Part shown: one piece after another, positions 1-22,661 of the stretch | Position numbering within the stretch: position 1 is the stretch's first letter | Layout: each line of letters opens with the position of its first letter | From: a virus | Lineage: Duplodnaviria > Heunggongvirae > Uroviricota > Caudoviricetes | Length of the DNA stretch: 22,661 nt | Direction: 5' to 3' (one strand) | IMG/VR virus record: IMGVR_UViG_2703718836_000001 | The notes under the pieces: generated by a model | Databases searched by the model: none | What the model saw: only the letters and a program-made list of their open reading frames with translations | Told to the model about the DNA's origin: nothing | Made by a program: the position numbers and the translations under genes

Positions 1-304
1 CTTCTCCCAAACCAAGGTTTTCGAGAGCCGTTTTCACCGTGCCATCCGATTTGATATCGCCAAACGGATTCTTGCGGCTTAACAGCAGCGCACGAAGCGC
101 GGTAAGCAGCTGGTCATGCCGCCCCTTCTCCAGGCTGGCACCGGATGCCTCCACCACGCTGCAGAGTTCTTCCTGCAACATGTCAAAGTAGTCATCATCC
201 AGATCGGTGGCAGGTGTGCCGGTCTGGGGGTTACCACGGGTAAAACCGTTCTTACCCGCGCCGAACTTATCCTTCTGCGCGGTTTTCGTGTCTATACGAT
301 GCAT
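1..304 (-). CDS. Tail fibre protein, N-terminal part only (gene continues beyond window start)
   Basis: ATG at 304 preceded by GGAG RBS 6 nt upstream. My translation begins [74 protein letters not shown], which resembles the conserved N-terminal baseplate-attachment domain of Mu S / P2 H type fibres. Sits directly downstream of the gp48-like gene as in Mu tail modules. Confidence 0.6.
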
Positions 305-307
305 GGA

Positions 308-892
308 TTACTCCGGATATTTAAAAATTACGTAGGTATGCGAAGGGCAGAGTTTGTTAAGCACACACTCGACAACGGTGTCGCCCCAGATACGCAGTGC
401 GGAATCACAGGGATCACCACATGTCATCCAGGTGGTGTTGGTGGCAGCTGGCATGTTGACCTGCCAGTAATACCGCCATTCCGGCGCATTCACCGCGTCA
501 GTACAGGCCGATGAGCAGGTGAAGGTGCTTTTGTCGTATCGCGTGATGGTGGCATCTGGTCTGCCCAGGGCAGCAAGCTGTGCAAGATAAAAATCCTCGT
601 TGATGCCGCCCGCCAGGTTAACCTTCGCATCCAGCCGCTGCTGACGCTGGCGAAGGGTCTGTGTCCCTGCGGGAATACATTCATCCGGCAGGCCGCACAG
701 ACGCTCCCAGCGGTTTATCAGTTCGGTGGTGGTGCGCGGATCCAACTCCCGCATCAGGGCATCCGCACGCTGATGAACACGGGTTAATGACGGTGCTGCA
801 CCGGCAATCGCCGGATCGCTGGCTGACCACGCCGGACCGGGCGGCAACAGTGCTGACAACAGACGGATGTAATCATCGTTTGTCACGTCCAT
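308..892 (-). CDS. Mu gp48-like tail/baseplate protein (DUF2313, YmfQ-like)
   Basis: 194-aa ORF with N-terminus [22 protein letters not shown] typical of the family; position after the baseplate J gene. Confidence 0.7.
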
Positions 893-1941
893 GAAATCGT
901 CCCCAGAACCGCCAGTTCGTTTTTCGCAATGGAGATATTGTCTGCCGGTGCAAGCAACTGATGGCTGTATTCCCCGTTCGCACCGGAAATCGCTTCACTG
1001 ATACGCGACACCTTCAGCTCTCCCTGCGGATAACCATCACGCAGCAGGAACGAACGCAACTCCGCGGTAATGGCAGCCCGTATTTCTGGTGTGTCCGGCG
1101 TCACGCGGATATGAAAATCCACTTTATGCGCCACCGGCCTGAATACATACAAATCAGAGCCTGCCACCGGGGCCAGTGGCTCAATGTGTTGTCTTGCAGC
1201 CGTTTCCGTTGATTCTTCCGGAATGGGATTAATCAGGTCACTGCTGGCAATCATCACACCGACAGTCCCCGTTCCCATCCAGTGGCGGTATGTCCATGCA
1301 CGGGTAATGCCTGGCACTTCTTTAGCCCAGACGACATAGTCCCCGTCAGCCCCGCCCTGAAGCGTCCAGTAATACCGCTCAATGACGCGGGCGCGCCACG
1401 TTTCCAGCTCTTCAGTATCAAATCCGCCTGTAAGGGTGTCAGCCACACCGGAAGACGGCAGACCATTCACCGGCGTGACCAGGATTAATGCCGTACCGTC
1501 GTCAGTGTTACCGACCGCACCTGCACTTGAGCAGGCGATCGGCACGCGCAGGACACCACCGGAGCTGGTTGCATCGTCAGTTGTCGTGTACTGCACCAGG
1601 TCATCGCGCTGAATAACACTCCCGGCGGTCACCTTCAGGCCATCGCTGACACCTTCCCAGCGCATATACCCGCTGGCAGCCGTGGCCCCCTTGCGCGGAC
1701 ACCGTTTCATCGCAGCATGTCGCGCCAGCCAGGACTCATCGCACAGGTCAGGCAGCATGTTCATTGCCAGATAATCGATGTAACCGTAAACCGTATGCAG
1801 CGCCGCCGCATACACCTTTGCCCGCACGTCTTCATCCATGCGCCGGAGCGTGTCGCTGACGTCCAGCCTGGCGAATAAATCGTTACGGAGCATACTGATA
1901 TTTTCTGCCAGCGTCGGGCGCTGAAATTCACTGTCCGCCAT
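883..1941 (-). CDS. Baseplate J-like protein (Mu gp47-like)
   Basis: 352-aa ORF; size and position match baseplate J family; ATG start at 1941 overlaps the upstream gene end. Confidence 0.8.
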
Positions 1942-2356
1942 GCGTTATCGCACTCCACAGATCATCAAAAGAAATCATTACCGGTCCGTCACGACGCCAG
2001 AGAGTGATACTGTTACCCAGTTCATTAATCCCGGTGCGGCGGATATCCAGATCAATACGGGACACCACGCCGTCATCAATCATCCATTGCAGGCATTCGC
2101 GGATATACCCCCTTACCGTCTGCACCAGCTGATTGGTCAGTTTGCTGCGCTGAAGCAGCCACAGTCGGGAGCCGTAACGGTCATTCTGTACCGCAGGCCA
2201 GGTATCCCCCCACCATCCCATCGGGACATCGGCATTGTCATCAGGCTCCGCCCGCCGCCAGGTAAACAGGGAAATCACCACGGCGCGGGTCAGCGGATCC
2301 AGCGGTGCGCTGGCGCAGGTGCGTTTACCGTTCACCGTCAGCCACAGTTCCATCAT
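1928..2356 (-). CDS. Mu gp46-like baseplate protein (GP46 family)
   Basis: 142 aa; motifs RAVVISLFTWRRAEPDD and GSRLWLL match the GP46 family as I recall it; ATGA start/stop overlap with the upstream gene. Confidence 0.7.
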   Translation of the reverse strand: MMELWLTVNGKRTCASAPLDPLTRAVVISLFTWRRAEPDDNADVPMGWWGDTWPAVQNDRYGSRLWLLQRSKLTNQLVQTVRGYIRECLQWMIDDGVVSRIDLDIRRTGINELGNSITLWRRDGPVMISFDDLWSAITHGGQ

Positions 2357-2901
2357 GCCTCCATCGCTTTATCAGGTTTGTCGGTGTTACTGCCCTGACC
2401 GTTCTCTCTGTGACGATGCCCGTTATAGGCAAGCCGCATCGCTGACATGGTGGTACCGCCGGAGTCGCACAGGTCTTTCACCTGTCCGGTCACTTCAAGG
2501 TCCATTTCAAAACGTGCTTCAGGTGCATTGCGAAACGTGATCGTTTTACCTGCACCGTCCACCACGATCCCCTCCCGGGTCAGCGTCACGGACTGCCCCT
2601 GATCGTCATAGACAGCCACCTCACCCGTCTGCAGCCCTTTCAGGCGGTAGCGCCGGTCCGACACCGTAACAACCACCGCATGAGAACGGTCGCCATCAGG
2701 AAACAACACCACCGCTTCCGCACCGCTGTTTGCCCTTGCGGTAAAACCGTAGGGTTCAAGATGTTCAACCCCGGCTTTGGGTTCACCGGCAATCAGGGAC
2801 ACATCCACGGTCTGACATTTCGTGGCGGCACTGATGCTTTTCACCACTGCCCGCCCAATCAGGCCGAGGAGTTGTCGCTGCATGGCTTCAATCGTACTCA
2901 T
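2353..2901 (-). CDS. Baseplate assembly protein V / spike (Mu gp45-like)
   Basis: 182 aa; position between hub and gp46-like gene; ATGA overlap at both ends, indicating translational coupling. Confidence 0.7.
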   Translation of the reverse strand: MSTIEAMQRQLLGLIGRAVVKSISAATKCQTVDVSLIAGEPKAGVEHLEPYGFTARANSGAEAVVLFPDGDRSHAVVVTVSDRRYRLKGLQTGEVAVYDDQGQSVTLTREGIVVDGAGKTITFRNAPEARFEMDLEVTGQVKDLCDSGGTTMSAMRLAYNGHRHRENGQGSNTDKPDKAMEA

Positions 2902-3980
2902 CAGAACGGGTCCTCCTGTACTCTGGCTTTTTTCTTTTTCCGCGCGCCGGGGGCTTCGGGTTCAGGCAGATAAGCATCAGGTGGGCCGACACGGATTTCC
3001 GTCAGGGTGCCGTTCTGGTCCTGAGTAAACGTGACTTCCGAGACAAGCAGTTCGGTATTGTCGAAACCACAGACCGGCTCGAAGACAATCACCCGCTGGT
3101 TGGGCTGCCACAGCGTACCGTTACCCTGTCGCCAGCCCTGCACCACATAGGTGGTTTCATCAGTCCGCGCCGCCCGTTGTCGGGCTTCAAAGTCAGCACG
3201 GGCAATACAGCCTGCCCCCGTAGCCTGCCCTGTCTGCCTGATATACATCGGACGGTAACGGGCAATAAATGCGTCCTCTGTGCGGGCCCGCAGCGCGGTT
3301 GTGGTGACCTCACCGAAATCATCGTCGTTTCCGGCACGCTGCCCCGCCACCTGGTAAACAGAAAACCGCTCCCGGATACTCTTCTCCGTATCGCAGGAAA
3401 GGATGTTTTCCCCAAATACCAGCGCGGTATGTGCCCGCGTTGAGCCAATACCGCCAATCACCAGCCTGCCGTGCGGGTCGTCATAAGCCAGCGCCTGCTG
3501 CTGACCGAGTATTTTGTTAATCACCTCGATCACCGTTTCACCGTGATCAGGCTGGACATCAGGAATAACACCCGACGGCGCACCGCTGTTCACCACCTCA
3601 ATGCCGAAGGGCGCAGCAAGCGCCTGCGCAATCTGTACCAGTGATCGTCCGTTAAACTGTGTCGGTTCGGCTGCACAATCAATCAGGTCAGCGGTCAGAC
3701 TGCGTCCGGCAATACCGGTGCTGACCGAACGGGCATCGTAACGAACGGGCGTCGCCTCCACCCAGCCGGTGATCACCAGCTCATCACCAATCAGCACCTC
3801 CACTTTTGAACCGTTTTTAATGCGCGGCTGAAGCGTGGTAATACCCTCATCTCCCGGCCACTGGCGGGTGATCTCCACACTGAAATCCCGCGCCAGTCGT
3901 TCAACACCGGCACCGATGCGCACCGATGTCCAGCCATTCCACTCCCGGCCATTTACCCGTAGCGTGACGTTATCGTTCAT
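2901..3980 (-). CDS. Baseplate hub protein (Mu P / gp44-like, phage late control D family)
   Basis: 359 aa; N-terminus MNDNVTLRVNGREWNGWTSVRIG typical of the family; follows the DNA circulation gene as in Mu. Confidence 0.75.
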   Translation of the reverse strand: MNDNVTLRVNGREWNGWTSVRIGAGVERLARDFSVEITRQWPGDEGITTLQPRIKNGSKVEVLIGDELVITGWVEATPVRYDARSVSTGIAGRSLTADLIDCAAEPTQFNGRSLVQIAQALAAPFGIEVVNSGAPSGVIPDVQPDHGETVIEVINKILGQQQALAYDDPHGRLVIGGIGSTRAHTALVFGENILSCDTEKSIRERFSVYQVAGQRAGNDDDFGEVTTTALRARTEDAFIARYRPMYIRQTGQATGAGCIARADFEARQRAARTDETTYVVQGWRQGNGTLWQPNQRVIVFEPVCGFDNTELLVSEVTFTQDQNGTLTEIRVGPPDAYLPEPEAPGARKKKKARVQEDPF

Positions 3981-5305
3981 TGCACTGGCACCTTCAGAGG
4001 GATCACCGGCACAAAGCCGGGATGCGTAATGGCATTACGCCGGATAATGTCCGCGTCACGCGCCGCGTTATCAAACCAGGTCGCCGCCAGCACCAGCGCG
4101 GGTAAAACCTCATCCGGCGTGCGCTGAATGATCCGTGCAGACTGTTCAAGGCGCGTGTTGATATCCGCATTCAGATCTGCTTTCACCCGGCGCAGCGCCA
4201 GAAACAGCGCATCACTGGTTGTACGGGACAACTCCTTATCAATTGCCGTATTCAGTGTGTCGCGAATGTCAGTCAGTTCTTCCCACGTCGGCAGGTCAAC
4301 CGTGCTTTTCACCGCCGGTGCATTGTTCAGTGCCGGATGCGTGACGGAAGGCCAGCCAGTGCTCTGCGCGGGTGTTGTTGCCTGCCCCACTGCGGCATTC
4401 TGCATCACCGCGGAAGTTGTTGGCGCAGGCAATCGGGTGACGGCATACGCCGCTTCGCTGATTGCGGTCGTACGAAGGATGCTGGCAACCACGTTACGCT
4501 GCTGCGTCGCCGTGGCGGTGGTTTTACTGTCCGTTTTCCAGACGCCGCGCGGTTGCAGATCGCTGCCGAGGCTGACACCGGAAAGTGTTTTGATCATGGT
4601 GACCAGGTCGCTGGCGTTACCATAAAGGCGTTTCCCGGTACGCCACATTTTCTGCACCTGCTCAACGAAATTTTTGCCTGACGATGGCGGCGGCAGAAGT
4701 ACCGAGATATCCCCCTGCAACAGCCTGGCGGCATCCGATACGGCAGAATCCACCACTTTCATCGCATCAGAAACATACCCAAGCATTGTGCTGGCATTAC
4801 CGACGACGTCGTTCTGCACAAAATCTGCCACGCCATCGATACTGAAACTACTGAAACTGTCACTGATGCAGTCATCCAGTGCAGAACAGGATGACATCAG
4901 CGTCTGCGCCGTCGCCGCACCTGATGTGGGGTAAGAGAGTTCTCCCGCTTCGACAAACTTCAGGTCAAAGCGGACAATACGCCCTTCACTCTTCGATGTG
5001 CTGACCCGAACCTCTCCGTCAACACAGACTTTCAGCTCACCGTAAGTCGGATGGACAAGCGTGCCGGGACCGGGTTTATTCAGCGCGTCAATCAGGCGAT
5101 CGCGCTGGTCAAAGCAGTCATCTCCCACCACATAAGCCGTGATGGACGGGCGGAAAGTGACTTTTCCCAGATCTTCGGTATAGGGTTTGTCGCGGTTCGG
5201 GTATTCGTGCGTTTCCACACGACGACCGGTTCCCGCACTTTCTTCTTCAACCTTAAACGGCACACCGCGAAATGACGCGTCCTGAAGTCTGTCTTTCCAC
5301 GTCAT
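3977..5305 (-). CDS. DNA circulation protein (Mu N / gp43-like)
   Basis: ORF track gives 3977..5347; the internal ATG at 5305 has a GGAG RBS 5 nt upstream and yields N-terminus MTWKDRLQDASFRGVPF, matching the DNA_circ_N pattern. Start is uncertain. Confidence 0.7.
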   Translation of the reverse strand: MTWKDRLQDASFRGVPFKVEEESAGTGRRVETHEYPNRDKPYTEDLGKVTFRPSITAYVVGDDCFDQRDRLIDALNKPGPGTLVHPTYGELKVCVDGEVRVSTSKSEGRIVRFDLKFVEAGELSYPTSGAATAQTLMSSCSALDDCISDSFSSFSIDGVADFVQNDVVGNASTMLGYVSDAMKVVDSAVSDAARLLQGDISVLLPPPSSGKNFVEQVQKMWRTGKRLYGNASDLVTMIKTLSGVSLGSDLQPRGVWKTDSKTTATATQQRNVVASILRTTAISEAAYAVTRLPAPTTSAVMQNAAVGQATTPAQSTGWPSVTHPALNNAPAVKSTVDLPTWEELTDIRDTLNTAIDKELSRTTSDALFLALRRVKADLNADINTRLEQSARIIQRTPDEVLPALVLAATWFDNAARDADIIRRNAITHPGFVPVIPLKVPVQ

Positions 5306-5365
5306 ATAAACTCCGTACATAAAAAATCCCACCGGAGTGGGACTCATTAACAGATTAATTTTTCA

Positions 5366-7201
5366 TTACCTGCCAAAGCGCGTATAGCCAACATCATGGC
5401 TGACATCAAAACCGCTGGATCGCGTTTCCATAACCCGCATACCCGGAGGCGAATTCACAAAAGAGACCTTGATCTCACCATCAACTTTTGGCGCAGAAGC
5501 TTTGTTAATCATGAAGGGATTCGGGCCTGTGGCACCGGAGGCGTTGTTTGACTGAGCCAGATCCACCGCCGGATAAGGTGTGTATCCCCGCGCCGGTATT
5601 CCCGTCCCATAAGCATCATAAGCACCCGCGCCCCACTGCGCAGAGTTAATGGCATCGACCGTGTCACCGGAACTGTCGGTAAACCACTCAATAATTGGCT
5701 TCAGCTTGTCCCACATATCCTGAAACCACTTAACAACCGGCCCCCAGTTATTGATCACCATCCCCAGCGGCGACCAGGCAAAAACTTTCTTAAGGAGTTC
5801 CCGGCCAGCCTCAAAATAAGGACCAATGGTTTCCCAGAGCTTCTTGAAATAAGGTCCGACAACATCCCAGTTAGTGATAATTAATCCCGCAGCCAGGGCT
5901 ATCGCCGTCGCAATCATGCCAATCGGCGTCATCGACATGATCCTGCTGACAATGCTGATGGCACTGCCCACGCCCATCAATCCCAGTTTCAGAATCGCAA
6001 GACCGGCAGCAAGCCCGACGACGCCGCGAATAACCCGGGGATTTTCATCCGCAAACTTCGTGAATTTCTCCCCCAACTCCCCCAGCCATTGCGTGATATT
6101 TTTAGCGTCACCAGAAAATGCGCCGCCAATAGCCGCAAGGCCGTTGGCTGCGGTCCCCGTCATTGCCTCCCACAGGTTGGACAGCGTACCAAGCTGTGCC
6201 TGAACACGTTTATTCAGGCTGGCCTGTTTATTCATCTTCTGCTGGATCTGATCGTAGCCATCCTTTCCTTTATCGATCAGCGCATTGACCACCTGAAGGG
6301 TTTCGGCATCATCACCAAATATTGCCTTAAGTACACCGGTTCGCTTAACGTCGGTCAGTTTTCGCAGCTTTGCCAGTTGCCTGAACATGTTATCAAGACC
6401 GCCAAAACTCCCTTTGCCATCAGTAAAATCGAGCTGTACCCCGAGTTTCTGGCGGGCCATGATTTTATTGACGTCCCTGATTTTCTTAACGCTTAATCCG
6501 GACTGGATAACTTTTCGCAGGGCATTACCTGCCGACTCCCCGTTCATCCCCATCTGATCCATCATGACACTGATGGGGGCAAGACTCTGTGCAGCCTGAA
6601 GACCGTCCTTATTCACCATCTTCAGAACAGAGCTGGTTTTAGTGAAGAAGGACAGCATGTTGGTGTCGTCAACGCCCAGATAAAACGCCTTCTGAATTGT
6701 GTCGAACAGCCCCATCATGTCTTCTGAGGCCGTTCCGGTAGCATCCTGCATCTTTGCGGCAAACTCGGCAGCCGCTTCCGGTGTTTTTTTCAGTTGTACC
6801 GCAAGATAAGCTGTCGCTTTACCCACACCGCCCAGAATGTTTTCTGCCGGGATCCCCTGACGCACCAGCATCTGCATCATGTTCTGGAAATCAGCCGTTG
6901 TACCGGGTAGCTGGTTACCCAGGCCAATAGCCAGTTTATTGATGTCCTGAAAGCTCTTTCCAACCTCGCCGTTCGCATCCATCATGGCGACTTTCAGCCC
7001 GGTGGCGGCGTTTTCCTGATCGGCATAAGATTTCAGGGAAAGCGTCAACCCCGCTGCCAGTCCGCCACCAAGCGCCAGCCCACCCTGTGACGCTTCTTCC
7101 GCCTGGCGTTTAAATCCCCGGATTTTCTTTTGCATTTTCGACAGCGCGGGAGAAAGCCTGTCGACACCGGTGATCAACGCCTTAAGCTCAAATTCAGCCA
7201 T
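5366..7201 (-). CDS. Tail tape measure protein
   Basis: 611 aa, Ala/Gly/Leu-rich, internal hydrophobic segments, immediately downstream of the frameshifted chaperone pair. Confidence 0.85.
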   Translation of the reverse strand: MAEFELKALITGVDRLSPALSKMQKKIRGFKRQAEEASQGGLALGGGLAAGLTLSLKSYADQENAATGLKVAMMDANGEVGKSFQDINKLAIGLGNQLPGTTADFQNMMQMLVRQGIPAENILGGVGKATAYLAVQLKKTPEAAAEFAAKMQDATGTASEDMMGLFDTIQKAFYLGVDDTNMLSFFTKTSSVLKMVNKDGLQAAQSLAPISVMMDQMGMNGESAGNALRKVIQSGLSVKKIRDVNKIMARQKLGVQLDFTDGKGSFGGLDNMFRQLAKLRKLTDVKRTGVLKAIFGDDAETLQVVNALIDKGKDGYDQIQQKMNKQASLNKRVQAQLGTLSNLWEAMTGTAANGLAAIGGAFSGDAKNITQWLGELGEKFTKFADENPRVIRGVVGLAAGLAILKLGLMGVGSAISIVSRIMSMTPIGMIATAIALAAGLIITNWDVVGPYFKKLWETIGPYFEAGRELLKKVFAWSPLGMVINNWGPVVKWFQDMWDKLKPIIEWFTDSSGDTVDAINSAQWGAGAYDAYGTGIPARGYTPYPAVDLAQSNNASGATGPNPFMINKASAPKVDGEIKVSFVNSPPGMRVMETRSSGFDVSHDVGYTRFGR

Positions 7202-7612
7202 GTGTGCGTTTCTCCTGCTCTATCCTGTTTGCCTGACTGACCAGCAAGGGAATTTCACTGATCGGCATATTCAGCAATTCGAAGGGATTAATGCGCCAGT
7301 AGCTGGCGCAGTCAAAGAAGCGATCAGTAAGGTATTCAGCCGTCAGGCCTGGAGGAAAAAACCAGCCACAAGCCACGCCGCTGCATTCAGGTCTGCCGGA
7401 GACATCTGGTCGACAGAGTTTTGCGGCACTTTCGCCAACCGCACAATGTATTTCGATACCACATGCGCCAGAAGTCTGACGGACTCATCCTGATTCATCT
7501 GGTAGGGATACCCCAGCTCGCGGACATCTTTCCCGGTGGGCTCATCAAACTCCAGTACGGAGAGTGTCTCGCCATGAGCGGTAATCGGTTTCTTTAACTC
7601 AAGCTCTTTCAT
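7194..7612 (-). CDS. Tail assembly chaperone, long form made by programmed -1 frameshift
   Basis: ORF 7194..7376 is in the -1 frame relative to 7343..7612 and overlaps it; the overlap holds the slippery heptamer T_TTT_TTC; the extension ends next to the tape measure start. Confidence 0.55.
7343..7612 (-). CDS. Tail assembly chaperone, short form
   Basis: 89 aa between tail tube and tape measure genes; ends ...AGFFLQA. Confidence 0.7.
   Translation of the reverse strand: MKELELKKPITAHGETLSVLEFDEPTGKDVRELGYPYQMNQDESVRLLAHVVSKYIVRLAKVPQNSVDQMSPADLNAAAWLVAGFFLQA
7365..7371 (-). other. Slippery heptamer TTTTTTC (-1 frameshift site)
   Basis: Minus-strand GCT GGT TTT TTC CTC in the 0 frame; after a -1 slip it reads TTT TTT CCT CCA GGC..., giving FFPPGLTAEY, the sequence of the downstream ORF. 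Confidence 0.55.
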
Positions 7613-7968
7613 TACTGGTAATCCCCTTCTTCACCGTGGAACTCAAGATCGACCGTGCCTTCTTCGGCATTATGGTTCGCTTCGCCGTGCAGCCAGGCAG
7701 ACGACAGTACATAGACCTGACCGTTCGCCAGCTCGGCAGTGATGGTCATCTCATCAGACGAGGTGATTTTGCTCACCGGAAAATTCTTCGGCACCTTGAA
7801 GGTCCCTTTAACATAGGGCGCACGGTGAGTTTCCTTGCGGTCCACTGAACCGTCCAGGCCGATGATGTCATCATTGACCGTCCTGTTCATGGGCACCTCA
7901 ATGCCGCCGGTCAGCGATAGCTGCTGACCGTCAATTTTGAAATAACAGGTTCCCCCGATACGGGCCAT
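7612..7968 (-). CDS. Tail tube protein (Mu gp40-like)
   Basis: 118 aa directly downstream of the sheath gene. Confidence 0.8.
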   Translation of the reverse strand: MARIGGTCYFKIDGQQLSLTGGIEVPMNRTVNDDIIGLDGSVDRKETHRAPYVKGTFKVPKNFPVSKITSSDEMTITAELANGQVYVLSSAWLHGEANHNAEEGTVDLEFHGEEGDYQ

Positions 7969-9464
7969 TATGCAGACTCCTCTGAATACTGAAGACGGAA
8001 CTGGTTAACCACGGCAAAGACACGCAACTGGTTAACATAGTCAGGCGGGAACAGCGTGTTCAGGCGGTTCGGATCGCTGGCATCACGCTCCACAACCAGG
8101 TACTGCTTAAACAGTTCGTAGTTTTCCACGATCCCCGCACGCTCAAGCTGACGGTAGGTTGCCAGCAGTTCCCCTTTGATCACCGCCGGGGTGACAATCG
8201 CCTGACCGGGACCAAAGCGGGTACCGTCACTGGCAAGCTTGTGACGCCCGTACTTACTGGTAATGACGGATTTCAGTTTGCGCAGTACATACGCGCTGGT
8301 ATGCAGTGTCTCACTGTCGAGGTAGCTGTTATCCGCAACCCCGTAAGCGTTTTTCCTGTACGTGGTGACATCACGCTGAATGCGCAGTACCCCGCTTTCG
8401 ACATACGCCGTTGCCACGCCATGAGACAGCAGGGTCTGTTGCTCGGTCATCGTGAACCGTTTCCCCTTCGGCGCAGGCAGCATACCCACCAGCTCACCGG
8501 TCTGCGTGGGACGTGCCGGATCGTTGCGAATAAACACCGCTGCGCGGGCGGTACGGCTTGCCGCCAGCTCGTCGGCAGGCGTCTGGGTCTCTTTTTCGTA
8601 CCCCGCCAGGGTAATGTGCTGCTGGTTAAACTGGTCACCTGCGGTCACCAGTTCTGACAGCGTGCCGGTCTTTGCCGTATACACATGACCATACAGCTGA
8701 CGCGCATAGCTCCAGCGACCGCTGGTATCGTTCATCTCGGTCACCAGCGTGTTAACGGAGGCCGTGTCGTTGAACGGCAGGCCGATATAATCAAACGGCT
8801 CATCCGCCATTGCAGCCACCGCGCCGGTGAGAACAGGAGAGCCCGTTCCGGCGGTCCCCGTCGCCACGGCAATCTGTACGCCCGCTGGCAGCACTTCGCC
8901 CCCACCAAAGCCGTAGTAATTGAGGCTGACAGGAATTTCATTCCCGCAAAGCCCCTTATGACGCGCGGTCAGTGTGACCACGCCTGCCGAAGATGAAGCC
9001 GTAAACGGCAGGGCCGGAACGGCATTGATGGCATCTTTGATACTGCTGGCAATCGTCGTGACGTTATCGCCGTTGGTCACCGGAGCCTGCACGCGGGTAC
9101 GTCCCACATAGACATTCACCGTGCCGCTTTCGGTTGCTTCCCCGGTCACCGTCAGCGTAACCGTTGCCGCCGCGCCTGTGGCTTCCGGAACGGCAATCAC
9201 ATACAGCTCGCCAAACGGGTCGGTCTGGCGATAAGCCTCGACCATACGCGCCAGCTGACTTCCCGCACCACAAATCTGGCGTGCATAGTCTGCCGACGGC
9301 ATCAGTACCAGACTGTTGGCAACAATCTCTGCACCGTTATTGGCATGACCAATCAGCAGCGATGCTCCGCTGTCCTGTGCAGTATTCGCCGCCTGGTTAT
9401 CCATTTCCGCATAAAACAGCGGAACCAGCGTATTCGACGGAATGGTGTTAAAGCTTATCGTCAT
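7968..9464 (-). CDS. Contractile tail sheath protein (Mu L / gp39-like)
   Basis: 498 aa; N-terminus MTISFNTIPSNTLVPLFYAEMD; size and position typical for a myovirus sheath. Confidence 0.9.
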   Translation of the reverse strand: MTISFNTIPSNTLVPLFYAEMDNQAANTAQDSGASLLIGHANNGAEIVANSLVLMPSADYARQICGAGSQLARMVEAYRQTDPFGELYVIAVPEATGAAATVTLTVTGEATESGTVNVYVGRTRVQAPVTNGDNVTTIASSIKDAINAVPALPFTASSSAGVVTLTARHKGLCGNEIPVSLNYYGFGGGEVLPAGVQIAVATGTAGTGSPVLTGAVAAMADEPFDYIGLPFNDTASVNTLVTEMNDTSGRWSYARQLYGHVYTAKTGTLSELVTAGDQFNQQHITLAGYEKETQTPADELAASRTARAAVFIRNDPARPTQTGELVGMLPAPKGKRFTMTEQQTLLSHGVATAYVESGVLRIQRDVTTYRKNAYGVADNSYLDSETLHTSAYVLRKLKSVITSKYGRHKLASDGTRFGPGQAIVTPAVIKGELLATYRQLERAGIVENYELFKQYLVVERDASDPNRLNTLFPPDYVNQLRVFAVVNQFRLQYSEESA

Positions 9465-9618
9465 CGGTGTTCACCTTTTTATTCACGCGCCGGATATCAC
9501 CCGCTGCTTCACGGCGCAGCCAGTAGTTGTTCTCGTCAACATTTCGCCCTTCGGCGGGCAAAAGGTCGCCGCGGGCAGGATCAGGAACTGACCGCCCTTT
9601 AACAGGTTTGACAAACAT
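9448..9618 (-). CDS. Small protein upstream of sheath (Mu gp38 / DUF2635-like), absent from the ORF track
   Basis: Hand-translated 56-aa ORF MFVKPVKGRSVPDPARGDLLPAEGRNVDENNYWLRREAAGDIRRVNKKVNTDDDKL; ATG at 9618 with GAGGA RBS 5 nt upstream; its 3' end overlaps the sheath start. Confidence 0.45.
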   Translation of the reverse strand: MFVKPVKGRSVPDPARGDLLPAEGRNVDENNYWLRREAAGDIRRVNKKVNTDDDKL

Positions 9619-9626
9619 GAGGATCC

Positions 9627-10187
9627 TCAGAAAGGAAGGGTTATTTCGGTGTGATGTTCGATATCGCCGTCAGGCCCGTTACCGGGCTCGAGATAATCAA
9701 CATCAATCGCCAGCGTTTGCAGTTCATCCAGACTGTTCAGATCATCCTGCTGGCGGGTATCGTCTTCAGTCAGCTCGCTGATGACCGAAAAATCGAACTG
9801 ATAAATCAGCTCATGACGATTCAGATCCAGCAGCGTGCCGCCGTCATAGGTAATCGGGTTACCGCACGCTTCCGGGTTCCAGCCCAGCAGGGCCTTAAAG
9901 AGCATCTGCCGGACATCGTCCACCACATCATACGAGGCAAACTGACCGCGCTCATCACGTCCGTTACTCAGTATGACAACCACGGAGAAGCCCTCTTTCA
10001 GCTCCTGCCAGTAGTCGGTCTGGCTTTTGTTTTCTCCCGGAGAATCATCCCCCGGTACCACATACGCCGCCGGGAGTCTCAGCTTTCCGACCTCCGGCAG
10101 ATTTTTGAACTGTGCCGCGCCTGCCACCCGGTTTTCAAAATACGGGCAGCGGGCACGCAGCGCAGCAATAACAGGCGTCAGTTTCAT
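9627..10187 (-). CDS. Mu gp37-like virion protein (DUF1834)
   Basis: 186 aa; N-terminus MKLTPVIAALRARCPYFENRVAGAAQF resembles the family; sits between head-tail joining genes and the sheath. Confidence 0.55.
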   Translation of the reverse strand: MKLTPVIAALRARCPYFENRVAGAAQFKNLPEVGKLRLPAAYVVPGDDSPGENKSQTDYWQELKEGFSVVVILSNGRDERGQFASYDVVDDVRQMLFKALLGWNPEACGNPITYDGGTLLDLNRHELIYQFDFSVISELTEDDTRQQDDLNSLDELQTLAIDVDYLEPGNGPDGDIEHHTEITLPF

Positions 10188-10690
10188 CTGTGTCGTCGCT
10201 CCGGCTTCAGTGATTTACGCAATTCCCGCGCCAGAAAATAGCGTGTCCAGCTGCGGTTCTTTTCAAGCGTTTCCACCATGAAGTTATTACGTGGAGCCAG
10301 TCGCCAGCCGCTGCCACCGGATGCACCACGATGATGGCTGCGACGACGCTTTGCCCCTCGCCTCACGCCATAGAACAAAAAAGCCGGATAAAAATCACCG
10401 GTGATACGGCGGTTTCCCTCTCCATTACGCTGGTTAGGGGCTATACGTGCCATAAAACCAGGGCGATGTTTACTGGCTCTGGGTACCATGTAACCAATCG
10501 AACGAGCCAGGCGTCCGGTCTGATAACCGGGGTTTTCACCCGGTGCCGACCGCGCACGGCGCATCACCAGCCGACGGGCATCACGCATATGACGCTGCCC
10601 AATCGTGACAAACGCCCGCCGGACACGGGCGCGGTTAAAGCGCATCTCGGCGGGCTGCTGAACATCAACGTGAAAAAAGGGAGTCGCCAT
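10184..10690 (-). CDS. Head-tail joining / tail completion protein (HK97 gp10-like)
   Basis: 168 aa, Arg-rich, contains the TGRLARSI motif characteristic of the gp10-like family. Confidence 0.55.
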   Translation of the reverse strand: MATPFFHVDVQQPAEMRFNRARVRRAFVTIGQRHMRDARRLVMRRARSAPGENPGYQTGRLARSIGYMVPRASKHRPGFMARIAPNQRNGEGNRRITGDFYPAFLFYGVRRGAKRRRSHHRGASGGSGWRLAPRNNFMVETLEKNRSWTRYFLARELRKSLKPERRHR

Positions 10691-11075
10691 TGCTGCCTCC
10701 GTGACTCTGCCTACATTCGCCCAGCTCCGTACACTCCAGCAGCAGAAAGCGCCGCGCCCCGTTCAGATCGCGCTGACGTTTCACCCGGTACACACTGTCA
10801 CCGCAGACCACCTCATAATCAGCGGTGATCCCCCGGCGGTAACGAATGGTGATGTAATGGGTGATGGCGTCCCCGGTCTGCGCGGTTTCCTGCCAGGTGG
10901 TGGCACTGGTCTGGATAACCTTCGCCCATGTCCGGAACGTAACCGGGTATTGAGGCTCCACGCTAAAGTTATCCGCGGGCATATCCACCCGCAGGCGGAT
11001 CAGGACGCGTTTATTCAGTTCACCGGGGTCCGGCAGAATGTAGGTTGCGCTGGTCTGCGCCTGACGAATTTTCAT
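10665..11075 (-). CDS. Head-tail adaptor / head closure protein (HK97 gp7-like)
   Basis: 136 aa; position after the gp6-like connector; pattern ...THYITIRYRRGI... typical of the family. Confidence 0.6.
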   Translation of the reverse strand: MKIRQAQTSATYILPDPGELNKRVLIRLRVDMPADNFSVEPQYPVTFRTWAKVIQTSATTWQETAQTGDAITHYITIRYRRGITADYEVVCGDSVYRVKRQRDLNGARRFLLLECTELGECRQSHGGSNGDSLFSR

Positions 11076-11395
11076 TGCGGAAAGTACCTGTACGGGCCGA
11101 CAAGCCAGCCAAAACTCTGCGGCATGTCGAGTTTCTCCACTTCCGTAACCGACGAGCGGTTTTCGTAAAAATGGCTGATAAGCATCAGCATCCCCAGACG
11201 AATATCATCCGGCAGGTGCAGTCCGTCCGGGTCGCTGTCCGGAATGGTTTCATCCGGTGCATAGAGCTTCCGGTTCAGATACGTTTCCGTCCGCTTTTGC
11301 GCCGCACAGGCCAGCAGTTGCAGATGGCGGTCATCAGCATCGAAATCCTCATCCAGCCGGAGTTGGGCTTTAATCTCTTCCATTGTCAGAAGCAT
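11072..11395 (-). CDS. Head-tail connector protein (gp6-like)
   Basis: 107 aa; N-terminal MEEIKAQLRLDEDFDADDRHLQLL pattern of gp6-like connectors. Confidence 0.65.
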   Translation of the reverse strand: MLLTMEEIKAQLRLDEDFDADDRHLQLLACAAQKRTETYLNRKLYAPDETIPDSDPDGLHLPDDIRLGMLMLISHFYENRSSVTEVEKLDMPQSFGWLVGPYRYFPQ

Positions 11396-11397
11396 AC

Positions 11398-11598
11398 TCA
11401 GCCCTCTTTACTGGTCGTGGCTTTTTTCTCTTTTGTCGCTTTACTGCTTTTTGCACTGGTTCCGCGCTCTGCTAACCCGGCCTGAAGTGCAATCTCCTGC
11501 ACCCGGGCAGGAAGCGCCCCGTCGTCATACTCACCGGCCCGAATGACCTCAACACGCATACCGTCCGGTGACCATTTCAGATCTTGTTTCAGGATCAT
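11398..11598 (-). CDS. Hypothetical small protein with Lys/Ser/Thr-rich C-terminal tail
   Basis: 66-aa ORF with ATG start between the major capsid and connector genes; no family recognised. Confidence 0.4.
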   Translation of the reverse strand: MILKQDLKWSPDGMRVEVIRAGEYDDGALPARVQEIALQAGLAERGTSAKSSKATKEKKATTSKEG

Positions 11599-11612
11599 GA
11601 TTCTTCACCCGT

Positions 11613-11636
11613 CAGAACAGGGGGCGCGGTTCCGCG
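11613..11636 (-). terminator. GC-rich stem-loop downstream of the major capsid gene (attenuator or stabilising hairpin)
   Basis: Perfect inverted repeat GGGGCGCG / CGCGCCCC around a 4-nt loop, 12 nt after the capsid stop; no clear U-tract, so probably not a full terminator. Confidence 0.35.
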
Positions 11637-11647
11637 CCCCTGAGTGA

Positions 11648-12853
11648 TTACGCCGCTGCAATCTTCAGCAGTTTGATGGCCTGCGAATCGACCAGCATCC
11701 CGCCGGTGCGCTTGGTGGTATAAAAACCGACAAACGGTTTATTGGTGTACGGGTCACGCAGAATGCGGGTGCCGATACGGTCAACGATGGTGTAACCCCG
11801 TTTGAAGTTACCAAATGCAATGGCTTTCGCATCAGCGGCGATATCCGGCATCTGTTCGTTTTCAGCGATACCGTAACCCGCCAGAGAGGACGGCTGCCCC
11901 AGTTCCAGCCCCGGACGCCACAGATAGTTACCCTCGGTGTCTTTCAGCAGACGGATGGCAAACAGGCTGTTGTTGTTCATCATGAACTTCGCGCCAGTGC
12001 GGTGTGCCTTACGCAGCGTGTAAATCAGTTTGATAATGGCGTCTGCGGTCACCGCGGTCGCTTCGCCGGATACAATATGCTGAAGTTTGCCGAACGCCCG
12101 GACCTTGTCGGTTTCATCAGTGGATTCATACGCCAGGAACCCTTTCGGCTTCTTGGTGCCATCGCCTGAGGTAAAGGCAATTTCTTCCTGTTCGGCAAAT
12201 TCGGTTGCCAGCTCGCTGTTGATCCAGGCCTCCACGTTGAAGAAGGCATCGTCCAGCATTTTCTGGGTAGCCTGCGGGTTGCCGTAGATTTCCCCCATGA
12301 GAGGTTCAATCAGCTCCAGTCTGGAGGTGGCAGTCTGGGATCGCGTATCCGTTTCCCCCACCCATCCGGAAGCCGTACCGCCCAGATTCACCAGTTTTTT
12401 GTAGTCGGAACCGCCAACGGTGATCACCGTGGCTTCCTGACGCATCACCACTTCATCTTTCAGCAGGTTAAGAATGTTGCGATCCAGTGCTTCCGGCACG
12501 GCGTAGCCACCGTCTTCATCGGTACCCACCTGCAATGCCTTACGCTCCAGATCGCGCAGACCGTCTTCACGGCCTTTACGCAGGAAGCCCACAAACGCCT
12601 CTTTATGCTCGGTGGCCAGTTTATTTTGCGCTCCACCTGCCGGACGTTTCAGCTCAAGCAGCTCTTTTTCAAGGTCGCTTTTGAGATTTTCCAGCTCGCT
12701 GAGTTTCCCGTTCAGGGTTTCCACCTGCCCGGCAAGCTTGCCTTTTTCCTGCTCAATCGCATCAACGCGCTTGTCGTTCTTTGCTTTGAAGTCGTCAAAC
12801 TTCTGCTGCAGCTCCTGCGCGACCTGTTCGACATCTTTAATATCAACCGCCAT
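11648..12853 (-). CDS. Major capsid protein, HK97 family, with N-terminal coiled-coil delta/scaffold domain
   Basis: 401 aa; charged heptad-rich first ~100 aa (KFDDFKAKNDKRVDAIEQEKGKLAGQVETLNGKLSELENLKSDLEKELLELK) then capsid domain; follows the prohead protease. Confidence 0.9.
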   Translation of the reverse strand: MAVDIKDVEQVAQELQQKFDDFKAKNDKRVDAIEQEKGKLAGQVETLNGKLSELENLKSDLEKELLELKRPAGGAQNKLATEHKEAFVGFLRKGREDGLRDLERKALQVGTDEDGGYAVPEALDRNILNLLKDEVVMRQEATVITVGGSDYKKLVNLGGTASGWVGETDTRSQTATSRLELIEPLMGEIYGNPQATQKMLDDAFFNVEAWINSELATEFAEQEEIAFTSGDGTKKPKGFLAYESTDETDKVRAFGKLQHIVSGEATAVTADAIIKLIYTLRKAHRTGAKFMMNNNSLFAIRLLKDTEGNYLWRPGLELGQPSSLAGYGIAENEQMPDIAADAKAIAFGNFKRGYTIVDRIGTRILRDPYTNKPFVGFYTTKRTGGMLVDSQAIKLLKIAAA

Positions 12854-12867
12854 CGTATTTCTCCTGA

Positions 12868-13554
12868 TTAGAAGTTCAGATTTTTCAGTGCATTCAGTGC
12901 AGTGCCCACATCCTCAGCGTCGCGCAGGGACAGTGCGCCATAGCCCCCGGCCATGAATGCTTTGGCCTGGGTACGGGAGAGTCCGACATCACGCAGGACT
13001 CTTTCGATTTTTTTTTGTTCGGGGATTTCCCCGCGGGCCAGTGCGTTCTTGACGTCGCTGATCCGCGCCTCGTCGTTAGACGGGAACGTCACCAGGCTGA
13101 CTTCCCAGAGGTCGATTTCTTTCAGCAGAAAGGCTTCTTTGCTCCGGTCGTATTCCCAGTCTTTCAGGACGTACCCAATAGAAAGGCCGGTTAACGAACC
13201 GGCCTTCATGTGTGCATGTGCGCGTTTTGCGAGGGGATCATCATCAATAAGCAACCGTCCCCTGACGTAAAGCCCGACATCGTCTTCCTTCATTTCGGTG
13301 TAAACACCGATGGGCTCATCCATGCGGTGCTGCCAGAGCAGCGCAGGTAACGCTTTTCTGTCACTCCACGCCCGCAGGGAAGCAGCAAATGCCCCGGACA
13401 TCACCACATCATCGTGGCTGTCCTTTACACCAAAGACGGAGCCATACCCTTCAAACTCACCGGAGTCACTGACAGATTTCAGACTCAGCGGTACATCAAG
13501 ACGTTGTTTCGTCTGCATTGGCGTTATCCTTCTGCTTACCGGCTTTACTGCCAT
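12868..13554 (-). CDS. Prohead protease (HK97 family, S78-like)
   Basis: 228 aa; position between portal and capsid; N-terminal region typical of HK97 prohead proteases. The real start may be the internal Met at about 13518. Confidence 0.85.
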   Translation of the reverse strand: MAVKPVSRRITPMQTKQRLDVPLSLKSVSDSGEFEGYGSVFGVKDSHDDVVMSGAFAASLRAWSDRKALPALLWQHRMDEPIGVYTEMKEDDVGLYVRGRLLIDDDPLAKRAHAHMKAGSLTGLSIGYVLKDWEYDRSKEAFLLKEIDLWEVSLVTFPSNDEARISDVKNALARGEIPEQKKIERVLRDVGLSRTQAKAFMAGGYGALSLRDAEDVGTALNALKNLNF

Positions 13555-14737
13555 CGGAGGGTTTCGTGGTCATGTTCATCGGTGTGAGATAGACATCACC
13601 ACCGGGACGCGGATTCATATCTTCCAGGTCGCGGCAGTCATTGGGAGAGTAAATTCCCCAGTTGATCCCGGTGGCGTAGGCTTCAAAACGGGACTTCATA
13701 TCCCCGCGCAGTAACGCCCCGGCGTTAAATTTGGCGTAATAAACGCCCTGCTTACTTTTTCGTACCAGTCCGGTGTTGATCCGCTGTTCAATGCGGGTCA
13801 GATACGGCACCAGTGAATAGTTGATAAATCCCAGCCCCAGCTCTTCGATATTGTTGAAGGTGGCGCGATCGGTGTTCTGCACCATGTGCAACGGCACCCG
13901 GAACAGACGACAGATTTCTTCAAGCTGAAACTTGCGGGTTTCCAGGAACTGGCTGTCCTCGGCGTTCAGCGCCATCGACTTCCAGTCCAGCCCCATCTCA
14001 AGGATCATCGGGCGGTGAGCATTGCCAAGCCCGGTGTGACGCTCCTCAAAATCTTTCTTCAGGCGCTCATAAGCCTGATCTGACAGCGTCTGCTCTGTAC
14101 GCAACACACCCGACGTCACCGCACCATTGCTGAACAGTCTGGCCCCGTGCTCTTCGGTCGCTGCCGCCAGAGATATTGCCTCGCGGGCATAGGCGATGGG
14201 ATTCAGCCCCACCAGTCCGTCCAGCGTCAGCGTGCGCACATGCCAGATATCCTCCTGGCTCAGTACATCCGTGGAGCCATCCGGGAATGTGACCTGATAG
14301 ACCGGCTCCCAGCTACTGTTAAGCTTCGGTACCACACAGCCGGGATCGACGGGCAGCAGTTCAGCCACTTCGCCAAATGCTTTCACTTTGTAGGCGTAAA
14401 AGTTTCCCCGCAGGCACAGACAGGTGACCACCAGCTCCCAGAACTCCTGCGGCGTCATATAGCCATTGGGATGCGTGGAGATCAGCTTATGCAGACGTTC
14501 GCCGGTGGCTCTCTGCTTCAGGCTGCCGTTCAGGTGATACAGGTTGCAGGGCAACATCCCGACCGACTCCGCCAGCACCCTGACACAGGAAAAAACCGCC
14601 GTCAGTCGCATGGCCCGCTGGCTGCTGATCTGCTTTCCGGTATAGGTGTCGTAGGACAACCCGATAGCATCCGCCAGCTCTGCTGGCGTGGTCACCGGTG
14701 CGTCACTTTTTCGTTGAAATAATCCCGAAAAGAACAC
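13496..14737 (-). CDS. Portal protein (HK97 family)
   Basis: 413 aa; position after TerL; apparent GTG start overlapping the stop of the upstream small ORF. Confidence 0.85.
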   Translation of the reverse strand: MFFSGLFQRKSDAPVTTPAELADAIGLSYDTYTGKQISSQRAMRLTAVFSCVRVLAESVGMLPCNLYHLNGSLKQRATGERLHKLISTHPNGYMTPQEFWELVVTCLCLRGNFYAYKVKAFGEVAELLPVDPGCVVPKLNSSWEPVYQVTFPDGSTDVLSQEDIWHVRTLTLDGLVGLNPIAYAREAISLAAATEEHGARLFSNGAVTSGVLRTEQTLSDQAYERLKKDFEERHTGLGNAHRPMILEMGLDWKSMALNAEDSQFLETRKFQLEEICRLFRVPLHMVQNTDRATFNNIEELGLGFINYSLVPYLTRIEQRINTGLVRKSKQGVYYAKFNAGALLRGDMKSRFEAYATGINWGIYSPNDCRDLEDMNPRPGGDVYLTPMNMTTKPSDGSKAGKQKDNANADETTS

Positions 14738-14919
14738 TATTTACCTCCGCCGACAGACGGCTGTGTACGGTCGAGATATCGCGCCACCAGCCACGACCAG
14801 AACAGGCACAGCCCCCCGGCAACAATAAAACCCGCCGGGGGATAAATCAGCCAGGCTCCATACGCCAGCAAAAGCGCACCCAGCACGCCCACCAGTGGCG
14901 CGAGAATTATCAGAAACAT
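14737..14919 (-). CDS. Small hydrophobic (predicted 2-TM) membrane protein
   Basis: 60 aa [60 protein letters not shown]; ATG at 14919 with GAGG RBS 5 nt upstream; packed between TerL stop and portal start. Confidence 0.5.
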
Positions 14920-14930
14920 AATGACCTCGG

Positions 14931-16664
14931 TTAAAGCGAGCGGATCCCATAGGACTCAATGTGGTCAGACAGCGTGTCTTCTTTCTCGTACAGCATGGCT
15001 CTGCCAACCGCCATAATCAGCGCAACTGCACCATCGATTTTGTTTTCCGCCTGCTCTTTGACGGGCTTCACCACATCATCGTTACCCGGAATGGTTTTGC
15101 CGACCACGTTGCCGATACACCAGGTCATGATGGGATTGCCATCATGATGAAAGCGCCCCGATTCAATTGCCGCTTCCAGCTCTTTCATCGGGTCGGACAT
15201 GTTGGTGTAGTTCTGAATGATAGTGATGGGGTTCAGGTCTTCATCAGCAAGGTCATGTGACAACCCGGTCGCCCCGAAGGGGTCGATGGGTGACTCACTG
15301 ACCGGGCTGATTTTGTTCGCCGCTTTGGCCTCCTCGAGGATGTAGCGATAATCCACCTCCGCACCATCGGTAACGGTCAGAACGCCCATTTCCACCCATT
15401 TCTGAAAGCGTTCGGCTGTCCGTCGATCTTCATTTTTCTCGACGCTGTACACCGTGTCATACGGTACCCAGAAACGCGGGGCCACACTGTAGTAATGCGT
15501 TTTACCGTCAATCTCGCGGGTATAAAGTCGCGCCATGCTGTTCATATCCAGCTTACGCGCCAGGTCAAAGGCCAGAATGCACGGCTGCCCCTCGAACTGC
15601 TCAAGGGTCAGTGATTTATCCTCGCAGCTCTGCCAGCTCACCAGGTTGAAATACGCCGAACGCGCCGACACCCAGATATTGAGGTGTTTTGTTTTAAAGA
15701 CGTTTGCCAGACGGGCGTTATTTTTCGCACGCTGCTGCTGACTTAACAAAAATTCGCGATAAACCGACACGCCAATATTTGGATTGGCTTTTTCCAGCAC
15801 CTGCGGGTCGGTCCAGTCGTCACCTTCATCAACGGTATAGATGATCCCGAACAGTTCATCATTAGGCACCGAGCCGTTGAGCATCTCGATTACTTCCCGC
15901 CGTTTGTCGTAGCACGGCCCCTCAATGTTGTACCCGGCGGTAGTGATAGCCCACATCAGTGGCTGACGTCGCGCCCCCATCCCGGTAAGCATCGTGGTGT
16001 AAAGCGCATCTGTGGCGTGCTCGTGATATTCATCCACCACCGCACAGTGGGGTGATGAACCATCACCGGGGTTACCGATCAGCGGTTCAAAACGCGCACC
16101 ATCCTCCGGACGGTTCATGTTTGAGGCGTTAACCTCAATCCCGAACGCTTCCGTCAGCATGGGTGTGCGTTTACACATCAGTCTTGCCGGACGAAAGACT
16201 TCCCATGCCTGTTTCTCCGTCGTGGCACCGGAATACACTTCCGCGCCGAACTCGTTATCACAGGCAAAACAATACAGGGCGACACCGGCAGAGATTGCCG
16301 ATTTGCCGTTCTTACGGGGGATTTCGGTATACACCTCCCGGAAGCGGCGCAGCCGGGAGCCTTTATTGACCCAGCCAAACGCGCAGCAGATCACAAAGAG
16401 CTGCCACGGCTCCAGCGTGATGGGCATCCTCTTAAATGCCCACTCACCCTTGGTGTGCGGCAACAGCTGAATAAATTTGGCGGCCCGTTCAGCCAGGTCC
16501 TTGTCGAAGCGGTAACGAAACGACTTACTTTTTTCCGCCATCAGGTCATCAAGATGGCGCTGGCAGGCCTGAATCACAAACTGGCAGGCCACAATCTTTC
16601 CGCGCACGACATCCCGGGCATACTGATTGGCAGCATTTACGTTGGGGTAAGATTTCCGGCTCAT
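14931..16664 (-). CDS. Terminase large subunit
   Basis: 577 aa; Walker A-like IPRKNGKSA; ATGA overlap with the TerS stop. Confidence 0.9.
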
Positions 16665-17155
16665 GATTCGATAATTTTCAGAAACGGGTTAGTGGCTTTC
16701 TTCTTCCCCGCAAGGCCAATCAGACGCTGGCGGCTGCTGGGGTCGAGTCCGAGCATTGCCCCCGTACTGCTCATCTCGGACTCCTGTTCTTTTTTGGCGG
16801 TCAGCTCCGGATTTTTGACCATACCGCCCATTGCACCGGTGATGGTGTTGCCCTGTCTGGCAATATTTTTCACGGCACGTCGCCAGAACTCGTAGGCCAC
16901 GCACCACCGCTCAAGCACCGCGAGGTCAGTCACGCACAGCAGGCCCTGACCGCAGAGTTCTTTAGTTGTCAGTTGCCACATGATCGTAGCGAGAGGGAGA
17001 TCTTCTTCAGCGAACCACTCCGGTGGCTCAACACCTTTGATGGGCGTAAAAACAGGTTCATCTTTATTCAGGGCTCGCTTGCCGGGGTTTCCGGCCAGCG
17101 CCTTGCGCGCCGTTGGCTTGGGGCGACGCCCGGAACGCCCCGCCGTTCCAGCCAT
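16661..17155 (-). CDS. Terminase small subunit (P27 family)
   Basis: N-terminal [29 protein letters not shown] motif; ORF track start at 17164 is GTG, while the ATG at 17155 has an AGGAG RBS about 10 nt upstream. Confidence 0.8.
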
Positions 17156-17164
17156 ATGCGGCAC

Positions 17165-17280
17165 TCCTGGTTAAATTTCATTTTTCGCGGGTATAAAAAA
17201 ACGATGGGGCGGGCAGTCCGGAAGACGTCAGGTCACAGAGATTTGACCCGCCCCTCCCCTCAGACAGTTGAGAGTTATTA
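17165..17280. other. Candidate cos / packaging recognition region
   Basis: Non-coding gap between HNH and TerS, the position of cos in HK97-like phages; contains GGGGCGGG (17204-17211) and its reverse complement CCCGCCCC (about 17248-17255). Confidence 0.3.
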
Positions 17281-17631
17281 TCACTTAAGCCGTTCACGGG
17301 CCGTCTTCGCCTTATGGCACGGCCAGCACAGACTCTGCAGATTACTGTCGGCATCAGTGCCGCCATGTGCTTTAGGGATGATGTGGTCAACGGTTTTCGC
17401 TTCACGCGCCACACCAGCACGCAGACATAACTGACAAAGGCCTTTGTCACGTTGCAGCACACGCACGCGAATAACATCCCACTTAGAACCATAACCGCGC
17501 TGATGACGGGATTGTCCTGGCTTGTATTGCTTCCAGCCCTCGCTTTTGTGGCTTTCGCAGTAGCCTGACGGGTCTGTGGTGGTATGGCGGCAGCCACGAA
17601 CGCGGCAGGCTTTTGGGGTTCGTGGGGGCAT
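17281..17631 (-). CDS. HNH endonuclease (terminase-associated, HK97 gp74-like)
   Basis: 116 aa with Cys/His motifs CRVRGC...C..H, DHIIPKAHGG, N...LCWPCH; directly upstream of cos and TerS. Confidence 0.85.
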   Translation of the reverse strand: MPPRTPKACRVRGCRHTTTDPSGYCESHKSEGWKQYKPGQSRHQRGYGSKWDVIRVRVLQRDKGLCQLCLRAGVAREAKTVDHIIPKAHGGTDADSNLQSLCWPCHKAKTARERLK

Positions 17632-17644
17632 TGGACACTATCGT

Positions 17645-17672
17645 TGCTTATGTTTATAAAAAAAGCCCTGCT
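17645..17672 (-). terminator. Intrinsic terminator after the small acidic ORF
   Basis: Stem GCCCTGC / GCAGGGC (17655-17672) with loop TTAC, followed on the minus strand by a 7-nt U-tract (plus A-run 17648-17654). Confidence 0.5.
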
Positions 17673-17710
17673 TACGCAGGGCATAAAAACTCAATATTGA
17701 TACTATGAAT

Positions 17711-17941
17711 CTATTCCAAATCCCAACGTGGAATATTTATTATCTTACCAGGAGTTAAGGAAAATTTGGCTTTCTTCAATATCTCAACATTAGCATCATC
17801 AGGAATCACTAAGAAGTACGAATAGTGCATTTCTCCAGAATTCCCATGATTCTCCTGAATATCATCTTCGCTAACTCCCGACGCTTCAAGCTCATCAACT
17901 GTGAGTCCTAAATAATCAGCTAGCTTTTGTATATCAATCAT
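17711..17941 (-). CDS. Hypothetical small acidic protein (orphan, AT-rich)
   Basis: 76 aa, about 15 Asp/Glu; ATG at 17941 with GAGGTG RBS 4 nt upstream; followed by its own terminator. Confidence 0.5.
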   Translation of the reverse strand: MIDIQKLADYLGLTVDELEASGVSEDDIQENHGNSGEMHYSYFLVIPDDANVEILKKAKFSLTPGKIINIPRWDLE

Positions 17942-18240
17942 TAATCACCTCACATATCAACGATGAGGCATCATCATCACACACTCTAGCAAAAGCTTCA
18001 ACTTATTGTTATTATTAAAATAATTCTATACAAATTACATCTAATGTATATCCTATGATACGATAGATGCGAATATTAATGACAAACAACCATCGTATTT
18101 CTCTGAAAAATGGCAAGTATCACTCATTATTCCCCATGCATCTATGTACTCTGTTCATGGTCAAGCCATAACTATATTTAATGCAAGAATACGGAAAGTT
18201 AAACAAATAAACGTTGATACACTAACATTCCACAAACTAG

Positions 18241-18534
18241 TTATACTAATGAAGTAGGCAATTCTTCCTCTGAAATTCCCAATACTCTCCTATCGGCCCG
18301 CAATTTTGCTATAGCGCACACTTCACTATAAGATGGTGCGGAGTTCTCAGGATAAAGTACATACTCAAAATGCGGCGGAGGATTGAATATTAAAACTGAA
18401 TACCCAGCTTCTTGAAGGATATTTTGGACGATTGAATAATAAGGTCTACGCTCATCAAACCAATAACATCCATTCCTTTCTATTGACACGATTGCTTTTT
18501 TTGCGTGCTTCTTATAAACCCATGCCTTATCCAT
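18241..18534 (-). CDS. Hypothetical protein (orphan, AT-rich)
   Basis: 97-aa ORF; weak RBS; two CTACGTA motifs just upstream; no family recognised. Confidence 0.4.
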   Translation of the reverse strand: MDKAWVYKKHAKKAIVSIERNGCYWFDERRPYYSIVQNILQEAGYSVLIFNPPPHFEYVLYPENSAPSYSEVCAIAKLRADRRVLGISEEELPTSLV

Positions 18535-18682
18535 ATCCTGTCAAAAATCTCTCTACGTAATTGAACAATAACACTACGTAGTAGTCATACACCAGAATAT
18601 CTAACATATCAATCCAGCAACATTTAATTATTTTAACTTAATATGAAAAAGTCTTCAGTGATTATAATTTCACACCTATATA

Positions 18683-18973
18683 TCAATTCAGTAACTTTTC
18701 AGAGCCTGTGGCCAGTCTTTGGACACGCTGTTGTTGGACAATAGCTCGAATATGAGACTTGTCCGTATTACATTGCCCTAATGCAGATAACAAGCTCGCA
18801 TTTAAGTTGAGACTTGCACCATACGTCAGAGGGTCTGGTATGAGCGGTATAGGTGTTTCAGAAATCAAACTAGTTGGTAGTGGTGTAACCGGAGTGCTCA
18901 CGTAAACTGTCCGCGTACTTCCGCAACCGATCAGCAGCGGCAGCAGGCACAGGACGTGAAGCACAATCATCAT
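18683..18973 (-). CDS. Rz1-like o-spanin (outer-membrane lipoprotein)
   Basis: From the internal Met of ORF 18683..19141: MMIVLHVLCLLPLLIGCGS... (hydrophobic signal plus lipobox-like LIGC), Pro-rich mature part; starts inside the Rz gene in another frame. Exact start uncertain (a TTG two codons upstream is possible). Confidence 0.55.
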   Translation of the reverse strand: MMIVLHVLCLLPLLIGCGSTRTVYVSTPVTPLPTSLISETPIPLIPDPLTYGASLNLNASLLSALGQCNTDKSHIRAIVQQQRVQRLATGSEKLLN

Positions 18974-19250
18974 CCGCAATAGCCATTTTGATATCTTCCT
19001 GGGTTCTCTGTGACTCCAGTGCGATCTGCTGTTTTGCATGCTGGTTAGCCTCCAGAACTGTATTGAAGATTTGTAGTGATTGCAGGACGTTATTGGTAAT
19101 GGCTGTTGCTGATTCAGCATTTCGTACAGCCTCATCAGCACGTTTCTTTTCGTGCTGATATTTGCTGTAGTAGTGGTTGGCAGACCAGATGAAAGAACCG
19201 ATGACAGTAAAGATGAATGCAGAGATAGCCAGCTTATAGCTCAACTTCAT
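18870..19250 (-). CDS. Rz-like i-spanin
   Basis: 126 aa; N-terminal TM segment LAISAFIFTVIGSFIW then helical periplasmic domain; immediately downstream of the endolysin. Confidence 0.7.
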   Translation of the reverse strand: MKLSYKLAISAFIFTVIGSFIWSANHYYSKYQHEKKRADEAVRNAESATAITNNVLQSLQIFNTVLEANQHAKQQIALESQRTQEDIKMAIADDDCASRPVPAAAADRLRKYADSLREHSGYTTTN

Positions 19251-19710
19251 TTACCACCCCACCAGCCTCTTTAAACCGGGAAATCAGGTCACCGATTTTA
19301 TGTTCATACTGACCGTAACCTGCACCAGGTAACGACGCCCAGATATTGCTGCAACGATCGATAGCCTGACGAATATCGCCGCGATCAATCATCGGTAAAG
19401 CGCCACGCTCTTTAATCTGCTGCAATGCCACAGCATCCTGGTTTTTGGGAGAGAAGTCTTTCAGAGCAAGCTGCTTACGGTAGGCATCCCACCAGCGTGA
19501 AAGAAGCTGATAACGTCCGGCGGCTGTTGATTTGAGTTTGGGGTTTAGCGTGACAAGTTTGCGAGGGTGATCAGAGTAATCAGTAAACAGTTCACCGCCA
19601 ACAATAACATCATAACCGTGATTACGTGTCGGTTGTCGCCCGTTATCCGTTCCTTCTGACCATGCCACCATATCGAGGAAAGCTTTACGCTGGGAATTTA
19701 GTACCTGCAT
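19234..19710 (-). CDS. R: Endolysin, lambda R-like lytic transglycosylase
   Basis: 158 aa; QRKAFLDM.AWSEGTDNGRQ.TRNHGYDVIVGGELFTDYSDHPRKLVTLNPKLKST matches lambda R almost residue for residue as I recall it; AAGGAG RBS 6 nt upstream of the ATG. Confidence 0.9.
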   Translation of the reverse strand: MQVLNSQRKAFLDMVAWSEGTDNGRQPTRNHGYDVIVGGELFTDYSDHPRKLVTLNPKLKSTAAGRYQLLSRWWDAYRKQLALKDFSPKNQDAVALQQIKERGALPMIDRGDIRQAIDRCSNIWASLPGAGYGQYEHKIGDLISRFKEAGGVVNEVEL

Positions 19711-19713
19711 AAA

Positions 19714-20049
19714 TTACTCCTTAGAGCCACTAAACTTATTACCGATTACTCGCATTGCAGCTCCACGAATGGCATCAACACCGATCAGCCCAACGCCACC
19801 ACCAATGGCAACAGAAAGCGATTTAGGCCATCCGACATACTCAAGCGCGGATGCAAAAGTCAGCGTCAGAGCACCACAGAGCAAAATCTCGAGCGTTTTT
19901 CGCTTCCAGCCACCACCTCCGCCAAAATAGGCGATACGCAAACCAGCCATAACGATCGACATAATCACTGCCCCCAGCGGGGTGTCTCCACGCCACCAGC
20001 TCTGGAACAACTCCAGCCAGTCCGGCCAAGTATTTGGGTTATGAGGCAT
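19714..20049 (-). CDS. Holin
   Basis: 111 aa with about three hydrophobic segments and a charged C-terminus; directly upstream of the endolysin. Confidence 0.7.
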   Translation of the reverse strand: MPHNPNTWPDWLELFQSWWRGDTPLGAVIMSIVMAGLRIAYFGGGGGWKRKTLEILLCGALTLTFASALEYVGWPKSLSVAIGGGVGLIGVDAIRGAAMRVIGNKFSGSKE

Positions 20050-20093
20050 TTGTAGTTATCTCTCACCTGCGATTATTTGCGGGTGCTGTGTTG

Positions 20094-20122
20094 GAAATAA
20101 AAAGGCCACCCGAAGGCAGCCT
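20094..20122 (-). terminator. Intrinsic terminator after the ATPase moron
   Basis: Minus-strand RNA AGGCUGCC-UUCG-GGUGGCCU (8-bp stem with two G-U wobbles, UUCG tetraloop) then UUUUUAUUU, 23 nt after the ATPase stop. The wobble pairs become C-A on the plus strand, so it is strand-specific. Confidence 0.55.
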
Positions 20123-20145
20123 GATTTAATTATTCACATTAATCG

Positions 20146-21537
20146 TCACTTAATAGGATTTGGTTTTATGTCGTCAAGCCAGTCGTTATCACCTCTTAGC
20201 TTGGCTACTCGTCCTTCAACATTAGTTAACGGTTTATAAGCAGAGTATTTGCCTATAGCCCTAGCAGAATGCTCTCCAGCAACACGATAATTTTGGAAGT
20301 CCAACTCAAGTCCATGCTGCTCCGCTCTCATTCGAATATAGCCACGAAGCATGTTTTCTCTAAATCGAAACCAAGATGGACGATTCCCTAAAGCAGGGAT
20401 GATGATGCATCCAAATGTCGGTTTCTTCAATGCATTGAACTTTCGCTCAAACGTGGATTTATCTAAAGGTGTTACATCAAGCGATTTGCAAATTTTAACG
20501 TACGATTCTGATATATGAGTCTTATGTCTGGTCAAATCAGCCATATCGGACATAGCCCAAAGAATATGCTTATATGACTCATCACGTCCCTCTGTTGCAT
20601 CCGTGTAACTTTGCCTTAAAGTTTCCGAGACTGAATCAATTGCATCATTTAACCCTTTAATGAAAAGGTTGTAGTCAACAGAGCTGTATTCACGTATTGA
20701 GCTTTGACATGTTAAAAGGATTTTTTCACAAATAAGATGAATGTAGTTCGGGAACCCGTCACTAAGACCCGCAATTTTATAGCGGACAGAATCATCGACA
20801 GTCAGGCCAAACTCATCGAAAGCATTATCAATTATTTGAAAACGACCATTCCATGGTAAACTATCGAGATGTACCTGATGTATTTGTCGCTCACTTGATT
20901 TATGCCCTCCGATTAAAGTAACGAGAGAATCACCAATCCCCGTAAAAATTAATTTTACTTCACACGCCTGATCACCAAGTTGCTTAATGAGTGATCCAAA
21001 CTTTTGTCGTTCTTCATCAGAGTCAATTTGGTCAAACTCATCGATAACTATATAAGGAATCTTTGAGTGAACTTTAGTTAAAAATTGCAACGCCCGAACG
21101 GCTGCAGAAACTGAGTCAATTTTCAGTTCTGGATAATTATATTTTTGATTTTGACCAGCATTGATACCACCAATTCCAGCCACATTTAAGCCAAAGCTCC
21201 ATCCCTGTGTATCGATTTTCTTATCCTGAGGTGTGCCTCGCAAAATAATGTCATTCATGACACTTGAAAAAGTGGATTCTTTCTCGCAGCCAACCAAAAT
21301 AGGTTCAGCATCTTCCTGCAGCTTAAAAGCAACAGTTTGCGCTAAGGATGTCTTTCCTACTCCGCGATCACCATAAATGAAAGCATGCCGACCTGTAGCA
21401 TAAAGCGCCAATTCGAGATCGGTTACATGTTTTTCACGTCCAAATAACAGTTCCATAGAAACAACTGGACCCGTTGGTCGCAAAACTTTATGCAGTTTAT
21501 GCATAAAGTCTCGCAAAGAAAGACCTCCACAGAGCAT
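20146..21537 (-). CDS. P-loop NTPase, AAA+/ATPase_2 (Arch_ATPase)-like N-terminal domain with uncharacterised C-terminal half
   Basis: 463 aa; Walker A GDRGVGKTS preceded by LLFGREKHV, Walker B YIVIDEFDQ, sensor-1-like LIFTG. AGGAGA RBS 6 nt upstream of the ATG. AT-rich (one hand-counted 60-nt stretch about 37% GC, against about 65% on a sampled stretch of the sheath gene). Confidence 0.8.
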   Translation of the reverse strand: MLCGGLSLRDFMHKLHKVLRPTGPVVSMELLFGREKHVTDLELALYATGRHAFIYGDRGVGKTSLAQTVAFKLQEDAEPILVGCEKESTFSSVMNDIILRGTPQDKKIDTQGWSFGLNVAGIGGINAGQNQKYNYPELKIDSVSAAVRALQFLTKVHSKIPYIVIDEFDQIDSDEERQKFGSLIKQLGDQACEVKLIFTGIGDSLVTLIGGHKSSERQIHQVHLDSLPWNGRFQIIDNAFDEFGLTVDDSVRYKIAGLSDGFPNYIHLICEKILLTCQSSIREYSSVDYNLFIKGLNDAIDSVSETLRQSYTDATEGRDESYKHILWAMSDMADLTRHKTHISESYVKICKSLDVTPLDKSTFERKFNALKKPTFGCIIIPALGNRPSWFRFRENMLRGYIRMRAEQHGLELDFQNYRVAGEHSARAIGKYSAYKPLTNVEGRVAKLRGDNDWLDDIKPNPIK

Positions 21538-21559
21538 TTTTATTCTCCTGCATTTTTTT

Positions 21560-21597
21560 CGAAAACTATAACATCATTCTTTTTGGCAAGCCTTTCC
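21560..21597 (-). promoter_or_regulatory. Possible extended -10 promoter for the ATPase moron
   Basis: Minus-strand TGtTATAGT (-10 hexamer at plus 21565-21570) about 28 nt upstream of the ATPase ATG; no good -35. Weak, by-eye call. Confidence 0.25.
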
Positions 21598-21628
21598 TAA
21601 ACGCAAAAACCCGCACAATGGCGGGTTC
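21598..21628 (-). terminator. Intrinsic terminator downstream of Q (tR'-like)
   Basis: Stem AACCCGC / GCGGGTT (21608-21627), 6-nt loop, then UUUUUGCGUUU on the minus strand; lies about 50-80 nt after the Q-like stop, where lambdoid phages place pR'/qut/tR'. Confidence 0.5.
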
Positions 21629-21676
21629 TTACTATTATGTTGCTCAGTTCGCTTTTCGTCCCGAGCTTATCACAAT
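21629..21676 (-). promoter_or_regulatory. Candidate late promoter (pR'-like) / Q-utilisation region
   Basis: Immediately downstream of the Q-like gene; contains a CATAAT -10-like hexamer and TTGTGA overlapping the Q stop; elements not confidently assigned. Confidence 0.3.
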
Positions 21677-22255
21677 TCAAGCACTTTCTTGCTCACTTTG
21701 CAATTTAAATCTGTCGCTATTTGTGCCAAACGCATCACATAGTGGAGCGTACAGGAGCGATTCGGCCAAACTTATCCATGTGTCAACTCGGCGGCGACAG
21801 GTAATGAATGCCCAGTCAGGATGTTTAATATGAAGCTCATTGGCCATTTGCAACTTGCTCTTACGCAGACGATACCGGCCAACAATCACACCGTATAGAG
21901 AACGGTAATCATTATTCATCAGCACCGAGGCGATCACACCGTCAATCTTCAGGCCTTCATCGTCCGAGCAAAACGCCAGACTACTTTTGTTTTTACTGTT
22001 GAGTATTTCGCGCAAATAAGCTTCGAGCTCTGGTTTCGTAATGCCTGACTTTTTCATACGGCGCAGCGCATCGTTGATTGCAGTTTTGGTAATTTTGCTG
22101 GATACAAGCAGTTGGTTAAACATGTTACCGCTAGTCCCTCCACTGATATAAGACCAACGCCCCCACATGCGGAGCTTCCCCTGAACCCAGATACTTTCCA
22201 GAGTACGAAGACGAACCATTTCACCCGTTTTGCCAATTTCAGAAGGATTAATCAT
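21677..22255 (-). CDS. Putative late-gene antiterminator (Q-like)
   Basis: 192 aa; position between the nin-region protein and the late promoter/lysis cassette; LRMWGRW resembles the ERWGAW motif of 21-type Q proteins. Family assignment is tentative. Confidence 0.45.
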   Translation of the reverse strand: MINPSEIGKTGEMVRLRTLESIWVQGKLRMWGRWSYISGGTSGNMFNQLLVSSKITKTAINDALRRMKKSGITKPELEAYLREILNSKNKSSLAFCSDDEGLKIDGVIASVLMNNDYRSLYGVIVGRYRLRKSKLQMANELHIKHPDWAFITCRRRVDTWISLAESLLYAPLCDAFGTNSDRFKLQSEQESA

Positions 22256-22269
22256 TTAGAGTTCTCCAC

Positions 22270-22560
22270 TTACGCCAGCACGCCAATTGCCAGCGCACGA
22301 TCGATAAAACGAAATATCAGCTCCAGCTGGGAGCCATACTTCTCTTCAAATGCCACGGTATCCGCATGCAGCTCGTCGTGATGCTTTCTGCACAAAGGCA
22401 ACACAAAGAGGTCATGCGCTTTTGTACCCATTCCACCCTGACCGTGACCTATCAGGTGGTGGGGATCATCAGCAGGCTTTCCACAACATGCACACGGCTG
22501 TGTCTTAACCCAGCGCGTGTACTTTTCATTAACCCAGCGGCGACGTTTTGGGCGTAACAT
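22270..22560 (-). CDS. Nin-region zinc-binding protein (YbcO / DUF1364-like, putative nuclease)
   Basis: ORF track extends to 22650 (GTG), but the ATG at 22560 has a GGAG RBS 6 nt upstream and gives a 96-aa product; CxCCGK...HHLxGHG...C..HH Cys/His pattern. Confidence 0.45.
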   Translation of the reverse strand: MLRPKRRRWVNEKYTRWVKTQPCACCGKPADDPHHLIGHGQGGMGTKAHDLFVLPLCRKHHDELHADTVAFEEKYGSQLELIFRFIDRALAIGVLA

Positions 22561-22661
22561 AAAAGACTCCGGCGACTCCGGATCCACTTTCAGCGCCAGC
22601 ACCTTTTTCGCCTTATCATGGATGATGCTGGTGGCAGGAATCGAAGGCACAAGGTCACTTT

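What the first reader, a model, noticed from the sequence alone, without database searches (positions are those of the whole stretch)
7194..7612. Programmed -1 ribosomal frameshift in the tail assembly chaperone gene
Two overlapping ORFs upstream of the tape measure gene are in a 0/-1 frame relationship, and the overlap contains a textbook slippery heptamer T_TTT_TTC (plus 7365-7371). This is the conserved G/GT-type recoding of long-tailed phages, here in a Mu-like contractile tail module. It explains the apparently overlapping 60-aa ORF without invoking a separate gene.
Basis: partly seen in the sequence, partly recalled or inferred. Interest (0 to 1): 0.4.

Follow-up and report, generated by a model that had tools for sequence, protein, structure and literature searches.

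The report
Tail chaperone programmed -1 frameshift
A prophage tail-assembly chaperone gene in this E. coli/Shigella SfV-like prophage almost certainly makes a second, longer protein by a programmed -1 ribosomal slip on U_UUU_UUC, at the same site as in phage P2; this is a well-known mechanism that public annotations of this prophage family leave out.

Summary
On the minus strand an 89-aa ORF (7612-7343, Pfam PF10109 tail assembly chaperone) lies between the tail tube and tape measure genes. A -1 frame ORF overlaps it and runs to 7194.

- All 175 related loci keep the T6 run; 86 of the 87 distinct gene versions keep it in frame (85 GGTTTTTTC, 1 CGTTTTTTC). One contig has the run moved out of phase.
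- Twelve diverged phages including P2 (20-83% identity in the extension) have T_TTT_TTN in the same alignment column.
- The preceding codon always ends in T, whatever the amino acid.
- Third-position variation switches from frame 0 to frame -1 at the heptamer.
- The extension always ends overlapping the tape measure start.
- The 60-aa ORF's GTG start is not conserved.

The predicted product is a 139-aa fusion (...AGFFPPGLTAEY...).

The site is orthologous to P2 E/E+E' (TTTTTTG), not to Mu's own -2 shift. No stimulatory structure sits at canonical spacing. An invariant 8-bp hairpin lies 44 nt downstream and is unexplained.

No public record I inspected annotates the shift. Verdict: ordinary biology, a new member of a known kind, low interest.

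The parts
7343..7612 (-). Frame-0 tail assembly chaperone ORF, the counterpart of P2 E and lambda G. It encodes 89 aa (9.96 kDa). Its ATG at 7612-7610 overlaps the tube gene stop (TAATG), and its stop is the TGA at 7345-7343.
   Evidence: Searches give the ORF. It matches Pfam PF10109 Phage_TAC_7 at E = 3.6e-16 and 59.4 bits, against a cut-off of 25. It matches phrog_166, a tail family.
7355..7361 (-). Slippery heptamer T_TTT_TTC in X_XXY_YYZ phase. Frame-0 codons are GGT TTT TTC, encoding G84 F85 F86.
   Evidence: The run is kept in frame in 86 of 87 distinct gene versions from 175 related loci. T_TTT_TTN sits in the same alignment column in 13 lineages including P2. Third-position entropy is zero here, whereas only 1 of 49 testable codons in the gene body reaches zero.
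7194..7355 (-). The -1 frame extension, the counterpart of P2 E' and lambda T. C7355 is read twice. The segment has 53 codons (PPGLTAEY...EKRTHG) followed by TGA at 7196-7194. The stop overlaps the tape measure ATG (7201-7199) within ATGGCTGA.
   Evidence: The frame is. Third-position variation is 39/49 in the -1 phase downstream of the frame-0 stop. The motif [YF]W[RK]xNP.E is conserved in relatives at 20-83% identity. The segment matches phrog_32181 at E = 2e-41, a family built from calls of this stretch as a separate ORF.
7194..7612 (-). Predicted frameshift product: join(7612..7355, 7355..7194) on the minus strand. It has 139 aa (15.8 kDa). Residues M1-F86 come from frame 0 and P87-G139 from frame -1.
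   Evidence: Searches give the sequence and mass. Natural alleles in relatives are hard-wired into one ORF by indels at or near the T-run. They give 137-142 aa proteins ending at the same place.
7292..7310 (-). Hairpin UGCGCCAG-CUA-CUGGCGCA, an 8-bp stem with a 3-nt loop. It starts 44 nt 3' of the heptamer, inside the E' codons C-A-S-Y-W-R. Its function is unknown. It is listed because it is the only conserved structure in the recoding region.
   Evidence: Folding gives dG -14.2 kcal/mol and z = -4.5. The stem is the same in all 86 versions tallied, apart from one C-to-U change that keeps a G.U pair, while the loop varies. The four synonymous stem sites have entropy 0, 0, 0.1 and 0, against 0.9-1.2 for their neighbours. 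It has no Rfam match. It is not at the same place in ST64B- or P2-type relatives.
7199..7216 (-). Tape measure gene start: Shine-Dalgarno AGGAG at 7216-7212 and ATG at 7201-7199. It lies inside the last codons of the -1 extension.
   Evidence: Searches give the positions. The ATGGCTGA overlap is present in 74 of 86 distinct versions. Synonymous entropy is zero at the GAG inside the Shine-Dalgarno sequence and at the final Gly codon.
7612..7968 (-). Tail tube gene (context; upstream neighbour).
   Evidence: Pfam PF10618 Tail_tube, E = 2.4e-33.
5366..7201 (-). Tape measure gene, 611 aa (context; downstream neighbour).
   Evidence: Pfam PF10145 PhageMin_Tail, E = 1.3e-26. It is annotated as tape measure protein in SfV, SfII and RefSeq E. 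coli records.

Best explanation
This is a programmed -1 ribosomal frameshift in the tail assembly chaperone gene of an SfV/SfII-like myovirus prophage.

Most ribosomes translate 7612..7346 and stop at UGA, giving the 89-aa chaperone. A small fraction slips while tRNA-Phe occupies UUU in the P site and UUC in the A site. Both tRNAs re-pair one base back on U_UUU_UU. The next codon read is CCU, and translation continues in the -1 frame for 53 codons to the UGA at 7196-7194. This gives a 139-aa fusion.

The functional model is inferred from phage lambda G/GT. The shared N-terminal part would coat the tape measure protein. The extension would recruit the tube protein, so that a fixed low ratio of long to short form drives tail assembly. 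Neither protein would end up in the virion.

The shift is probably unstimulated or weakly stimulated. I expect roughly 0.1-1%, an inference from E. coli reporter data. The fusion's stop lies inside the tape measure start (ATGGCTGA), which allows termination-reinitiation coupling.

Shown here: the sequence anatomy, the conservation, the selection at the nucleotide level, and the coding signature of the -1 frame. Inferred: the slip itself, its efficiency, and the roles of the two products.
For: Gene context is sheath, tube, chaperone (PF10109), tape measure, DNA-circulation protein. The window is 98% identical to phages SfII, SfI and SfV.

Frames:
- The only in-frame X_XXY_YYZ motif in the gene lies in the overlap, 3 codons before the frame-0 stop.
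- Only the -1 frame is open to the tape measure start.

Conservation of the site:
- In 11 genome loci at 75-99% identity, GGTTTTTTC is invariant while flanking synonymous sites vary. The extension is always 49 codons past the frame-0 stop.
- In 175 loci with 87 distinct versions, 85 have GGTTTTTTC, 1 has CGTTTTTTC, and 1 contig has the T6 run moved out of phase.
- In 12 diverged phages including P2, T_TTT_TT[C/T/G] sits in the same protein alignment column.
- In those phages the preceding codon is GGT, CGT, AAT, AGT, CCT or GAT. The third base is always T although the amino acid changes, even in hosts with 59-63% GC.

Coding evidence:
- Third-position variation is 73/80 in frame 0 upstream of the heptamer and 39/49 in frame -1 downstream.
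- Upstream of the heptamer, several relatives have stop codons in the -1 frame. This narrows the possible switch point to about 37 nt containing the heptamer.

Precedent:
- P2 has the same geometry: E 91 aa, E+E' 142 aa, GGT TTT TTG, and an 8-nt overlap with gene T (PMC3091744).
- In E. coli, U_UU.U_UU.C belongs to the efficient class H_HH.U_UU.Y. It gave 0.12% shifting alone, 0.9% with the IS911 stimulators and 7.6% with the IS3 pseudoknot (PMC4066793).

Natural alleles in relatives are fused into one ORF by T8, by T5, or by a nearby extra G. They give 137-142 aa proteins with the same C-terminus.
Against: - No protein or ribosome-profiling data exist for this element, so the product is predicted and not observed.
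- No stimulatory structure lies 5-9 nt downstream, and no conserved upstream Shine-Dalgarno-like element is present.
- On reporter data the bare heptamer gives only about 0.1%. That is well below lambda's roughly 1:30 ratio (PMC5009743).
- The extension has no Pfam family. Its homology to P2 E' (PF06528) is not statistically established.
- One contig out of 175 loci has the T6 run in a different phase.
- No public record I inspected annotates the shift.
Confidence: 0.9

Rival explanations
1. Transcriptional slippage. RNA polymerase occasionally adds one extra U on the T6 run. Ordinary translation of the U7 mRNA then gives exactly the same 139-aa protein (...GFFPPG...).
For: - The site is a homopolymer, and some relatives have T7.
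- Genomic alleles with T8 or T5 show that the run is slippage-prone at the DNA level.
- One contig keeps T6 but in another phase.
- U7 and A7 runs are under-represented in E. coli genes in all frames. Sharma et al. suggest transcriptional slippage as one possible reason (PMC4066793).
- The product would be indistinguishable from the ribosomal one by mass spectrometry.
Against: - A run of 6 is short. From my own knowledge, efficient bacterial transcriptional slippage is usually described on runs of about 8-9 or more.
- Selection keeps the phase N-NT TTT TTN. The third base of the preceding codon is always T, while the last base of the motif is free (C, T or G).
- That pattern is what X_XXY_YYZ predicts. 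Selection on run length alone would equally allow TTT TTT with a free preceding codon.
- No lineage has lengthened the run beyond 7, apart from the single T8 allele that hard-wires the fusion.
Confidence: 0.05
2. The 60-aa ORF (7376..7194) is a separate small gene translated from its own GTG start. Some annotations treat it this way, including phage vB_EcoM-689R6 and phrog_32181.
For: An ORF with a GTG start exists. Some pipelines call it as a hypothetical protein.
Against: - There is no Shine-Dalgarno sequence upstream of GTG 7376.
- That codon is NTG only because it overlaps the invariant Trp codon of frame 0. Its first base is a freely varying synonymous site (ATG, CTG, GTG or TTG).
- Several relatives have no ATG, GTG or TTG start before the conserved segment (L009, L012 and L013).
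- In several relatives the -1 frame carries stop codons a few codons upstream of the heptamer.
- The upstream -1 frame residues are not conserved.
Confidence: 0.02
3. The -1 ORF is not expressed. It is a decayed remnant, a mutational frameshift in a once single gene, or a chance open frame filling a 141-nt intergenic gap.
For: Most public annotations leave 7342-7202 as non-coding. Hard-wired single-ORF alleles exist in relatives.
Against: - The two-frame arrangement is conserved across lineages down to 20-33% identity in the extension.
- The -1 frame shows purifying selection, with third-position periodicity and conserved motifs.
- The heptamer is under nucleotide-level selection.
- Frame-0 tails differ in length (3-25 residues), yet the extension always ends at the tape measure start.
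Confidence: 0.02
4. Termination-reinitiation. Ribosomes stop at UGA 7345-7343 and restart downstream in the -1 frame.
For: The genes in this operon are tightly coupled, with TAATG and ATGGCTGA overlaps.
Against: The first ATG in the -1 frame after the stop is 26 codons downstream, the Met in ...LLNMPISE.... The conserved and selected N-terminal half of the extension (PPGLTAEYLTDRFFDCASYWRINPFELL) would then be untranslated, which contradicts.
Confidence: 0.01

Closest known systems
Phage P2 genes E and E+E' (programmed -1 frameshift at TTTTTTG; Christie et al. 2002 and Xu, Hendrix & Duda 2004, as cited in PMC3091744)
   Same: - The upstream protein belongs to the same Pfam family, PF10109.
- The slip site is in the same alignment column and nucleotide context: GGT TTT TTG in P2, GGT TTT TTC here.
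- The sizes match: 91/142 aa in P2, 89/139 aa here.
- The position is the same, directly upstream of the tape measure gene.
- The long form overlaps the tape measure start by the same 8 nt.
- Neither has a stimulatory structure at canonical spacing (PMC3091744).
   Different: - The last base of the heptamer is C, not G.
- The extension does not match Pfam PF06528 (P2 GpE). A profile-profile comparison is only suggestive (E = 0.011, probability 3.9%).
- Pairwise identity is not significant.
- The surrounding tail module is Mu-like (Mu L-, M- and N-type sheath, tube and DNA-circulation genes), not P2-like.
- There is a clade-specific hairpin 44 nt downstream.
Phage Mu gp41 and its frameshift extension (-2 frameshift; Xu et al. 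2004, as cited in PMC5009743 and PMC2628397)
   Same: The chaperone family is the same; the PF10109 description names 'E, or 41 or 14'. The neighbours are of the same types: Mu L sheath, M tube, tape measure and N.
   Different: - In Mu the extension is in the +1/-2 frame and there is no in-frame X_XXY_YYZ motif. A G-rich run (CGGGGGCGA) lies where the +1 frame opens, and I take it to be the slip site; this is my reading, not verified.
- Here the +1 frame closes after 2 codons and the shift is -1 on a U-run.
- Mu gp41 is 144 aa, against 89 aa here.
Phage lambda G / GT (-1 frameshift; G to GT ratio about 30:1)
   Same: The logic and gene position are the same. There are two products with a common N-terminus, encoded between the major tail gene and the tape measure gene. 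The ratio is set by a low-efficiency -1 slip, and neither product is in the virion (PMC5009743).
   Different: I detected no sequence homology. From my own knowledge, the lambda heptamer is different (G_GGA_AAG). Lambda has a non-contractile tail. The functional roles here are inferred from lambda and not tested.
SfV-like, ST64B-like and phiP27-like prophage tail modules, and SfV-like Pseudomonas prophages
   Same: The window is a member of this group at 98% nucleotide identity. All members examined carry the same site.
   Different: In the records I inspected the shift is not annotated. The extension is either left as a gap or called as a separate hypothetical protein.

Membership tests
Tail assembly chaperone programmed frameshift (G/GT type, Xu-Hendrix-Duda 2004) | The gene lies between the major tail (tube) gene and the tape measure gene. 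| tested here: met
   Tube gene (PF10618) at 7612-7968, chaperone at 7343-7612, tape measure gene (PF10145) at 5366-7201, all on the minus strand.
Tail assembly chaperone programmed frameshift (G/GT type, Xu-Hendrix-Duda 2004) | Two overlapping ORFs in a fixed frame relation. The downstream one has no start site of its own and fills the gap to the tape measure gene. | tested here: met
   The -1 frame is open from 7484 to 7194. There is no Shine-Dalgarno sequence, and the NTG codon is not conserved as a start. The extension ends 8 nt inside the tape measure gene.
Tail assembly chaperone programmed frameshift (G/GT type, Xu-Hendrix-Duda 2004) | A slippery sequence lies in the correct phase within the overlap. 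| tested here: met
   T_TTT_TTC at 7361-7355 is the only in-frame X_XXY_YYZ motif in the gene.
Tail assembly chaperone programmed frameshift (G/GT type, Xu-Hendrix-Duda 2004) | The slippery site and the two-frame arrangement are conserved in homologues. | tested here: met
   86 of 87 distinct versions from 175 loci keep the heptamer in frame. Thirteen diverged lineages have it in the same column. Synonymous entropy is zero at the site. The frame switch shows in the periodicity of variation.
Tail assembly chaperone programmed frameshift (G/GT type, Xu-Hendrix-Duda 2004) | Two proteins sharing an N-terminus are made at a set ratio, and both are needed for tail assembly. | not testable with these tools
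   This needs protein detection and genetics. The predicted species are 9.96 and 15.8 kDa.
P2 E / E+E' family | The N-terminal domain is a PF10109 (Phage_TAC_7) member. | tested here: met
   E = 3.6e-16, 59.4 bits against a cut-off of 25, covering residues 4-86.
P2 E / E+E' family | The slip site is N-NT TTT TTN at the homologous position near the C-terminus of E. | tested here: met
   The MAFFT alignment puts the heptamer-encoded residues of the window and of P2 in the same columns: GGT TTT TTC against GGT TTT TTG.
P2 E / E+E' family | The extension is a PF06528 (Phage_P2_GpE) domain. | tested here: not met
   There is no hit even at E <= 10 for the window's extension or for six relatives. 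The Bordetella relative reaches only E = 0.011, below the cut-off. hhalign against P2-type extensions gives E = 0.011 and probability 3.9%. The shared [FY]W..P.EL motif is suggestive only.
Mu gp41-type -2 frameshift | The extension lies in the +1/-2 frame and is reached at a G-rich site. | tested here: not met
   The +1 frame closes 2 codons past the frame-0 stop. In Mu the +1 frame carries the extension.
Canonical -1 frameshift cassette (heptamer plus stimulatory structure 5-9 nt downstream, or upstream Shine-Dalgarno-like element) | A conserved hairpin or pseudoknot starts 5-9 nt after the heptamer. | tested here: not met
   The first 60 nt fold no better than shuffles (z = +0.5). The alignment fold finds no conserved stem there. 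The only conserved hairpin starts 44 nt downstream.
Canonical -1 frameshift cassette (heptamer plus stimulatory structure 5-9 nt downstream, or upstream Shine-Dalgarno-like element) | A conserved Shine-Dalgarno-like element lies 6-17 nt upstream. | tested here: not met
   No GGAG, GAGG or AGGA is present upstream. The upstream synonymous sites vary freely, with entropy 1.1-1.6 at V82 and A83 (0-based codons 81 and 82).

The most novel reading that the evidence does not exclude
In the SfV-like clade, the invariant 8-bp hairpin 44 nt downstream of the slip site (7310-7292) could be a functional RNA element tied to the recoding event. It might be a long-range, non-canonical modulator of the -1 shift. 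Alternatively it might act on the ribosome-poor stretch between the chaperone stop and the tape measure start, controlling how much tape measure protein is made relative to sheath and tube. Its stem shows suppressed synonymous variation and its loop varies freely. If it raised shifting on a bare U_UUU_UUC from about 0.1% to the percent range at this distance, that would be a stimulator geometry not described for bacteria.
Probability: 0.12. Interest if true: 0.5.

Novelty: new member of a known kind. Interest (0 to 1): 0.18.

Why it matters
Biologically this is the expected tail-chaperone recoding signal, so it does not change understanding.

Its practical value is for annotation.
- This module matches 1,063 of 5,426 complete E. 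coli genomes, 895 of them over at least 80% of the probe. The sister SfIV-type module adds 211 more.
- Neither RefSeq/PGAP nor the SfV, SfII, SfI, ST64B and phiP27 records I inspected encode the long product.
- The extension is either an unexplained 84-141 nt gap or an orphan hypothetical protein (phrog_32181).

The comparison also gives two minor but clean evolutionary points.
- The site is orthologous to P2's, although the tail module is Mu-like and Mu itself shifts by -2.
- The T-run is a mutational hot spot that yields hard-wired fusion alleles.

Tried and rejected
Literature
- Xu et al. 2004 and Christie et al. 2002 are not held in the library. I relied on secondary citations, so I cannot say whether SfV was already listed there.
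- Full-text searches for SfV, ST64B or TTTTTTC together with the tail frameshift found no explicit description.

Database proteins
- P0001-P0006 looked like full-length fusions. They are singletons from noisy assemblies with indels at varying places, and I rejected them as evidence.

Locus searches
- The first viral-contig scan returned only near-identical E. coli prophages. I obtained diversity from a tblastn search of the phage collection and from scans with other queries.

Searches with no useful result
- PDB sequence search gave only spurious light-harvesting-complex hits.
- NCBIfam gave no hit.
- Rfam gave no hit.

Structures considered and rejected
- A long-range pairing of the U-run with the tape measure Shine-Dalgarno region, proposed by RNAalifold. 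The covariation term is -0.74, and it is a U-run pairing with a purine run, which I take to be trivial.
- A stem sequestering the tape measure Shine-Dalgarno sequence (inverted repeat 7140-7155 / 7209-7224; z = -2.0). It is not conserved in relatives.
- An outer stem, ACTGATCG/CGATCAGT, around the hairpin. It is not conserved.
- The hairpin as an intrinsic terminator. It was not flagged because it lacks a U-tract. The terminator annotated in SfII lies after the tape measure gene.

Other explanations for the synonymous constraint
- An antisense 107-aa ORF at 7170-7493 (+). It is interrupted by stop codons in most relatives.
Full report
**What is in the sequence**

All genes in this part of the window are on the minus strand. 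In order they are:
- tail sheath (7968-9464; PF04984, PF17482, PF17481)
- tail tube (7612-7968; PF10618)
- an 89-aa ORF (7343-7612)
- tape measure gene (5366-7201; PF10145)
- a Mu N-like DNA-circulation gene (3977-5347; PF07157)

The 89-aa ORF matches Pfam PF10109, 'Phage tail assembly chaperone proteins, E, or 41 or 14', at E = 3.6e-16 and 59.4 bits against a cut-off of 25. The window is 98% identical over 4.2 kb to Shigella phages SfII, SfI and SfV and to related E. coli prophages. The probe 7150-7650 matches 1,063 of 5,426 complete E. coli genomes.

**Checking the observation**

The 60-aa ORF at 7194-7376 is in the -1 frame relative to the chaperone ORF. The -1 frame is open from 7484 to the TGA at 7196-7194. 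The +1 frame closes 2 codons after the frame-0 stop.

The minus strand reads GCT GGT TTT TTC CTC CAG GCC TGA. T_TTT_TTC is therefore in X_XXY_YYZ phase. The product has 139 aa (15.8 kDa), against 89 aa (9.96 kDa) for the short form.

The bare heptamer is not rare, with 9 copies on both strands against 4.8 expected. In-frame X_XXY_YYZ motifs are rare: 9 in 5,403 codons of the 19 main ORFs. About 0.07 would be expected in the 46-codon overlap. That alone is only moderate evidence.

**Comparative test: close relatives**

In 11 loci from other Enterobacterales (75-99% protein identity), GGTTTTTTC is invariant while flanking synonymous sites vary. The -1 extension is always 49 codons past the frame-0 stop. 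It always ends inside the tape measure start, as ATGGCTGA, ATGGCTAA or GTGGCTGA.

Pooling 175 loci gave 87 distinct gene versions. Of these, 85 have GGTTTTTTC and 1 has CGTTTTTTC. The remaining one is a single contig, fetched twice, that reads GGGTTTTTTCTCC. It keeps T6 and an open -1 frame but has moved the run's phase by compensating indels.

**Comparative test: diverged phages**

A tblastn search with the conceptual fusion found the two halves as two pieces in different frames in diverged phages. The phages examined, together with P2, were:
- Edwardsiella EPP-1
- Pantoea AH07
- Salmonella F1055 and ST64B
- SfIV
- phiP27
- Burkholderia BgVeeders33
- Pseudomonas DVM-2008 and PG1
- Yersinia YeP1
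- Bordetella PBb002

All of them have an in-frame T_TTT_TT[C/T/G] and a -1 extension that ends at or within a few bases of the tape measure start.

A protein alignment puts the three heptamer-encoded residues in one column block in all 13 lineages. After that block the frame-0 tails differ in length (3-25 residues) and in sequence. The codon before the run is GGT, CGT, AAT, AGT, CCT or GAT. The amino acid changes but the third base is always T, even in loci with 59-63% GC. The last base of the motif is free. This is the signature of selection for X_XXY_YYZ.

**Coding evidence for the extension**

- Across 11 diverse sequences, variable columns by codon position are 29, 18 and 73 of 80 in frame 0 upstream of the heptamer.
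- Downstream of the frame-0 stop they are 26/48, 15/49 and 39/49 in the -1 frame. The wobble periodicity therefore jumps frame at the heptamer.
- Upstream of the heptamer the -1 frame has stop codons in several relatives and is not conserved. The switch must occur within about 37 nt containing the heptamer.
- The GTG that opens the 60-aa ORF is an NTG codon created by the invariant Trp codon of frame 0. Its first base is a freely varying synonymous site, most relatives have CTG, and there is no Shine-Dalgarno sequence. Independent initiation is therefore not supported.
- Among 79 codons where synonymous change can be scored, third-position entropy is zero in only 1 of 49 in the chaperone body. 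It is zero at F, F and P of the slip site.
- The extension carries a conserved motif, [YF]W[RK]xNP.E...A.RI, across relatives at 20-83% identity.

**Natural fused alleles**

A search with an ST64B-type fusion found database proteins of 137-142 aa that read through. Their DNA shows three kinds of change:
- a T8 run in a Pantoea agglomerans chromosome
- a T5 run in three independent datasets of an SfIV-like prophage
- an extra G 26 nt after the heptamer in a Shigella flexneri prophage that is listed in about 750 blocks of the collection

All three end 8 nt inside the tape measure gene. They show that joining the two frames at or near this point gives an intact protein, and that the run is a mutational hot spot. 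By analogy with lambda, where a balanced G to GT ratio is required (PMC5009743), such alleles are probably assembly-defective. That is an inference.

**Mechanism**

The closest experimentally established case is P2 E/E+E'. It has a -1 shift at TTTTTTG, proteins of 91 and 142 aa, and no downstream structure (PMC3091744). The P2 record has GGT TTT TTG and the same 8-nt overlap of E+E' with gene T.

Mu, whose tail module this otherwise resembles, has its extension in the +1/-2 frame and no in-frame heptamer. The literature describes a -2 shift for Mu (PMC5009743, PMC2628397).

In E. coli reporters, U_UU.U_UU.C is in the efficient class H_HH.U_UU.Y. It gave 0.121% shifting without a stimulator, 0.89% with the IS911 stimulators and 7.6% with the IS3 pseudoknot (PMC4066793).

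Here I find no stimulator in the usual places:
- The 60 nt after the heptamer fold no better than shuffles (z = +0.5).
- The alignment fold gives no conserved stem there.
- Upstream synonymous sites vary freely, and there is no Shine-Dalgarno-like motif.

I therefore expect a low-efficiency, largely unstimulated slip. The roles of the two products are inferred from lambda (PMC5009743): the N-terminal part on the tape measure protein, the extension recruiting tube protein.

One local observation fits that model. SfIV shares the sheath and tube genes at 98.5% nucleotide identity down to window position 7584, but has a different chaperone (about 43% identity) and a different tape measure gene. 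The chaperone travels with the tape measure gene, while the FW[RK]xNP.EL motif of the extension is kept.

**An unexplained extra**

An 8-bp GC-rich hairpin, UGCGCCAG-NUA-CUGGCGCA (7310-7292), starts 44 nt after the heptamer. Its dG is -14.2 kcal/mol with z = -4.5.
- The stem is the same in all 86 versions tallied, apart from one C-to-U change that keeps a G.U pair. The loop varies.
- The four synonymous stem sites have entropies of 0, 0, 0.1 and 0. The neighbouring sites and the loop site have 0.9-1.2.
- Frame 0 has already ended here, so dual coding does not explain the constraint.
- The antisense ORF 7170-7493 is broken by stop codons in relatives.
- The hairpin is too far downstream to be a classical stimulator.
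- It lacks a U-tract, so it does not look like a terminator.
- It has no Rfam match.
- It is not at the same place in ST64B- or P2-type relatives.

I record it as real nucleotide-level constraint of unknown function.

**Rivals**

- Transcriptional slippage would give the identical protein and cannot be excluded by sequence. The short run and the phase-specific selection argue against it.
- A separate 60-aa gene, a dead remnant and termination-reinitiation are each contradicted by the conservation and periodicity data.

**What is already known, and novelty**

The kind is textbook. For this clade I found no annotation of the shift in the SfV, SfII, SfI, SfIV, ST64B and phiP27 records, in the other phage records I opened, or in RefSeq E. 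coli.

In the 5.8-billion-protein collection, the extension appears only as stand-alone calls of 30-88 aa with no Pfam domain. In PHROGs it is phrog_32181, of unknown function.

I could not read Xu et al. 2004, which may already list SfV. I therefore rate this a new member of a known kind, of low interest, whose main value is annotation.

Noticed in passing
window 7292-7310 (minus strand): An 8-bp GC-rich hairpin lies 44 nt downstream of the slip site. Its stem is the same in all 86 versions tallied, apart from one change that keeps a G.U pair, including at four synonymous sites. Its loop varies. It is too far downstream to be a classical frameshift stimulator, and its function is unknown.
   Followed up: partly
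L197:852-859; L198, L199 and L200:852-856; L201 and L202 around 896: Relatives carry natural alleles in which the chaperone and its extension are hard-wired into one ORF. The changes are a T8 run in Pantoea agglomerans, a T5 run in an SfIV-like prophage seen in three datasets, and an extra G 26 nt after the heptamer in a Shigella flexneri prophage that is listed in about 750 blocks of the collection. These alleles would make only the long form and are probably tail-defective.
   Followed up: partly
L070 and L165 (same viral contig), around 1745-1765: One contig among the 175 loci reads GGGTTTTTTCTCC where the others read GGTTTTTTCCTCC. It keeps T6 and the open -1 frame, but compensating indels have moved the run out of X_XXY_YYZ phase. 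This is either a sequencing artefact or a weakened site.
   Followed up: no
window about 7584 (mosaic boundary): SfIV-type phages share the sheath and tube genes at 98.5% nucleotide identity down to 28 nt inside the chaperone gene. From there they have a different chaperone (about 43% identity) and a different tape measure gene. The chaperone and the tape measure gene are exchanged as a unit.
   Followed up: partly
window 7140-7155 / 7209-7224: A 16-nt inverted repeat (81% complementary) could pair the tape measure Shine-Dalgarno sequence (AGGAG, 7216-7212) with codons about 16-20 of the tape measure gene. The fold z-score is only -2.0, and the pairing is not conserved in relatives.
   Followed up: yes
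window 5324-5345 (minus strand): A terminator-like hairpin followed by a T-run sits directly after the tape measure gene and overlaps the start of the DNA-circulation gene. It is annotated as a putative rho-independent terminator in the SfII record KC736978.
   Followed up: no
window 10184-10690 (minus strand): This 168-aa ORF contains three in-frame X_XXY_YYZ heptamers (AAACCCC, GGGAAAC, TTTTTTG), more than any other gene in the window. I did not examine it for alternative frames.
   Followed up: no
window 12868-13554 (minus strand): An in-frame AAAAAAA lies in the 228-aa ORF upstream of the putative capsid gene. I did not examine it.
   Followed up: no
window 7170-7493 (plus strand): A 107-aa antisense ORF covers the recoding region. 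It is interrupted by stop codons in most relatives, so it is not a conserved gene.
   Followed up: yes
database proteins P0128, P0130, P0135, P0156, P0157 and P0179; phrog_32181: NCBI names fragments of the ST64B- and phiP27-type extension found at contig ends 'phage tail assembly protein, partial'. The SfV-type extension is called 'hypothetical protein' and forms a PHROG family of unknown function. Naming of the same segment is inconsistent.
   Followed up: no

Follow-up and report, generated by a model that had tools for sequence, protein, structure and literature searches.

What does a 60-residue membrane peptide do between the genes for the terminase large subunit (TerL) and the portal protein of a tailed phage? 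The question is raised by a 22,661-nt stretch of caudoviricete DNA (IMG/VR record IMGVR_UViG_2703718836_000001; "the window" denotes this whole stretch), in which a preliminary description, made from the letters alone, had pointed out a small ORF encoding two hydrophobic helices, preceded by a GAGG ribosome-binding site (RBS) and overlapping the portal start. It had offered as possible functions a superinfection-exclusion or membrane-active moron, or an unusual packaging accessory factor. Its coordinates, the two-helix peptide, the RBS and the overlap all agree with our analysis, which adds that the gene lies on the minus strand (Table 1).

A known prophage gene with its own start signals

By its homology and conservation, the small ORF is a real gene of the YmfR/phrog_502 family, and it was already known, as an allele of the annotated Escherichia coli prophage protein YmfR. 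The preliminary description was thus right that the peptide is real, and did not recognize it as YmfR. The window protein is identical at 54 of 60 residues to YmfR of E. coli K-12 (b1150, in the cryptic prophage e14) and at 59 of 60 to WP_000478565.1; it matches the phrog_502 "membrane protein" profile over residues 1–55 (E = 3.8e-27), and nucleotide matches at 97.5% identity bear the RefSeq name ymfR. The region is present in 1603 of 5426 complete E. coli genomes. Homologues number 163 in a set of 5.8 billion proteins, a profile search returned 396 cluster representatives at E ≤ 1e-3, reaching down to ∼35% identity, and the family occurs on 511 IMG/VR contigs.

K-12 YmfR, named "IPR020297 domain-containing protein YmfR" in RefSeq and equivalent to phrog_502, shares with the window protein its length, the terminase–portal slot, the RBS and the TAGTG overlap, and differs by six substitutions (F2I, L3M, I4L, I32V, G36A, and P54S). 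In K-12 the gene is flanked by ymfN/aaaE, a terminase remnant, and beeE, a portal remnant, whereas TerL and portal are intact in the window. Further homologues are gp3 of phiKO2, a "putative integral membrane protein" of phiP27, Sb3 of ST64B, a membrane protein of SfI, SfII, and SfIV, and an unannotated ORF of PY54, all of which occupy the TerL–portal slot and overlap the portal start (phiKO2 gp3 also overlaps TerL, by 7 nt). The phiKO2 and PY54 proteins are ∼42–50% identical to the family member P0135; for those of the Sf phages the identity is ∼90%.

When the window protein and distant family members were scanned against Pfam, NCBIfam, and PADLOC, only chance-level matches to membrane-protein families came up (for the window protein in Pfam, two of these and nothing else). 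Structure comparison against the PDB with Foldseek and a profile search of its sequences returned nothing specific and no solved structure with a relative, the best match being the generic hairpin of V-ATPase subunit e (E = 1.2), and a tblastn search of phage records with the distant member P0160 found no match. Literature searches on ymfR, phrog_502, DUF1056, and terminase–portal small membrane proteins yielded no functional study, ymfR appearing in gene lists only.

Table 1. Coordinates in the window of the small ORF, its neighbours, its translation signals and its protein segments
Feature	Position	Strand	Details
YmfR-family small membrane protein	14737..14919	minus	ATG start, 60 codons plus TAG stop
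TerL, 577 aa	14931..16664	minus	Pfam TerL_ATPase and TerL_nuclease; phrog_9 at 2.6e-197
Portal, HK97-family, 413 aa	13496..14737	minus	GTG start; Pfam Phage_portal 4.4e-108; phrog_12 2.2e-146
Shine-Dalgarno of small ORF, GAGG	14925..14928	minus	5-nt spacer to ATG; read from sequence
Shine-Dalgarno of portal, GGAGG	14744..14748	minus	inside the last small-ORF codons, 6 nt before GTG
Stop/start overlap, TAGTG	14735..14739	minus	TAG 14739..14737 and portal GTG 14737..14735, one shared base
Helix 1, residues 2–25	14845..14916	minus	AlphaFold2 and hydropathy; invariant G14, G21, W23
Tight turn Y-P-P-A-G, residues 26–30	14830..14844	minus	uncharged, predicted periplasmic; most conserved segment of the family
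Helix 2, hydrophobic part, residues 31–46	14782..14829	minus	AlphaFold2 helix 29–52; invariant G35
Variable C-terminal tail, residues 47–60	14740..14781	minus	basic start, predicted cytoplasmic

The junctions on both sides of the gene are tight. Between the TerL stop codon (TAA, 14931..14933) and the small-ORF ATG stands CCGAGGTCATT, which places the two genes 11 nt apart. Relatives from other genera retain the GAGG, and their portal gene starts at the identical position with an ATG (in TAATG or TGATG), with the N-terminus MFF... likewise kept; in most of 80 distant IMG/VR loci the overlap with the portal gene measures 1 or 4 nt. The preliminary description had allowed for a portal that begins further upstream. 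We found its start conserved at the overlap instead, and therefore the small ORF is no portal leader. Among 79 close alleles, many variable codons differ by synonymous changes alone when read in the YmfR frame, mostly at the third position; with this pattern and the conserved portal start, explanations of the small ORF as a portal leader or an out-of-frame ORF were rejected. Three ORFs that overlap it (14698..14934 on the plus strand, 14741..15007 and 14703..14825 on the minus strand) are without support.

To judge by these signals, its own RBS after TerL and the RBS and start of the portal gene in its last codons, the small ORF is part of the late head operon. Co-expression with the packaging and head genes, in line with the co-translation that the preliminary description proposed, fits this gene layout, from which it is deduced. 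Base composition is also that of the surroundings, with a GC content of 0.59 and a GC3 of 0.639, compared with 0.54–0.58 and 0.60–0.68 in five neighbouring genes.

Inheritance with the portal gene

The ORF is intact in all 80 closest portal relatives (portals 99–100% identical), neither missing nor interrupted in any of them, either of which the preliminary description would have counted against its reading. Its dN/dS of 0.17–0.35, compared with 0.01–0.08 for portal and TerL, indicates that it is under purifying selection. Its piN/piS is 0.255 with the same piS as the portal gene, and non-synonymous evolution is ∼25 times faster than in the portal.

Comparison of loci indicates that the small ORF is inherited with the portal gene and not with TerL. 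In three loci (L011, L047, and L057) and in many IMG/VR loci, TerL is only 37% identical to that of the window, whereas the small ORF is 63–68% and the portal 69–82% identical. Likewise, in 35 pairs of loci with portals at least 90% identical and TerL proteins <50% identical, the small proteins are ∼90% identical. Pairwise identity of the small protein correlates with that of the portal at rho 0.92, compared with 0.69 for TerL, and extra DNA, where present, lies between TerL and the small ORF (L017, L024, and L031).

The order TerL–small ORF–portal–protease is kept down to 28–35% portal and 20–25% TerL identity. Distant branches adjoin Morganella/Ralstonia-type and Vibrio K263 portals (hhalign probabilities of 94.8 and 88.7, respectively), and within the Morganella/Ralstonia-type clade the slot ORF is present in 80 of 80 members and clade-stable. 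The carriers also differ in tail type: phiKO2 and PY54 are siphoviruses, whereas the prophage of the window is contractile-tailed.

Not every related module has such a gene. According to the preliminary description, HK97-type packaging modules normally run from TerL directly into portal. This holds for HK97, in which TerL is coupled directly to a portal 32% identical to that of the window, for 79 of 80 of its portal relatives (the gene itself occurring in 0 of 80 of the HK97 clade) and for several other phages. The premise is only partly correct, however: small hydrophobic ORFs are common between these two genes and stable within clades, as in the YmfR family, the Morganella/Ralstonia-type loci, and the DUF1056 gene of phage Sfi21.

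In the last case (PF06341; Streptococcus phage Sfi21 orf59c), a protein of 59 residues with two hydrophobic segments likewise occupies the slot between TerL and an HK97-type portal, at a 17-nt gap from the portal gene, whereas the window ORF overlaps it. No homology was detectable between orf59c and the YmfR family (0.2 bits against the family HMM; hhalign probability 0.5%), and the window protein did not match PF06341 at E ≤ 1, whereas orf59c itself matches at 7e-10. At the level of sequence comparison, DUF1056 would be an analogue, or a relative diverged beyond telling. In phage lambda, the gene order places W, for the head-tail joining protein, between A (TerL) and B (portal). It too is a small gene at an equal map position, but gpW is a soluble head-completion protein; the window protein, a hydrophobic hairpin without a gpW Pfam match at E ≤ 1, was not assigned to the gpW type.

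As a side observation, too loose a pattern in too few portals to build on, those compared, with or without an accompanying hairpin gene, all have an aromatic/basic amphipathic motif near the N-terminus; in the hairpin-linked ones it begins right after the initial Met.

A two-helix hairpin and its conserved turn

Two hydrophobic stretches stand out in a Kyte–Doolittle profile (averages over 15 residues, means up to 2.76), and AlphaFold2, run on a 32-sequence alignment, models a helix at residues 2–25, a turn at 26–28, a second helix at 29–52 and a disordered tail, with a mean pLDDT of 80. The turn reads YPPAG in 120 of 208 family sequences; K or R occurs in the loop in only 7% of family members and in the C-terminal tail in 81%. 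By the positive-inside rule, both ends are predicted to be cytoplasmic, with the YPPAG turn reaching the periplasmic side of the inner membrane.

The window protein carries the core motif G-x6-G-x-W ... Y-P-P-A-G ... G, which runs from the last part of helix 1 through the turn into the first part of helix 2; G14, G21, W23, G30, and G35 are all present and are invariant or at least 90% conserved in the 32-sequence alignment, which is made up of distant members. Column entropy is lowest in the turn (1.0 bit) and in the periplasm-proximal half together with the turn (1.0–1.5 bits), rises to 2.5 bits (helix 1) and 2.2 bits (helix 2) in the cytoplasm-proximal half, and is highest in the C-terminal tail (2.9 bits), where codon 54 is hypervariable (S, P, M, L, or Q among near-identical prophages). 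The final G-G-K codons double as the portal RBS, and across the family a terminal GG[EKD] corresponds to GGAGGT or GGGGGT preceding the portal start; this ending is thus conserved because it encodes the RBS, not because the protein needs it. Tandem duplications of the hairpin occur in nature (P0155, P0179, P0180, and P0213).

Candidate roles of the portal-linked hairpin

Ribosomes that finish the small ORF would re-initiate on the portal gene, in which case the peptide would be a late product, confined to lytic growth and present at low levels, roughly those of the portal. Head genes cluster with their functional partners, and the peptide is therefore most likely to be an inner-membrane accessory of the portal, the procapsid, or packaging. 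Our leading explanation, held tentatively and at well short of an even chance, is that the protein is a late accessory to head assembly or packaging, linked to the portal and seated in the inner membrane, one that could supply a membrane site for the portal vertex or for a packaging step. Among the options in the preliminary description, a putative packaging or head accessory factor fits best. Since the HK97 clade lacks the gene, such a role would not be universal but accessory or tied to particular lineages.

According to a review (PMC3185693), head initiation in T4 depends on a membrane protein in contact with the connector, and no such association with the membrane has been demonstrated in other phages. 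T4 gp40, a membrane-associated initiator of portal-vertex assembly, would resemble YmfR in logic and not in sequence: as the only documented membrane-associated portal partner at the start of head assembly it serves as functional model for the head-accessory explanation, whereas it is highly charged, has 114 residues and no hydrophobic segment, and its gene does not adjoin the portal gene. An hmmsearch with the YmfR family, with all filters off and E ≤ 1000, did not report gp40. Several findings run counter to a head-accessory role. The predicted cytoplasmic parts, which lie on the portal's side of the membrane, are the least conserved, a pattern that suits a partner within the membrane or periplasm, or a hairpin constrained purely by its structure, better than a portal-docking tail; HK97, 79 of its 80 relatives, and several sampled phages build heads without the gene; and the fast non-synonymous evolution relative to the portal, like the lack of similarity to gp40, also speaks against it.

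The same conservation pattern bears on a different reading, which we consider rather unlikely: a late membrane effector whose target is the host envelope and not the head. It might modulate lysis timing or the holin, change membrane permeability, act on a protein of the host inner membrane, or keep out the DNA of other phages during lytic growth, with the position in front of the portal gene merely supplying late, low-level expression. Conservation in the outer-leaflet half and the periplasmic turn, with freely variable cytoplasmic parts, agrees with this, as do the invariant small residues G14, G21, G30, and G35, which suit tight helix packing or oligomerization in the membrane, the natural tandem duplications, the gene's dispensability in the HK97 clade, and its faster evolution than the structural genes with one hypervariable site, common in host-interaction genes. 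Class II holins are small, with two helices and a charged C-terminus, a layout that resembles the YmfR hairpin. However, the lysis cassette of the prophage is complete elsewhere, with a lambda-type holin (PF05106, 19714..20049) and Rz/Rz1 (18683..19141); the small ORF lies ∼4 kb from this cassette (∼18683..20049), inside the head operon, and shows no Pfam holin family, PADLOC model, or similarity to T4 Imm. An effector on the envelope would also leave the linkage to the portal unexplained, which persists through TerL swaps, portal divergence to 28–35% identity, and siphovirus and myovirus tails.

A moron expressed from the prophage to the benefit of its host cell, such as one that excludes superinfecting phage from the lysogen, is in our judgement very unlikely, even though PHROGs places phrog_502 in the category "moron, auxiliary metabolic gene and host takeover", the small gene is still intact in the decayed e14, where TerL and portal are truncated, and the conserved face of the hairpin is predicted to be periplasmic. 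The 11 nt to TerL leave no room for a moron promoter. A consensus scan gave three promoter-like sites against 2.0 ± 1.6 expected, none of them placed upstream of the ATG, the only nearby minus-strand match ending inside the ORF, and a consensus scan for terminators gave none on the minus strand after it. GC and GC3 match the neighbours, unlike the deviating composition looked for in a moron; the ORF is translationally nested with the portal gene; and its presence is clade-stable and syntenic rather than sporadic. The window protein has no PADLOC match at E ≤ 1, and the family HMM gives T4 Imm a score of 0.5 bits, which is no similarity. With no fitting promoter or terminator, neighbour-like GC, deep synteny, and neither PADLOC nor Imm similarity, the moron or superinfection-exclusion proposal of the preliminary description is unsupported. 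T4 Imm, class II holins such as S21, and the HK97 gp15 moron likewise combine small size and an inner-membrane location with one or two helices and a charged C-terminus, but the window ORF lies outside the lysis cassette, has no holin Pfam match, and forms no autonomous transcription unit.

The tight junctions could also mean that the ORF is chiefly a translational-coupling device, delivering ribosomes to the portal start and thereby setting the dosage of portal relative to TerL, with the peptide itself secondary. The portal GGAGG and start embedded in its last codons, the conserved overlap, the terminal GG[EKD] explained by the RBS, and protein constraint that is relaxed relative to the neighbours are all compatible with this, yet we regard it as improbable. 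A spacer alone would not preserve a two-helix hydrophobic fold across Proteobacteria, with G14, G21, W23, G35, and YPPAG invariant or nearly so in 396 cluster representatives and a dN/dS well below 1. The minus-strand junction RNA (14700–14810) folds with z = −0.19, and thus has no unusual structure that would hide the portal start and make it depend on upstream translation; moreover, HK97-type TerL–portal coupling works without such an ORF. Least probable of all, and in our view highly doubtful, is a virion or ejection component, a hairpin at the portal or in the head that crosses the inner membrane during infection. Its location beside the portal gene within the head module, whatever the tail type, and the label "head-tail joining protein W" in some GenBank records speak for it, but this label appears to be positional, as no gpW or structural Pfam family matches at E ≤ 1, and genes for a head-tail adaptor and head closure are present downstream, as in locus L001. 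Hydrophobic from residue 2 onwards, the peptide should enter the membrane of the cell in which it is made, and the PDB searches offered this reading no relative.

The head-accessory explanation admits a broader form, to which we give a low probability: YmfR-type hairpins, including the Morganella/Ralstonia and Vibrio branches and with DUF1056 as a Gram-positive analogue, may form a Proteobacteria-wide superfamily of inner-membrane proteins, coupled in translation to HK97-family portal genes, that give the portal vertex a membrane site. Such hairpins might oligomerize within the membrane and there serve to nucleate the portal ring, or to keep it in place, at procapsid initiation or during packaging.

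For the window itself, the result is mostly corrective, in that a peptide described as "wedged in" turns out to belong, as an ordinary and already annotated component, to a head module that is very common in E. coli prophages. A modest but real wider point is that a small membrane protein has stayed joined to the portal gene through deep phage divergence. A conserved membrane partner coupled to the portal gene offers an inexpensive lead on the question of how each HK97-type procapsid comes to receive a single portal. Should the hairpin act on the envelope instead, a late-gene host-interaction factor would be hidden in a structural operon. If it does provide a membrane site, head initiation anchored in the membrane, a mode with T4 gp40 as its sole documented case so far, would be a widespread trait of temperate HK97-like phages, and the way in which clades such as HK97 manage without the gene would call for an explanation.

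A known gene between terminase and portal

The small ORF between the terminase large subunit (TerL) and portal genes is a real gene, already known as YmfR or phrog_502. The preliminary description of a two-helix membrane peptide with a GAGG ribosome-binding site (RBS) and a stop overlapping the portal start proved right in all particulars, coordinates included, on reading of the sequence and an AlphaFold2 model; the strand, left unstated there, is minus. The TerL stop is followed by 11 bases, CCGAGGTCATT, leading to the ATG at 14919, with GAGG 5 nt before it. At the downstream junction, TAGTG, the last base of the small-ORF stop is the first of the portal GTG, and the portal's GGAGG lies inside the last codons of the small ORF (GGC GGA GGT AAA TAG), 6 nt before GTG. 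RNA structure at this junction is unremarkable. An upstream portal start, which would make this frame a portal leader, was refuted by Mangrovibacter, Scandinavium, Klebsiella, and Citrobacter prophages with an ATG exactly at the overlap (TAATG or TGATG) and the same MFF... N-terminus.

Coordinates of the features discussed
Feature	Position	Strand	Details
TerL	14931..16664	-	577 aa; Pfam TerL_ATPase and TerL_nuclease; stop TAA
TerL C-terminal G-I-R-S-L and stop	14931..14948	-	
Small ORF (ymfR)	14737..14919	-	ATG; 60 codons; TAG at 14739..14737
Codon 54 of small ORF	14758..14760	-	
Portal	13496..14737	-	413 aa; Pfam Phage_portal 4.4e-108; GTG at 14737..14735
Portal N-terminal amphipathic stretch	14708..14737	-	
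Hydrophilic ORF	11398..11598	-	66 aa; K/S/T-rich tail
ORF at endolysin position	19234..19710	-	158 aa
Holin	19714..20049		
P-loop NTPase ORF	20146..21537	-	463 aa; AAA_16, AAA_22, and nSTAND1 matches
Antiterminator Q	21677..22255		

The protein matches phrog_502 ("membrane protein", E=3.8e-27) in PHROGs; Pfam, NCBIfam, and PADLOC hold no model for its family. A 651-nt query spanning the junction matched 1603 of 5426 complete E. coli genomes, where RefSeq names the ORF "ymfR: protein YmfR" or "hypothetical protein". K-12 MG1655 carries ymfR (b1150, "IPR020297 domain-containing protein YmfR") in its cryptic prophage e14, flanked by what is left of the terminase (ymfN/aaaE) and portal (beeE) genes; both junctions are as in the window. 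The window protein is identical to K-12 YmfR at 54/60 residues and to WP_000478565.1 at 59/60, and same-slot homologues occur in phiP27, ST64B, SfI, SfII, SfIV, phi467, phiKO2 (gp3), PY54, Marinobacter phage AS1, and Azospirillum phage Cd. In the searchable literature, ymfR was found only within lists of e14 genes. In e14 (locus L111, 2550..2732) ymfR is intact, while TerL is a chimeric remnant and the portal a 157-aa fragment; for a target of 183 nt this may be chance, or it may hint at a host-side use. Two records with other host names but E. coli-type sequence, L004 (JAEWTL010000102.1, 'MAG: Bacillota bacterium'; terS-TerL-ymfR-portal-protease at 98–99% protein identity to the window, ymfR homologue 90%) and OR844959.1 ('Enterococcus phage Efm 3-10', 1764 bp; a YmfR homologue), probably represent enterobacterial prophage DNA that was mis-binned or is contamination.

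Nor was the gene interrupted in close relatives, as the preliminary description had allowed: all 60 codons are intact in 80/80 IMG/VR loci with portals 99–100% identical to the window's, across 21 protein and 34 nucleotide alleles, and many variable codons show synonymous changes only, mostly at the third position. Compared pairwise with relatives from other genera, the small ORF has a dN/dS of 0.17–0.35, and portal and TerL one of 0.01–0.08. Thus, the small ORF is constrained, far less tightly than its neighbours. Among 79 loci with 99–100% identical portals, piS is 0.056 for the small ORF and 0.061 for the portal, and piN/piS 0.255 and 0.010, respectively. Codon 54 varies in these 79 prophages (S 52, P 19, M 5, L 2, Q 1; TCG/CCG/CCA/ATG/CTG/CAG) between nearly fixed neighbours, a pattern that may reflect either relaxed constraint or diversifying selection. 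In a Shigella flexneri locus (L012, CP182557.1, positions 4001-4179) the ORF has 179 nt, and its match is split over two frames (residues 1-35 and 27-60), a sign of a 1-nt deletion; this copy and similar frame hybrids among database homologues (P0057, P0059, P0076, P0097, P0143, and others) may be occasional pseudogenes or sequencing errors.

A profile built on 18 homologues retrieved 396 cluster representatives (50% identity clusters, E≤1e-3), almost all of 45–90 aa. Members down to ∼35% identity share G14, G21, W23, G35, and the turn Y-P-P-A-G. AlphaFold2 (32-sequence alignment, mean pLDDT 80) models helices at residues 2-25 and 29-52 around a turn at 26-28, followed by a loose tail, and strong hydrophobicity runs through residue 46. 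In 93% of members the turn has no charged residue, and in 81% the tail carries K/R; N-terminal extensions, where found, are K/R-rich (3.3 K/R vs 0.65 D/E). By the positive-inside rule, both ends are predicted to be cytoplasmic and the turn periplasmic. Column entropy is lowest in the turn and adjoining helix halves (1.0–1.5 bits), and conservation is least in the cytoplasm-proximal helix halves and tail (2.2–2.9 bits). The terminal GG[EKD] found throughout the close family is the portal's RBS translated as protein. A few natural proteins carry tandem duplications of the hairpin.

Portal linkage and distribution of the slot

The hairpin belongs with the portal. Among the loci retrieved by the hairpin (15 from genomes, 80 from IMG/VR), its stop and the portal start mostly overlap by 1 or 4 nt, and the order TerL–hairpin–portal–protease persists down to 28–35% portal and 20–25% TerL identity to the window. 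Extra DNA, where present, lies between TerL and hairpin (L017, L024, L031), and only once between hairpin and portal (L018). Loci such as L011, L047, and L057, and many IMG/VR loci, carry a TerL of a different clade (585 aa, 37% identity) and retain hairpin and portal. Across 27 non-redundant loci, hairpin identity follows portal identity (Spearman 0.92) more closely than TerL identity (0.69), and in 35 pairs with portals ≥90% and TerL <50% identical the hairpin is still ∼90% identical; these pairs are non-independent and the figures descriptive.

The TerL C-terminal pentapeptide is kept in L011 as G-V-R-S-L and stop, just upstream of position 4001; at 37% overall identity, this implies that the clade swap joins at, or preserves, the pentapeptide just before the hairpin RBS. 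An aromatic/basic amphipathic stretch (e.g. MFFSGLFQRK, GLFGRLAR, WWARLKSWF, FWSRFWSRL) occurs near the N-terminus of all sampled HK97-family portals (the window's and loci L017-L108); in this small sample it follows Met directly in hairpin-preceded portals and comes after ∼2–17 polar residues in most others. In Burkholderia vB_E184 and Streptococcus Javan102, which lack a hairpin ORF, the stretch nevertheless lies close to the start.

The premise of a TerL gene leading directly into the portal gene is true of some clades only. In HK97, whose portal shares 32% identity with the window's, TerL and portal overlap with nothing between them, and 0/80 HK97-portal relatives have a hairpin ORF, a large ORF, presumably TerL, abutting the portal in 79/80. 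The ORF is also absent from Acinetobacter fLi-Aba02, Pseudomonas pAN, Caulobacter Kronos, Burkholderia vB_E184, Moraxella Mcat16, Bacillus Carmel_SA, and Streptococcus Javan102, the last with a MerR family transcriptional regulator gene between TerL and portal. The premise fails for YmfR, Morganella-type, and Sfi21 phages. Morganella IME1369_02, of HK97's subfamily, has a 53-aa hairpin ORF, as do 80/80 of its portal relatives, and Ralstonia Dina and Vibrio K263 have one too. In profile-profile comparison the Morganella/Ralstonia type matches the YmfR family (Prob 94.8%, E 5e-8, 49 columns), as does the Vibrio ORF (Prob 88.7%). Streptococcus phage Sfi21 orf59c likewise occupies the slot (59 aa, two hydrophobic segments); it is Pfam DUF1056 (7e-10), found in the searchable literature only in one table of Pfam models, and shows no profile-profile similarity to YmfR (Prob 0.5%), a control showing that being a hydrophobic hairpin is not enough for a match. 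A small two-helix ORF before HK97-family portals is thus recurrent and clade-stable.

Other genes of the window

The interval between Q and holin, a classical lambdoid cargo slot, holds the P-loop NTPase ORF, a candidate Avs/STAND-type anti-phage gene. The near-identical prophage L001 carries a KwaB-like (Kiwa) gene and an opposite-strand hypothetical gene there, and the interval looks like a defence-gene swap site. The ORF between holin and Rz/Rz1 has no Pfam match at E≤1e-3 in the window; L001 is annotated with a GH24 protein at this position. The hydrophilic ORF between the major capsid and head-tail connector genes is hypothetical in L001 and has no Pfam match.

Possible roles of the hairpin

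We tentatively consider a portal-linked membrane accessory of head assembly or packaging the most likely role, a choice cautiously favoured by the exceptionally tight, old portal linkage, independent of TerL clade and tail type. The interpretation in the preliminary description is supported in part, its packaging-accessory option standing. The only precedent comes from T4: there, head initiation involves a membrane-associated protein, gp40, that acts together with the portal (PMC3185693; T4 annotation); gp40 is unrelated in sequence to the hairpin and has no hydrophobic segment, so the likeness is at most one of working. A late envelope effector, the other reading that we retain as somewhat less likely, would suit a conserved face in the outer leaflet and periplasm rather than the cytoplasm, where the portal sits, as well as the faster evolution of the small ORF and its dispensability in HK97-type clades, but turn conservation may just reflect the structural need of a very tight hairpin.

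The other option of the preliminary description, a moron or prophage-expressed exclusion protein, fits poorly: there is no autonomous transcription unit (too little space for a promoter or terminator of its own, consensus hits at chance level), base composition is native (GC and GC3 operon-like), translation is nested with the portal's, and inheritance is stable. No relation to PADLOC models or T4 Imm was found. The prophage already has a lambda-type holin within a full lysis cassette for the holin role, a virion component is unlikely for a peptide hydrophobic from residue 2, and a pure coupling spacer leaves the invariant residues across 396 clusters unexplained and gains nothing from the unremarkable junction RNA. 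The name "head-tail joining protein W" used in some records seems to reflect map position alone. For this window the superfamily of portal-coupled hairpins, with its Gram-positive analogue, is no surprise, but it gives experiments a reasonable lead.

Follow-up and report, generated by a model that had tools for sequence, protein, structure and literature searches.

Two questions are raised by the non-coding gap that separates an HNH endonuclease gene from the small terminase gene (TerS) in this stretch of viral DNA, namely whether it holds the cohesive-end site (cos) that marks the ends of the virion genome, and which of its elements the packaging proteins would read there. The window, that is, the whole stretch analysed (22,661 nt; IMG/VR record IMGVR_UViG_2703718836_000001), has on its minus strand the coding strand of all the relevant genes, whose positions are given on window coordinates (Table 1). 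Here, I argue, with a probability of roughly 0.85, that the gap is the cos site of a temperate phage of the SfV/SfI type, with head and packaging genes of the HK97 kind, carried as a prophage.

The packaging region and its boundaries

The gene order is HNH, non-coding gap, TerS, the large terminase gene (TerL), a 60-aa ORF, portal, prohead protease and major capsid protein; the HNH, TerS, TerL, portal, protease and capsid ORFs are intact, all six have full-length Pfam matches, and they are ordered as in an HK97-type packaging module. The HNH protein, whose SfV counterpart is orf53, has as its top match in the PDB the entry 5h0m (E 1e-11), titled merely 'HNH endonuclease', and TerS bears the RefSeq name 'phage terminase small subunit P27 family'. 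The genes for a Q-like antiterminator, a holin, an endolysin and an Rz spanin are found upstream of HNH and mark the surroundings as the late part of a lambdoid prophage.

ATG 17155 is the most likely start of TerS and is preferred to GTG 17164, because an AGGAG sits 8 nt upstream of the ATG, which is also the annotated start in SfV; the program-made ORF list begins the gene at the GTG, a codon overlapping the AGGAG ribosome-binding site. With this start the gap extends over 17156-17280, so that the interval described in the first-pass annotation as 116 bp of non-coding DNA is indeed non-coding, but measures 125 nt. Two ORFs spanning cos, 17178-17684 on the minus strand and 16973-17434 on the plus strand, are spurious.

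Table 1. Coordinates in the window of the cos elements and of the adjoining packaging genes
Feature	Positions	Strand	Remarks
Cohesive end TGCCCGCCCC, 10 nt, predicted 3' overhang	17206..17215	minus	Identical to the decamer missing from the SfI run-off reads; the SfI record ends here
GGAC, directly 5' of the predicted bottom-strand nick	17216..17219	minus	A 17217 and C 17216 invariant, G nearly so
TCAAATCTCT motif, directly after the G box	17237..17246	minus	AAAT and C.CT invariant or nearly so
G-rich box GGGGAGGGGCGGG	17247..17259	minus	G-rich in 38/38 distinct sequences; 17251 and 17252 invariant
Most conserved block TTTTTATACCCGCGAAAAATGAAATTTAA, +7 to +35 from the top-strand nick	17171..17199	minus	Proposed TerS site, cosB equivalent
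HNH endonuclease gene, 116 aa	17281..17631	minus	Pfam HNH, E 5.5e-16; packaging-associated nuclease upstream of cos
Small terminase gene, 164 aa from ATG 17155	16661..17155	minus	P27 / Terminase_4 family; Pfam PF05119, E 2.4e-21
Large terminase gene, 577 aa, HK97 gp2 type	14931..16664	minus	Pfam TerL_ATPase and TerL_nuclease

The stretch between the Rz spanin and HNH is an AT-rich island (17640-18700, 31-39% GC vs about 55% in its flanks) that looks like a moron insertion. It holds an ORF of 76 aa at 17711-17941 (phrog_31861, function not known) and another of 97 aa at 18241-18534 without a family match, and is closed just before HNH by a strong intrinsic terminator at 17682-17665. SfV is devoid of this insert of about 1 kb, its HNH gene following directly after Rz1, and similarity to SfV begins at the HNH start codon. 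Further upstream, a minus-strand ORF of 463 aa (20146-21537; phrog_6841, E 6e-103, function not known) lies between the Q-like antiterminator and the holin, an interval that is a frequent position of cargo genes in lambdoid phages. At the window edge, upstream of Q, a minus-strand ORF of 126 aa (22270-22650) matches the C-terminal part of PHROG 96 (profile positions 208-334 of 334), which is annotated as HNH endonuclease, and is a second HNH-like gene.

Identity with the cos of SfV and SfI

The gap is 100% identical to that of SfV once the ends of the SfV record are joined, and it matches SfI from -55 to +56 with a single difference, at +1. When the window is compared with phage records by megablast, it shows 97% identity to Shigella phage SfV, and the linear records of several relatives break inside the gap; TerS is 98% identical to copies in S. 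flexneri prophages. For SfI, the termini of the virion DNA have been sequenced, and a stretch of 10 nt, 5'-TGCCCGCCCC-3', is absent from both run-off reads relative to the prophage; the authors describe packaging by cos, as postulated for SfV (PMC3636060). SfI, SfII, SfIV and SfV have, according to the authors of the SfIV study, a common cos (PMC3851460). The window shares with this group the decamer and the gene order, and its site itself is without difference from that of SfV and, save for position +1, from that of SfI.

The decamer TGCCCGCCCC has a single copy in the window, at 17215-17206 of the minus strand. The predicted nicks fall at 17206/17205 on the minus strand (top-strand nick) and at 17216/17215 on the plus strand (bottom-strand nick), the position of the latter being derived from the 10-nt gap of SfI. 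Since the run-off reads of SfI leave a gap and not an overlap, the 5' ends would be recessed, and the overhangs of an SfI-type cos would be 3', a polarity on which the SfI paper makes no statement and which agrees with that of HK97.

The first-pass annotation had placed cos in the HNH-TerS gap, as the mark of the virion genome ends, by means of a rule drawn from HK97. At the level of sequence this placement is upheld: the gap is that of SfV, it carries the SfI decamer, and TerL and HNH are homologous to those of HK97. The SfV-type cos is, however, already published and the copy in the window is identical to it, so that the observation as first made adds nothing new; the inverted repeat on which the placement had also leaned (see below) was the wrong reason for the right site, though one of its arms lies in the cohesive end.

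GenBank records of the SfV family are linearised at four different points within this one gap. The breaks fall at 17223/17222 in SfV and SfIV, at 17206/17205 (the mapped end) in SfI, at 17171/17170 in ST64B and at 17281/17280 in SfII, whose record begins at 17280; the boundary of the SfV and SfIV records is 17 nt upstream of the end mapped in SfI, with which it disagrees. The IMG/VR relatives are nearly all prophage excerpts, and only the records of HK97, HK022 and SfV end at or near cos. One contig from a metagenome-assembled genome (L021) stops 10 nt before the overhang and is uninformative on physical ends.

As nothing in the window proves inducibility, and as many E. coli prophages of the SfV-type family are cryptic, the site might be a relic, lodged in a defective prophage or in one that follows another packaging route (e.g. 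headful), with no ends formed here. This is improbable, for the packaging and head ORFs are intact, SfV, with which the cos region is identical, is a viable phage, TerL belongs to the HK97 cos type and SfI has defined ends. Under the preferred reading of a cos site of SfV/SfI type, both the genome ends and the activity of the prophage in the window are predicted from its identity with SfV and SfI.

Conserved blocks and the inverted repeat

Conservation was assessed with TerS as query against one genome per species, which yielded 43 loci, from Escherichia/Shigella to Xenorhabdus, Photorhabdus, Morganella, Gilliamella and Cupriavidus. The alignment was anchored on CCGCGAAA, is nearly gap-free over the upstream 100 nt, and comprises 38 distinct sequences (the window and 37 relatives); being anchored through TerS, it was not chosen for the TCAAATC motif. 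Three blocks with fixed spacing are conserved across the 38 sequences. The first is made of the G box and tcAAATC.CT (17259-17237); the second, GgAC.GCC (17219-17211), is centred on the predicted bottom-strand nick; the third and strongest is TTTTTatacCCGCGAAAAATGAAaTTtAA (17199-17171). Exactly 21 nt separate TCAAATC from the GAC that comes after it. The anchor CCGCGAAA is invariant, and its flanking positions keep 90% conservation or more over a range that spans Escherichia, Xenorhabdus, Gilliamella and Cupriavidus. The most conserved part in the 37 relatives is ACCCGCGAAAAATGAAATTTAA at +14 to +35, flanked by A/T tracts and lying approximately in the zone to which TerS binds in HK97; within the block, ACCCGCG and then A5 occupy +14 to +25. 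By analogy with the TerS of HK97, which is an unrelated protein, the block from +7 to +35 is proposed to be the TerS binding site, equivalent to cosB.

Among the relatives, only the 5' half of the overhang (YGCC) is conserved, the 3' half and the region of the top-strand nick being variable; the contrast between the strongly conserved bottom-strand nick and the variable top-strand one would fit a scheme in which sequence specifies one nick and the other is measured 10 nt away. From the predicted bottom-strand nick the G-box/TCAAATC element starts 31 bp upstream, and from the top-strand nick 41 bp, about three and four helical turns. A literature search found no experimentally determined role for this element in any phage, and searches with the motif strings found no phage paper on the motifs.

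The GC-rich inverted repeat that had been regarded at first pass as a terminase recognition or cleavage element is present, with a spacing that differs from the one given (about 36 bp): the plus-strand arms GGGGCGGG (17206-17213) and CCCGCCCC (17247-17254) form a perfect 8-nt inverted repeat and are 33 nt apart (41 nt from one start to the next). Chance accounts for the repeat, perfect inverted repeats of at least 8 nt being found in 5.9% of mononucleotide shuffles of the interval (P ~0.06) and in 38 of the 376 windows of 125 nt in the 22.6-kb sequence (10%). The folding of the gap is ordinary as well, with a z of -0.41 for RNA and of -1.2 for single-stranded DNA. The proximal arm makes up the final eight bases of the cohesive end, and the distal arm is part of the separately conserved G-rich box.

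One might still take the repeat for a functional unit, be it as a dyad to which a dimeric packaging protein binds or as a cruciform or hairpin recognised by terminase, given that its perfect, GC-rich 8-nt arms bracket the region upstream of the cut and that an independent 8-nt repeat, TAGGGGGG / CCCCCCTA, occupies nearly the same columns in three Gilliamella prophages. The comparative data already largely refute this. In the 38 distinct sequences, the longest inverted match between the arms averages 5.5 nt within a genome vs 5.4 nt between genomes; in the relatives, the arms pair in register at 60% of positions, the same value as in shifted registers; a formal count gives 72.7% paired, where shuffles reach 74.4 +/- 1.3% and also score higher for covariation; and HK97, where both motifs are equally spaced, has an inverted match of 5 nt only. 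The cut, in addition, splits one arm from the rest of the element, and the folding values and the chance expectation of 6-10% point the same way. A functional dyad or cruciform was rejected on conservation and covariation, and its probability is very small. Judged from the alignment, the arms are pieces of two separately conserved motifs and the inverted repeat is incidental, a chance overlap that arises because the G-rich box and the C-rich cohesive end are complementary by composition in the SfV-type lineage. The repeat as a unit was given up as the element recognised or cleaved, its complementarity being neither conserved nor covarying and its arms belonging to different motifs.

Even more improbable is a role at the RNA level, in which the repeat would be an intrinsic terminator or attenuator ending the HNH transcript (8-bp GC stem, ATCG, T7). 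A run of seven T does stand 4 nt after the C-rich arm on the minus strand, and the MFE fold does pair both arms; a terminator scan of the gap that accepted loops of 3-8 nt nevertheless made no call, the arms being 33 nt apart and the T run 4 nt off the stem. The ordinary fold energy (z = -0.41) led, together with the scan, to the rejection of a terminator or RNA hairpin; moreover, the stem is not kept in relatives, transcription has to cross the repeat to reach TerS and the remaining late operon downstream, and a canonical terminator is found elsewhere, upstream of HNH (17682-17665). A second hairpin around the G box (CAGGG...CYCTG; in Photorhabdus GGTAGGG...CCCTACC), convincing by eye, was also discarded for want of excess complementarity: Watson-Crick pairing is 4.24 within vs 4.22 between genomes, and 5.61 vs 5.77 when G-T pairs are included.

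With cos rather than the repeat as the functional unit, a three-part mechanism may be put forward. Read on the minus strand in the direction of transcription, the G box and TCAAATC (17259-17237) are followed, after 21 nt, by the cut site GGAC/TGCCCGCCCC/A (17219-17205), where staggered nicks leave 10-nt ends, presumably as 3' overhangs; the third part is the block ACCCGCGAAAAATGAAATTTAA (+14 to +35) with its A/T tracts, which would be bound by TerS. By analogy with HK97, TerS may sit on ACCCGCG with the flanking T and A tracts, and its binding may stall or position TerL on GGAC/YGCC, while the HNH protein may stimulate cleavage or share it with TerL. The G-box/TCAAATC element, which would be the first part of cos met by a motor arriving from the previous genome, may be read by the TerL-HNH nuclease pair or have a role in termination like that of lambda cosQ. 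Which protein reads which block is thereby assigned provisionally.

HK97, lambda and the two halves of the site

HK97 has 10-nt 3' overhangs (PMC9410871, PMC11331095), its HNH protein gp74 is needed for cos cleavage and is essential in vivo (PMC13595911), and its TerS binds +15 to +29, reading the C:G pair at +21 and the shape of the adjoining A-tract (PMC11331095). The TerS site in the HK97 record is CTAACCCGATTTTTT, in agreement with the numbering of PMC11331095 (T16, C:G at 21, A:T at 24-29). The right end of HK97 reads ...GGGCAGGGGGGGGGATCAAATC-(21 nt)-GAC CGCCGCCAAA and its left end begins GTTTGAATTTAACGCTAACCCGATTTTTTT; the window reads GGGGAGGGGCGGGTCAAATC-(21 nt)-GAC TGCCCGCCCC, then ATCGTTTTTTTATACCCGCGAAAAATG. 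Common to both are a G box (GGGCAGGGGGGGGGA in HK97) at the equivalent place, TCAAATC, the 21-nt spacer to GAC, a C-rich end of 10 nt, which in HK97 stands at the mapped cut, and an ACCCG core with A/T tracts some 15-30 nt downstream, at the TerS site of HK97. TerL and HNH are homologous in the two phages, with 26% identity to gp2 (E 2e-29) and 40% identity to gp74 over 65 aa (E 9e-11), respectively. The comparison with the SfV and HK97 cos, suggested earlier as a check, comes out in favour of the site, with the full identity of the SfV gap on one side and matching motifs and spacing in HK97 on the other.

The likeness has its bounds. HK97 has TGAC where the window has GGAC, the ACCCG core is at +14 in the window and at +18 in HK97, with the downstream sequence otherwise unlike, the overhangs TGCCCGCCCC and CGCCGCCAAA agree at 4 of 10 positions, and HK97 has an extra ORF between HNH and cos. 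TerS has no detectable relation to HK97 gp1: BLASTP finds no similarity between them, hhalign gives a probability of 0.2%, and gp1 is without a Pfam match, whereas the TerS of the window is a Terminase_4 protein. A search of the PDB with the TerS sequence gave no match, and a single-sequence AlphaFold2 model (pLDDT 39.7) is too poor for a fold comparison with gp1. Across 12 divergent proteins of the P27 family, Arg142 of TerS is invariant and Ser141 nearly so, and the N-terminus in the window has R7-S8; the 'arginine clamp' of HK97 TerS on DNA consists of Arg7/Ser8 and Ser127/Arg128, in a protein whose homology to the TerS of the window is undetectable.

Lambda has 12-nt 5' overhangs, the Nu1/gpA terminase and IHF sites, and no HNH partner. 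Its cosQ-cosN-cosB layout is nonetheless similar in outline, with an upstream element, a site of staggered nicks and a downstream region for the small terminase with bent DNA; the G-box/TCAAATC element stands where lambda has cosQ, and a cosQ-like role for it is an analogy. No sequence similarity to the lambda site was seen, and the small subunit is a Terminase_4 (P27) protein, TerL is like HK97 gp2 and an HNH gene is present, none of which is of the lambda type.

The reach of the left half of the site was followed by scanning viral contigs for the pattern GGNTCAAATC-N21-GACCGCC, which gave at least 120 matches. Among the matches listed, 107 adjoin HNH, TerS or TerL genes, ten have neither a G box nor such a neighbour and are chance-like, and three are truncated or rearranged. 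A single left half is joined to six types of right half among the matches listed, although the pattern fixed 16 positions plus the spacing, so that conservation of the left half in this set is partly built in; unbiased support for it comes from the TerS-anchored set and HK97. The right halves are of the HK97 type, the SfV type, ...CGCCGCAGGTTAGAAAAC-T8-GGGG, ...ACGCGCCCAAAATAAGAAAC, ...ACACCCGCGAAATTAAAAATTTC and ...CGCCGCGAAATGCAAAC. Again among the matches listed, HNH is 57-79% identical to that of the window across the non-HK97 types (34-40% in the HK97 type) and TerL 36% to 89% across the same non-HK97 types; as the right half changes, TerS falls to 26-33% (50% in the nearest type) or to undetectable similarity, and the equivalent of the most conserved block (17171-17199) changes with the TerS type. 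The retention of HNH, with TerS diverging along with the right half, indicates that the right half follows TerS and that the left half travels with the HNH/TerL-type module as a whole. Since the distance from the end of the upstream ORF to the G box varies from 11 to 243 nt among the matches listed, the position of the G box is tied to the cut, and the HNH gene does not set it.

These distances also bear on the chance that the G-box/TCAAATC element is no part of cos, and is conserved instead as a remnant of a tRNA, as a site of the attachment type or as a signal that regulates the late transcript. TCAAATCC does resemble a tRNA T-loop, and papers dealing with tRNA-like transcripts and with prophages contain the string TCAAATCCCT. 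Neither ARAGORN nor Rfam has a match at the element, however, its distance to the cut is fixed while that to the upstream gene ranges from 11 to 243 nt, and every right-half type among the matches listed has it together with TerL and HNH of the HK97 type; membership in cos is thus favoured and the other origins are unlikely. A tRNA-like origin of GGNTCAAATCC was rejected, as ARAGORN found no tRNA in the window and Rfam gave just two sub-threshold sRNA matches, both at the terminator, ~17655-17765.

Mosaic junctions were observed inside the 10-nt cohesive end, where left flanks that are almost identical lead into unlike right halves. The viral contigs L157, L150 and L247 diverge after GGACCGCCGC(CT), and in L237 a left half of the HK97 type meets a right half of type C; the right side of L247 is not a TerS region. 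It may tentatively be suggested, at somewhat less than even odds, that HK97-type cos is modular, the left half being read by TerL-HNH in a cosQ-like manner, the right half by TerS, and the cohesive end serving as a preferred recombination joint. The universal left half (G box, TCAAATC, 21 nt, GAC/YGCC) would then be a cleavage or termination element of a cosQ-like kind not described before for HK97, and phages would swap TerS specificity at the cohesive end, as fits the junctions of the four contigs.

To sum up, the site fixes the virion genome ends for a prophage family of E. coli and of serotype-converting Shigella phages, whose SfV-type region is found in 1124 of 5426 complete E. coli genomes; it is of use for annotation, for conventions on the boundary and orientation of prophages, and for the design of cos-based packaging or transduction vectors. 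The modular left/right anatomy and the upstream element, as read from sequence comparison, may offer a modest lead to those who work on HK97 packaging, for whom a G-box/TCAAATC element kept at a constant distance from the cut, together with right halves linked to TerS, would be a concrete and cheap target for mutagenesis.

Follow-up and report, generated by a model that had tools for sequence, protein, structure and literature searches.

Morons, in the concept of Juhala and Hendrix, are phage genes of deviant GC content that carry their own promoter and terminator and are expressed from the prophage (PMC3594210). In HK97, HK022 and other lambdoid phages they are one-gene cassettes of deviant GC content with promoter-like DNA upstream and a terminator downstream, present as extra DNA in some relatives at a fixed position between conserved modules, and spread among unrelated phage backbones. 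In lambda, the dispensable cargo gene bor occupies the slot after the lysis cassette (Rz/Rz1) and before the packaging module (cos/Nu1). In phi80, the region upstream of the packaging module hosts immune (Tai) and late-expressed counter-defence (Ati) genes (PMC11364771). In the Shigella phage SfIV, a moron of low GC content separates Q from the lysis cassette (39% versus 50% GC; PMC3851460).

We analysed the junction between the lysis and packaging genes of an SfV-like E. coli prophage, within a window of 22,661 nucleotides (the whole stretch of DNA studied). The island at this junction shares the features just listed for the HK97 and HK022 morons; it differs from them in that two cassettes are stacked, probably with one terminator, and in that a promoter and expression from the prophage are predictions only. 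Features of this type, phage morons, are commonplace, and the two proteins encoded here are uncharacterised. We give a probability of about three in four to the interpretation that it is horizontally acquired, dispensable cargo, composed of two single-gene moron cassettes in tandem in a polymorphic slot of the prophage. With the SfIV moron it has in common the SfV/SfIV-like phage family, low GC content, transcription signals at the flanks and uncharacterised genes, whereas the SfIV element lies in the Q-holin slot rather than between Rz1 and HNH, has different genes and is associated with an IS1 transposase.

The original prediction described positions 17632-18682 as an island far more AT-rich than the rest of the window, and sliding-window calculation bore this out. 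The GC content of the interval is 34.4%, compared with 53.8% for the remainder. It is the lowest-GC kilobase of the window: among 1051-nt windows (mean GC 0.529, sd 0.059) the minimum, 0.341, was found at 17648, and the island lies approximately 3.2 sd under the mean. The lowest 60-nt windows (starts 17991-18001) had 16.7% GC, in agreement with an earlier hand count of about 17% in one such stretch. GC at third codon positions (GC3) of the two ORFs of the island was 0.32, as against 0.50-0.65 in HNH, Rz and TerL. With 34% GC and this GC3, the composition of the island is foreign and deviates from that of the neighbouring phage genes.

The extent of the insertion required some revision. In BLAST comparisons with the related prophages L002, L003 and L004, homology was lost at about 17631-17633 and regained at about 18758-18766. 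The segment that differs from relatives is thus 17633-18758 (1,126 bp, 35.2% GC), and so takes in roughly the final 25 codons of the Rz1/LysC reading frame, whose end is at 18683. This frame (18683-18979, minus strand) is an o-spanin gene of the Rz1/LysC type, annotated lysC by PGAP at the equivalent place in L001. One boundary of the island thus falls within the Rz1 3′ end, with 18683-18758 being variable DNA and the homology break at 18759. At the other boundary, homology to relatives restarts exactly at the start codon of the HNH endonuclease gene (17281-17631, minus strand; PF01844, E = 5.5e-16; phrog_144), which is the first gene of the packaging module.

The original prediction had pointed to this position as a known cargo site, and to SfV/HK97-like prophages as the comparison set. 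The backbone relatives of the prophage proved to be SfV, SfIV, SfII and the vB_EcoM phages, and alignment with relatives gave the insertion boundaries above. The flanks were present in about 1,240 of 5,426 complete E. coli genomes, and the island itself in only 8. The slot is empty in SfV, in vB_EcoM-720R4, in many E. coli prophages and in L002, where the HNH-lysC gap is 26 bp. It is filled by other cargo in L003, L004 and many further genomes; the alternatives fall into at least 15 length classes and include YodC, an S1 peptidase, GrlR, DUF6236 and various hypothetical proteins. The original prediction would have been refuted by the same interval in all related phages; the interval is instead present or absent among close relatives at a fixed map position. 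The slot, flanked by the spanin genes on one side and the packaging module on the other, is a hotspot. The island had no match among 50,697 records of phages and 72,556 of plasmids when searched by blastn in near and distant modes, and tblastn with both encoded proteins found no match in the same phage and plasmid collections.

A role for the island as a cos or packaging site was ruled out, as HNH, TerS and the GC-rich stretch between them are all intact in relatives whose slot is empty. The linear genome records of SfV and SfIV end just past the HNH gene, which places cos between HNH and TerS.

Two small ORFs on the same strand, about 300 nt apart, had been noticed in the island, and this arrangement was confirmed. 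ORF97 (18241-18534, 97 aa) and ORF76 (17711-17941, 76 aa) are separated by 299 nt (17942-18240) and both lie on the minus strand of the window, the strand of the late genes. ORF76 encodes an acidic soluble protein (pI 4.4, net charge -9; phrog_31861), and ORF97 a soluble protein with a pI of 6.7, labelled by PGAP as hypothetical protein WP_059242600.1, from a rare PA2723-like family whose members measure 93-106 aa. Both are genuine protein genes for small, soluble, cytoplasmic proteins.

ORF76 belongs to a cassette of its own, at about 17656-18040, consisting of approximately 100 nt of conserved upstream DNA (17942-18040, minus strand, with promoter-like elements and a Shine-Dalgarno (SD) sequence), the gene and a terminator. 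Copies of this cassette with about 80% DNA identity occur in lambda-like phages that lack ORF97, and DNA homology with the lambda-like loci L005-L008 starts near 18040. ORF76 homologues were always located between the spanin genes and TerS in the late orientation, on several backbones. The cassette moves as a block among at least three phage backbones, landing between the spanins and TerS. ORF97-family genes in turn occur elsewhere without the ORF76 cassette; the two ORFs are independent units.

It is accordingly most improbable that ORF97 and ORF76 form one two-gene system, of a toxin-antitoxin-like or sensor-effector kind. They co-occur in each of the eight E. coli islands, probably with a shared terminator, and some ORF97 relatives lie beside small acidic proteins (87 aa, pI 4.1 in L018; 90 aa, pI 5.0 in L014), but these flanking proteins are not homologous to ORF76. 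In lambda-like backbones that lack ORF97, an ORF76 homologue lies directly between Rz/Rz1 and TerS, by itself in L008 and L032 but accompanied by different neighbours in L005 and L031; phmmer detected no ORF76 homologue in any ORF97-family locus, nor the reverse; and besides the 299 nt between the genes, DNA homology with lambda-like phages ends between them. Such a module was rejected, each family being found without the other at every locus beyond the eight E. coli islands.

The spacer at 18041-18240 (minus strand, 200 nt) contains no ORF longer than 37 aa and no terminator, and no homologue of it was detected outside the eight islands in searches of phages, plasmids and E. coli genomes. The leader of ORF97 (18535-18682, minus strand, 27.7% GC) contains a near-copy of the Rz1 3′ end, 18625-18606 being identical at 17 of 20 positions to 18699-18680. 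The only Rfam match in the island, to the sR11 snoRNA (17915-17978), was below threshold (E = 0.33) and is attributable to chance.

The original prediction named pseudogene debris among the outcomes that would refute it, and we considered whether the island as a whole is decaying, AT-rich recombination junk with non-functional ORFs. Its extreme rarity, the spacer without homologues and the relic-like copy of the Rz1 end fit such an origin, as do several properties of ORF97: a poor ribosome binding site, with AGGA only 1 nt from the ATG; a handful of substitutions among the E. coli copies that is biased towards nonsynonymous changes (4 versus 1 synonymous); and tolerance of an IS3 element, inserted in one strain 3 nt upstream of the start codon. 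These properties of ORF97, together with its orphan TATAAT box (described below), were also counted against the moron interpretation. However, both ORFs are intact in all 8 island-bearing genomes. ORF76 is under clear purifying selection, with dN/dS estimated at 0.14-0.22 for dS of 0.2-0.8, and AF2 models it with confidence. For ORF97, homologues of equal length reach down to about 30% identity and share conserved motifs, and there is also a structural relative. We regard decay as very unlikely.

The island was predicted to end in an intrinsic terminator, and a strong one was found at 17655-17682 (minus strand), 24 nt before the HNH start codon. It has a 7-bp GC stem and a GUAA loop followed by U7 (17682-17665, GCCCTGC GTAA GCAGGGC, then TTTTTTT). 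Its minimum free energy is -15.5 kcal/mol (z = -3.8), and equally good folds occurred in 0 of 200 shuffles. The hairpin is conserved in L005, L008 and L032, where it likewise follows the ORF76 homologue. There is no T-run past the stem on the opposite strand, so termination is expected on the late strand only. The ORF76 cassette thus has its own terminator; ORF97 has none, and because the 200-nt spacer also lacks one, ORF97 transcripts should continue into ORF76.

Promoter evidence was less clear. A scan of the island returned 2 promoter-like sites compared with 5.3 expected from shuffles. Upstream of ORF76 the scan matched TATACA-16-TAGAAT (18050-18023), the -35 element of which is not part of the block shared with lambda-like phages; the TAGAAT box and the next 25 nt are almost invariant across 5 loci. 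A second candidate, identified by eye and with an extended -10, is TTGAAG (18001-17996)-17-TGtGATGAT, with its -10 at 17978-17973. The SD of ORF76, GAGG (17951-17948), is 6 nt ahead of the ATG. A 5′ UTR hairpin in which CCUC would sequester this GAGG is possible but weakly supported (z = -1.1, with a single compensatory pair among 3 sequences). In the leader of ORF97, a perfect TATAAT (18666-18661) lacks an acceptable -35; the scan reported no site there, and no credible promoter was found for ORF97. Judged by these scans, the island appears to hold no convincing sigma-70 promoter, which counts against its being a pair of morons. A further point against that interpretation is that H-NS would be expected to silence AT-rich DNA of this kind in E. 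coli.

No terminator was found between Rz1 and ORF76. Given their late-strand orientation and the absence of a terminator ahead of them, ORF97 and ORF76 would be transcribed with the late operon after induction, and Q-modified RNA polymerase would read through the terminator into HNH and the terminase genes. In the lysogen, the conserved promoter-like DNA before ORF76 together with the terminator may permit low-level prophage expression that is halted before the packaging genes, which would correspond to the classical moron design.

An alternative, which we hold to be possible with clearly lower probability, is that the ORFs are expressed only on the Q-dependent late transcript and neutralise host or prophage immunity during lytic growth. 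A precedent comes from phi80, where the small gene AtiEcA occupies this slot on the late strand; it is carried on the Q-dependent late transcript (PMC11364771) and offers a plausible model for late-strand genes at this position. The late orientation of both ORFs, the lack of an upstream terminator and the weak promoter evidence all agree with this proposal, as does the constant late orientation of ORF76 homologues at the junction of several backbones. Many phage inhibitor proteins are small and strongly acidic, and ORF76 has this character. ORF97 relatives were also found in same-strand arrays of small genes in ICE-like elements, together with RadC, TrwB-like genes and an orphan Dam-type methylase. 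A pure read-through passenger, however, needs neither a terminator nor conserved upstream DNA, and the ORF76 cassette has both, with a conserved strong terminator and approximately 100 nt upstream that include -10-like boxes. The ORF97 homologue of a Proteus prophage lies on the strand opposite to the late genes, the orientation typical of genes expressed in the lysogen. Nor is there a cognate immune gene beside the ORFs in the window. The resemblance to TaiEcA/AtiEcA, accessory genes just upstream of a lambdoid packaging module, is positional only: phi80 has a divergent immune gene that interrupts the late operon, whereas the island contains no divergent ORF of at least 60 aa, and TaiEcA is, at 26 kDa, far larger than the product of ORF97 or ORF76 (PMC11364771).

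The relatives of ORF97 were then used to characterise its family. A word-index search of 5.8 billion proteins returned one cluster, and a full HMMER scan 11 relatives of 82-106 aa, with E values down to 2e-31. An alignment of the family (A3) shows conservation of G22, W25, G44, P54, E57, V59, A76 and R79. Searched against PDB sequences with hmmsearch, the A3 profile matched chain 6tcb_A (profile 8-95 against chain 6-92) with a marginal E value of 0.045. A comparison by hhalign of A3 with the Pseudomonas paraeruginosa homologue of PA2723 gave 90% probability and E = 1.5e-6 over 88 columns. Foldseek against 350,542 chains also placed 6tcb_A at the top (E = 7.7e-3, TM 0.61, 95 columns), from a single-sequence AF2 model of low confidence (pLDDT 61). 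The full-length similarity is marginal but consistent, and on this footing ORF97 is a distant relative of PA2723 of Pseudomonas (PDB 6TCB). PA2723 of P. aeruginosa PAO1 is of similar length (94 versus 97 aa), and the profile match is full length and includes the C-terminal R..LRE.G..E.LP motif, although identity to ORF97 is only about 23-26%. The P. paraeruginosa homologue (L021) is chromosomal, lying beside GFA-family and DUF6348 genes rather than in a phage. No relevant literature was found for PA2723, 6TCB, the WP accessions or the phrog number.

R3H domains, which bind ssDNA or RNA, were matched at the level of fold only (E = 0.017-1.7), from the same low-confidence model. None of 13 family members had a Pfam R3H match, and the R-x-x-x-H motif is absent, the Arg at position 30 being mostly conserved without a His four residues on. 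ORF97 was therefore rejected as an R3H domain.

ORF97-family genes were found after the lysis cassettes of the Proteus prophage and of a metagenomic phage contig, and in small-gene arrays of other mobile elements; one adjoins a KilA-N gene. All-against-all BLAST of the neighbours of ORF97 homologues revealed no recurrent partner family, and no Pfam domains were found in them. Some of these contexts raise the question of whether ORF97, which is small and soluble, is an orphan immunity protein that shields the lysogen against an interbacterial toxin (a polymorphic toxin, a T4SS effector or a bacteriocin). In the small-gene arrays of homologues P0020 and P0017, an X-Tfe (XVIPCD) T4SS toxin is encoded two genes upstream of the homologue, and P0018 (51% identical) is approximately 1.6 kb from a pyocin-S DNase/immunity pair. 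L018 and L022 have the X-Tfe gene with its 144-aa neighbour, but the array around P0025 (95, 173, 93, 87 and 168 aa), identical in other respects, has neither, which indicates that the toxin pair was inserted separately and that the 93-aa gene is not its partner. P0018 is on the strand opposite to the pyocin operon, which has its own Colicin_Pyocin immunity gene. Most contexts of the family are phage late regions without toxins, ORF97 matches no Pfam immunity family, and the window contains no toxin gene. It therefore appears unlikely that ORF97 is an immunity protein.

Scans of both ORFs with Pfam, NCBIfam and PADLOC returned only DUF3979 (E = 0.17) and RktP (E = 0.084), which we take as noise, and PADLOC-DB v2 gave 0 families for either ORF at E ≤ 1. 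No fold neighbour was found for the ORF76 model, and its profile matched among PDB sequences only designed helical repeat proteins, over 18-21 residues, a compositional effect. The original prediction that neither ORF resembles bor was upheld: besides the lack of a Pfam or NCBIfam match to the Bor family, both proteins are hydrophilic and acidic to neutral (GRAVY -0.28 and -0.31), and their N-termini (MIDIQKLADY and MDKAWVYKKH) have neither a hydrophobic signal nor a lipobox. The likeness to bor is thus one of position and dispensability; bor is transcribed from the other strand and its product is a secreted lipoprotein, in contrast to the soluble, late-strand products here. Neither product would then be a surface-modifying lysogenic-conversion factor like Bor.

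Within the tandem-moron interpretation, the products would be small binding or inhibitor proteins: ORF76 a putative acidic inhibitor-type protein, and ORF97 a predicted alpha/beta protein that resembles PA2723 and has an R3H-like topology. Most likely they act as small cytoplasmic binding proteins in phage-host or phage-phage conflict, an assignment made from position and context only, because no match to the defence library (PADLOC) was obtained. Either ORF76 or ORF97 could be a new small inhibitor. More speculatively, and in our estimate rather doubtful, ORF76 would be a new small acidic anti-defence or anti-competitor inhibitor tied to the lysis-packaging junction, where it occurs with a conserved regulatory leader in at least three unrelated phage backbones; ORF97 would represent a new PA2723-related family of mobile elements that binds nucleic acid or protein in such conflicts; and the Rz1-HNH/TerS junction of SfV-like and lambda-like prophages would be a hotspot that can be mined for further defence and counter-defence genes.

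Prophage cargo slots accumulate lysogenic-conversion, defence and counter-defence genes, and the polymorphic Rz1-HNH junction, given how widely its flanks occur in complete E. coli genomes, is a defined place in which to look for them. ORF76 has no fold neighbour, yet combines clear purifying selection with a strict positional preference. ORF97 supplies a phage and mobile-element context for the orphan crystal structure 6TCB. The window also carries a separate cargo gene, encoding an AAA ATPase (20146-21537), in the Q-holin slot.

The AT-rich island at 17632-18682, between the Rz1/LysC and HNH genes, has a GC content of 34.4%, compared with 53.8% in the remainder of the window. Sliding-window analysis placed it lowest in GC among all 1,051-nt windows (mean 0.529, sd 0.059; minimum 0.341, at 17648), and the lowest 60-nt windows, near 17991-18001, contained 16.7% GC, as against a hand count of about 17% in the original prediction. 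It carries ORF97 (18241-18534, 97 aa) and ORF76 (17711-17941, 76 aa), both on the minus strand and separated by 299 nt. GC3 is 0.32 for each, compared with 0.50-0.65 for neighbouring phage genes. The island is closed by a minus-strand intrinsic terminator (17682-17655), in which a 7-bp GC-rich hairpin is followed by U7; its minimum free energy is -15.5 kcal/mol, and equally good folds were obtained in 0 of 200 shuffles. The stem has no T-run after it on the opposite strand, so the terminator acts on late-strand transcripts only; no terminator was found within the island upstream of it. The predicted AT-rich segment of about 1 kb, with two small same-strand ORFs about 300 nt apart and a closing terminator, was confirmed in all particulars.

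Throughout this part of the window the phage genes all lie on the minus strand, which is the late strand of the original prediction. In the order of transcription they are holin (19714-20049), endolysin (19234-19710), Rz of the DUF2570 type (18870-19250), Rz1/LysC (18683-18979), the island, HNH endonuclease (17281-17631), P27-family small terminase (16661-17164) and large terminase (14931-16664). The E. coli strain 2A genome contains a prophage that is 97.7% identical to window 5200-20109 and has an HK97-type head and a contractile Mu-type tail. The closest isolated phages are vB_EcoM-720R4, vB_EcoM-689R6, SfIV, SfV and SfII, and the earlier label "SfV/HK97-like" was therefore correct.

To define the insertion boundaries, the window was aligned by BLAST with three related prophages. 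Homology ended exactly at the HNH start codon (17631/17632) and restarted at 18759-18766, 76 nt inside the Rz1/LysC frame. The exchangeable segment is therefore 17633-18758, which takes in the last ~25 LysC codons. The flanks were present in 1,238 of 5,426 complete E. coli genomes and the island in 8; all eight copies are complete, occupy the same slot and are ~99% identical. No DNA match to the island was found among 50,697 phage records and 72,556 plasmid records. The slot, from Rz1 to HNH/TerS, is empty in the related prophage L002 (26-bp HNH-lysC gap), SfV and vB_EcoM-720R4. Cargo found elsewhere includes an opposite-strand YodC-family gene and genes for a 169-aa hypothetical protein, a GrlR-family regulator, an S1/trypsin-like peptidase, a DUF6236 protein and further hypothetical proteins; the ~100 rows inspected comprise at least 15 length classes. 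The slot, proposed as a cargo position because it holds bor in lambda, is a polymorphic cargo hotspot in which relatives do not all carry the same genes, and the island DNA within it is foreign, dispensable and rare.

The o-spanin gene itself (18683-18979, 98 aa) is of the overlapped LysC type and runs 187 nt past the Rz stop; in relatives with an empty slot the o-spanin has 59 aa. The exchangeable DNA encodes the C-terminal ~25 residues of the window's o-spanin, and cargo exchange therefore alters the spanin C-terminus. A 20-nt direct repeat (17/20 identical) is present at 18606-18625 and 18680-18699, one copy overlapping the Rz1/LysC stop codon; the inner copy is relic-like, reading '...M L L D stop' compared with the genuine '...K L L N stop'. 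The repeat could be a chance match in AT-rich DNA, or, as its sequence suggests, the ORF97 cassette may have entered by recombination, bringing along the 3′ end of a second Rz1 gene.

Loci with ORF76 homologues showed ~80% DNA homology to the island by BLAST over 18040-17656 only, a block made up of ORF76, the ~100 nt before it and the terminator after it, with both edges sharp in the alignment. These loci are lambda-like phage contigs, in which the cassette lies directly after Rz/Rz1 (DUF2514 type) and ahead of the small terminase, in the late orientation in every case. The small terminase is Nu1 with gpA in L005, L008 and L031; L032 has a different TerS with a gpA-like TerL, as well as a different holin and endolysin. 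In L008 and L032 the slot contains no other gene, and ORF97 is absent from all of these loci. Conversely, a phmmer search of all six-frame ORFs of the fetched loci found no ORF76 homologue beside ORF97-family genes. No homologues of 18041-18240 (200 nt) or of the 148-nt ORF97 leader were found in any collection searched. As each gene family is found without the other, the island consists of two independent cassettes in tandem, and a toxin-antitoxin-like pair formed by the two ORFs was rejected. ORF97 and ORF76 are both genuine genes. We put the probability that the island represents horizontally acquired, stacked cargo cassettes at roughly 0.9.

ORF76 matches phrog_31861 (unknown function; E = 9.6e-36), and a search of 5.8 billion proteins gave just four clusters at 90% identity. 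Comparison with the lambda-like homologues gave dN/dS values of 0.14-0.22 at dS 0.2-0.8, which shows a protein under purifying selection. The product is hydrophilic and acidic (15 Asp+Glu against 6 Lys+Arg, net -9, pI 4.4), and a confident AF2 model (pLDDT 84.5) predicts a three-stranded sheet packed by two short N-terminal helices. In the conserved block upstream, a TAGAAT box (18028-18023) and the next 25 nt are nearly invariant, whereas synonymous divergence inside ORF76 is 0.6-0.8, which argues for a functional regulatory leader. A promoter scan returned TATACA-16-TAGAAT, the -35 of which falls outside the conserved block. Direct reading gave a second candidate, TTGAAG (18001-17996), a 17-nt spacer and TGtGATGAT, kept in L005 as TTGATG/TGtGATTAT. 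The Shine-Dalgarno sequence GAGG is good, 6 nt from the ATG, and may pair with an upstream CCUC, for which the statistics are weak (z = -1.1, one compensatory pair in three sequences). Within the leader (17942-18024) the TAGAAT box is also overlapped by an inverted repeat, ATTATT-TT-AATAAT (18024-18011). This repeat and the CCUC...GAGG candidate hairpin are both kept in the lambda-like copies, with statistical support for neither.

A word-index search with ORF97 returned its own cluster only (10 members). A full HMMER scan of 1.84 billion representatives identified 11 relatives of 82-106 aa (E 2e-31 to 6e-4), and a profile search added others. The conserved residues G22, W25, G44, P54, E57, V59, A76 and R79 and the motifs PP.[WF]E.V and, at the C terminus, R....E.G.....LP mark these sequences as a genuine family, judging from the alignment; no member matched Pfam. 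The family was linked to PA2723, a 94-aa "uncharacterized protein" from P. aeruginosa (PDB 6TCB), by three tests that are partly independent. The ORF97 profile matched PA2723 over its full length among PDB sequences (E = 0.045), 6tcb_A was the best Foldseek match to a single-sequence ORF97 model of pLDDT 61 among 350,542 chains (E = 7.7e-3, TM 0.61), and hhalign against the P. paraeruginosa homologue gave 90% probability (E = 1.5e-6). The Foldseek runners-up for the same pLDDT 61 model were R3H domains of SPAG7, Jag/KhpB and Smubp-2, and the predicted beta-alpha-beta-beta-alpha core is compatible with R3H topology. The family lacks the R-x3-H motif and has no Pfam R3H match; the R3H likeness of the model is a lead rather than a classification. 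A literature search returned no relevant mention of PA2723 or 6TCB. In Pseudomonas paraeruginosa ATCC 9027 (L021, 7567-8273) the PA2723 homologue overlaps by 4 nt an upstream gene of the GFA (glutathione-dependent formaldehyde-activating-like) family and also adjoins a DUF6348 gene, which suggests a previously undescribed operon context for PA2723.

ORF97-family genes occur between the Rz gene and small terminase of a Proteus mirabilis prophage, on the opposite strand; 3′ of an endolysin and small lysis-type genes on a metagenomic phage contig; adjoining a KilA-N gene; and, in divergent orientation, alongside a pyocin-S DNase/immunity operon that has integrase and transposase fragments on its flanks. 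Others lie in same-strand small-gene arrays of an ICE-like element with TrwB-like, RadC and TIR-domain genes, 5′ of an orphan Dam-type methylase gene, 3′ of the gene for a 1,371-aa HTH protein, and at a chromosomal locus. The shared theme is accessory regions of mobile elements, and three of the contexts are the post-lysis phage slot. In one array, an insertion just upstream brings in an X-Tfe toxin and a 144-aa gene. This pair is missing from an array that is identical in other respects, so the toxin is not the partner of the ORF97-family gene. A role for ORF97 as an immunity protein is unsupported. Comparison of L018/L022 with the contig of the relative P0025 (GCA_041443025.1) showed that L018/L022 carry a three-gene block inserted between two otherwise adjacent array genes. 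The block consists of an X-Tfe (XVIPCD) T4SS toxin, a gene of 222-258 aa and the putative immunity gene of 144 aa, and it provides a clean case of toxin-immunity cassette insertion. In the window, ORF97 has AGGA just 1 nt from its ATG and an orphan TATAAT without a -35, and differs from the strain 2A copy by 4 nonsynonymous and 1 synonymous substitutions, too few for interpretation. In one of the eight island genomes, E. coli PCP06173 (L040, NZ_CM129873.1), an IS3 at the equivalent of ~18537/18538, 3 nt before the ORF97 start codon, splits the AGGA; ORF97 expression there is therefore either dispensable or IS-driven.

Both products are soluble, with neither signal peptide nor transmembrane segment, and the island is not Bor-like, in line with the earlier statement that neither ORF resembles bor. 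Comparison, composition and the terminator fit a moron, a phage accessory transcription unit; its candidate promoters are TATACA-16-TAGAAT and TTGAAG-17-TGtGATGAT, both ahead of ORF76, and no credible promoter was seen for ORF97. From established lambdoid biology, Q-modified RNA polymerase arriving from the lysis genes would, on induction, transcribe ORF97 and ORF76 and continue past the terminator to HNH and terminase. Any transcription initiated within the AT-rich leaders of the lysogen would give expression of ORF76, perhaps also of ORF97, and halt at the terminator before the packaging genes. Transcription in the lysogen stopped by the unit's own terminator is classical moron logic (PMC3594210). 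Just upstream of its packaging module, phi80 carries Tai, an immune gene expressed in the lysogen, and Ati, a small counter-defence gene expressed late (PMC11364771). By analogy with this precedent, defence or counter-defence would be the most plausible class for small soluble proteins in the slot; the island gave no match to PADLOC defence models. We consider it an even chance that the products are conflict-related binding proteins, split between lysogen-expressed and late-expressed modes.

A low-GC moron is already on record for SfIV, where it occupies the neighbouring Q-lysis slot (PMC3851460), and cargo slots of this phage family are therefore already known in kind. What is new here is a rare two-cassette cargo allele with uncharacterised proteins, a finding that would gain weight if ORF97 or ORF76 were a new defence or anti-defence factor. 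The window has another cargo slot at 20110-22260, between the antiterminator Q region and holin, with low GC (0.40) and GC3 (0.32). The strain 2A prophage has other genes there: a DNA methyltransferase, a small hypothetical protein and a Q-type antiterminator that differs from the window's. In the window it carries a minus-strand ORF (20146-21537) for a 463-aa P-loop ATPase (AAA_16/AAA_22, ORC/Cdc6-like; phrog_6841, E = 6e-103) with weak STAND and defence-ATPase matches, a candidate single-gene defence ATPase.

Follow-up and report, generated by a model that had tools for sequence, protein, structure and literature searches.

A small acidic protein on a moron-type cassette of a lambdoid Escherichia coli prophage, a candidate inhibitor or decoy in mobile element–host conflict

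Phage morons, a concept due to Hendrix and Juhala, are exemplified by bor and lom of phage lambda and by gene 15 of HK97. The junction between the lysis and terminase genes is a general hotspot for such cargo, as lambda bor and other morons illustrate. Other small proteins borne by mobile genetic elements (MGEs) include the DNA mimics Ocr, ArdA, T7 Gp5.9 and Arn, which use an acidic surface that imitates B-DNA to titrate restriction, BREX or RecBCD-type enzymes. T4 Dmd is a phage-encoded antitoxin that neutralises the HEPN toxins RnlA and LsoA, and type II antitoxins join an N-terminal DNA-binding domain to an acidic, toxin-neutralising C-terminal domain. Finally, effector-associated and Death-like adaptor domains of prokaryotic conflict systems have been described (PMC7159879, PMC8195603).

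The locus considered here lies in a stretch of 22,661 nucleotides from the IMG/VR record IMGVR_UViG_2703718836_000001 (Caudoviricetes), referred to below as the window. It encodes ORF76 (17711..17941, minus strand), an acidic protein of 76 residues that is a phage moron or accessory small protein and belongs to a catalogued, wholly uncharacterised family with neither a Pfam model nor a structural relative. Judged from its sequence and that of its relatives, ORF76 is a reasonable, if unproven, candidate for an inhibitor or decoy.

The cassette and its prophage setting

Read along the minus strand, the window holds DUF968, the Q antiterminator (21677-22255), a 463-residue AAA_16 ATPase (20146-21537), a lambda-type holin, lysozyme and the Rz (DUF2570) and Rz1/LysC spanin genes that end the lysis cassette (18683..19250). 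These are followed by the hypothetical gene ORF97 (18241..18534), ORF76, an HNH endonuclease that is the first gene of the packaging module (17281..17631), the P27-type small terminase TerS (16661-17164), the large terminase TerL (14931-16664), and then portal, protease, capsid and onward. ORF76 lies inside the late operon, under Q control, of an E. coli prophage that is lambdoid and has HK97-like head genes. Between Rz/Rz1 and the HNH gene (17640..18700) lies an AT-rich accessory island, with a GC content of 0.32-0.40 against 0.50-0.60 in its flanks, within which ORF97 and the ORF76 cassette form separate modules.

Of 5,426 complete E. coli genomes, 8 contain the island, and the same holds for the ORF76 cassette taken alone, whereas the start of the adjacent HNH gene (the query's first 33-34 nt) is matched in 115. 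The cassette is accordingly an insertion between conserved neighbours that close relatives lack. In a related prophage of E. coli PS1Thumoskin9 (L002, 4183-5960) the Rz-HNH slot carries a different hypothetical gene of 111 residues, on the opposite strand, together with an IS3 element, which confirms the slot as a cargo hotspot.

The limits of the mobile unit were set by aligning the locus with 76-80% identical relatives in lambda-like prophages that have Nu1/gpA terminases. Similarity sets in sharply at 100 nt before the ATG and extends as far as the terminator. Identity is 90% between positions -100 and -51, compared with 80% in the coding sequence and 67% at third codon positions, and drops to 25% past -100. 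Given these abrupt limits and the upstream conservation, the unit reads as a cassette of ~380 bp (17658-18040, minus strand) made up of promoter region, Shine-Dalgarno sequence, ORF76 and terminator. The conserved ~100 nt upstream (17942..18040, minus strand), taken as promoter and 5' UTR, travel with the gene.

Two sigma-70-like promoter candidates precede ORF76. The more plausible lies within the conserved block (17973..18001, minus strand) and consists of a -35 TTGAAG (18001-17996), a 17-nt spacer and an extended -10 TGt-GATGAT (17981-17973), preceded by an AT-rich, UP-like block (18003-18030). It scores under the scan threshold (8/12 matches), and all of its elements and their spacing are conserved in the relatives L003 and L006. 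The alternative, detected by the scan (TATACA - 16 nt - TAGAAT; 18023..18050, minus strand), has its -35 outside the conserved block and is conserved in neither.

At the other end of the cassette, the perfect 7-bp GC stem and U7 tract described in the original prediction were recovered by scanning and folding as an intrinsic terminator (17658..17682, minus strand) 28 bases past the stop codon. Its arms GCCCTGC and GCAGGGC enclose a GTAA loop (17682-17665) and form seven pairs, six of them G-C, before a run of seven T (17664-17658). The 61-nt stretch that contains it folds at -18 kcal/mol (z = -4.2 against shuffles). The stem is invariant among the diverged copies, the loop differs in L003 and L006, and analogous dedicated terminators stand 3' of distant family members in the Yersinia-type locus L007 and in L008-type loci.

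With a candidate promoter, one ORF and an intrinsic terminator set between two late-operon genes, a composition unlike its flanks and a presence in only some otherwise near-identical prophages, the cassette shares the classical layout of phage morons and, as a genetic element, is a textbook moron. It also shares with lambda bor its place at the lysis-to-packaging junction. The products differ, as that of ORF76 is predicted to be a soluble, acidic, cytoplasmic protein and not a membrane protein or lipoprotein.

The second module of the island, ORF97, encodes 97 residues behind a weak Shine-Dalgarno sequence (AGGA, 2 nt from the ATG) and matches no family; among 5.8 billion proteins only near-identical E. 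coli copies were found. It is not beside the ORF76 relatives in L003, L006, L007 and L008. A toxin-antitoxin pair of ORF97 and ORF76 was considered and rejected, as the two are separate modules and ORF97 never accompanies the relatives.

Upstream, the AAA_16/STAND-like P-loop ATPase (20146-21537, minus strand) belongs to phrog_6841, of unknown function, and occupies the slot between Q and holin with a GC content of ~0.36-0.43. It is a candidate single-gene prophage defence or cargo gene. In the otherwise near-identical prophage of E. coli 0-4 (NZ_CP076262), which also carries the cassette, this slot holds a DNA methyltransferase. Pairing of the ATPase with ORF76 as defence and self-immunity was likewise rejected, since the cassette also occurs in prophages with the DNA methyltransferase there. 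An Rfam search of 17500-18800 gave nothing near threshold, and a repeat scan of the island gave nothing above chance for AT-rich DNA.

ORF76, its protein and its family

The 76-residue reading frame predicted at this place starts with ATG and lies on the minus strand, which the original prediction had left unnamed. Its near-consensus GAGGTG ribosome-binding site was confirmed as GAGGTGAT (17944..17951, minus strand, read 17951-17944), 8 nt complementary to the 3' end of 16S rRNA, with 4 nt between GAGGTG and the ATG at 17941; GAGGTGA is invariant across the aligned loci L003-L006. Relative to four diverged homologues (L003, L006, L035 and L036; 76-80% protein identity), dN/dS is 0.14-0.22 at a dS of 0.6-0.8, and identity at codon positions 1, 2 and 3 is 85, 95 and 67%. 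Together with the conserved terminator stem, these values bear out the claim of a real, independently terminated gene, and the substitution pattern indicates purifying selection.

A low GC content, a short length and few homologues would also be expected of a spurious or decaying ORF in AT-rich junk DNA. This explanation is effectively refuted, as the selection signal excludes it: identity of 95% at second against 67% at third codon positions is not the mark of junk. In addition, the strong Shine-Dalgarno sequence and the terminator are kept in diverged copies, the fold prediction is confident and reproducible, and profile matches reach ~35% identity in Gamma- and Betaproteobacteria.

Acidity was estimated correctly at about 20% Asp and Glu. 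ORF76 contains 15 such residues in 76 (19.7%) and six Lys or Arg, and the suggested isoelectric point analysis gives a pI of 4.4 and a net charge of -9. The longest hydrophobic run is at most 8 residues, so the product is probably soluble and devoid of a signal peptide.

The description of ORF76 as an orphan of no recognised family had to be abandoned. Over residues 1-76 it matches the 83-position profile of PHROG 31861 (function unknown) at E 9.6e-36, and distant relatives exist. A word-indexed search with ORF76 returned four close clusters only, while a HMMER profile search of 1.84 billion representatives gave 24 matches, of which ~21 are credible, and the same approach to the 5.8-billion set gave 25. 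All 23 aligned relatives match PHROG 31861, which amounts to ~45 clusters among billions of proteins. The family consensus is LAxYLxLTxEELEExGxxxxDIxEDxGSSGEMxYSYYFxVPxxTPxxILxKxxWxxGxxIxIP, and a net charge of -6 to -27 is found in 22 of the 23 members. Hosts belong to the Enterobacterales, Vibrionales, Oceanospirillales and Alteromonadales, with Betaproteobacteria and Xanthomonas added for a fused form. Tblastn with ORF76 and with the relative P0029 found no member in 50,697 sequenced phage genomes.

Family-model searches with ORF76 yielded no Pfam, NCBIfam or PADLOC match, no PHROG match other than phrog_31861, and no enzyme, membrane, virion or lysis family. Pfam searches with the 23 relatives returned noise only, including two weak matches to DUF1127 (E 0.0065). 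The literature yielded nothing under the RefSeq accession or the PHROG identifier, nor on an anti-defence role of DUF932/DUF2958. Members of the family are confined to MGEs and to immune-type or conflict contexts, though some occupy ordinary chromosomal settings.

AlphaFold2 modelled ORF76 with a pLDDT of 84 from a shallow alignment, and a second model from an independent alignment of 24 sequences (pLDDT 80) has the same H-H-E-E-H-E-H topology. The elements are helices at 4-11 and 15-21, a beta-hairpin (28-32/40-45), a short helix, a strand at 67-71 and a C-terminal helix; the conserved G-[NS]-S-G-E-M loop forms the hairpin tip. The predicted fold is thus a compact alpha/beta one. The AlphaFold model matched no solved or viral structure, and phmmer and profile searches of PDB sequences returned only low-complexity and designed-repeat noise.

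These results bear on the suggestion that ORF76 counters restriction as Ocr, ArdA, Gp5.9 and Arn do, with an acidic surface that would pass for B-DNA. Like those proteins, ORF76 is small, strongly acidic, borne by an MGE and free of enzymatic motifs. Its net charge of -9 in 76 residues extends in kind to the whole family, and relatives reside on MGEs, among them large conjugative plasmids, where RM-like genes are adjacent, and an ICE region that also encodes DUF932, ParB_N and DUF2958. Unlike them, it sits in a late region and resembles none of them in sequence or fold: phrog_31861 is the sole family model that it matches among Pfam, NCBIfam and PHROG, and the structure prediction that had been proposed as a check gave a confident compact alpha/beta model, but not one similar to a solved DNA mimic. 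DNA mimicry is consequently a very unlikely function for ORF76.

Position in the lysis-terminase gap

At least 13 prophages carry the family gene in the gap that separates lysis cassette and terminase genes. Their terminases are of at least five types, among them P27 with HNH, Nu1/gpA, gpA-like and Terminase_2/3. The loci are the window, L003, L006, L007, L008/L009, L016 and the IMG/VR contigs L035-L040, while L032 is the window's own prophage. In Halomonas and Salinicola prophages the gene occupies the same gap on the strand opposite to every neighbour, and must therefore have its own promoter and independent transcription.

In Yersinia-type and related prophages a pRha-family gene stands between the lysis cassette and the family gene (L007 5296-5829, L037 3172-3705, L039 3713-4273); that of L007 ends 170 bp upstream of the ORF76 relative.

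Since the gene keeps this place directly ahead of the terminase genes, and in most of these prophages runs in the direction of the late operon, ORF76 could serve the phage itself as an accessory to a late function, for instance by modulating the lysis cassette or cos cleavage by HNH and terminase. There is but a slim chance of this. As the flanking terminases are of at least five unrelated types, there is no common partner. The gene is missing from most close relatives of the window's prophage, it is found on the opposite strand in some prophages, and family members exist on plasmids, ICEs and chromosomes with no packaging or lysis genes nearby. The junction is, moreover, a hotspot for cargo in general. 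Homology to a structural or lysis accessory protein, which had been named as the finding that would overturn the original prediction, was looked for, and no lysis, packaging or structural family was matched. As the packaging machines next to the gene are unrelated, and as plasmids, ICE-like regions and plain chromosome carry family members too, we take its position to reflect a general cargo hotspot at the genome-end junction and not a role in packaging or lysis.

Other members have different surroundings. In Erwiniaceae (L013 5740-5940, L014 1461-1661, L016 5759-5959) the family member is always 60 bp downstream of a gene for a highly hydrophilic, probably disordered protein of 66 residues (MKAHNTNEQRKKEGD...), with which it may form a two-gene unit. 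The pair adjoins catalase, DUF892 and KGG stress genes. Chromosomal copies in Pantoea lie among ymgB/AriR-type genes.

Domain fusions and possible functions

ORF76-like domains are also found as parts of larger proteins. In P0026 and P0027, which share 35% identity across both domains, a ~70-residue ORF76-like domain is N-terminal to a ~190-residue domain with a conserved Rx4H motif. The latter covers nearly the whole HEPN_RiboL-PSP profile in a weak match that is below the gathering score (E 7e-4). The genes downstream of these two HEPN fusions are unrelated to each other. In L055 the domain is at the C-terminus of a HerA ATPase (DUF87 E 4e-19, HerA_C E 4e-13), upstream of which the contig end truncates a SIR2_2-like gene (E 2e-4). 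The layout of this single locus, with its partial SIR2, appears to be that of a SIR2-HerA antiphage pair. Both genes (L055, 89-2558) adjoin a ResIII/DEAD helicase gene and an HTH gene. A classification of SIR2-HerA systems (PMC13434337) describes no C-terminal HerA domain. The HEPN-like and HerA fusions occur in different loci only, on short contigs.

Nucleic-acid-binding modules are a second kind of partner. The domain follows an Xre-type HTH in P0024, L017 and L049, and a four-cysteine zinc ribbon in plasmid proteins of 127 residues (L041 3997-4380; L042 and L043 6824-7207). On a 5-kb ColKP3 mobilisable Enterobacter plasmid no accessory gene other than the zinc-ribbon fusion is annotated, and an unannotated ORF of 133 residues with no Pfam match is convergent with it. 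On Vibrio and Photobacterium megaplasmids a gene of 166 residues with a marginal GNAT match lies 120 bp downstream of the fusion; the two are beside RM-like and HipA genes. A further fusion places the domain after a YozE_SAM_like domain.

A protein of ~308-310 residues encoded between DUF932/ParB_N and DUF2958 in an ICE-type accessory region has an ORF76-like C-terminus (hhalign probability 66%, E 5e-5). Its N-terminal ~230 residues belong to no family, and its gene is next to one for an AAA_13/SMC-like ATPase. Near-identical copies (L020-L031, e.g. L025 4311-5237) are present in Hydrogenophaga, Variovorax, Pigmentiphaga, Vogesella, Xanthomonas and others, and near-identity across so many genera would imply recent spread on one mobile element. 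An analogue of 311 residues is encoded by an Enterobacter IncF plasmid.

Because a small, non-catalytic domain occurs alone, on nucleic-acid-binding modules and on an immune effector or ATPase, it seems to behave as a protein-protein interaction or regulatory module of conflict systems. Several described systems offer parallels. The HEPN-like fusions suggest that the domain may contact or regulate such RNases, and ORF76, like T4 Dmd, is a phage protein of roughly 60-80 residues; it has, however, no similarity to any PDB chain, and the HEPN assignment is itself weak (E 7e-4). That the domain occurs by itself, attached to a HEPN-like effector and attached to the NTPase HerA recalls the effector-associated domains (PMC7159879, PMC8195603). 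The likeness is one of architecture: no Pfam EAD or Death match rose above noise, and the two fusion partners were seen in separate loci, on short contigs.

The HTH and zinc-ribbon architectures, and the marginal GNAT gene 120 bp downstream on the Vibrio and Photobacterium plasmids, are reminiscent of type II antitoxins. Unlike these, ORF76 has neither a DNA-binding domain nor an adjacent toxin: it is flanked by ORF97, which belongs to a separate module 300 bp upstream, and by the HNH gene past the terminator. Nor does it group with lysis or virion accessories, given the lack of any such family match and the copies on plasmids, ICEs and chromosomes. ORF76 thus falls outside the DNA mimics, the type II antitoxins and the lysis or structural proteins by the features against which it was compared.

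The original prediction of an anti-defence or regulatory factor stands in its general part. An independently terminated accessory gene in a variable slot, acidity throughout the family (22 of 23 members) and conflict or MGE contexts (HEPN-like, SIR2-HerA, ICE and plasmid) all favour it, whereas the specific role of a DNA mimic is unsupported by sequence or fold. The favoured reading, to be held tentatively, is that ORF76 is a protein-binding inhibitor or decoy module in MGE-host conflict, with its functional part drawn from a thin set of fusions.

In this mechanism the ORF76 domain would be a protein-protein binding module with no catalytic signature. The solo phage copy would bind an immune or toxin protein of the host or of a rival MGE that carries or recognises an ORF76-like domain, and binding would blunt activation of that protein, amounting to counter-defence or anti-toxin activity. 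Expression would come from the gene's own promoter in the lysogen and from read-through of the Q-antiterminated late transcript in lytic growth, while the terminator would keep moron transcription out of the HNH and terminase genes in the lysogen.

Evidence in favour of the inhibitor or decoy comprises an autonomous, selected, AT-rich cassette found in 8 of 5,426 genomes, a recurrent slot, family-wide acidity, the domain fusions and the lack of matches to enzyme, membrane, virion or lysis families. Against it, ORF76 has no homology to a characterised anti-defence protein or antitoxin, and no cognate target is encoded beside it. Fusion sequences are few, namely two HEPN (E 7e-4) and one SIR2-HerA locus (SIR2 E 2e-4), and some family members occupy ordinary chromosomal contexts. 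As the family is absent from the 50,697 phage genomes, its use by lytic phages is not documented.

A late region combined with an own promoter also fits a moron that protects the lysogen. In this main rival, which is possible but rather unlikely, ORF76 would be a gene of lysogenic conversion, expressed from the prophage to the benefit of its host. Its product might take part in superinfection exclusion or defence, as a component or as a sensor-like modulator, or it might be a small 'connector' by which a regulatory or stress pathway of the host is retuned. This rival agrees with the layout of a classical moron, in which a dedicated terminator directly precedes the packaging genes, and with the opposite-strand copies of Halomonas and Salinicola. 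The Pantoea copies among ymgB/AriR-type genes and the Erwiniaceae copies beside catalase, DUF892 and KGG stress genes, with their 66-residue hydrophilic partner, point the same way. So do the presence of the domain within defence proteins and of a second candidate cargo gene in the window, the AAA_16 ATPase in the Q-holin slot. Nevertheless, a 76-residue protein that lacks effector, membrane and DNA-binding features cannot by itself exclude phages, the family gene is not accompanied by a conserved partner gene from prophage to prophage, and PADLOC gave no match.

A bolder version of the inhibitor or decoy would make the ORF76-like domain an undescribed adaptor or sensor of immune systems (HEPN RNases and SIR2-HerA), with the domain-only copies on MGEs as dominant-negative decoys. 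Improbable as this is, it would provide a prokaryotic counterpart of viral or cellular CARD-only and death-fold-only inhibitors, with a fold that no solved structure resembles.

As a genetic element, the cassette illustrates moron architecture in clean and minimal form, its boundaries mapped and its putative promoter block conserved. Should ORF76 prove to be a lysogen-benefit factor, it would add one more small cytoplasmic moron product to a class in which very few have known targets. Should the solo domain block immune or toxin proteins that themselves bear such a domain, a new anti-defence family would be defined and, for HEPN and SIR2-HerA systems, a new regulatory domain, whose fold is absent from the PDB. 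The domain would then provide a direct handle, as bait protein and as decoy, on the gating of both systems, and ORF76 is a good and cheap candidate for experiment.

Follow-up and report, generated by a model that had tools for sequence, protein, structure and literature searches.

A standalone ORC/Cdc6- and STAND-like ATPase gene in the Q-to-holin interval of a lambdoid prophage: a candidate one-gene exclusion or defence cassette

STAND NTPases (Avs, bNACHT and nSTAND; NLR/Apaf-1/CED-4) contain a nucleotide-binding domain, a helical domain with a GxP motif, and a winged helix, in this order. The GxP motif is the signature of STAND. [quoted passage not shown] Orc1/Cdc6 proteins consist of an AAA+ base, a lid, and a C-terminal winged helix, and their lids carry the sensor-2 arginine motif. 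Another related group is the archaeal ATPase_2 proteins, represented by SSO1545 (PDB 2fna) and PABY2304 (PDB 2qen), for which we know of no established function. TnsC, MuB, and BrxC of BREX are DNA-bound AAA+ oligomers, and they work with TnsAB/TniQ, MuA, and BrxB/PglZ/PglX, respectively. In a recent survey of defence STANDs, the sensors analysed had 400 aa or more (10.64898/2026.01.04.697583).

The late region of lambdoid prophages carries cargo that is replaced by cassette exchange at conserved junctions. Stx, DNA methyltransferases, bor/iss, and Tai/Ati of phi80 occupy the same sort of slot, with conserved late genes and terminators as its bounds. The Tai/Ati pair, for defence and counter-defence, is a precedent: it is located just 5' of the phi80 packaging module, and this module is transcribed within the Q-controlled late operon (PMC11364771). 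The gene described here belongs to this late-slot cargo, but its protein is unrelated to Stx, methyltransferase, bor/iss, and Tai/Ati.

The window is the whole analysed stretch of 22,661 nucleotides (IMG/VR record IMGVR_UViG_2703718836_000001), and all features below are on its minus strand. An initial annotation had placed a 463-aa ORF (20146..21537) between a Q-like antiterminator and a holin, and the ORF call, Pfam, and PHROG confirmed this placement. The ORF belongs to PHROG 6841 and corresponds to the NCBI 'ATP-binding protein' WP_021562676. The upstream boundary of the slot is the gene for the Q-like late antiterminator (21677..22255; Pfam DUF1133, 2.3e-89, and Phage_antitermQ, 2.9e-8; PHROG 753, 'anti-termination protein Q-like'). 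The downstream boundary is the lambda-family holin gene (19714..20049; Pfam Phage_holin_3_1, 2.6e-27; PHROG 126), beyond which a GH24 endolysin gene and then Rz are found. The N-terminal sequence MLCGGLS of the ATPase is kept in homologues. The AGGAGA ribosome-binding site seen earlier is present at 21544..21549, six bases 5' of the ATG, and its GGAGA is kept in relatives. The intergenic gaps, 96 and 139 bp, contain terminators and a promoter-like element and nothing else. In the window, neither Rfam families nor tRNA genes were detected by scanning.

The ATPase gene is more AT-rich than its flanks, as the initial annotation stated. Its GC content is 0.400 and its GC3 is 0.319, versus 0.46-0.53 and 0.43-0.51 in the flanking genes (0.459/0.472 for Q, 0.527/0.509 for the holin, and 0.484/0.434 for the endolysin); the structural region has a GC content of 0.558. 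This AT-richness had been read as a sign of horizontal acquisition, but the codon analysis does not show recent import. Relatives with 92-95% protein identity show dN/dS values of ~0.01-0.03, their third codon positions are only 47-53% identical, and their synonymous sites are saturated, yet their GC3 is 0.30-0.34. Because low GC3 is kept across saturated synonymous divergence, AT-richness was rejected as a mark of recent import. The gene is real and is under strong purifying selection. Such very strong purifying selection is unusual for an arms-race sensor and counts against defence, although the insertion loop and the C-terminal tail described below evolve faster.

Intrinsic terminators were found by sequence and folding on both sides of the gene. 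The upstream one (21600..21627) is composed of AACCCGC-loop-GCGGGUU and a U-run, and its hairpin has an energy of -18.6 kcal/mol (z -4.9). It corresponds to the tR'-like terminator reported earlier, and it is kept in relatives with the DUF1133 Q. The downstream one (20095..20122) is the hairpin AGGCUGCC-UUCG-GGUGGCCU followed by a U-run (-13.1 kcal/mol, z -2.8). It had been described as the gene's own terminator. The hairpin is indeed present, but its 3' arm and T-run (20109 leftwards) are base-for-base common to related prophages that have a DNA methyltransferase gene in place of the ATPase gene. Since this half is common to prophages with other cargo, the downstream terminator is not purely the ATPase gene's own. 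As judged from the alignment, the cassette junction is inside this terminator, and the 3' arm and T-run are part of the shared backbone. A similar terminator is found 3' of the ATPase gene in other backbones too.

A consensus scan detected a PR'-like late promoter, TTGGCA-16 nt-TAAATT, in the 3' end of the Q gene (21702..21729). Promoter-like sites showed no enrichment over shuffled sequence, so that this call is based on position and on the organisation of lambda PR', which we take to apply here. Downstream of tR', an extended -10-like element, TGTTATAGT (21565..21573), is a candidate autonomous promoter. TGnTATAGT or TGATAGAAT is located at a constant distance from the ATG in seven of eight relatives, including one with a different backbone. 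The stretch between tR' and this element varies among relatives. Of the moron signature, variable presence and deviant composition were observed. The promoter-like element of seven of eight relatives may serve as the gene's own promoter, and the 3' half of the terminator belongs to the backbone.

In Pfam, the protein passed the thresholds of AAA_16 (39.8 bits, cut-off 32.6) and AAA_22 (30.1 bits, cut-off 27), and by these matches it is classified as a P-loop AAA+/AAA_16 ATPase. Likeness to ORC and ATPase_2 proteins had been pointed out initially, and it was borne out at the level of fold, with sequence matches below cut-offs. The match to ATPase_2 (PF01637) was 24.7 bits against a cut-off of 33.2, while 47 of 49 relatives matched this model at E<1e-3 (best 3.9e-11). 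Similarly, the match to nSTAND1, spanning residues 29-332, missed the cut-off (22.4 bits, cut-off 27.1), while 47 of 49 relatives matched it (best 1.7e-9). NACHT was also missed (18.5 bits, cut-off 26.7). A PDB sequence search returned nothing below E 0.3. In structural comparison, the closest proteins were those of ATPase_2, and Orc1/Cdc6, TnsC, MuB, clamp loaders, ZAR1, NRC, CED-4, and Apaf-1 were also matched. The fold search of a viral structure library gave generic clamp-loader/AAA+ matches only, with TM <0.45.

SSO1545 and PABY2304 share the 3D architecture of the protein with a sequence identity of only 15-17%. Relative to these ATPase_2 members, the protein has three additions, namely a Gly-rich insertion of 41 aa, a further helical subdomain, and a tail that is disordered. 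As these archaeal proteins are without established function, the match names a fold, not a mechanism. The AAA+ base, lid, and C-terminal winged helix are in common with Orc1/Cdc6, but global TM-scores are only 0.4-0.5. Unlike Orc1/Cdc6, the gene is accessory and mobile, no origin context was found for it, and the lid of its product has GxP.

The resemblance in fold to Orc1/Cdc6, TnsC, MuB, and clamp loaders could also indicate an ATPase of the ORC/DnaC/TnsC/MuB type for maintenance of the element, which would initiate the element's replication, load helicase, or select target sites. This is very improbable. A weak match to TIGR02928 (orc1/cdc6, NCBIfam; 4.7e-9) is consistent with such a role, but it covers only the N-terminal residues 29-115 and reaches 35.6 bits where the cut-off is 181.3. 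Recombinases are frequent neighbours of homologues, and in Vibrio and Photobacterium prophages the gene is near early-right replication/nin genes. However, no transposase partner is conserved, and in the window the gene is after Q, outside the replication module. In E. coli DA33137, the near-identical carrier prophage already has O-like and P proteins for replication. Most related prophages lack the gene and thus replicate in the absence of the ATPase. The protein also differs from TnsC, MuB, and BrxC in having no conserved partner and no sequence-level family match.

The AlphaFold2 model of the full protein (pLDDT 85) predicts a minimal ORC/Cdc6- and STAND-like ATPase, in which an N-terminal helix and a P-loop domain precede a lid with GxP, a helical subdomain, and a winged helix of basic charge. 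The motifs listed in the initial annotation were all recovered in the alignment of 49 homologues: Walker A GDRGVGKTS (residues 56-64) and Walker B VIDEFD (164-169) are invariant, and LFGRE (31-35) and LIFTG (196-200) are invariant or nearly so. The nucleotide-binding domain (aa 30-228; 20854..21450), delimited by AAA_16 (8e-10), the model, and conservation, holds K62 of Walker A, D166/E167 of Walker B, and the invariant residues H212, S214, and R217. R217 is at the arginine-finger position before beta5 and may function as such. The Gly-rich insertion (aa 102-142; 21112..21234) separates helix alpha2 from the Walker B strand. It is predicted to be disordered (pLDDT <50 at 106-132), not helical as is the initiator-specific insertion. 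It is the fastest-evolving part among close relatives (identity 49-80% versus 85-95% overall), and is a candidate specificity loop.

For the C-terminal half, left unassigned previously, the model gives a lid with GxP, followed by a helical subdomain, a winged helix that is basic, and a disordered tail. The helical lid, or HD1 (aa 229-282; 20692..20853), contains invariant R232, G261-x-P263, and H267, in which GxP reads G261-F-P263. The helical subdomain (aa 283-332; 20542..20691) contains invariant Y311, A314, and W327; the model and conservation support both. The predicted winged helix (aa 333-410; 20308..20541) is composed of helices 339-352 and 360-369, a beta-hairpin (379-392), and a helix (395-407). 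It aligns with the Orc1/Cdc6 and ATPase_2 folds, and it has a net charge of +8 with 15 K/R per 78 residues. The tail (aa 411-463; 20149..20307) is poorly conserved and mostly disordered (pLDDT 40-66), and the family profile match stops near position 415-440 in most members. Neither sensor repeats nor an enzymatic effector domain were recognisable in the 463-aa protein.

A bare NTPase with a basic winged helix would also suit a nucleotide-switch DNA-binding regulator, that is, a STAND/ATPase_2-type transcription factor resembling the ATPase modules of MalT and IniR. The AAA_16 model, above threshold here, is common at the N-terminus of LuxR/MalT-type regulators, and ATPase_2 proteins are the nearest in fold. 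An ATPase_2-like ATPase fold was also predicted for IniR, a regulator of the STAND type (PMC5760070). Such a regulator is nevertheless improbable, considering that the protein has no ligand-sensing domain and that no neighbouring target operon is conserved in 157 loci. In addition, the gene is variably present, and the DA33137 carrier prophage already has the regulators Q, cI, and Cro.

With STAND NTPases, the protein shares the domain order, and with immune STANDs it shares the prophage and defence-island context. It is distinguished from immune STANDs by the lack of a repeat sensor at the C-terminus and of an effector at the N-terminus, and by the Walker B motif, in which DE is followed by xD. 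PADLOC-DB v2 and the anti-phage models of NCBIfam 20.0 gave no full-length match for the protein or for 49 relatives. The best match was mad8 (2e-4), limited to a stretch of 34 residues at and around the P-loop; those to PDC-S01, IetA, and DS41_1 were all >=2e-3. Membership in these four systems was rejected for the protein and its 49 relatives. Since only P-loop-level matches were obtained, the protein is not assigned to any known system. WP_021562676 was in no paper searched, nor was it found in the portion of the DefensePredictor supplements that was searched. The literature on ATPase_2/nSTAND1 defence and on SSO1545/PABY2304 function offered nothing useful.

The comparison of the interval between Q and the holin gene across related prophages, suggested in the initial annotation, revealed a hypervariable slot. 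Presence of the ATPase gene varies, and other genes occupy the slot in related E. coli prophages whose holin, endolysin, and terminase are the same. The gene follows a DUF1133 Q in the window and in two other loci (L016 and L017), a PF06323 Q in Yersinia, a PHROG 79 Q in nine viral loci, and a 201-aa protein without family match in one locus (L015). The order Q, ATPase, holin recurs with these four Q-type proteins, at 31-100% identity. The place directly after Q in four contexts counts against defence, in that late Q-dependent expression may serve the phage's own cycle.

The recurrent order would be expected if the ATPase, as the first gene of a Q-dependent late operon, acts in the lytic cycle of the prophage for the benefit of the phage, not in host defence. 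It might, for example, counter host defence, interfere with satellites or co-resident prophages, or protect or organise DNA that is being replicated or has been packaged. The gene is 3' of PR'/tR', and Q-modified polymerase must therefore transcribe it. One carrier prophage has an Acb2/Tad1-like anti-defence gene in a neighbouring accessory slot, and strong purifying selection fits a machine-like role. A late function is, however, unlikely. Known anti-defence proteins are mostly small, and a promoter-like element is kept 3' of tR'. Furthermore, no late operon exists around the homologues outside phages, which are in integrative islands and one ICE, by Gabija, CBASS, Septu, Thoeris, and restriction-modification genes.

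Another phage clade and Mycobacterium phage Kevin1 have homologues between lysin and integrase. The Kevin1 homologue, gp30, is co-oriented with integrase and repressor and not with lytic genes, which also argues against a late function. In cluster N mycobacteriophages, the central variable region where gp30 resides is used for prophage-mediated defence, although gp30 itself was flagged only as a candidate.

The absence of a partner gene, claimed initially from the interval, was observed widely. No partner was conserved when all ORFs within 6 kb were clustered in 80 genomic loci, or in the fetched flanks (up to 6 kb) of 77 viral loci. The top neighbour family was in at most 13 of the 80 genomic loci, and serine recombinases and integrases were the commonest. 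Recurrent clusters of ORFs overlapping the ATPase gene were antisense shadow ORFs and were rejected as partners. Association with RtcB was rejected as a general feature because it was observed only at one Nitrogeniibacter locus.

Gabija adjoins one homologue, and SMODS+S_4TM CBASS and HigB are near another. The 133 nearest flanking ORFs include Ppl, ThsB (Thoeris), PtuB (Septu), a DpnII-like restriction enzyme, methyltransferases, and McrB_N. Defence genes are at least 6 of these 133 neighbours, as a raw count, and housekeeping genes at the borders of islands account for many of the flanking genes. Homologues also adjoin integrases or resolvases.

On balance, the gene is somewhat more probably than otherwise an autonomous accessory cassette (moron) of a lambdoid E. 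coli prophage, whose single protein excludes competing phages or other mobile DNA or defends against them. The initial annotation proposed a single-gene anti-phage system. The context fits this proposal, including the Kevin1 slot and the Gabija, CBASS, Septu, Thoeris, Ppl, and restriction-modification neighbours, but neither an experimental nor a family-level link to a known defence system was obtained. A defence role is plausible on the basis of association.

The gene and its architecture, slot variability, standalone status, distribution, and constraint are shown here. The following mechanism is proposed. In the lysogen, the gene would be transcribed from its own extended -10 promoter 3' of tR', and upon induction Q-modified polymerase would transcribe it as well. 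The ATP-bound protein may oligomerise on its target. This would be either invading DNA, contacted by the basic winged helix, or a phage protein, contacted by the variable Gly-rich loop or the tail. The behaviour of the ATPase on DNA would be comparable to that of Orc1/Cdc6, TnsC, MuB, and BrxC. Rather than killing enzymatically, the protein would block replication or another DNA transaction through occupancy or sequestration. As no effector is recognisable, the way in which a single gene would arrest a phage is a matter of inference, and the blocking or killing step is speculative.

A stronger version of the defence reading is that a bare nucleotide-binding oligomerisation module, without sensor repeats, effector, or partner, is a complete immune system through ATP-driven assembly on its target. 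In this case, phage DNA or a phage protein would be recognised by the winged helix, variable loop, or tail, and arrest would be by occupancy or sequestration. This version is doubtful; if true, it would represent a new mechanistic class of single-protein defence and offer a view of the ancestral STAND/ORC switch before the gain of sensor and effector.

If the family is defensive, it is a widespread one-gene system missed by current defence catalogues, and the question is how a STAND/ORC-like switch can protect without a sensor or effector domain. If not, temperate phages nonetheless have in it a conserved ATPase of the late region that is under strong constraint. In either case, the Q-to-holin interval is documented as a hotspot of cassette exchange with a junction inside a shared terminator, and the same family fills the equivalent lysin-to-integrase slot in unrelated phages.

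The family contains 957 representative clusters at E<=1e-30, full length and unfused. Among the best 150 of the 957 representatives, nearly all have a length of 410-470 aa, the profile is matched only in part by shorter entries, and no domain-fused relatives, which were sought as an effector clue, were found. The sole longer member, 576 aa, is without an extra Pfam domain. About 1000 clusters at 50% identity span Proteobacteria, Planctomycetota, Bacteroidota, and actinophages. In E. coli, 56 of 5426 complete genomes (~1%) carry the gene, some of them annotated as ST131.

The window covers the late half of an E. coli prophage of lambdoid type, and every gene in it lies on the minus strand. From downstream to upstream, the order is structural genes, P27-family terminase, HNH, an AT-rich gap, Rz with Rz1, GH24 endolysin (19234..19710), lambda-family holin (19714..20049), the 463-aa ATPase ORF (20146..21537), a DUF1133 Q-like antiterminator (21677..22255), and a DUF968 protein next upstream of Q. 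A 99.8% identical copy with the same annotation is present in E. coli DA33137, where the ORF is registered as "ATP-binding protein" WP_021562676. All elements named in the initial annotation were found in the sequence.

The ATPase ORF shows GC of 0.400 and GC3 of 0.319, against 0.46-0.53 and 0.43-0.51 in the four adjoining genes, and is more AT-rich than its flanks, as had been claimed. The GC content of the structural region is 0.558. The reading of this AT-richness as a mark of recent horizontal acquisition was rejected. Relatives with 92-95% protein identity (L100, L102, L105, and L017, compared with window 20146-21537) show DNA identity of only 78-81%; at third codon positions, the identity drops to 47-53%, with saturated dS and a dN/dS of ~0.01-0.03. 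Nevertheless, GC of 0.40 and GC3 of 0.30-0.34 are kept in all of them, regardless of the GC content of the locus (0.47-0.53). Low GC kept across saturated dS and in every host indicates a property maintained in an old, strongly constrained gene. The gene is under unusually strong purifying selection, and its maintained AT-richness might result from selection that acts on expression or silencing.

The motifs LFGRE, GDRGVGKTS (Walker A), VIDEFD (Walker B), and LIFTG, read earlier from this sequence alone, are invariant or nearly so among 49 homologues. Pfam detected AAA_16 above the threshold and AAA_22 in the N-terminal half, with sub-threshold matches to ATPase_2, nSTAND1 (residues 29-332), NPHP3_N, and NACHT. 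NCBIfam gave a weak N-terminal orc1/cdc6 match and nothing else. In PHROGs, the ATPase corresponds to phrog_6841, of unknown function.

The AlphaFold2 model built from the 49 homologues is confident (pLDDT 84.8, pTM 0.79) and resolves the previously unassigned C-terminal half into subdomains. It consists of an N-terminal helix (residues 8-18), a nucleotide-binding domain (30-228) containing a disordered Gly-rich insertion (102-142), a helical lid (229-282) with invariant R232, G261-x-P263, and H267, a helical subdomain (283-332), a winged helix of net charge +8 (333-410), and a disordered, poorly conserved tail (411-463). The insertion (49-80% identity) and the tail are the fastest-evolving parts among close relatives. 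H212, S214, and R217, just ahead of strand beta5, are invariant and probably occupy the arginine-finger position of AAA+ proteins.

[quoted passage not shown] Foldseek placed Cdc6/Orc1 and ORC1 at the top, and then RFC, ZAR1/NRC, CED-4, and Apaf-1. Neither search found a solved bacterial defence protein nearer in fold. These matches place the ATPase at the border between ORC and STAND. It amounts to a bare nucleotide-binding oligomerisation module that lacks both sensor repeats and an effector.

In looks and predicted working, the ATPase seems closest to the ATPase_2/Orc1-Cdc6/STAND group. Its sequence scores fall below the cut-offs for ATPase_2, nSTAND1, and TIGR02928, and the "numerous domains" that mark STAND proteins are missing; thus, it is filed in none of ATPase_2, Orc1/Cdc6, and STAND. 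No defence model of PADLOC v2 or NCBIfam 20.0 matched it, and WP_021562676 does not appear in the literature searched or in the portion of the DefensePredictor supplements covered. A recent defence-STAND survey (10.64898/2026.01.04.697583) took in sensors of at least 400 aa, a criterion by which the ATPase would fall outside that survey. The ATPase is rated here as an NTPase-switch protein of mobile-element conflict that retains nothing but the switch.

A profile search against 1.84 billion representatives retrieved 4976 proteins at E<=1e-3, of which 957 reached E<=1e-30. Of the best 150, nearly all are 410-470 aa long and align over their full length; added domains are absent from all of them. 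Bacterial members come from Enterobacterales, Vibrionales, Pseudomonas, Burkholderiales, many Alphaproteobacteria, Planctomycetota, and Bacteroidota, and actinophage members from Mycobacterium and Gordonia phages.

When the Q-to-holin interval was compared across related prophages, the ATPase gene proved variably present. It is found in 56 of 5426 complete E. coli genomes, while a related holin without it occurs in more than 1000. In three prophages of the latter kind, all with differing Q genes, the slot contains two hypothetical genes and a truncated DNA methyltransferase (two prophages) or an NYN-domain gene and a DNA methyltransferase (one). The order Q-ATPase-holin is seen with DUF1133 Q (the window, L016, and L017), with PF06323 Q in Yersinia, there ahead of two different lysis cassettes, and, in nine viral contigs, with a Q-like protein of PHROG 79. 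The ATPases of these nine contigs share 31-33% identity with that of the window. In Enterobacter, the ATPase and then the holin follow a 201-aa protein without family match. This repeated placement right after Q favours the main rival explanation, a phage-beneficial function dependent on Q-driven late expression. The orientation of the homologue in Mycobacterium phage Kevin1 argues against it: gene 30, an orpham in the central variable region, shares orientation with the integrase and repressor. Its annotators flagged gene 30 as a possible prophage-mediated defence gene. The homologue in Gordonia phage Cashline lies between tail genes and integrase, and that in one clade of metagenomic viral contigs between endolysin and integrase.

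The AGGAGA RBS is present six bases ahead of the ATG, and the tR'-like terminator just past Q is a strong hairpin with a U-run (21600-21627; -18.6 kcal/mol, z -4.9). Between this terminator and the ATG, relatives vary except for one element, TGnTATAGT (TGATAGAAT in a different backbone), ~30 bp ahead of the ATG and kept in seven of eight sequences. It is built like an extended -10 promoter and is a likely promoter of the ATPase gene, which would allow Q-independent expression in the lysogen. Such a conserved promoter-like element argues against a strictly Q-dependent function. Since a PR'-like site (TTGGCA-16-TAAATT) lies at the end of the Q gene, the ATPase gene is on induction also transcribed by Q-modified polymerase, ahead of all others.

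Behind the ATPase ORF, the UUCG-loop hairpin with a U-run is present (20095-20122; -13.1 kcal/mol, z -2.8), and similar terminators follow the gene in two other phage backbones. The hairpin is only partly the gene's own. In alignment with prophages carrying DNA methyltransferase cargo, the sequence from GTGGCCTTTTTATTTCC (window 20109) to the holin is common to all, and the 5' arm alone differs, placing the cassette junction inside the hairpin. The 3' arm, T-run, and holin leader are identical among prophages with unrelated cargo (L009 and L011, upstream of the holin); the terminator may therefore be a recombination linker between alternative cargo cassettes.

Outside phages, family members were found beside Gabija in a Pseudomonas island, beside SMODS+S_4TM CBASS and HigB in Pseudescherichia, on a Pectobacterium ICE, and between two integrases. 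These contexts further weaken the phage-beneficial explanation, which is considered unlikely. Clustering of all ORFs within 6 kb at 80 genomic loci revealed no conserved partner, consistent with the initial annotation; no neighbour family exceeds 13 loci, and the commonest are serine recombinases and integrases. The 133 nearest flanking ORFs of at least 200 aa, scanned with Pfam and PADLOC, include nine integrases, five resolvases, one relaxase, and a McrB_N domain (Pfam), and Ppl, ThsB, PtuB, a DpnII-like restriction enzyme, and two methyltransferases (PADLOC). The defence-gene enrichment, counted without a control set, is at most suggestive.

The ATPase gene is real, strongly constrained, accessory, variably present, and without a conserved partner, and it moves between mobile elements and lands in cargo slots. 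A defence or exclusion function is slightly favoured. It fits the company that the gene keeps and has a precedent in phi80, whose Tai/Ati pair is located immediately upstream of the packaging module under Q control (PMC11364771). A role as a regulator is improbable, and one in element maintenance is a little more so. As there is no effector, ATP-dependent assembly on a target would be the most economical mechanism for defence. This target may be DNA, contacted by the basic winged helix as happens in Orc1/Cdc6, TnsC, MuB, and BrxC, or else a phage protein, contacted by the variable loop or tail; in both cases, the block would come from occupancy or sequestration. The ATPase is a well-defined, testable candidate system, short of a demonstrated one.

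Several loci show local arrangements. In Kevin1 (L002 4545-6200), gp31, annotated as HicB-like antitoxin, directly precedes gp30 on the same strand; both are orphams and may form a lineage-specific two-gene arrangement. In Planctomycetota, a ~520-aa protein lies ~190 bp upstream on the same strand in five distant loci (L089-L096; 26-27% identity); it is absent elsewhere and may be a clade-specific partner. In Nitrogeniibacter aestuarii (L012 2240-9365), the homologue is directly downstream of RtcB, with RtcR and a Band_7 protein at the locus; the RtcB association did not recur in the 80-locus survey. The L016 prophage, with its 76%-identical ATPase, encodes an Acb2/Tad1-hairpin domain protein (anti-CBASS/anti-Thoeris sponge fold) after the lysis cassette (10498-10779). 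In an Edwardsiella ictaluri prophage (L004/L005, 5570-7122), a HipA_2 and DUF3037 pair, with IS elements nearby, lies between a cI-like repressor and the ATPase homologue; it is a further accessory cluster in the immunity-integrase region.

Rz is separated from the HNH/terminase genes by a second AT-rich island (window 17700-18700, GC 0.34-0.39). This island contains orf76 (17711-17941; phrog_31861, function unknown) and orf97 (18241-18534; no family match). In E. coli DA33137, this slot encodes a DUF2441 protein; two other prophages have iss/bor-like genes in it, and KMi012 has a gene for a 168-aa hypothetical protein. The position of the phi80 Tai/Ati defence pair, "upstream of the packaging module" (PMC11364771), is of the same kind.
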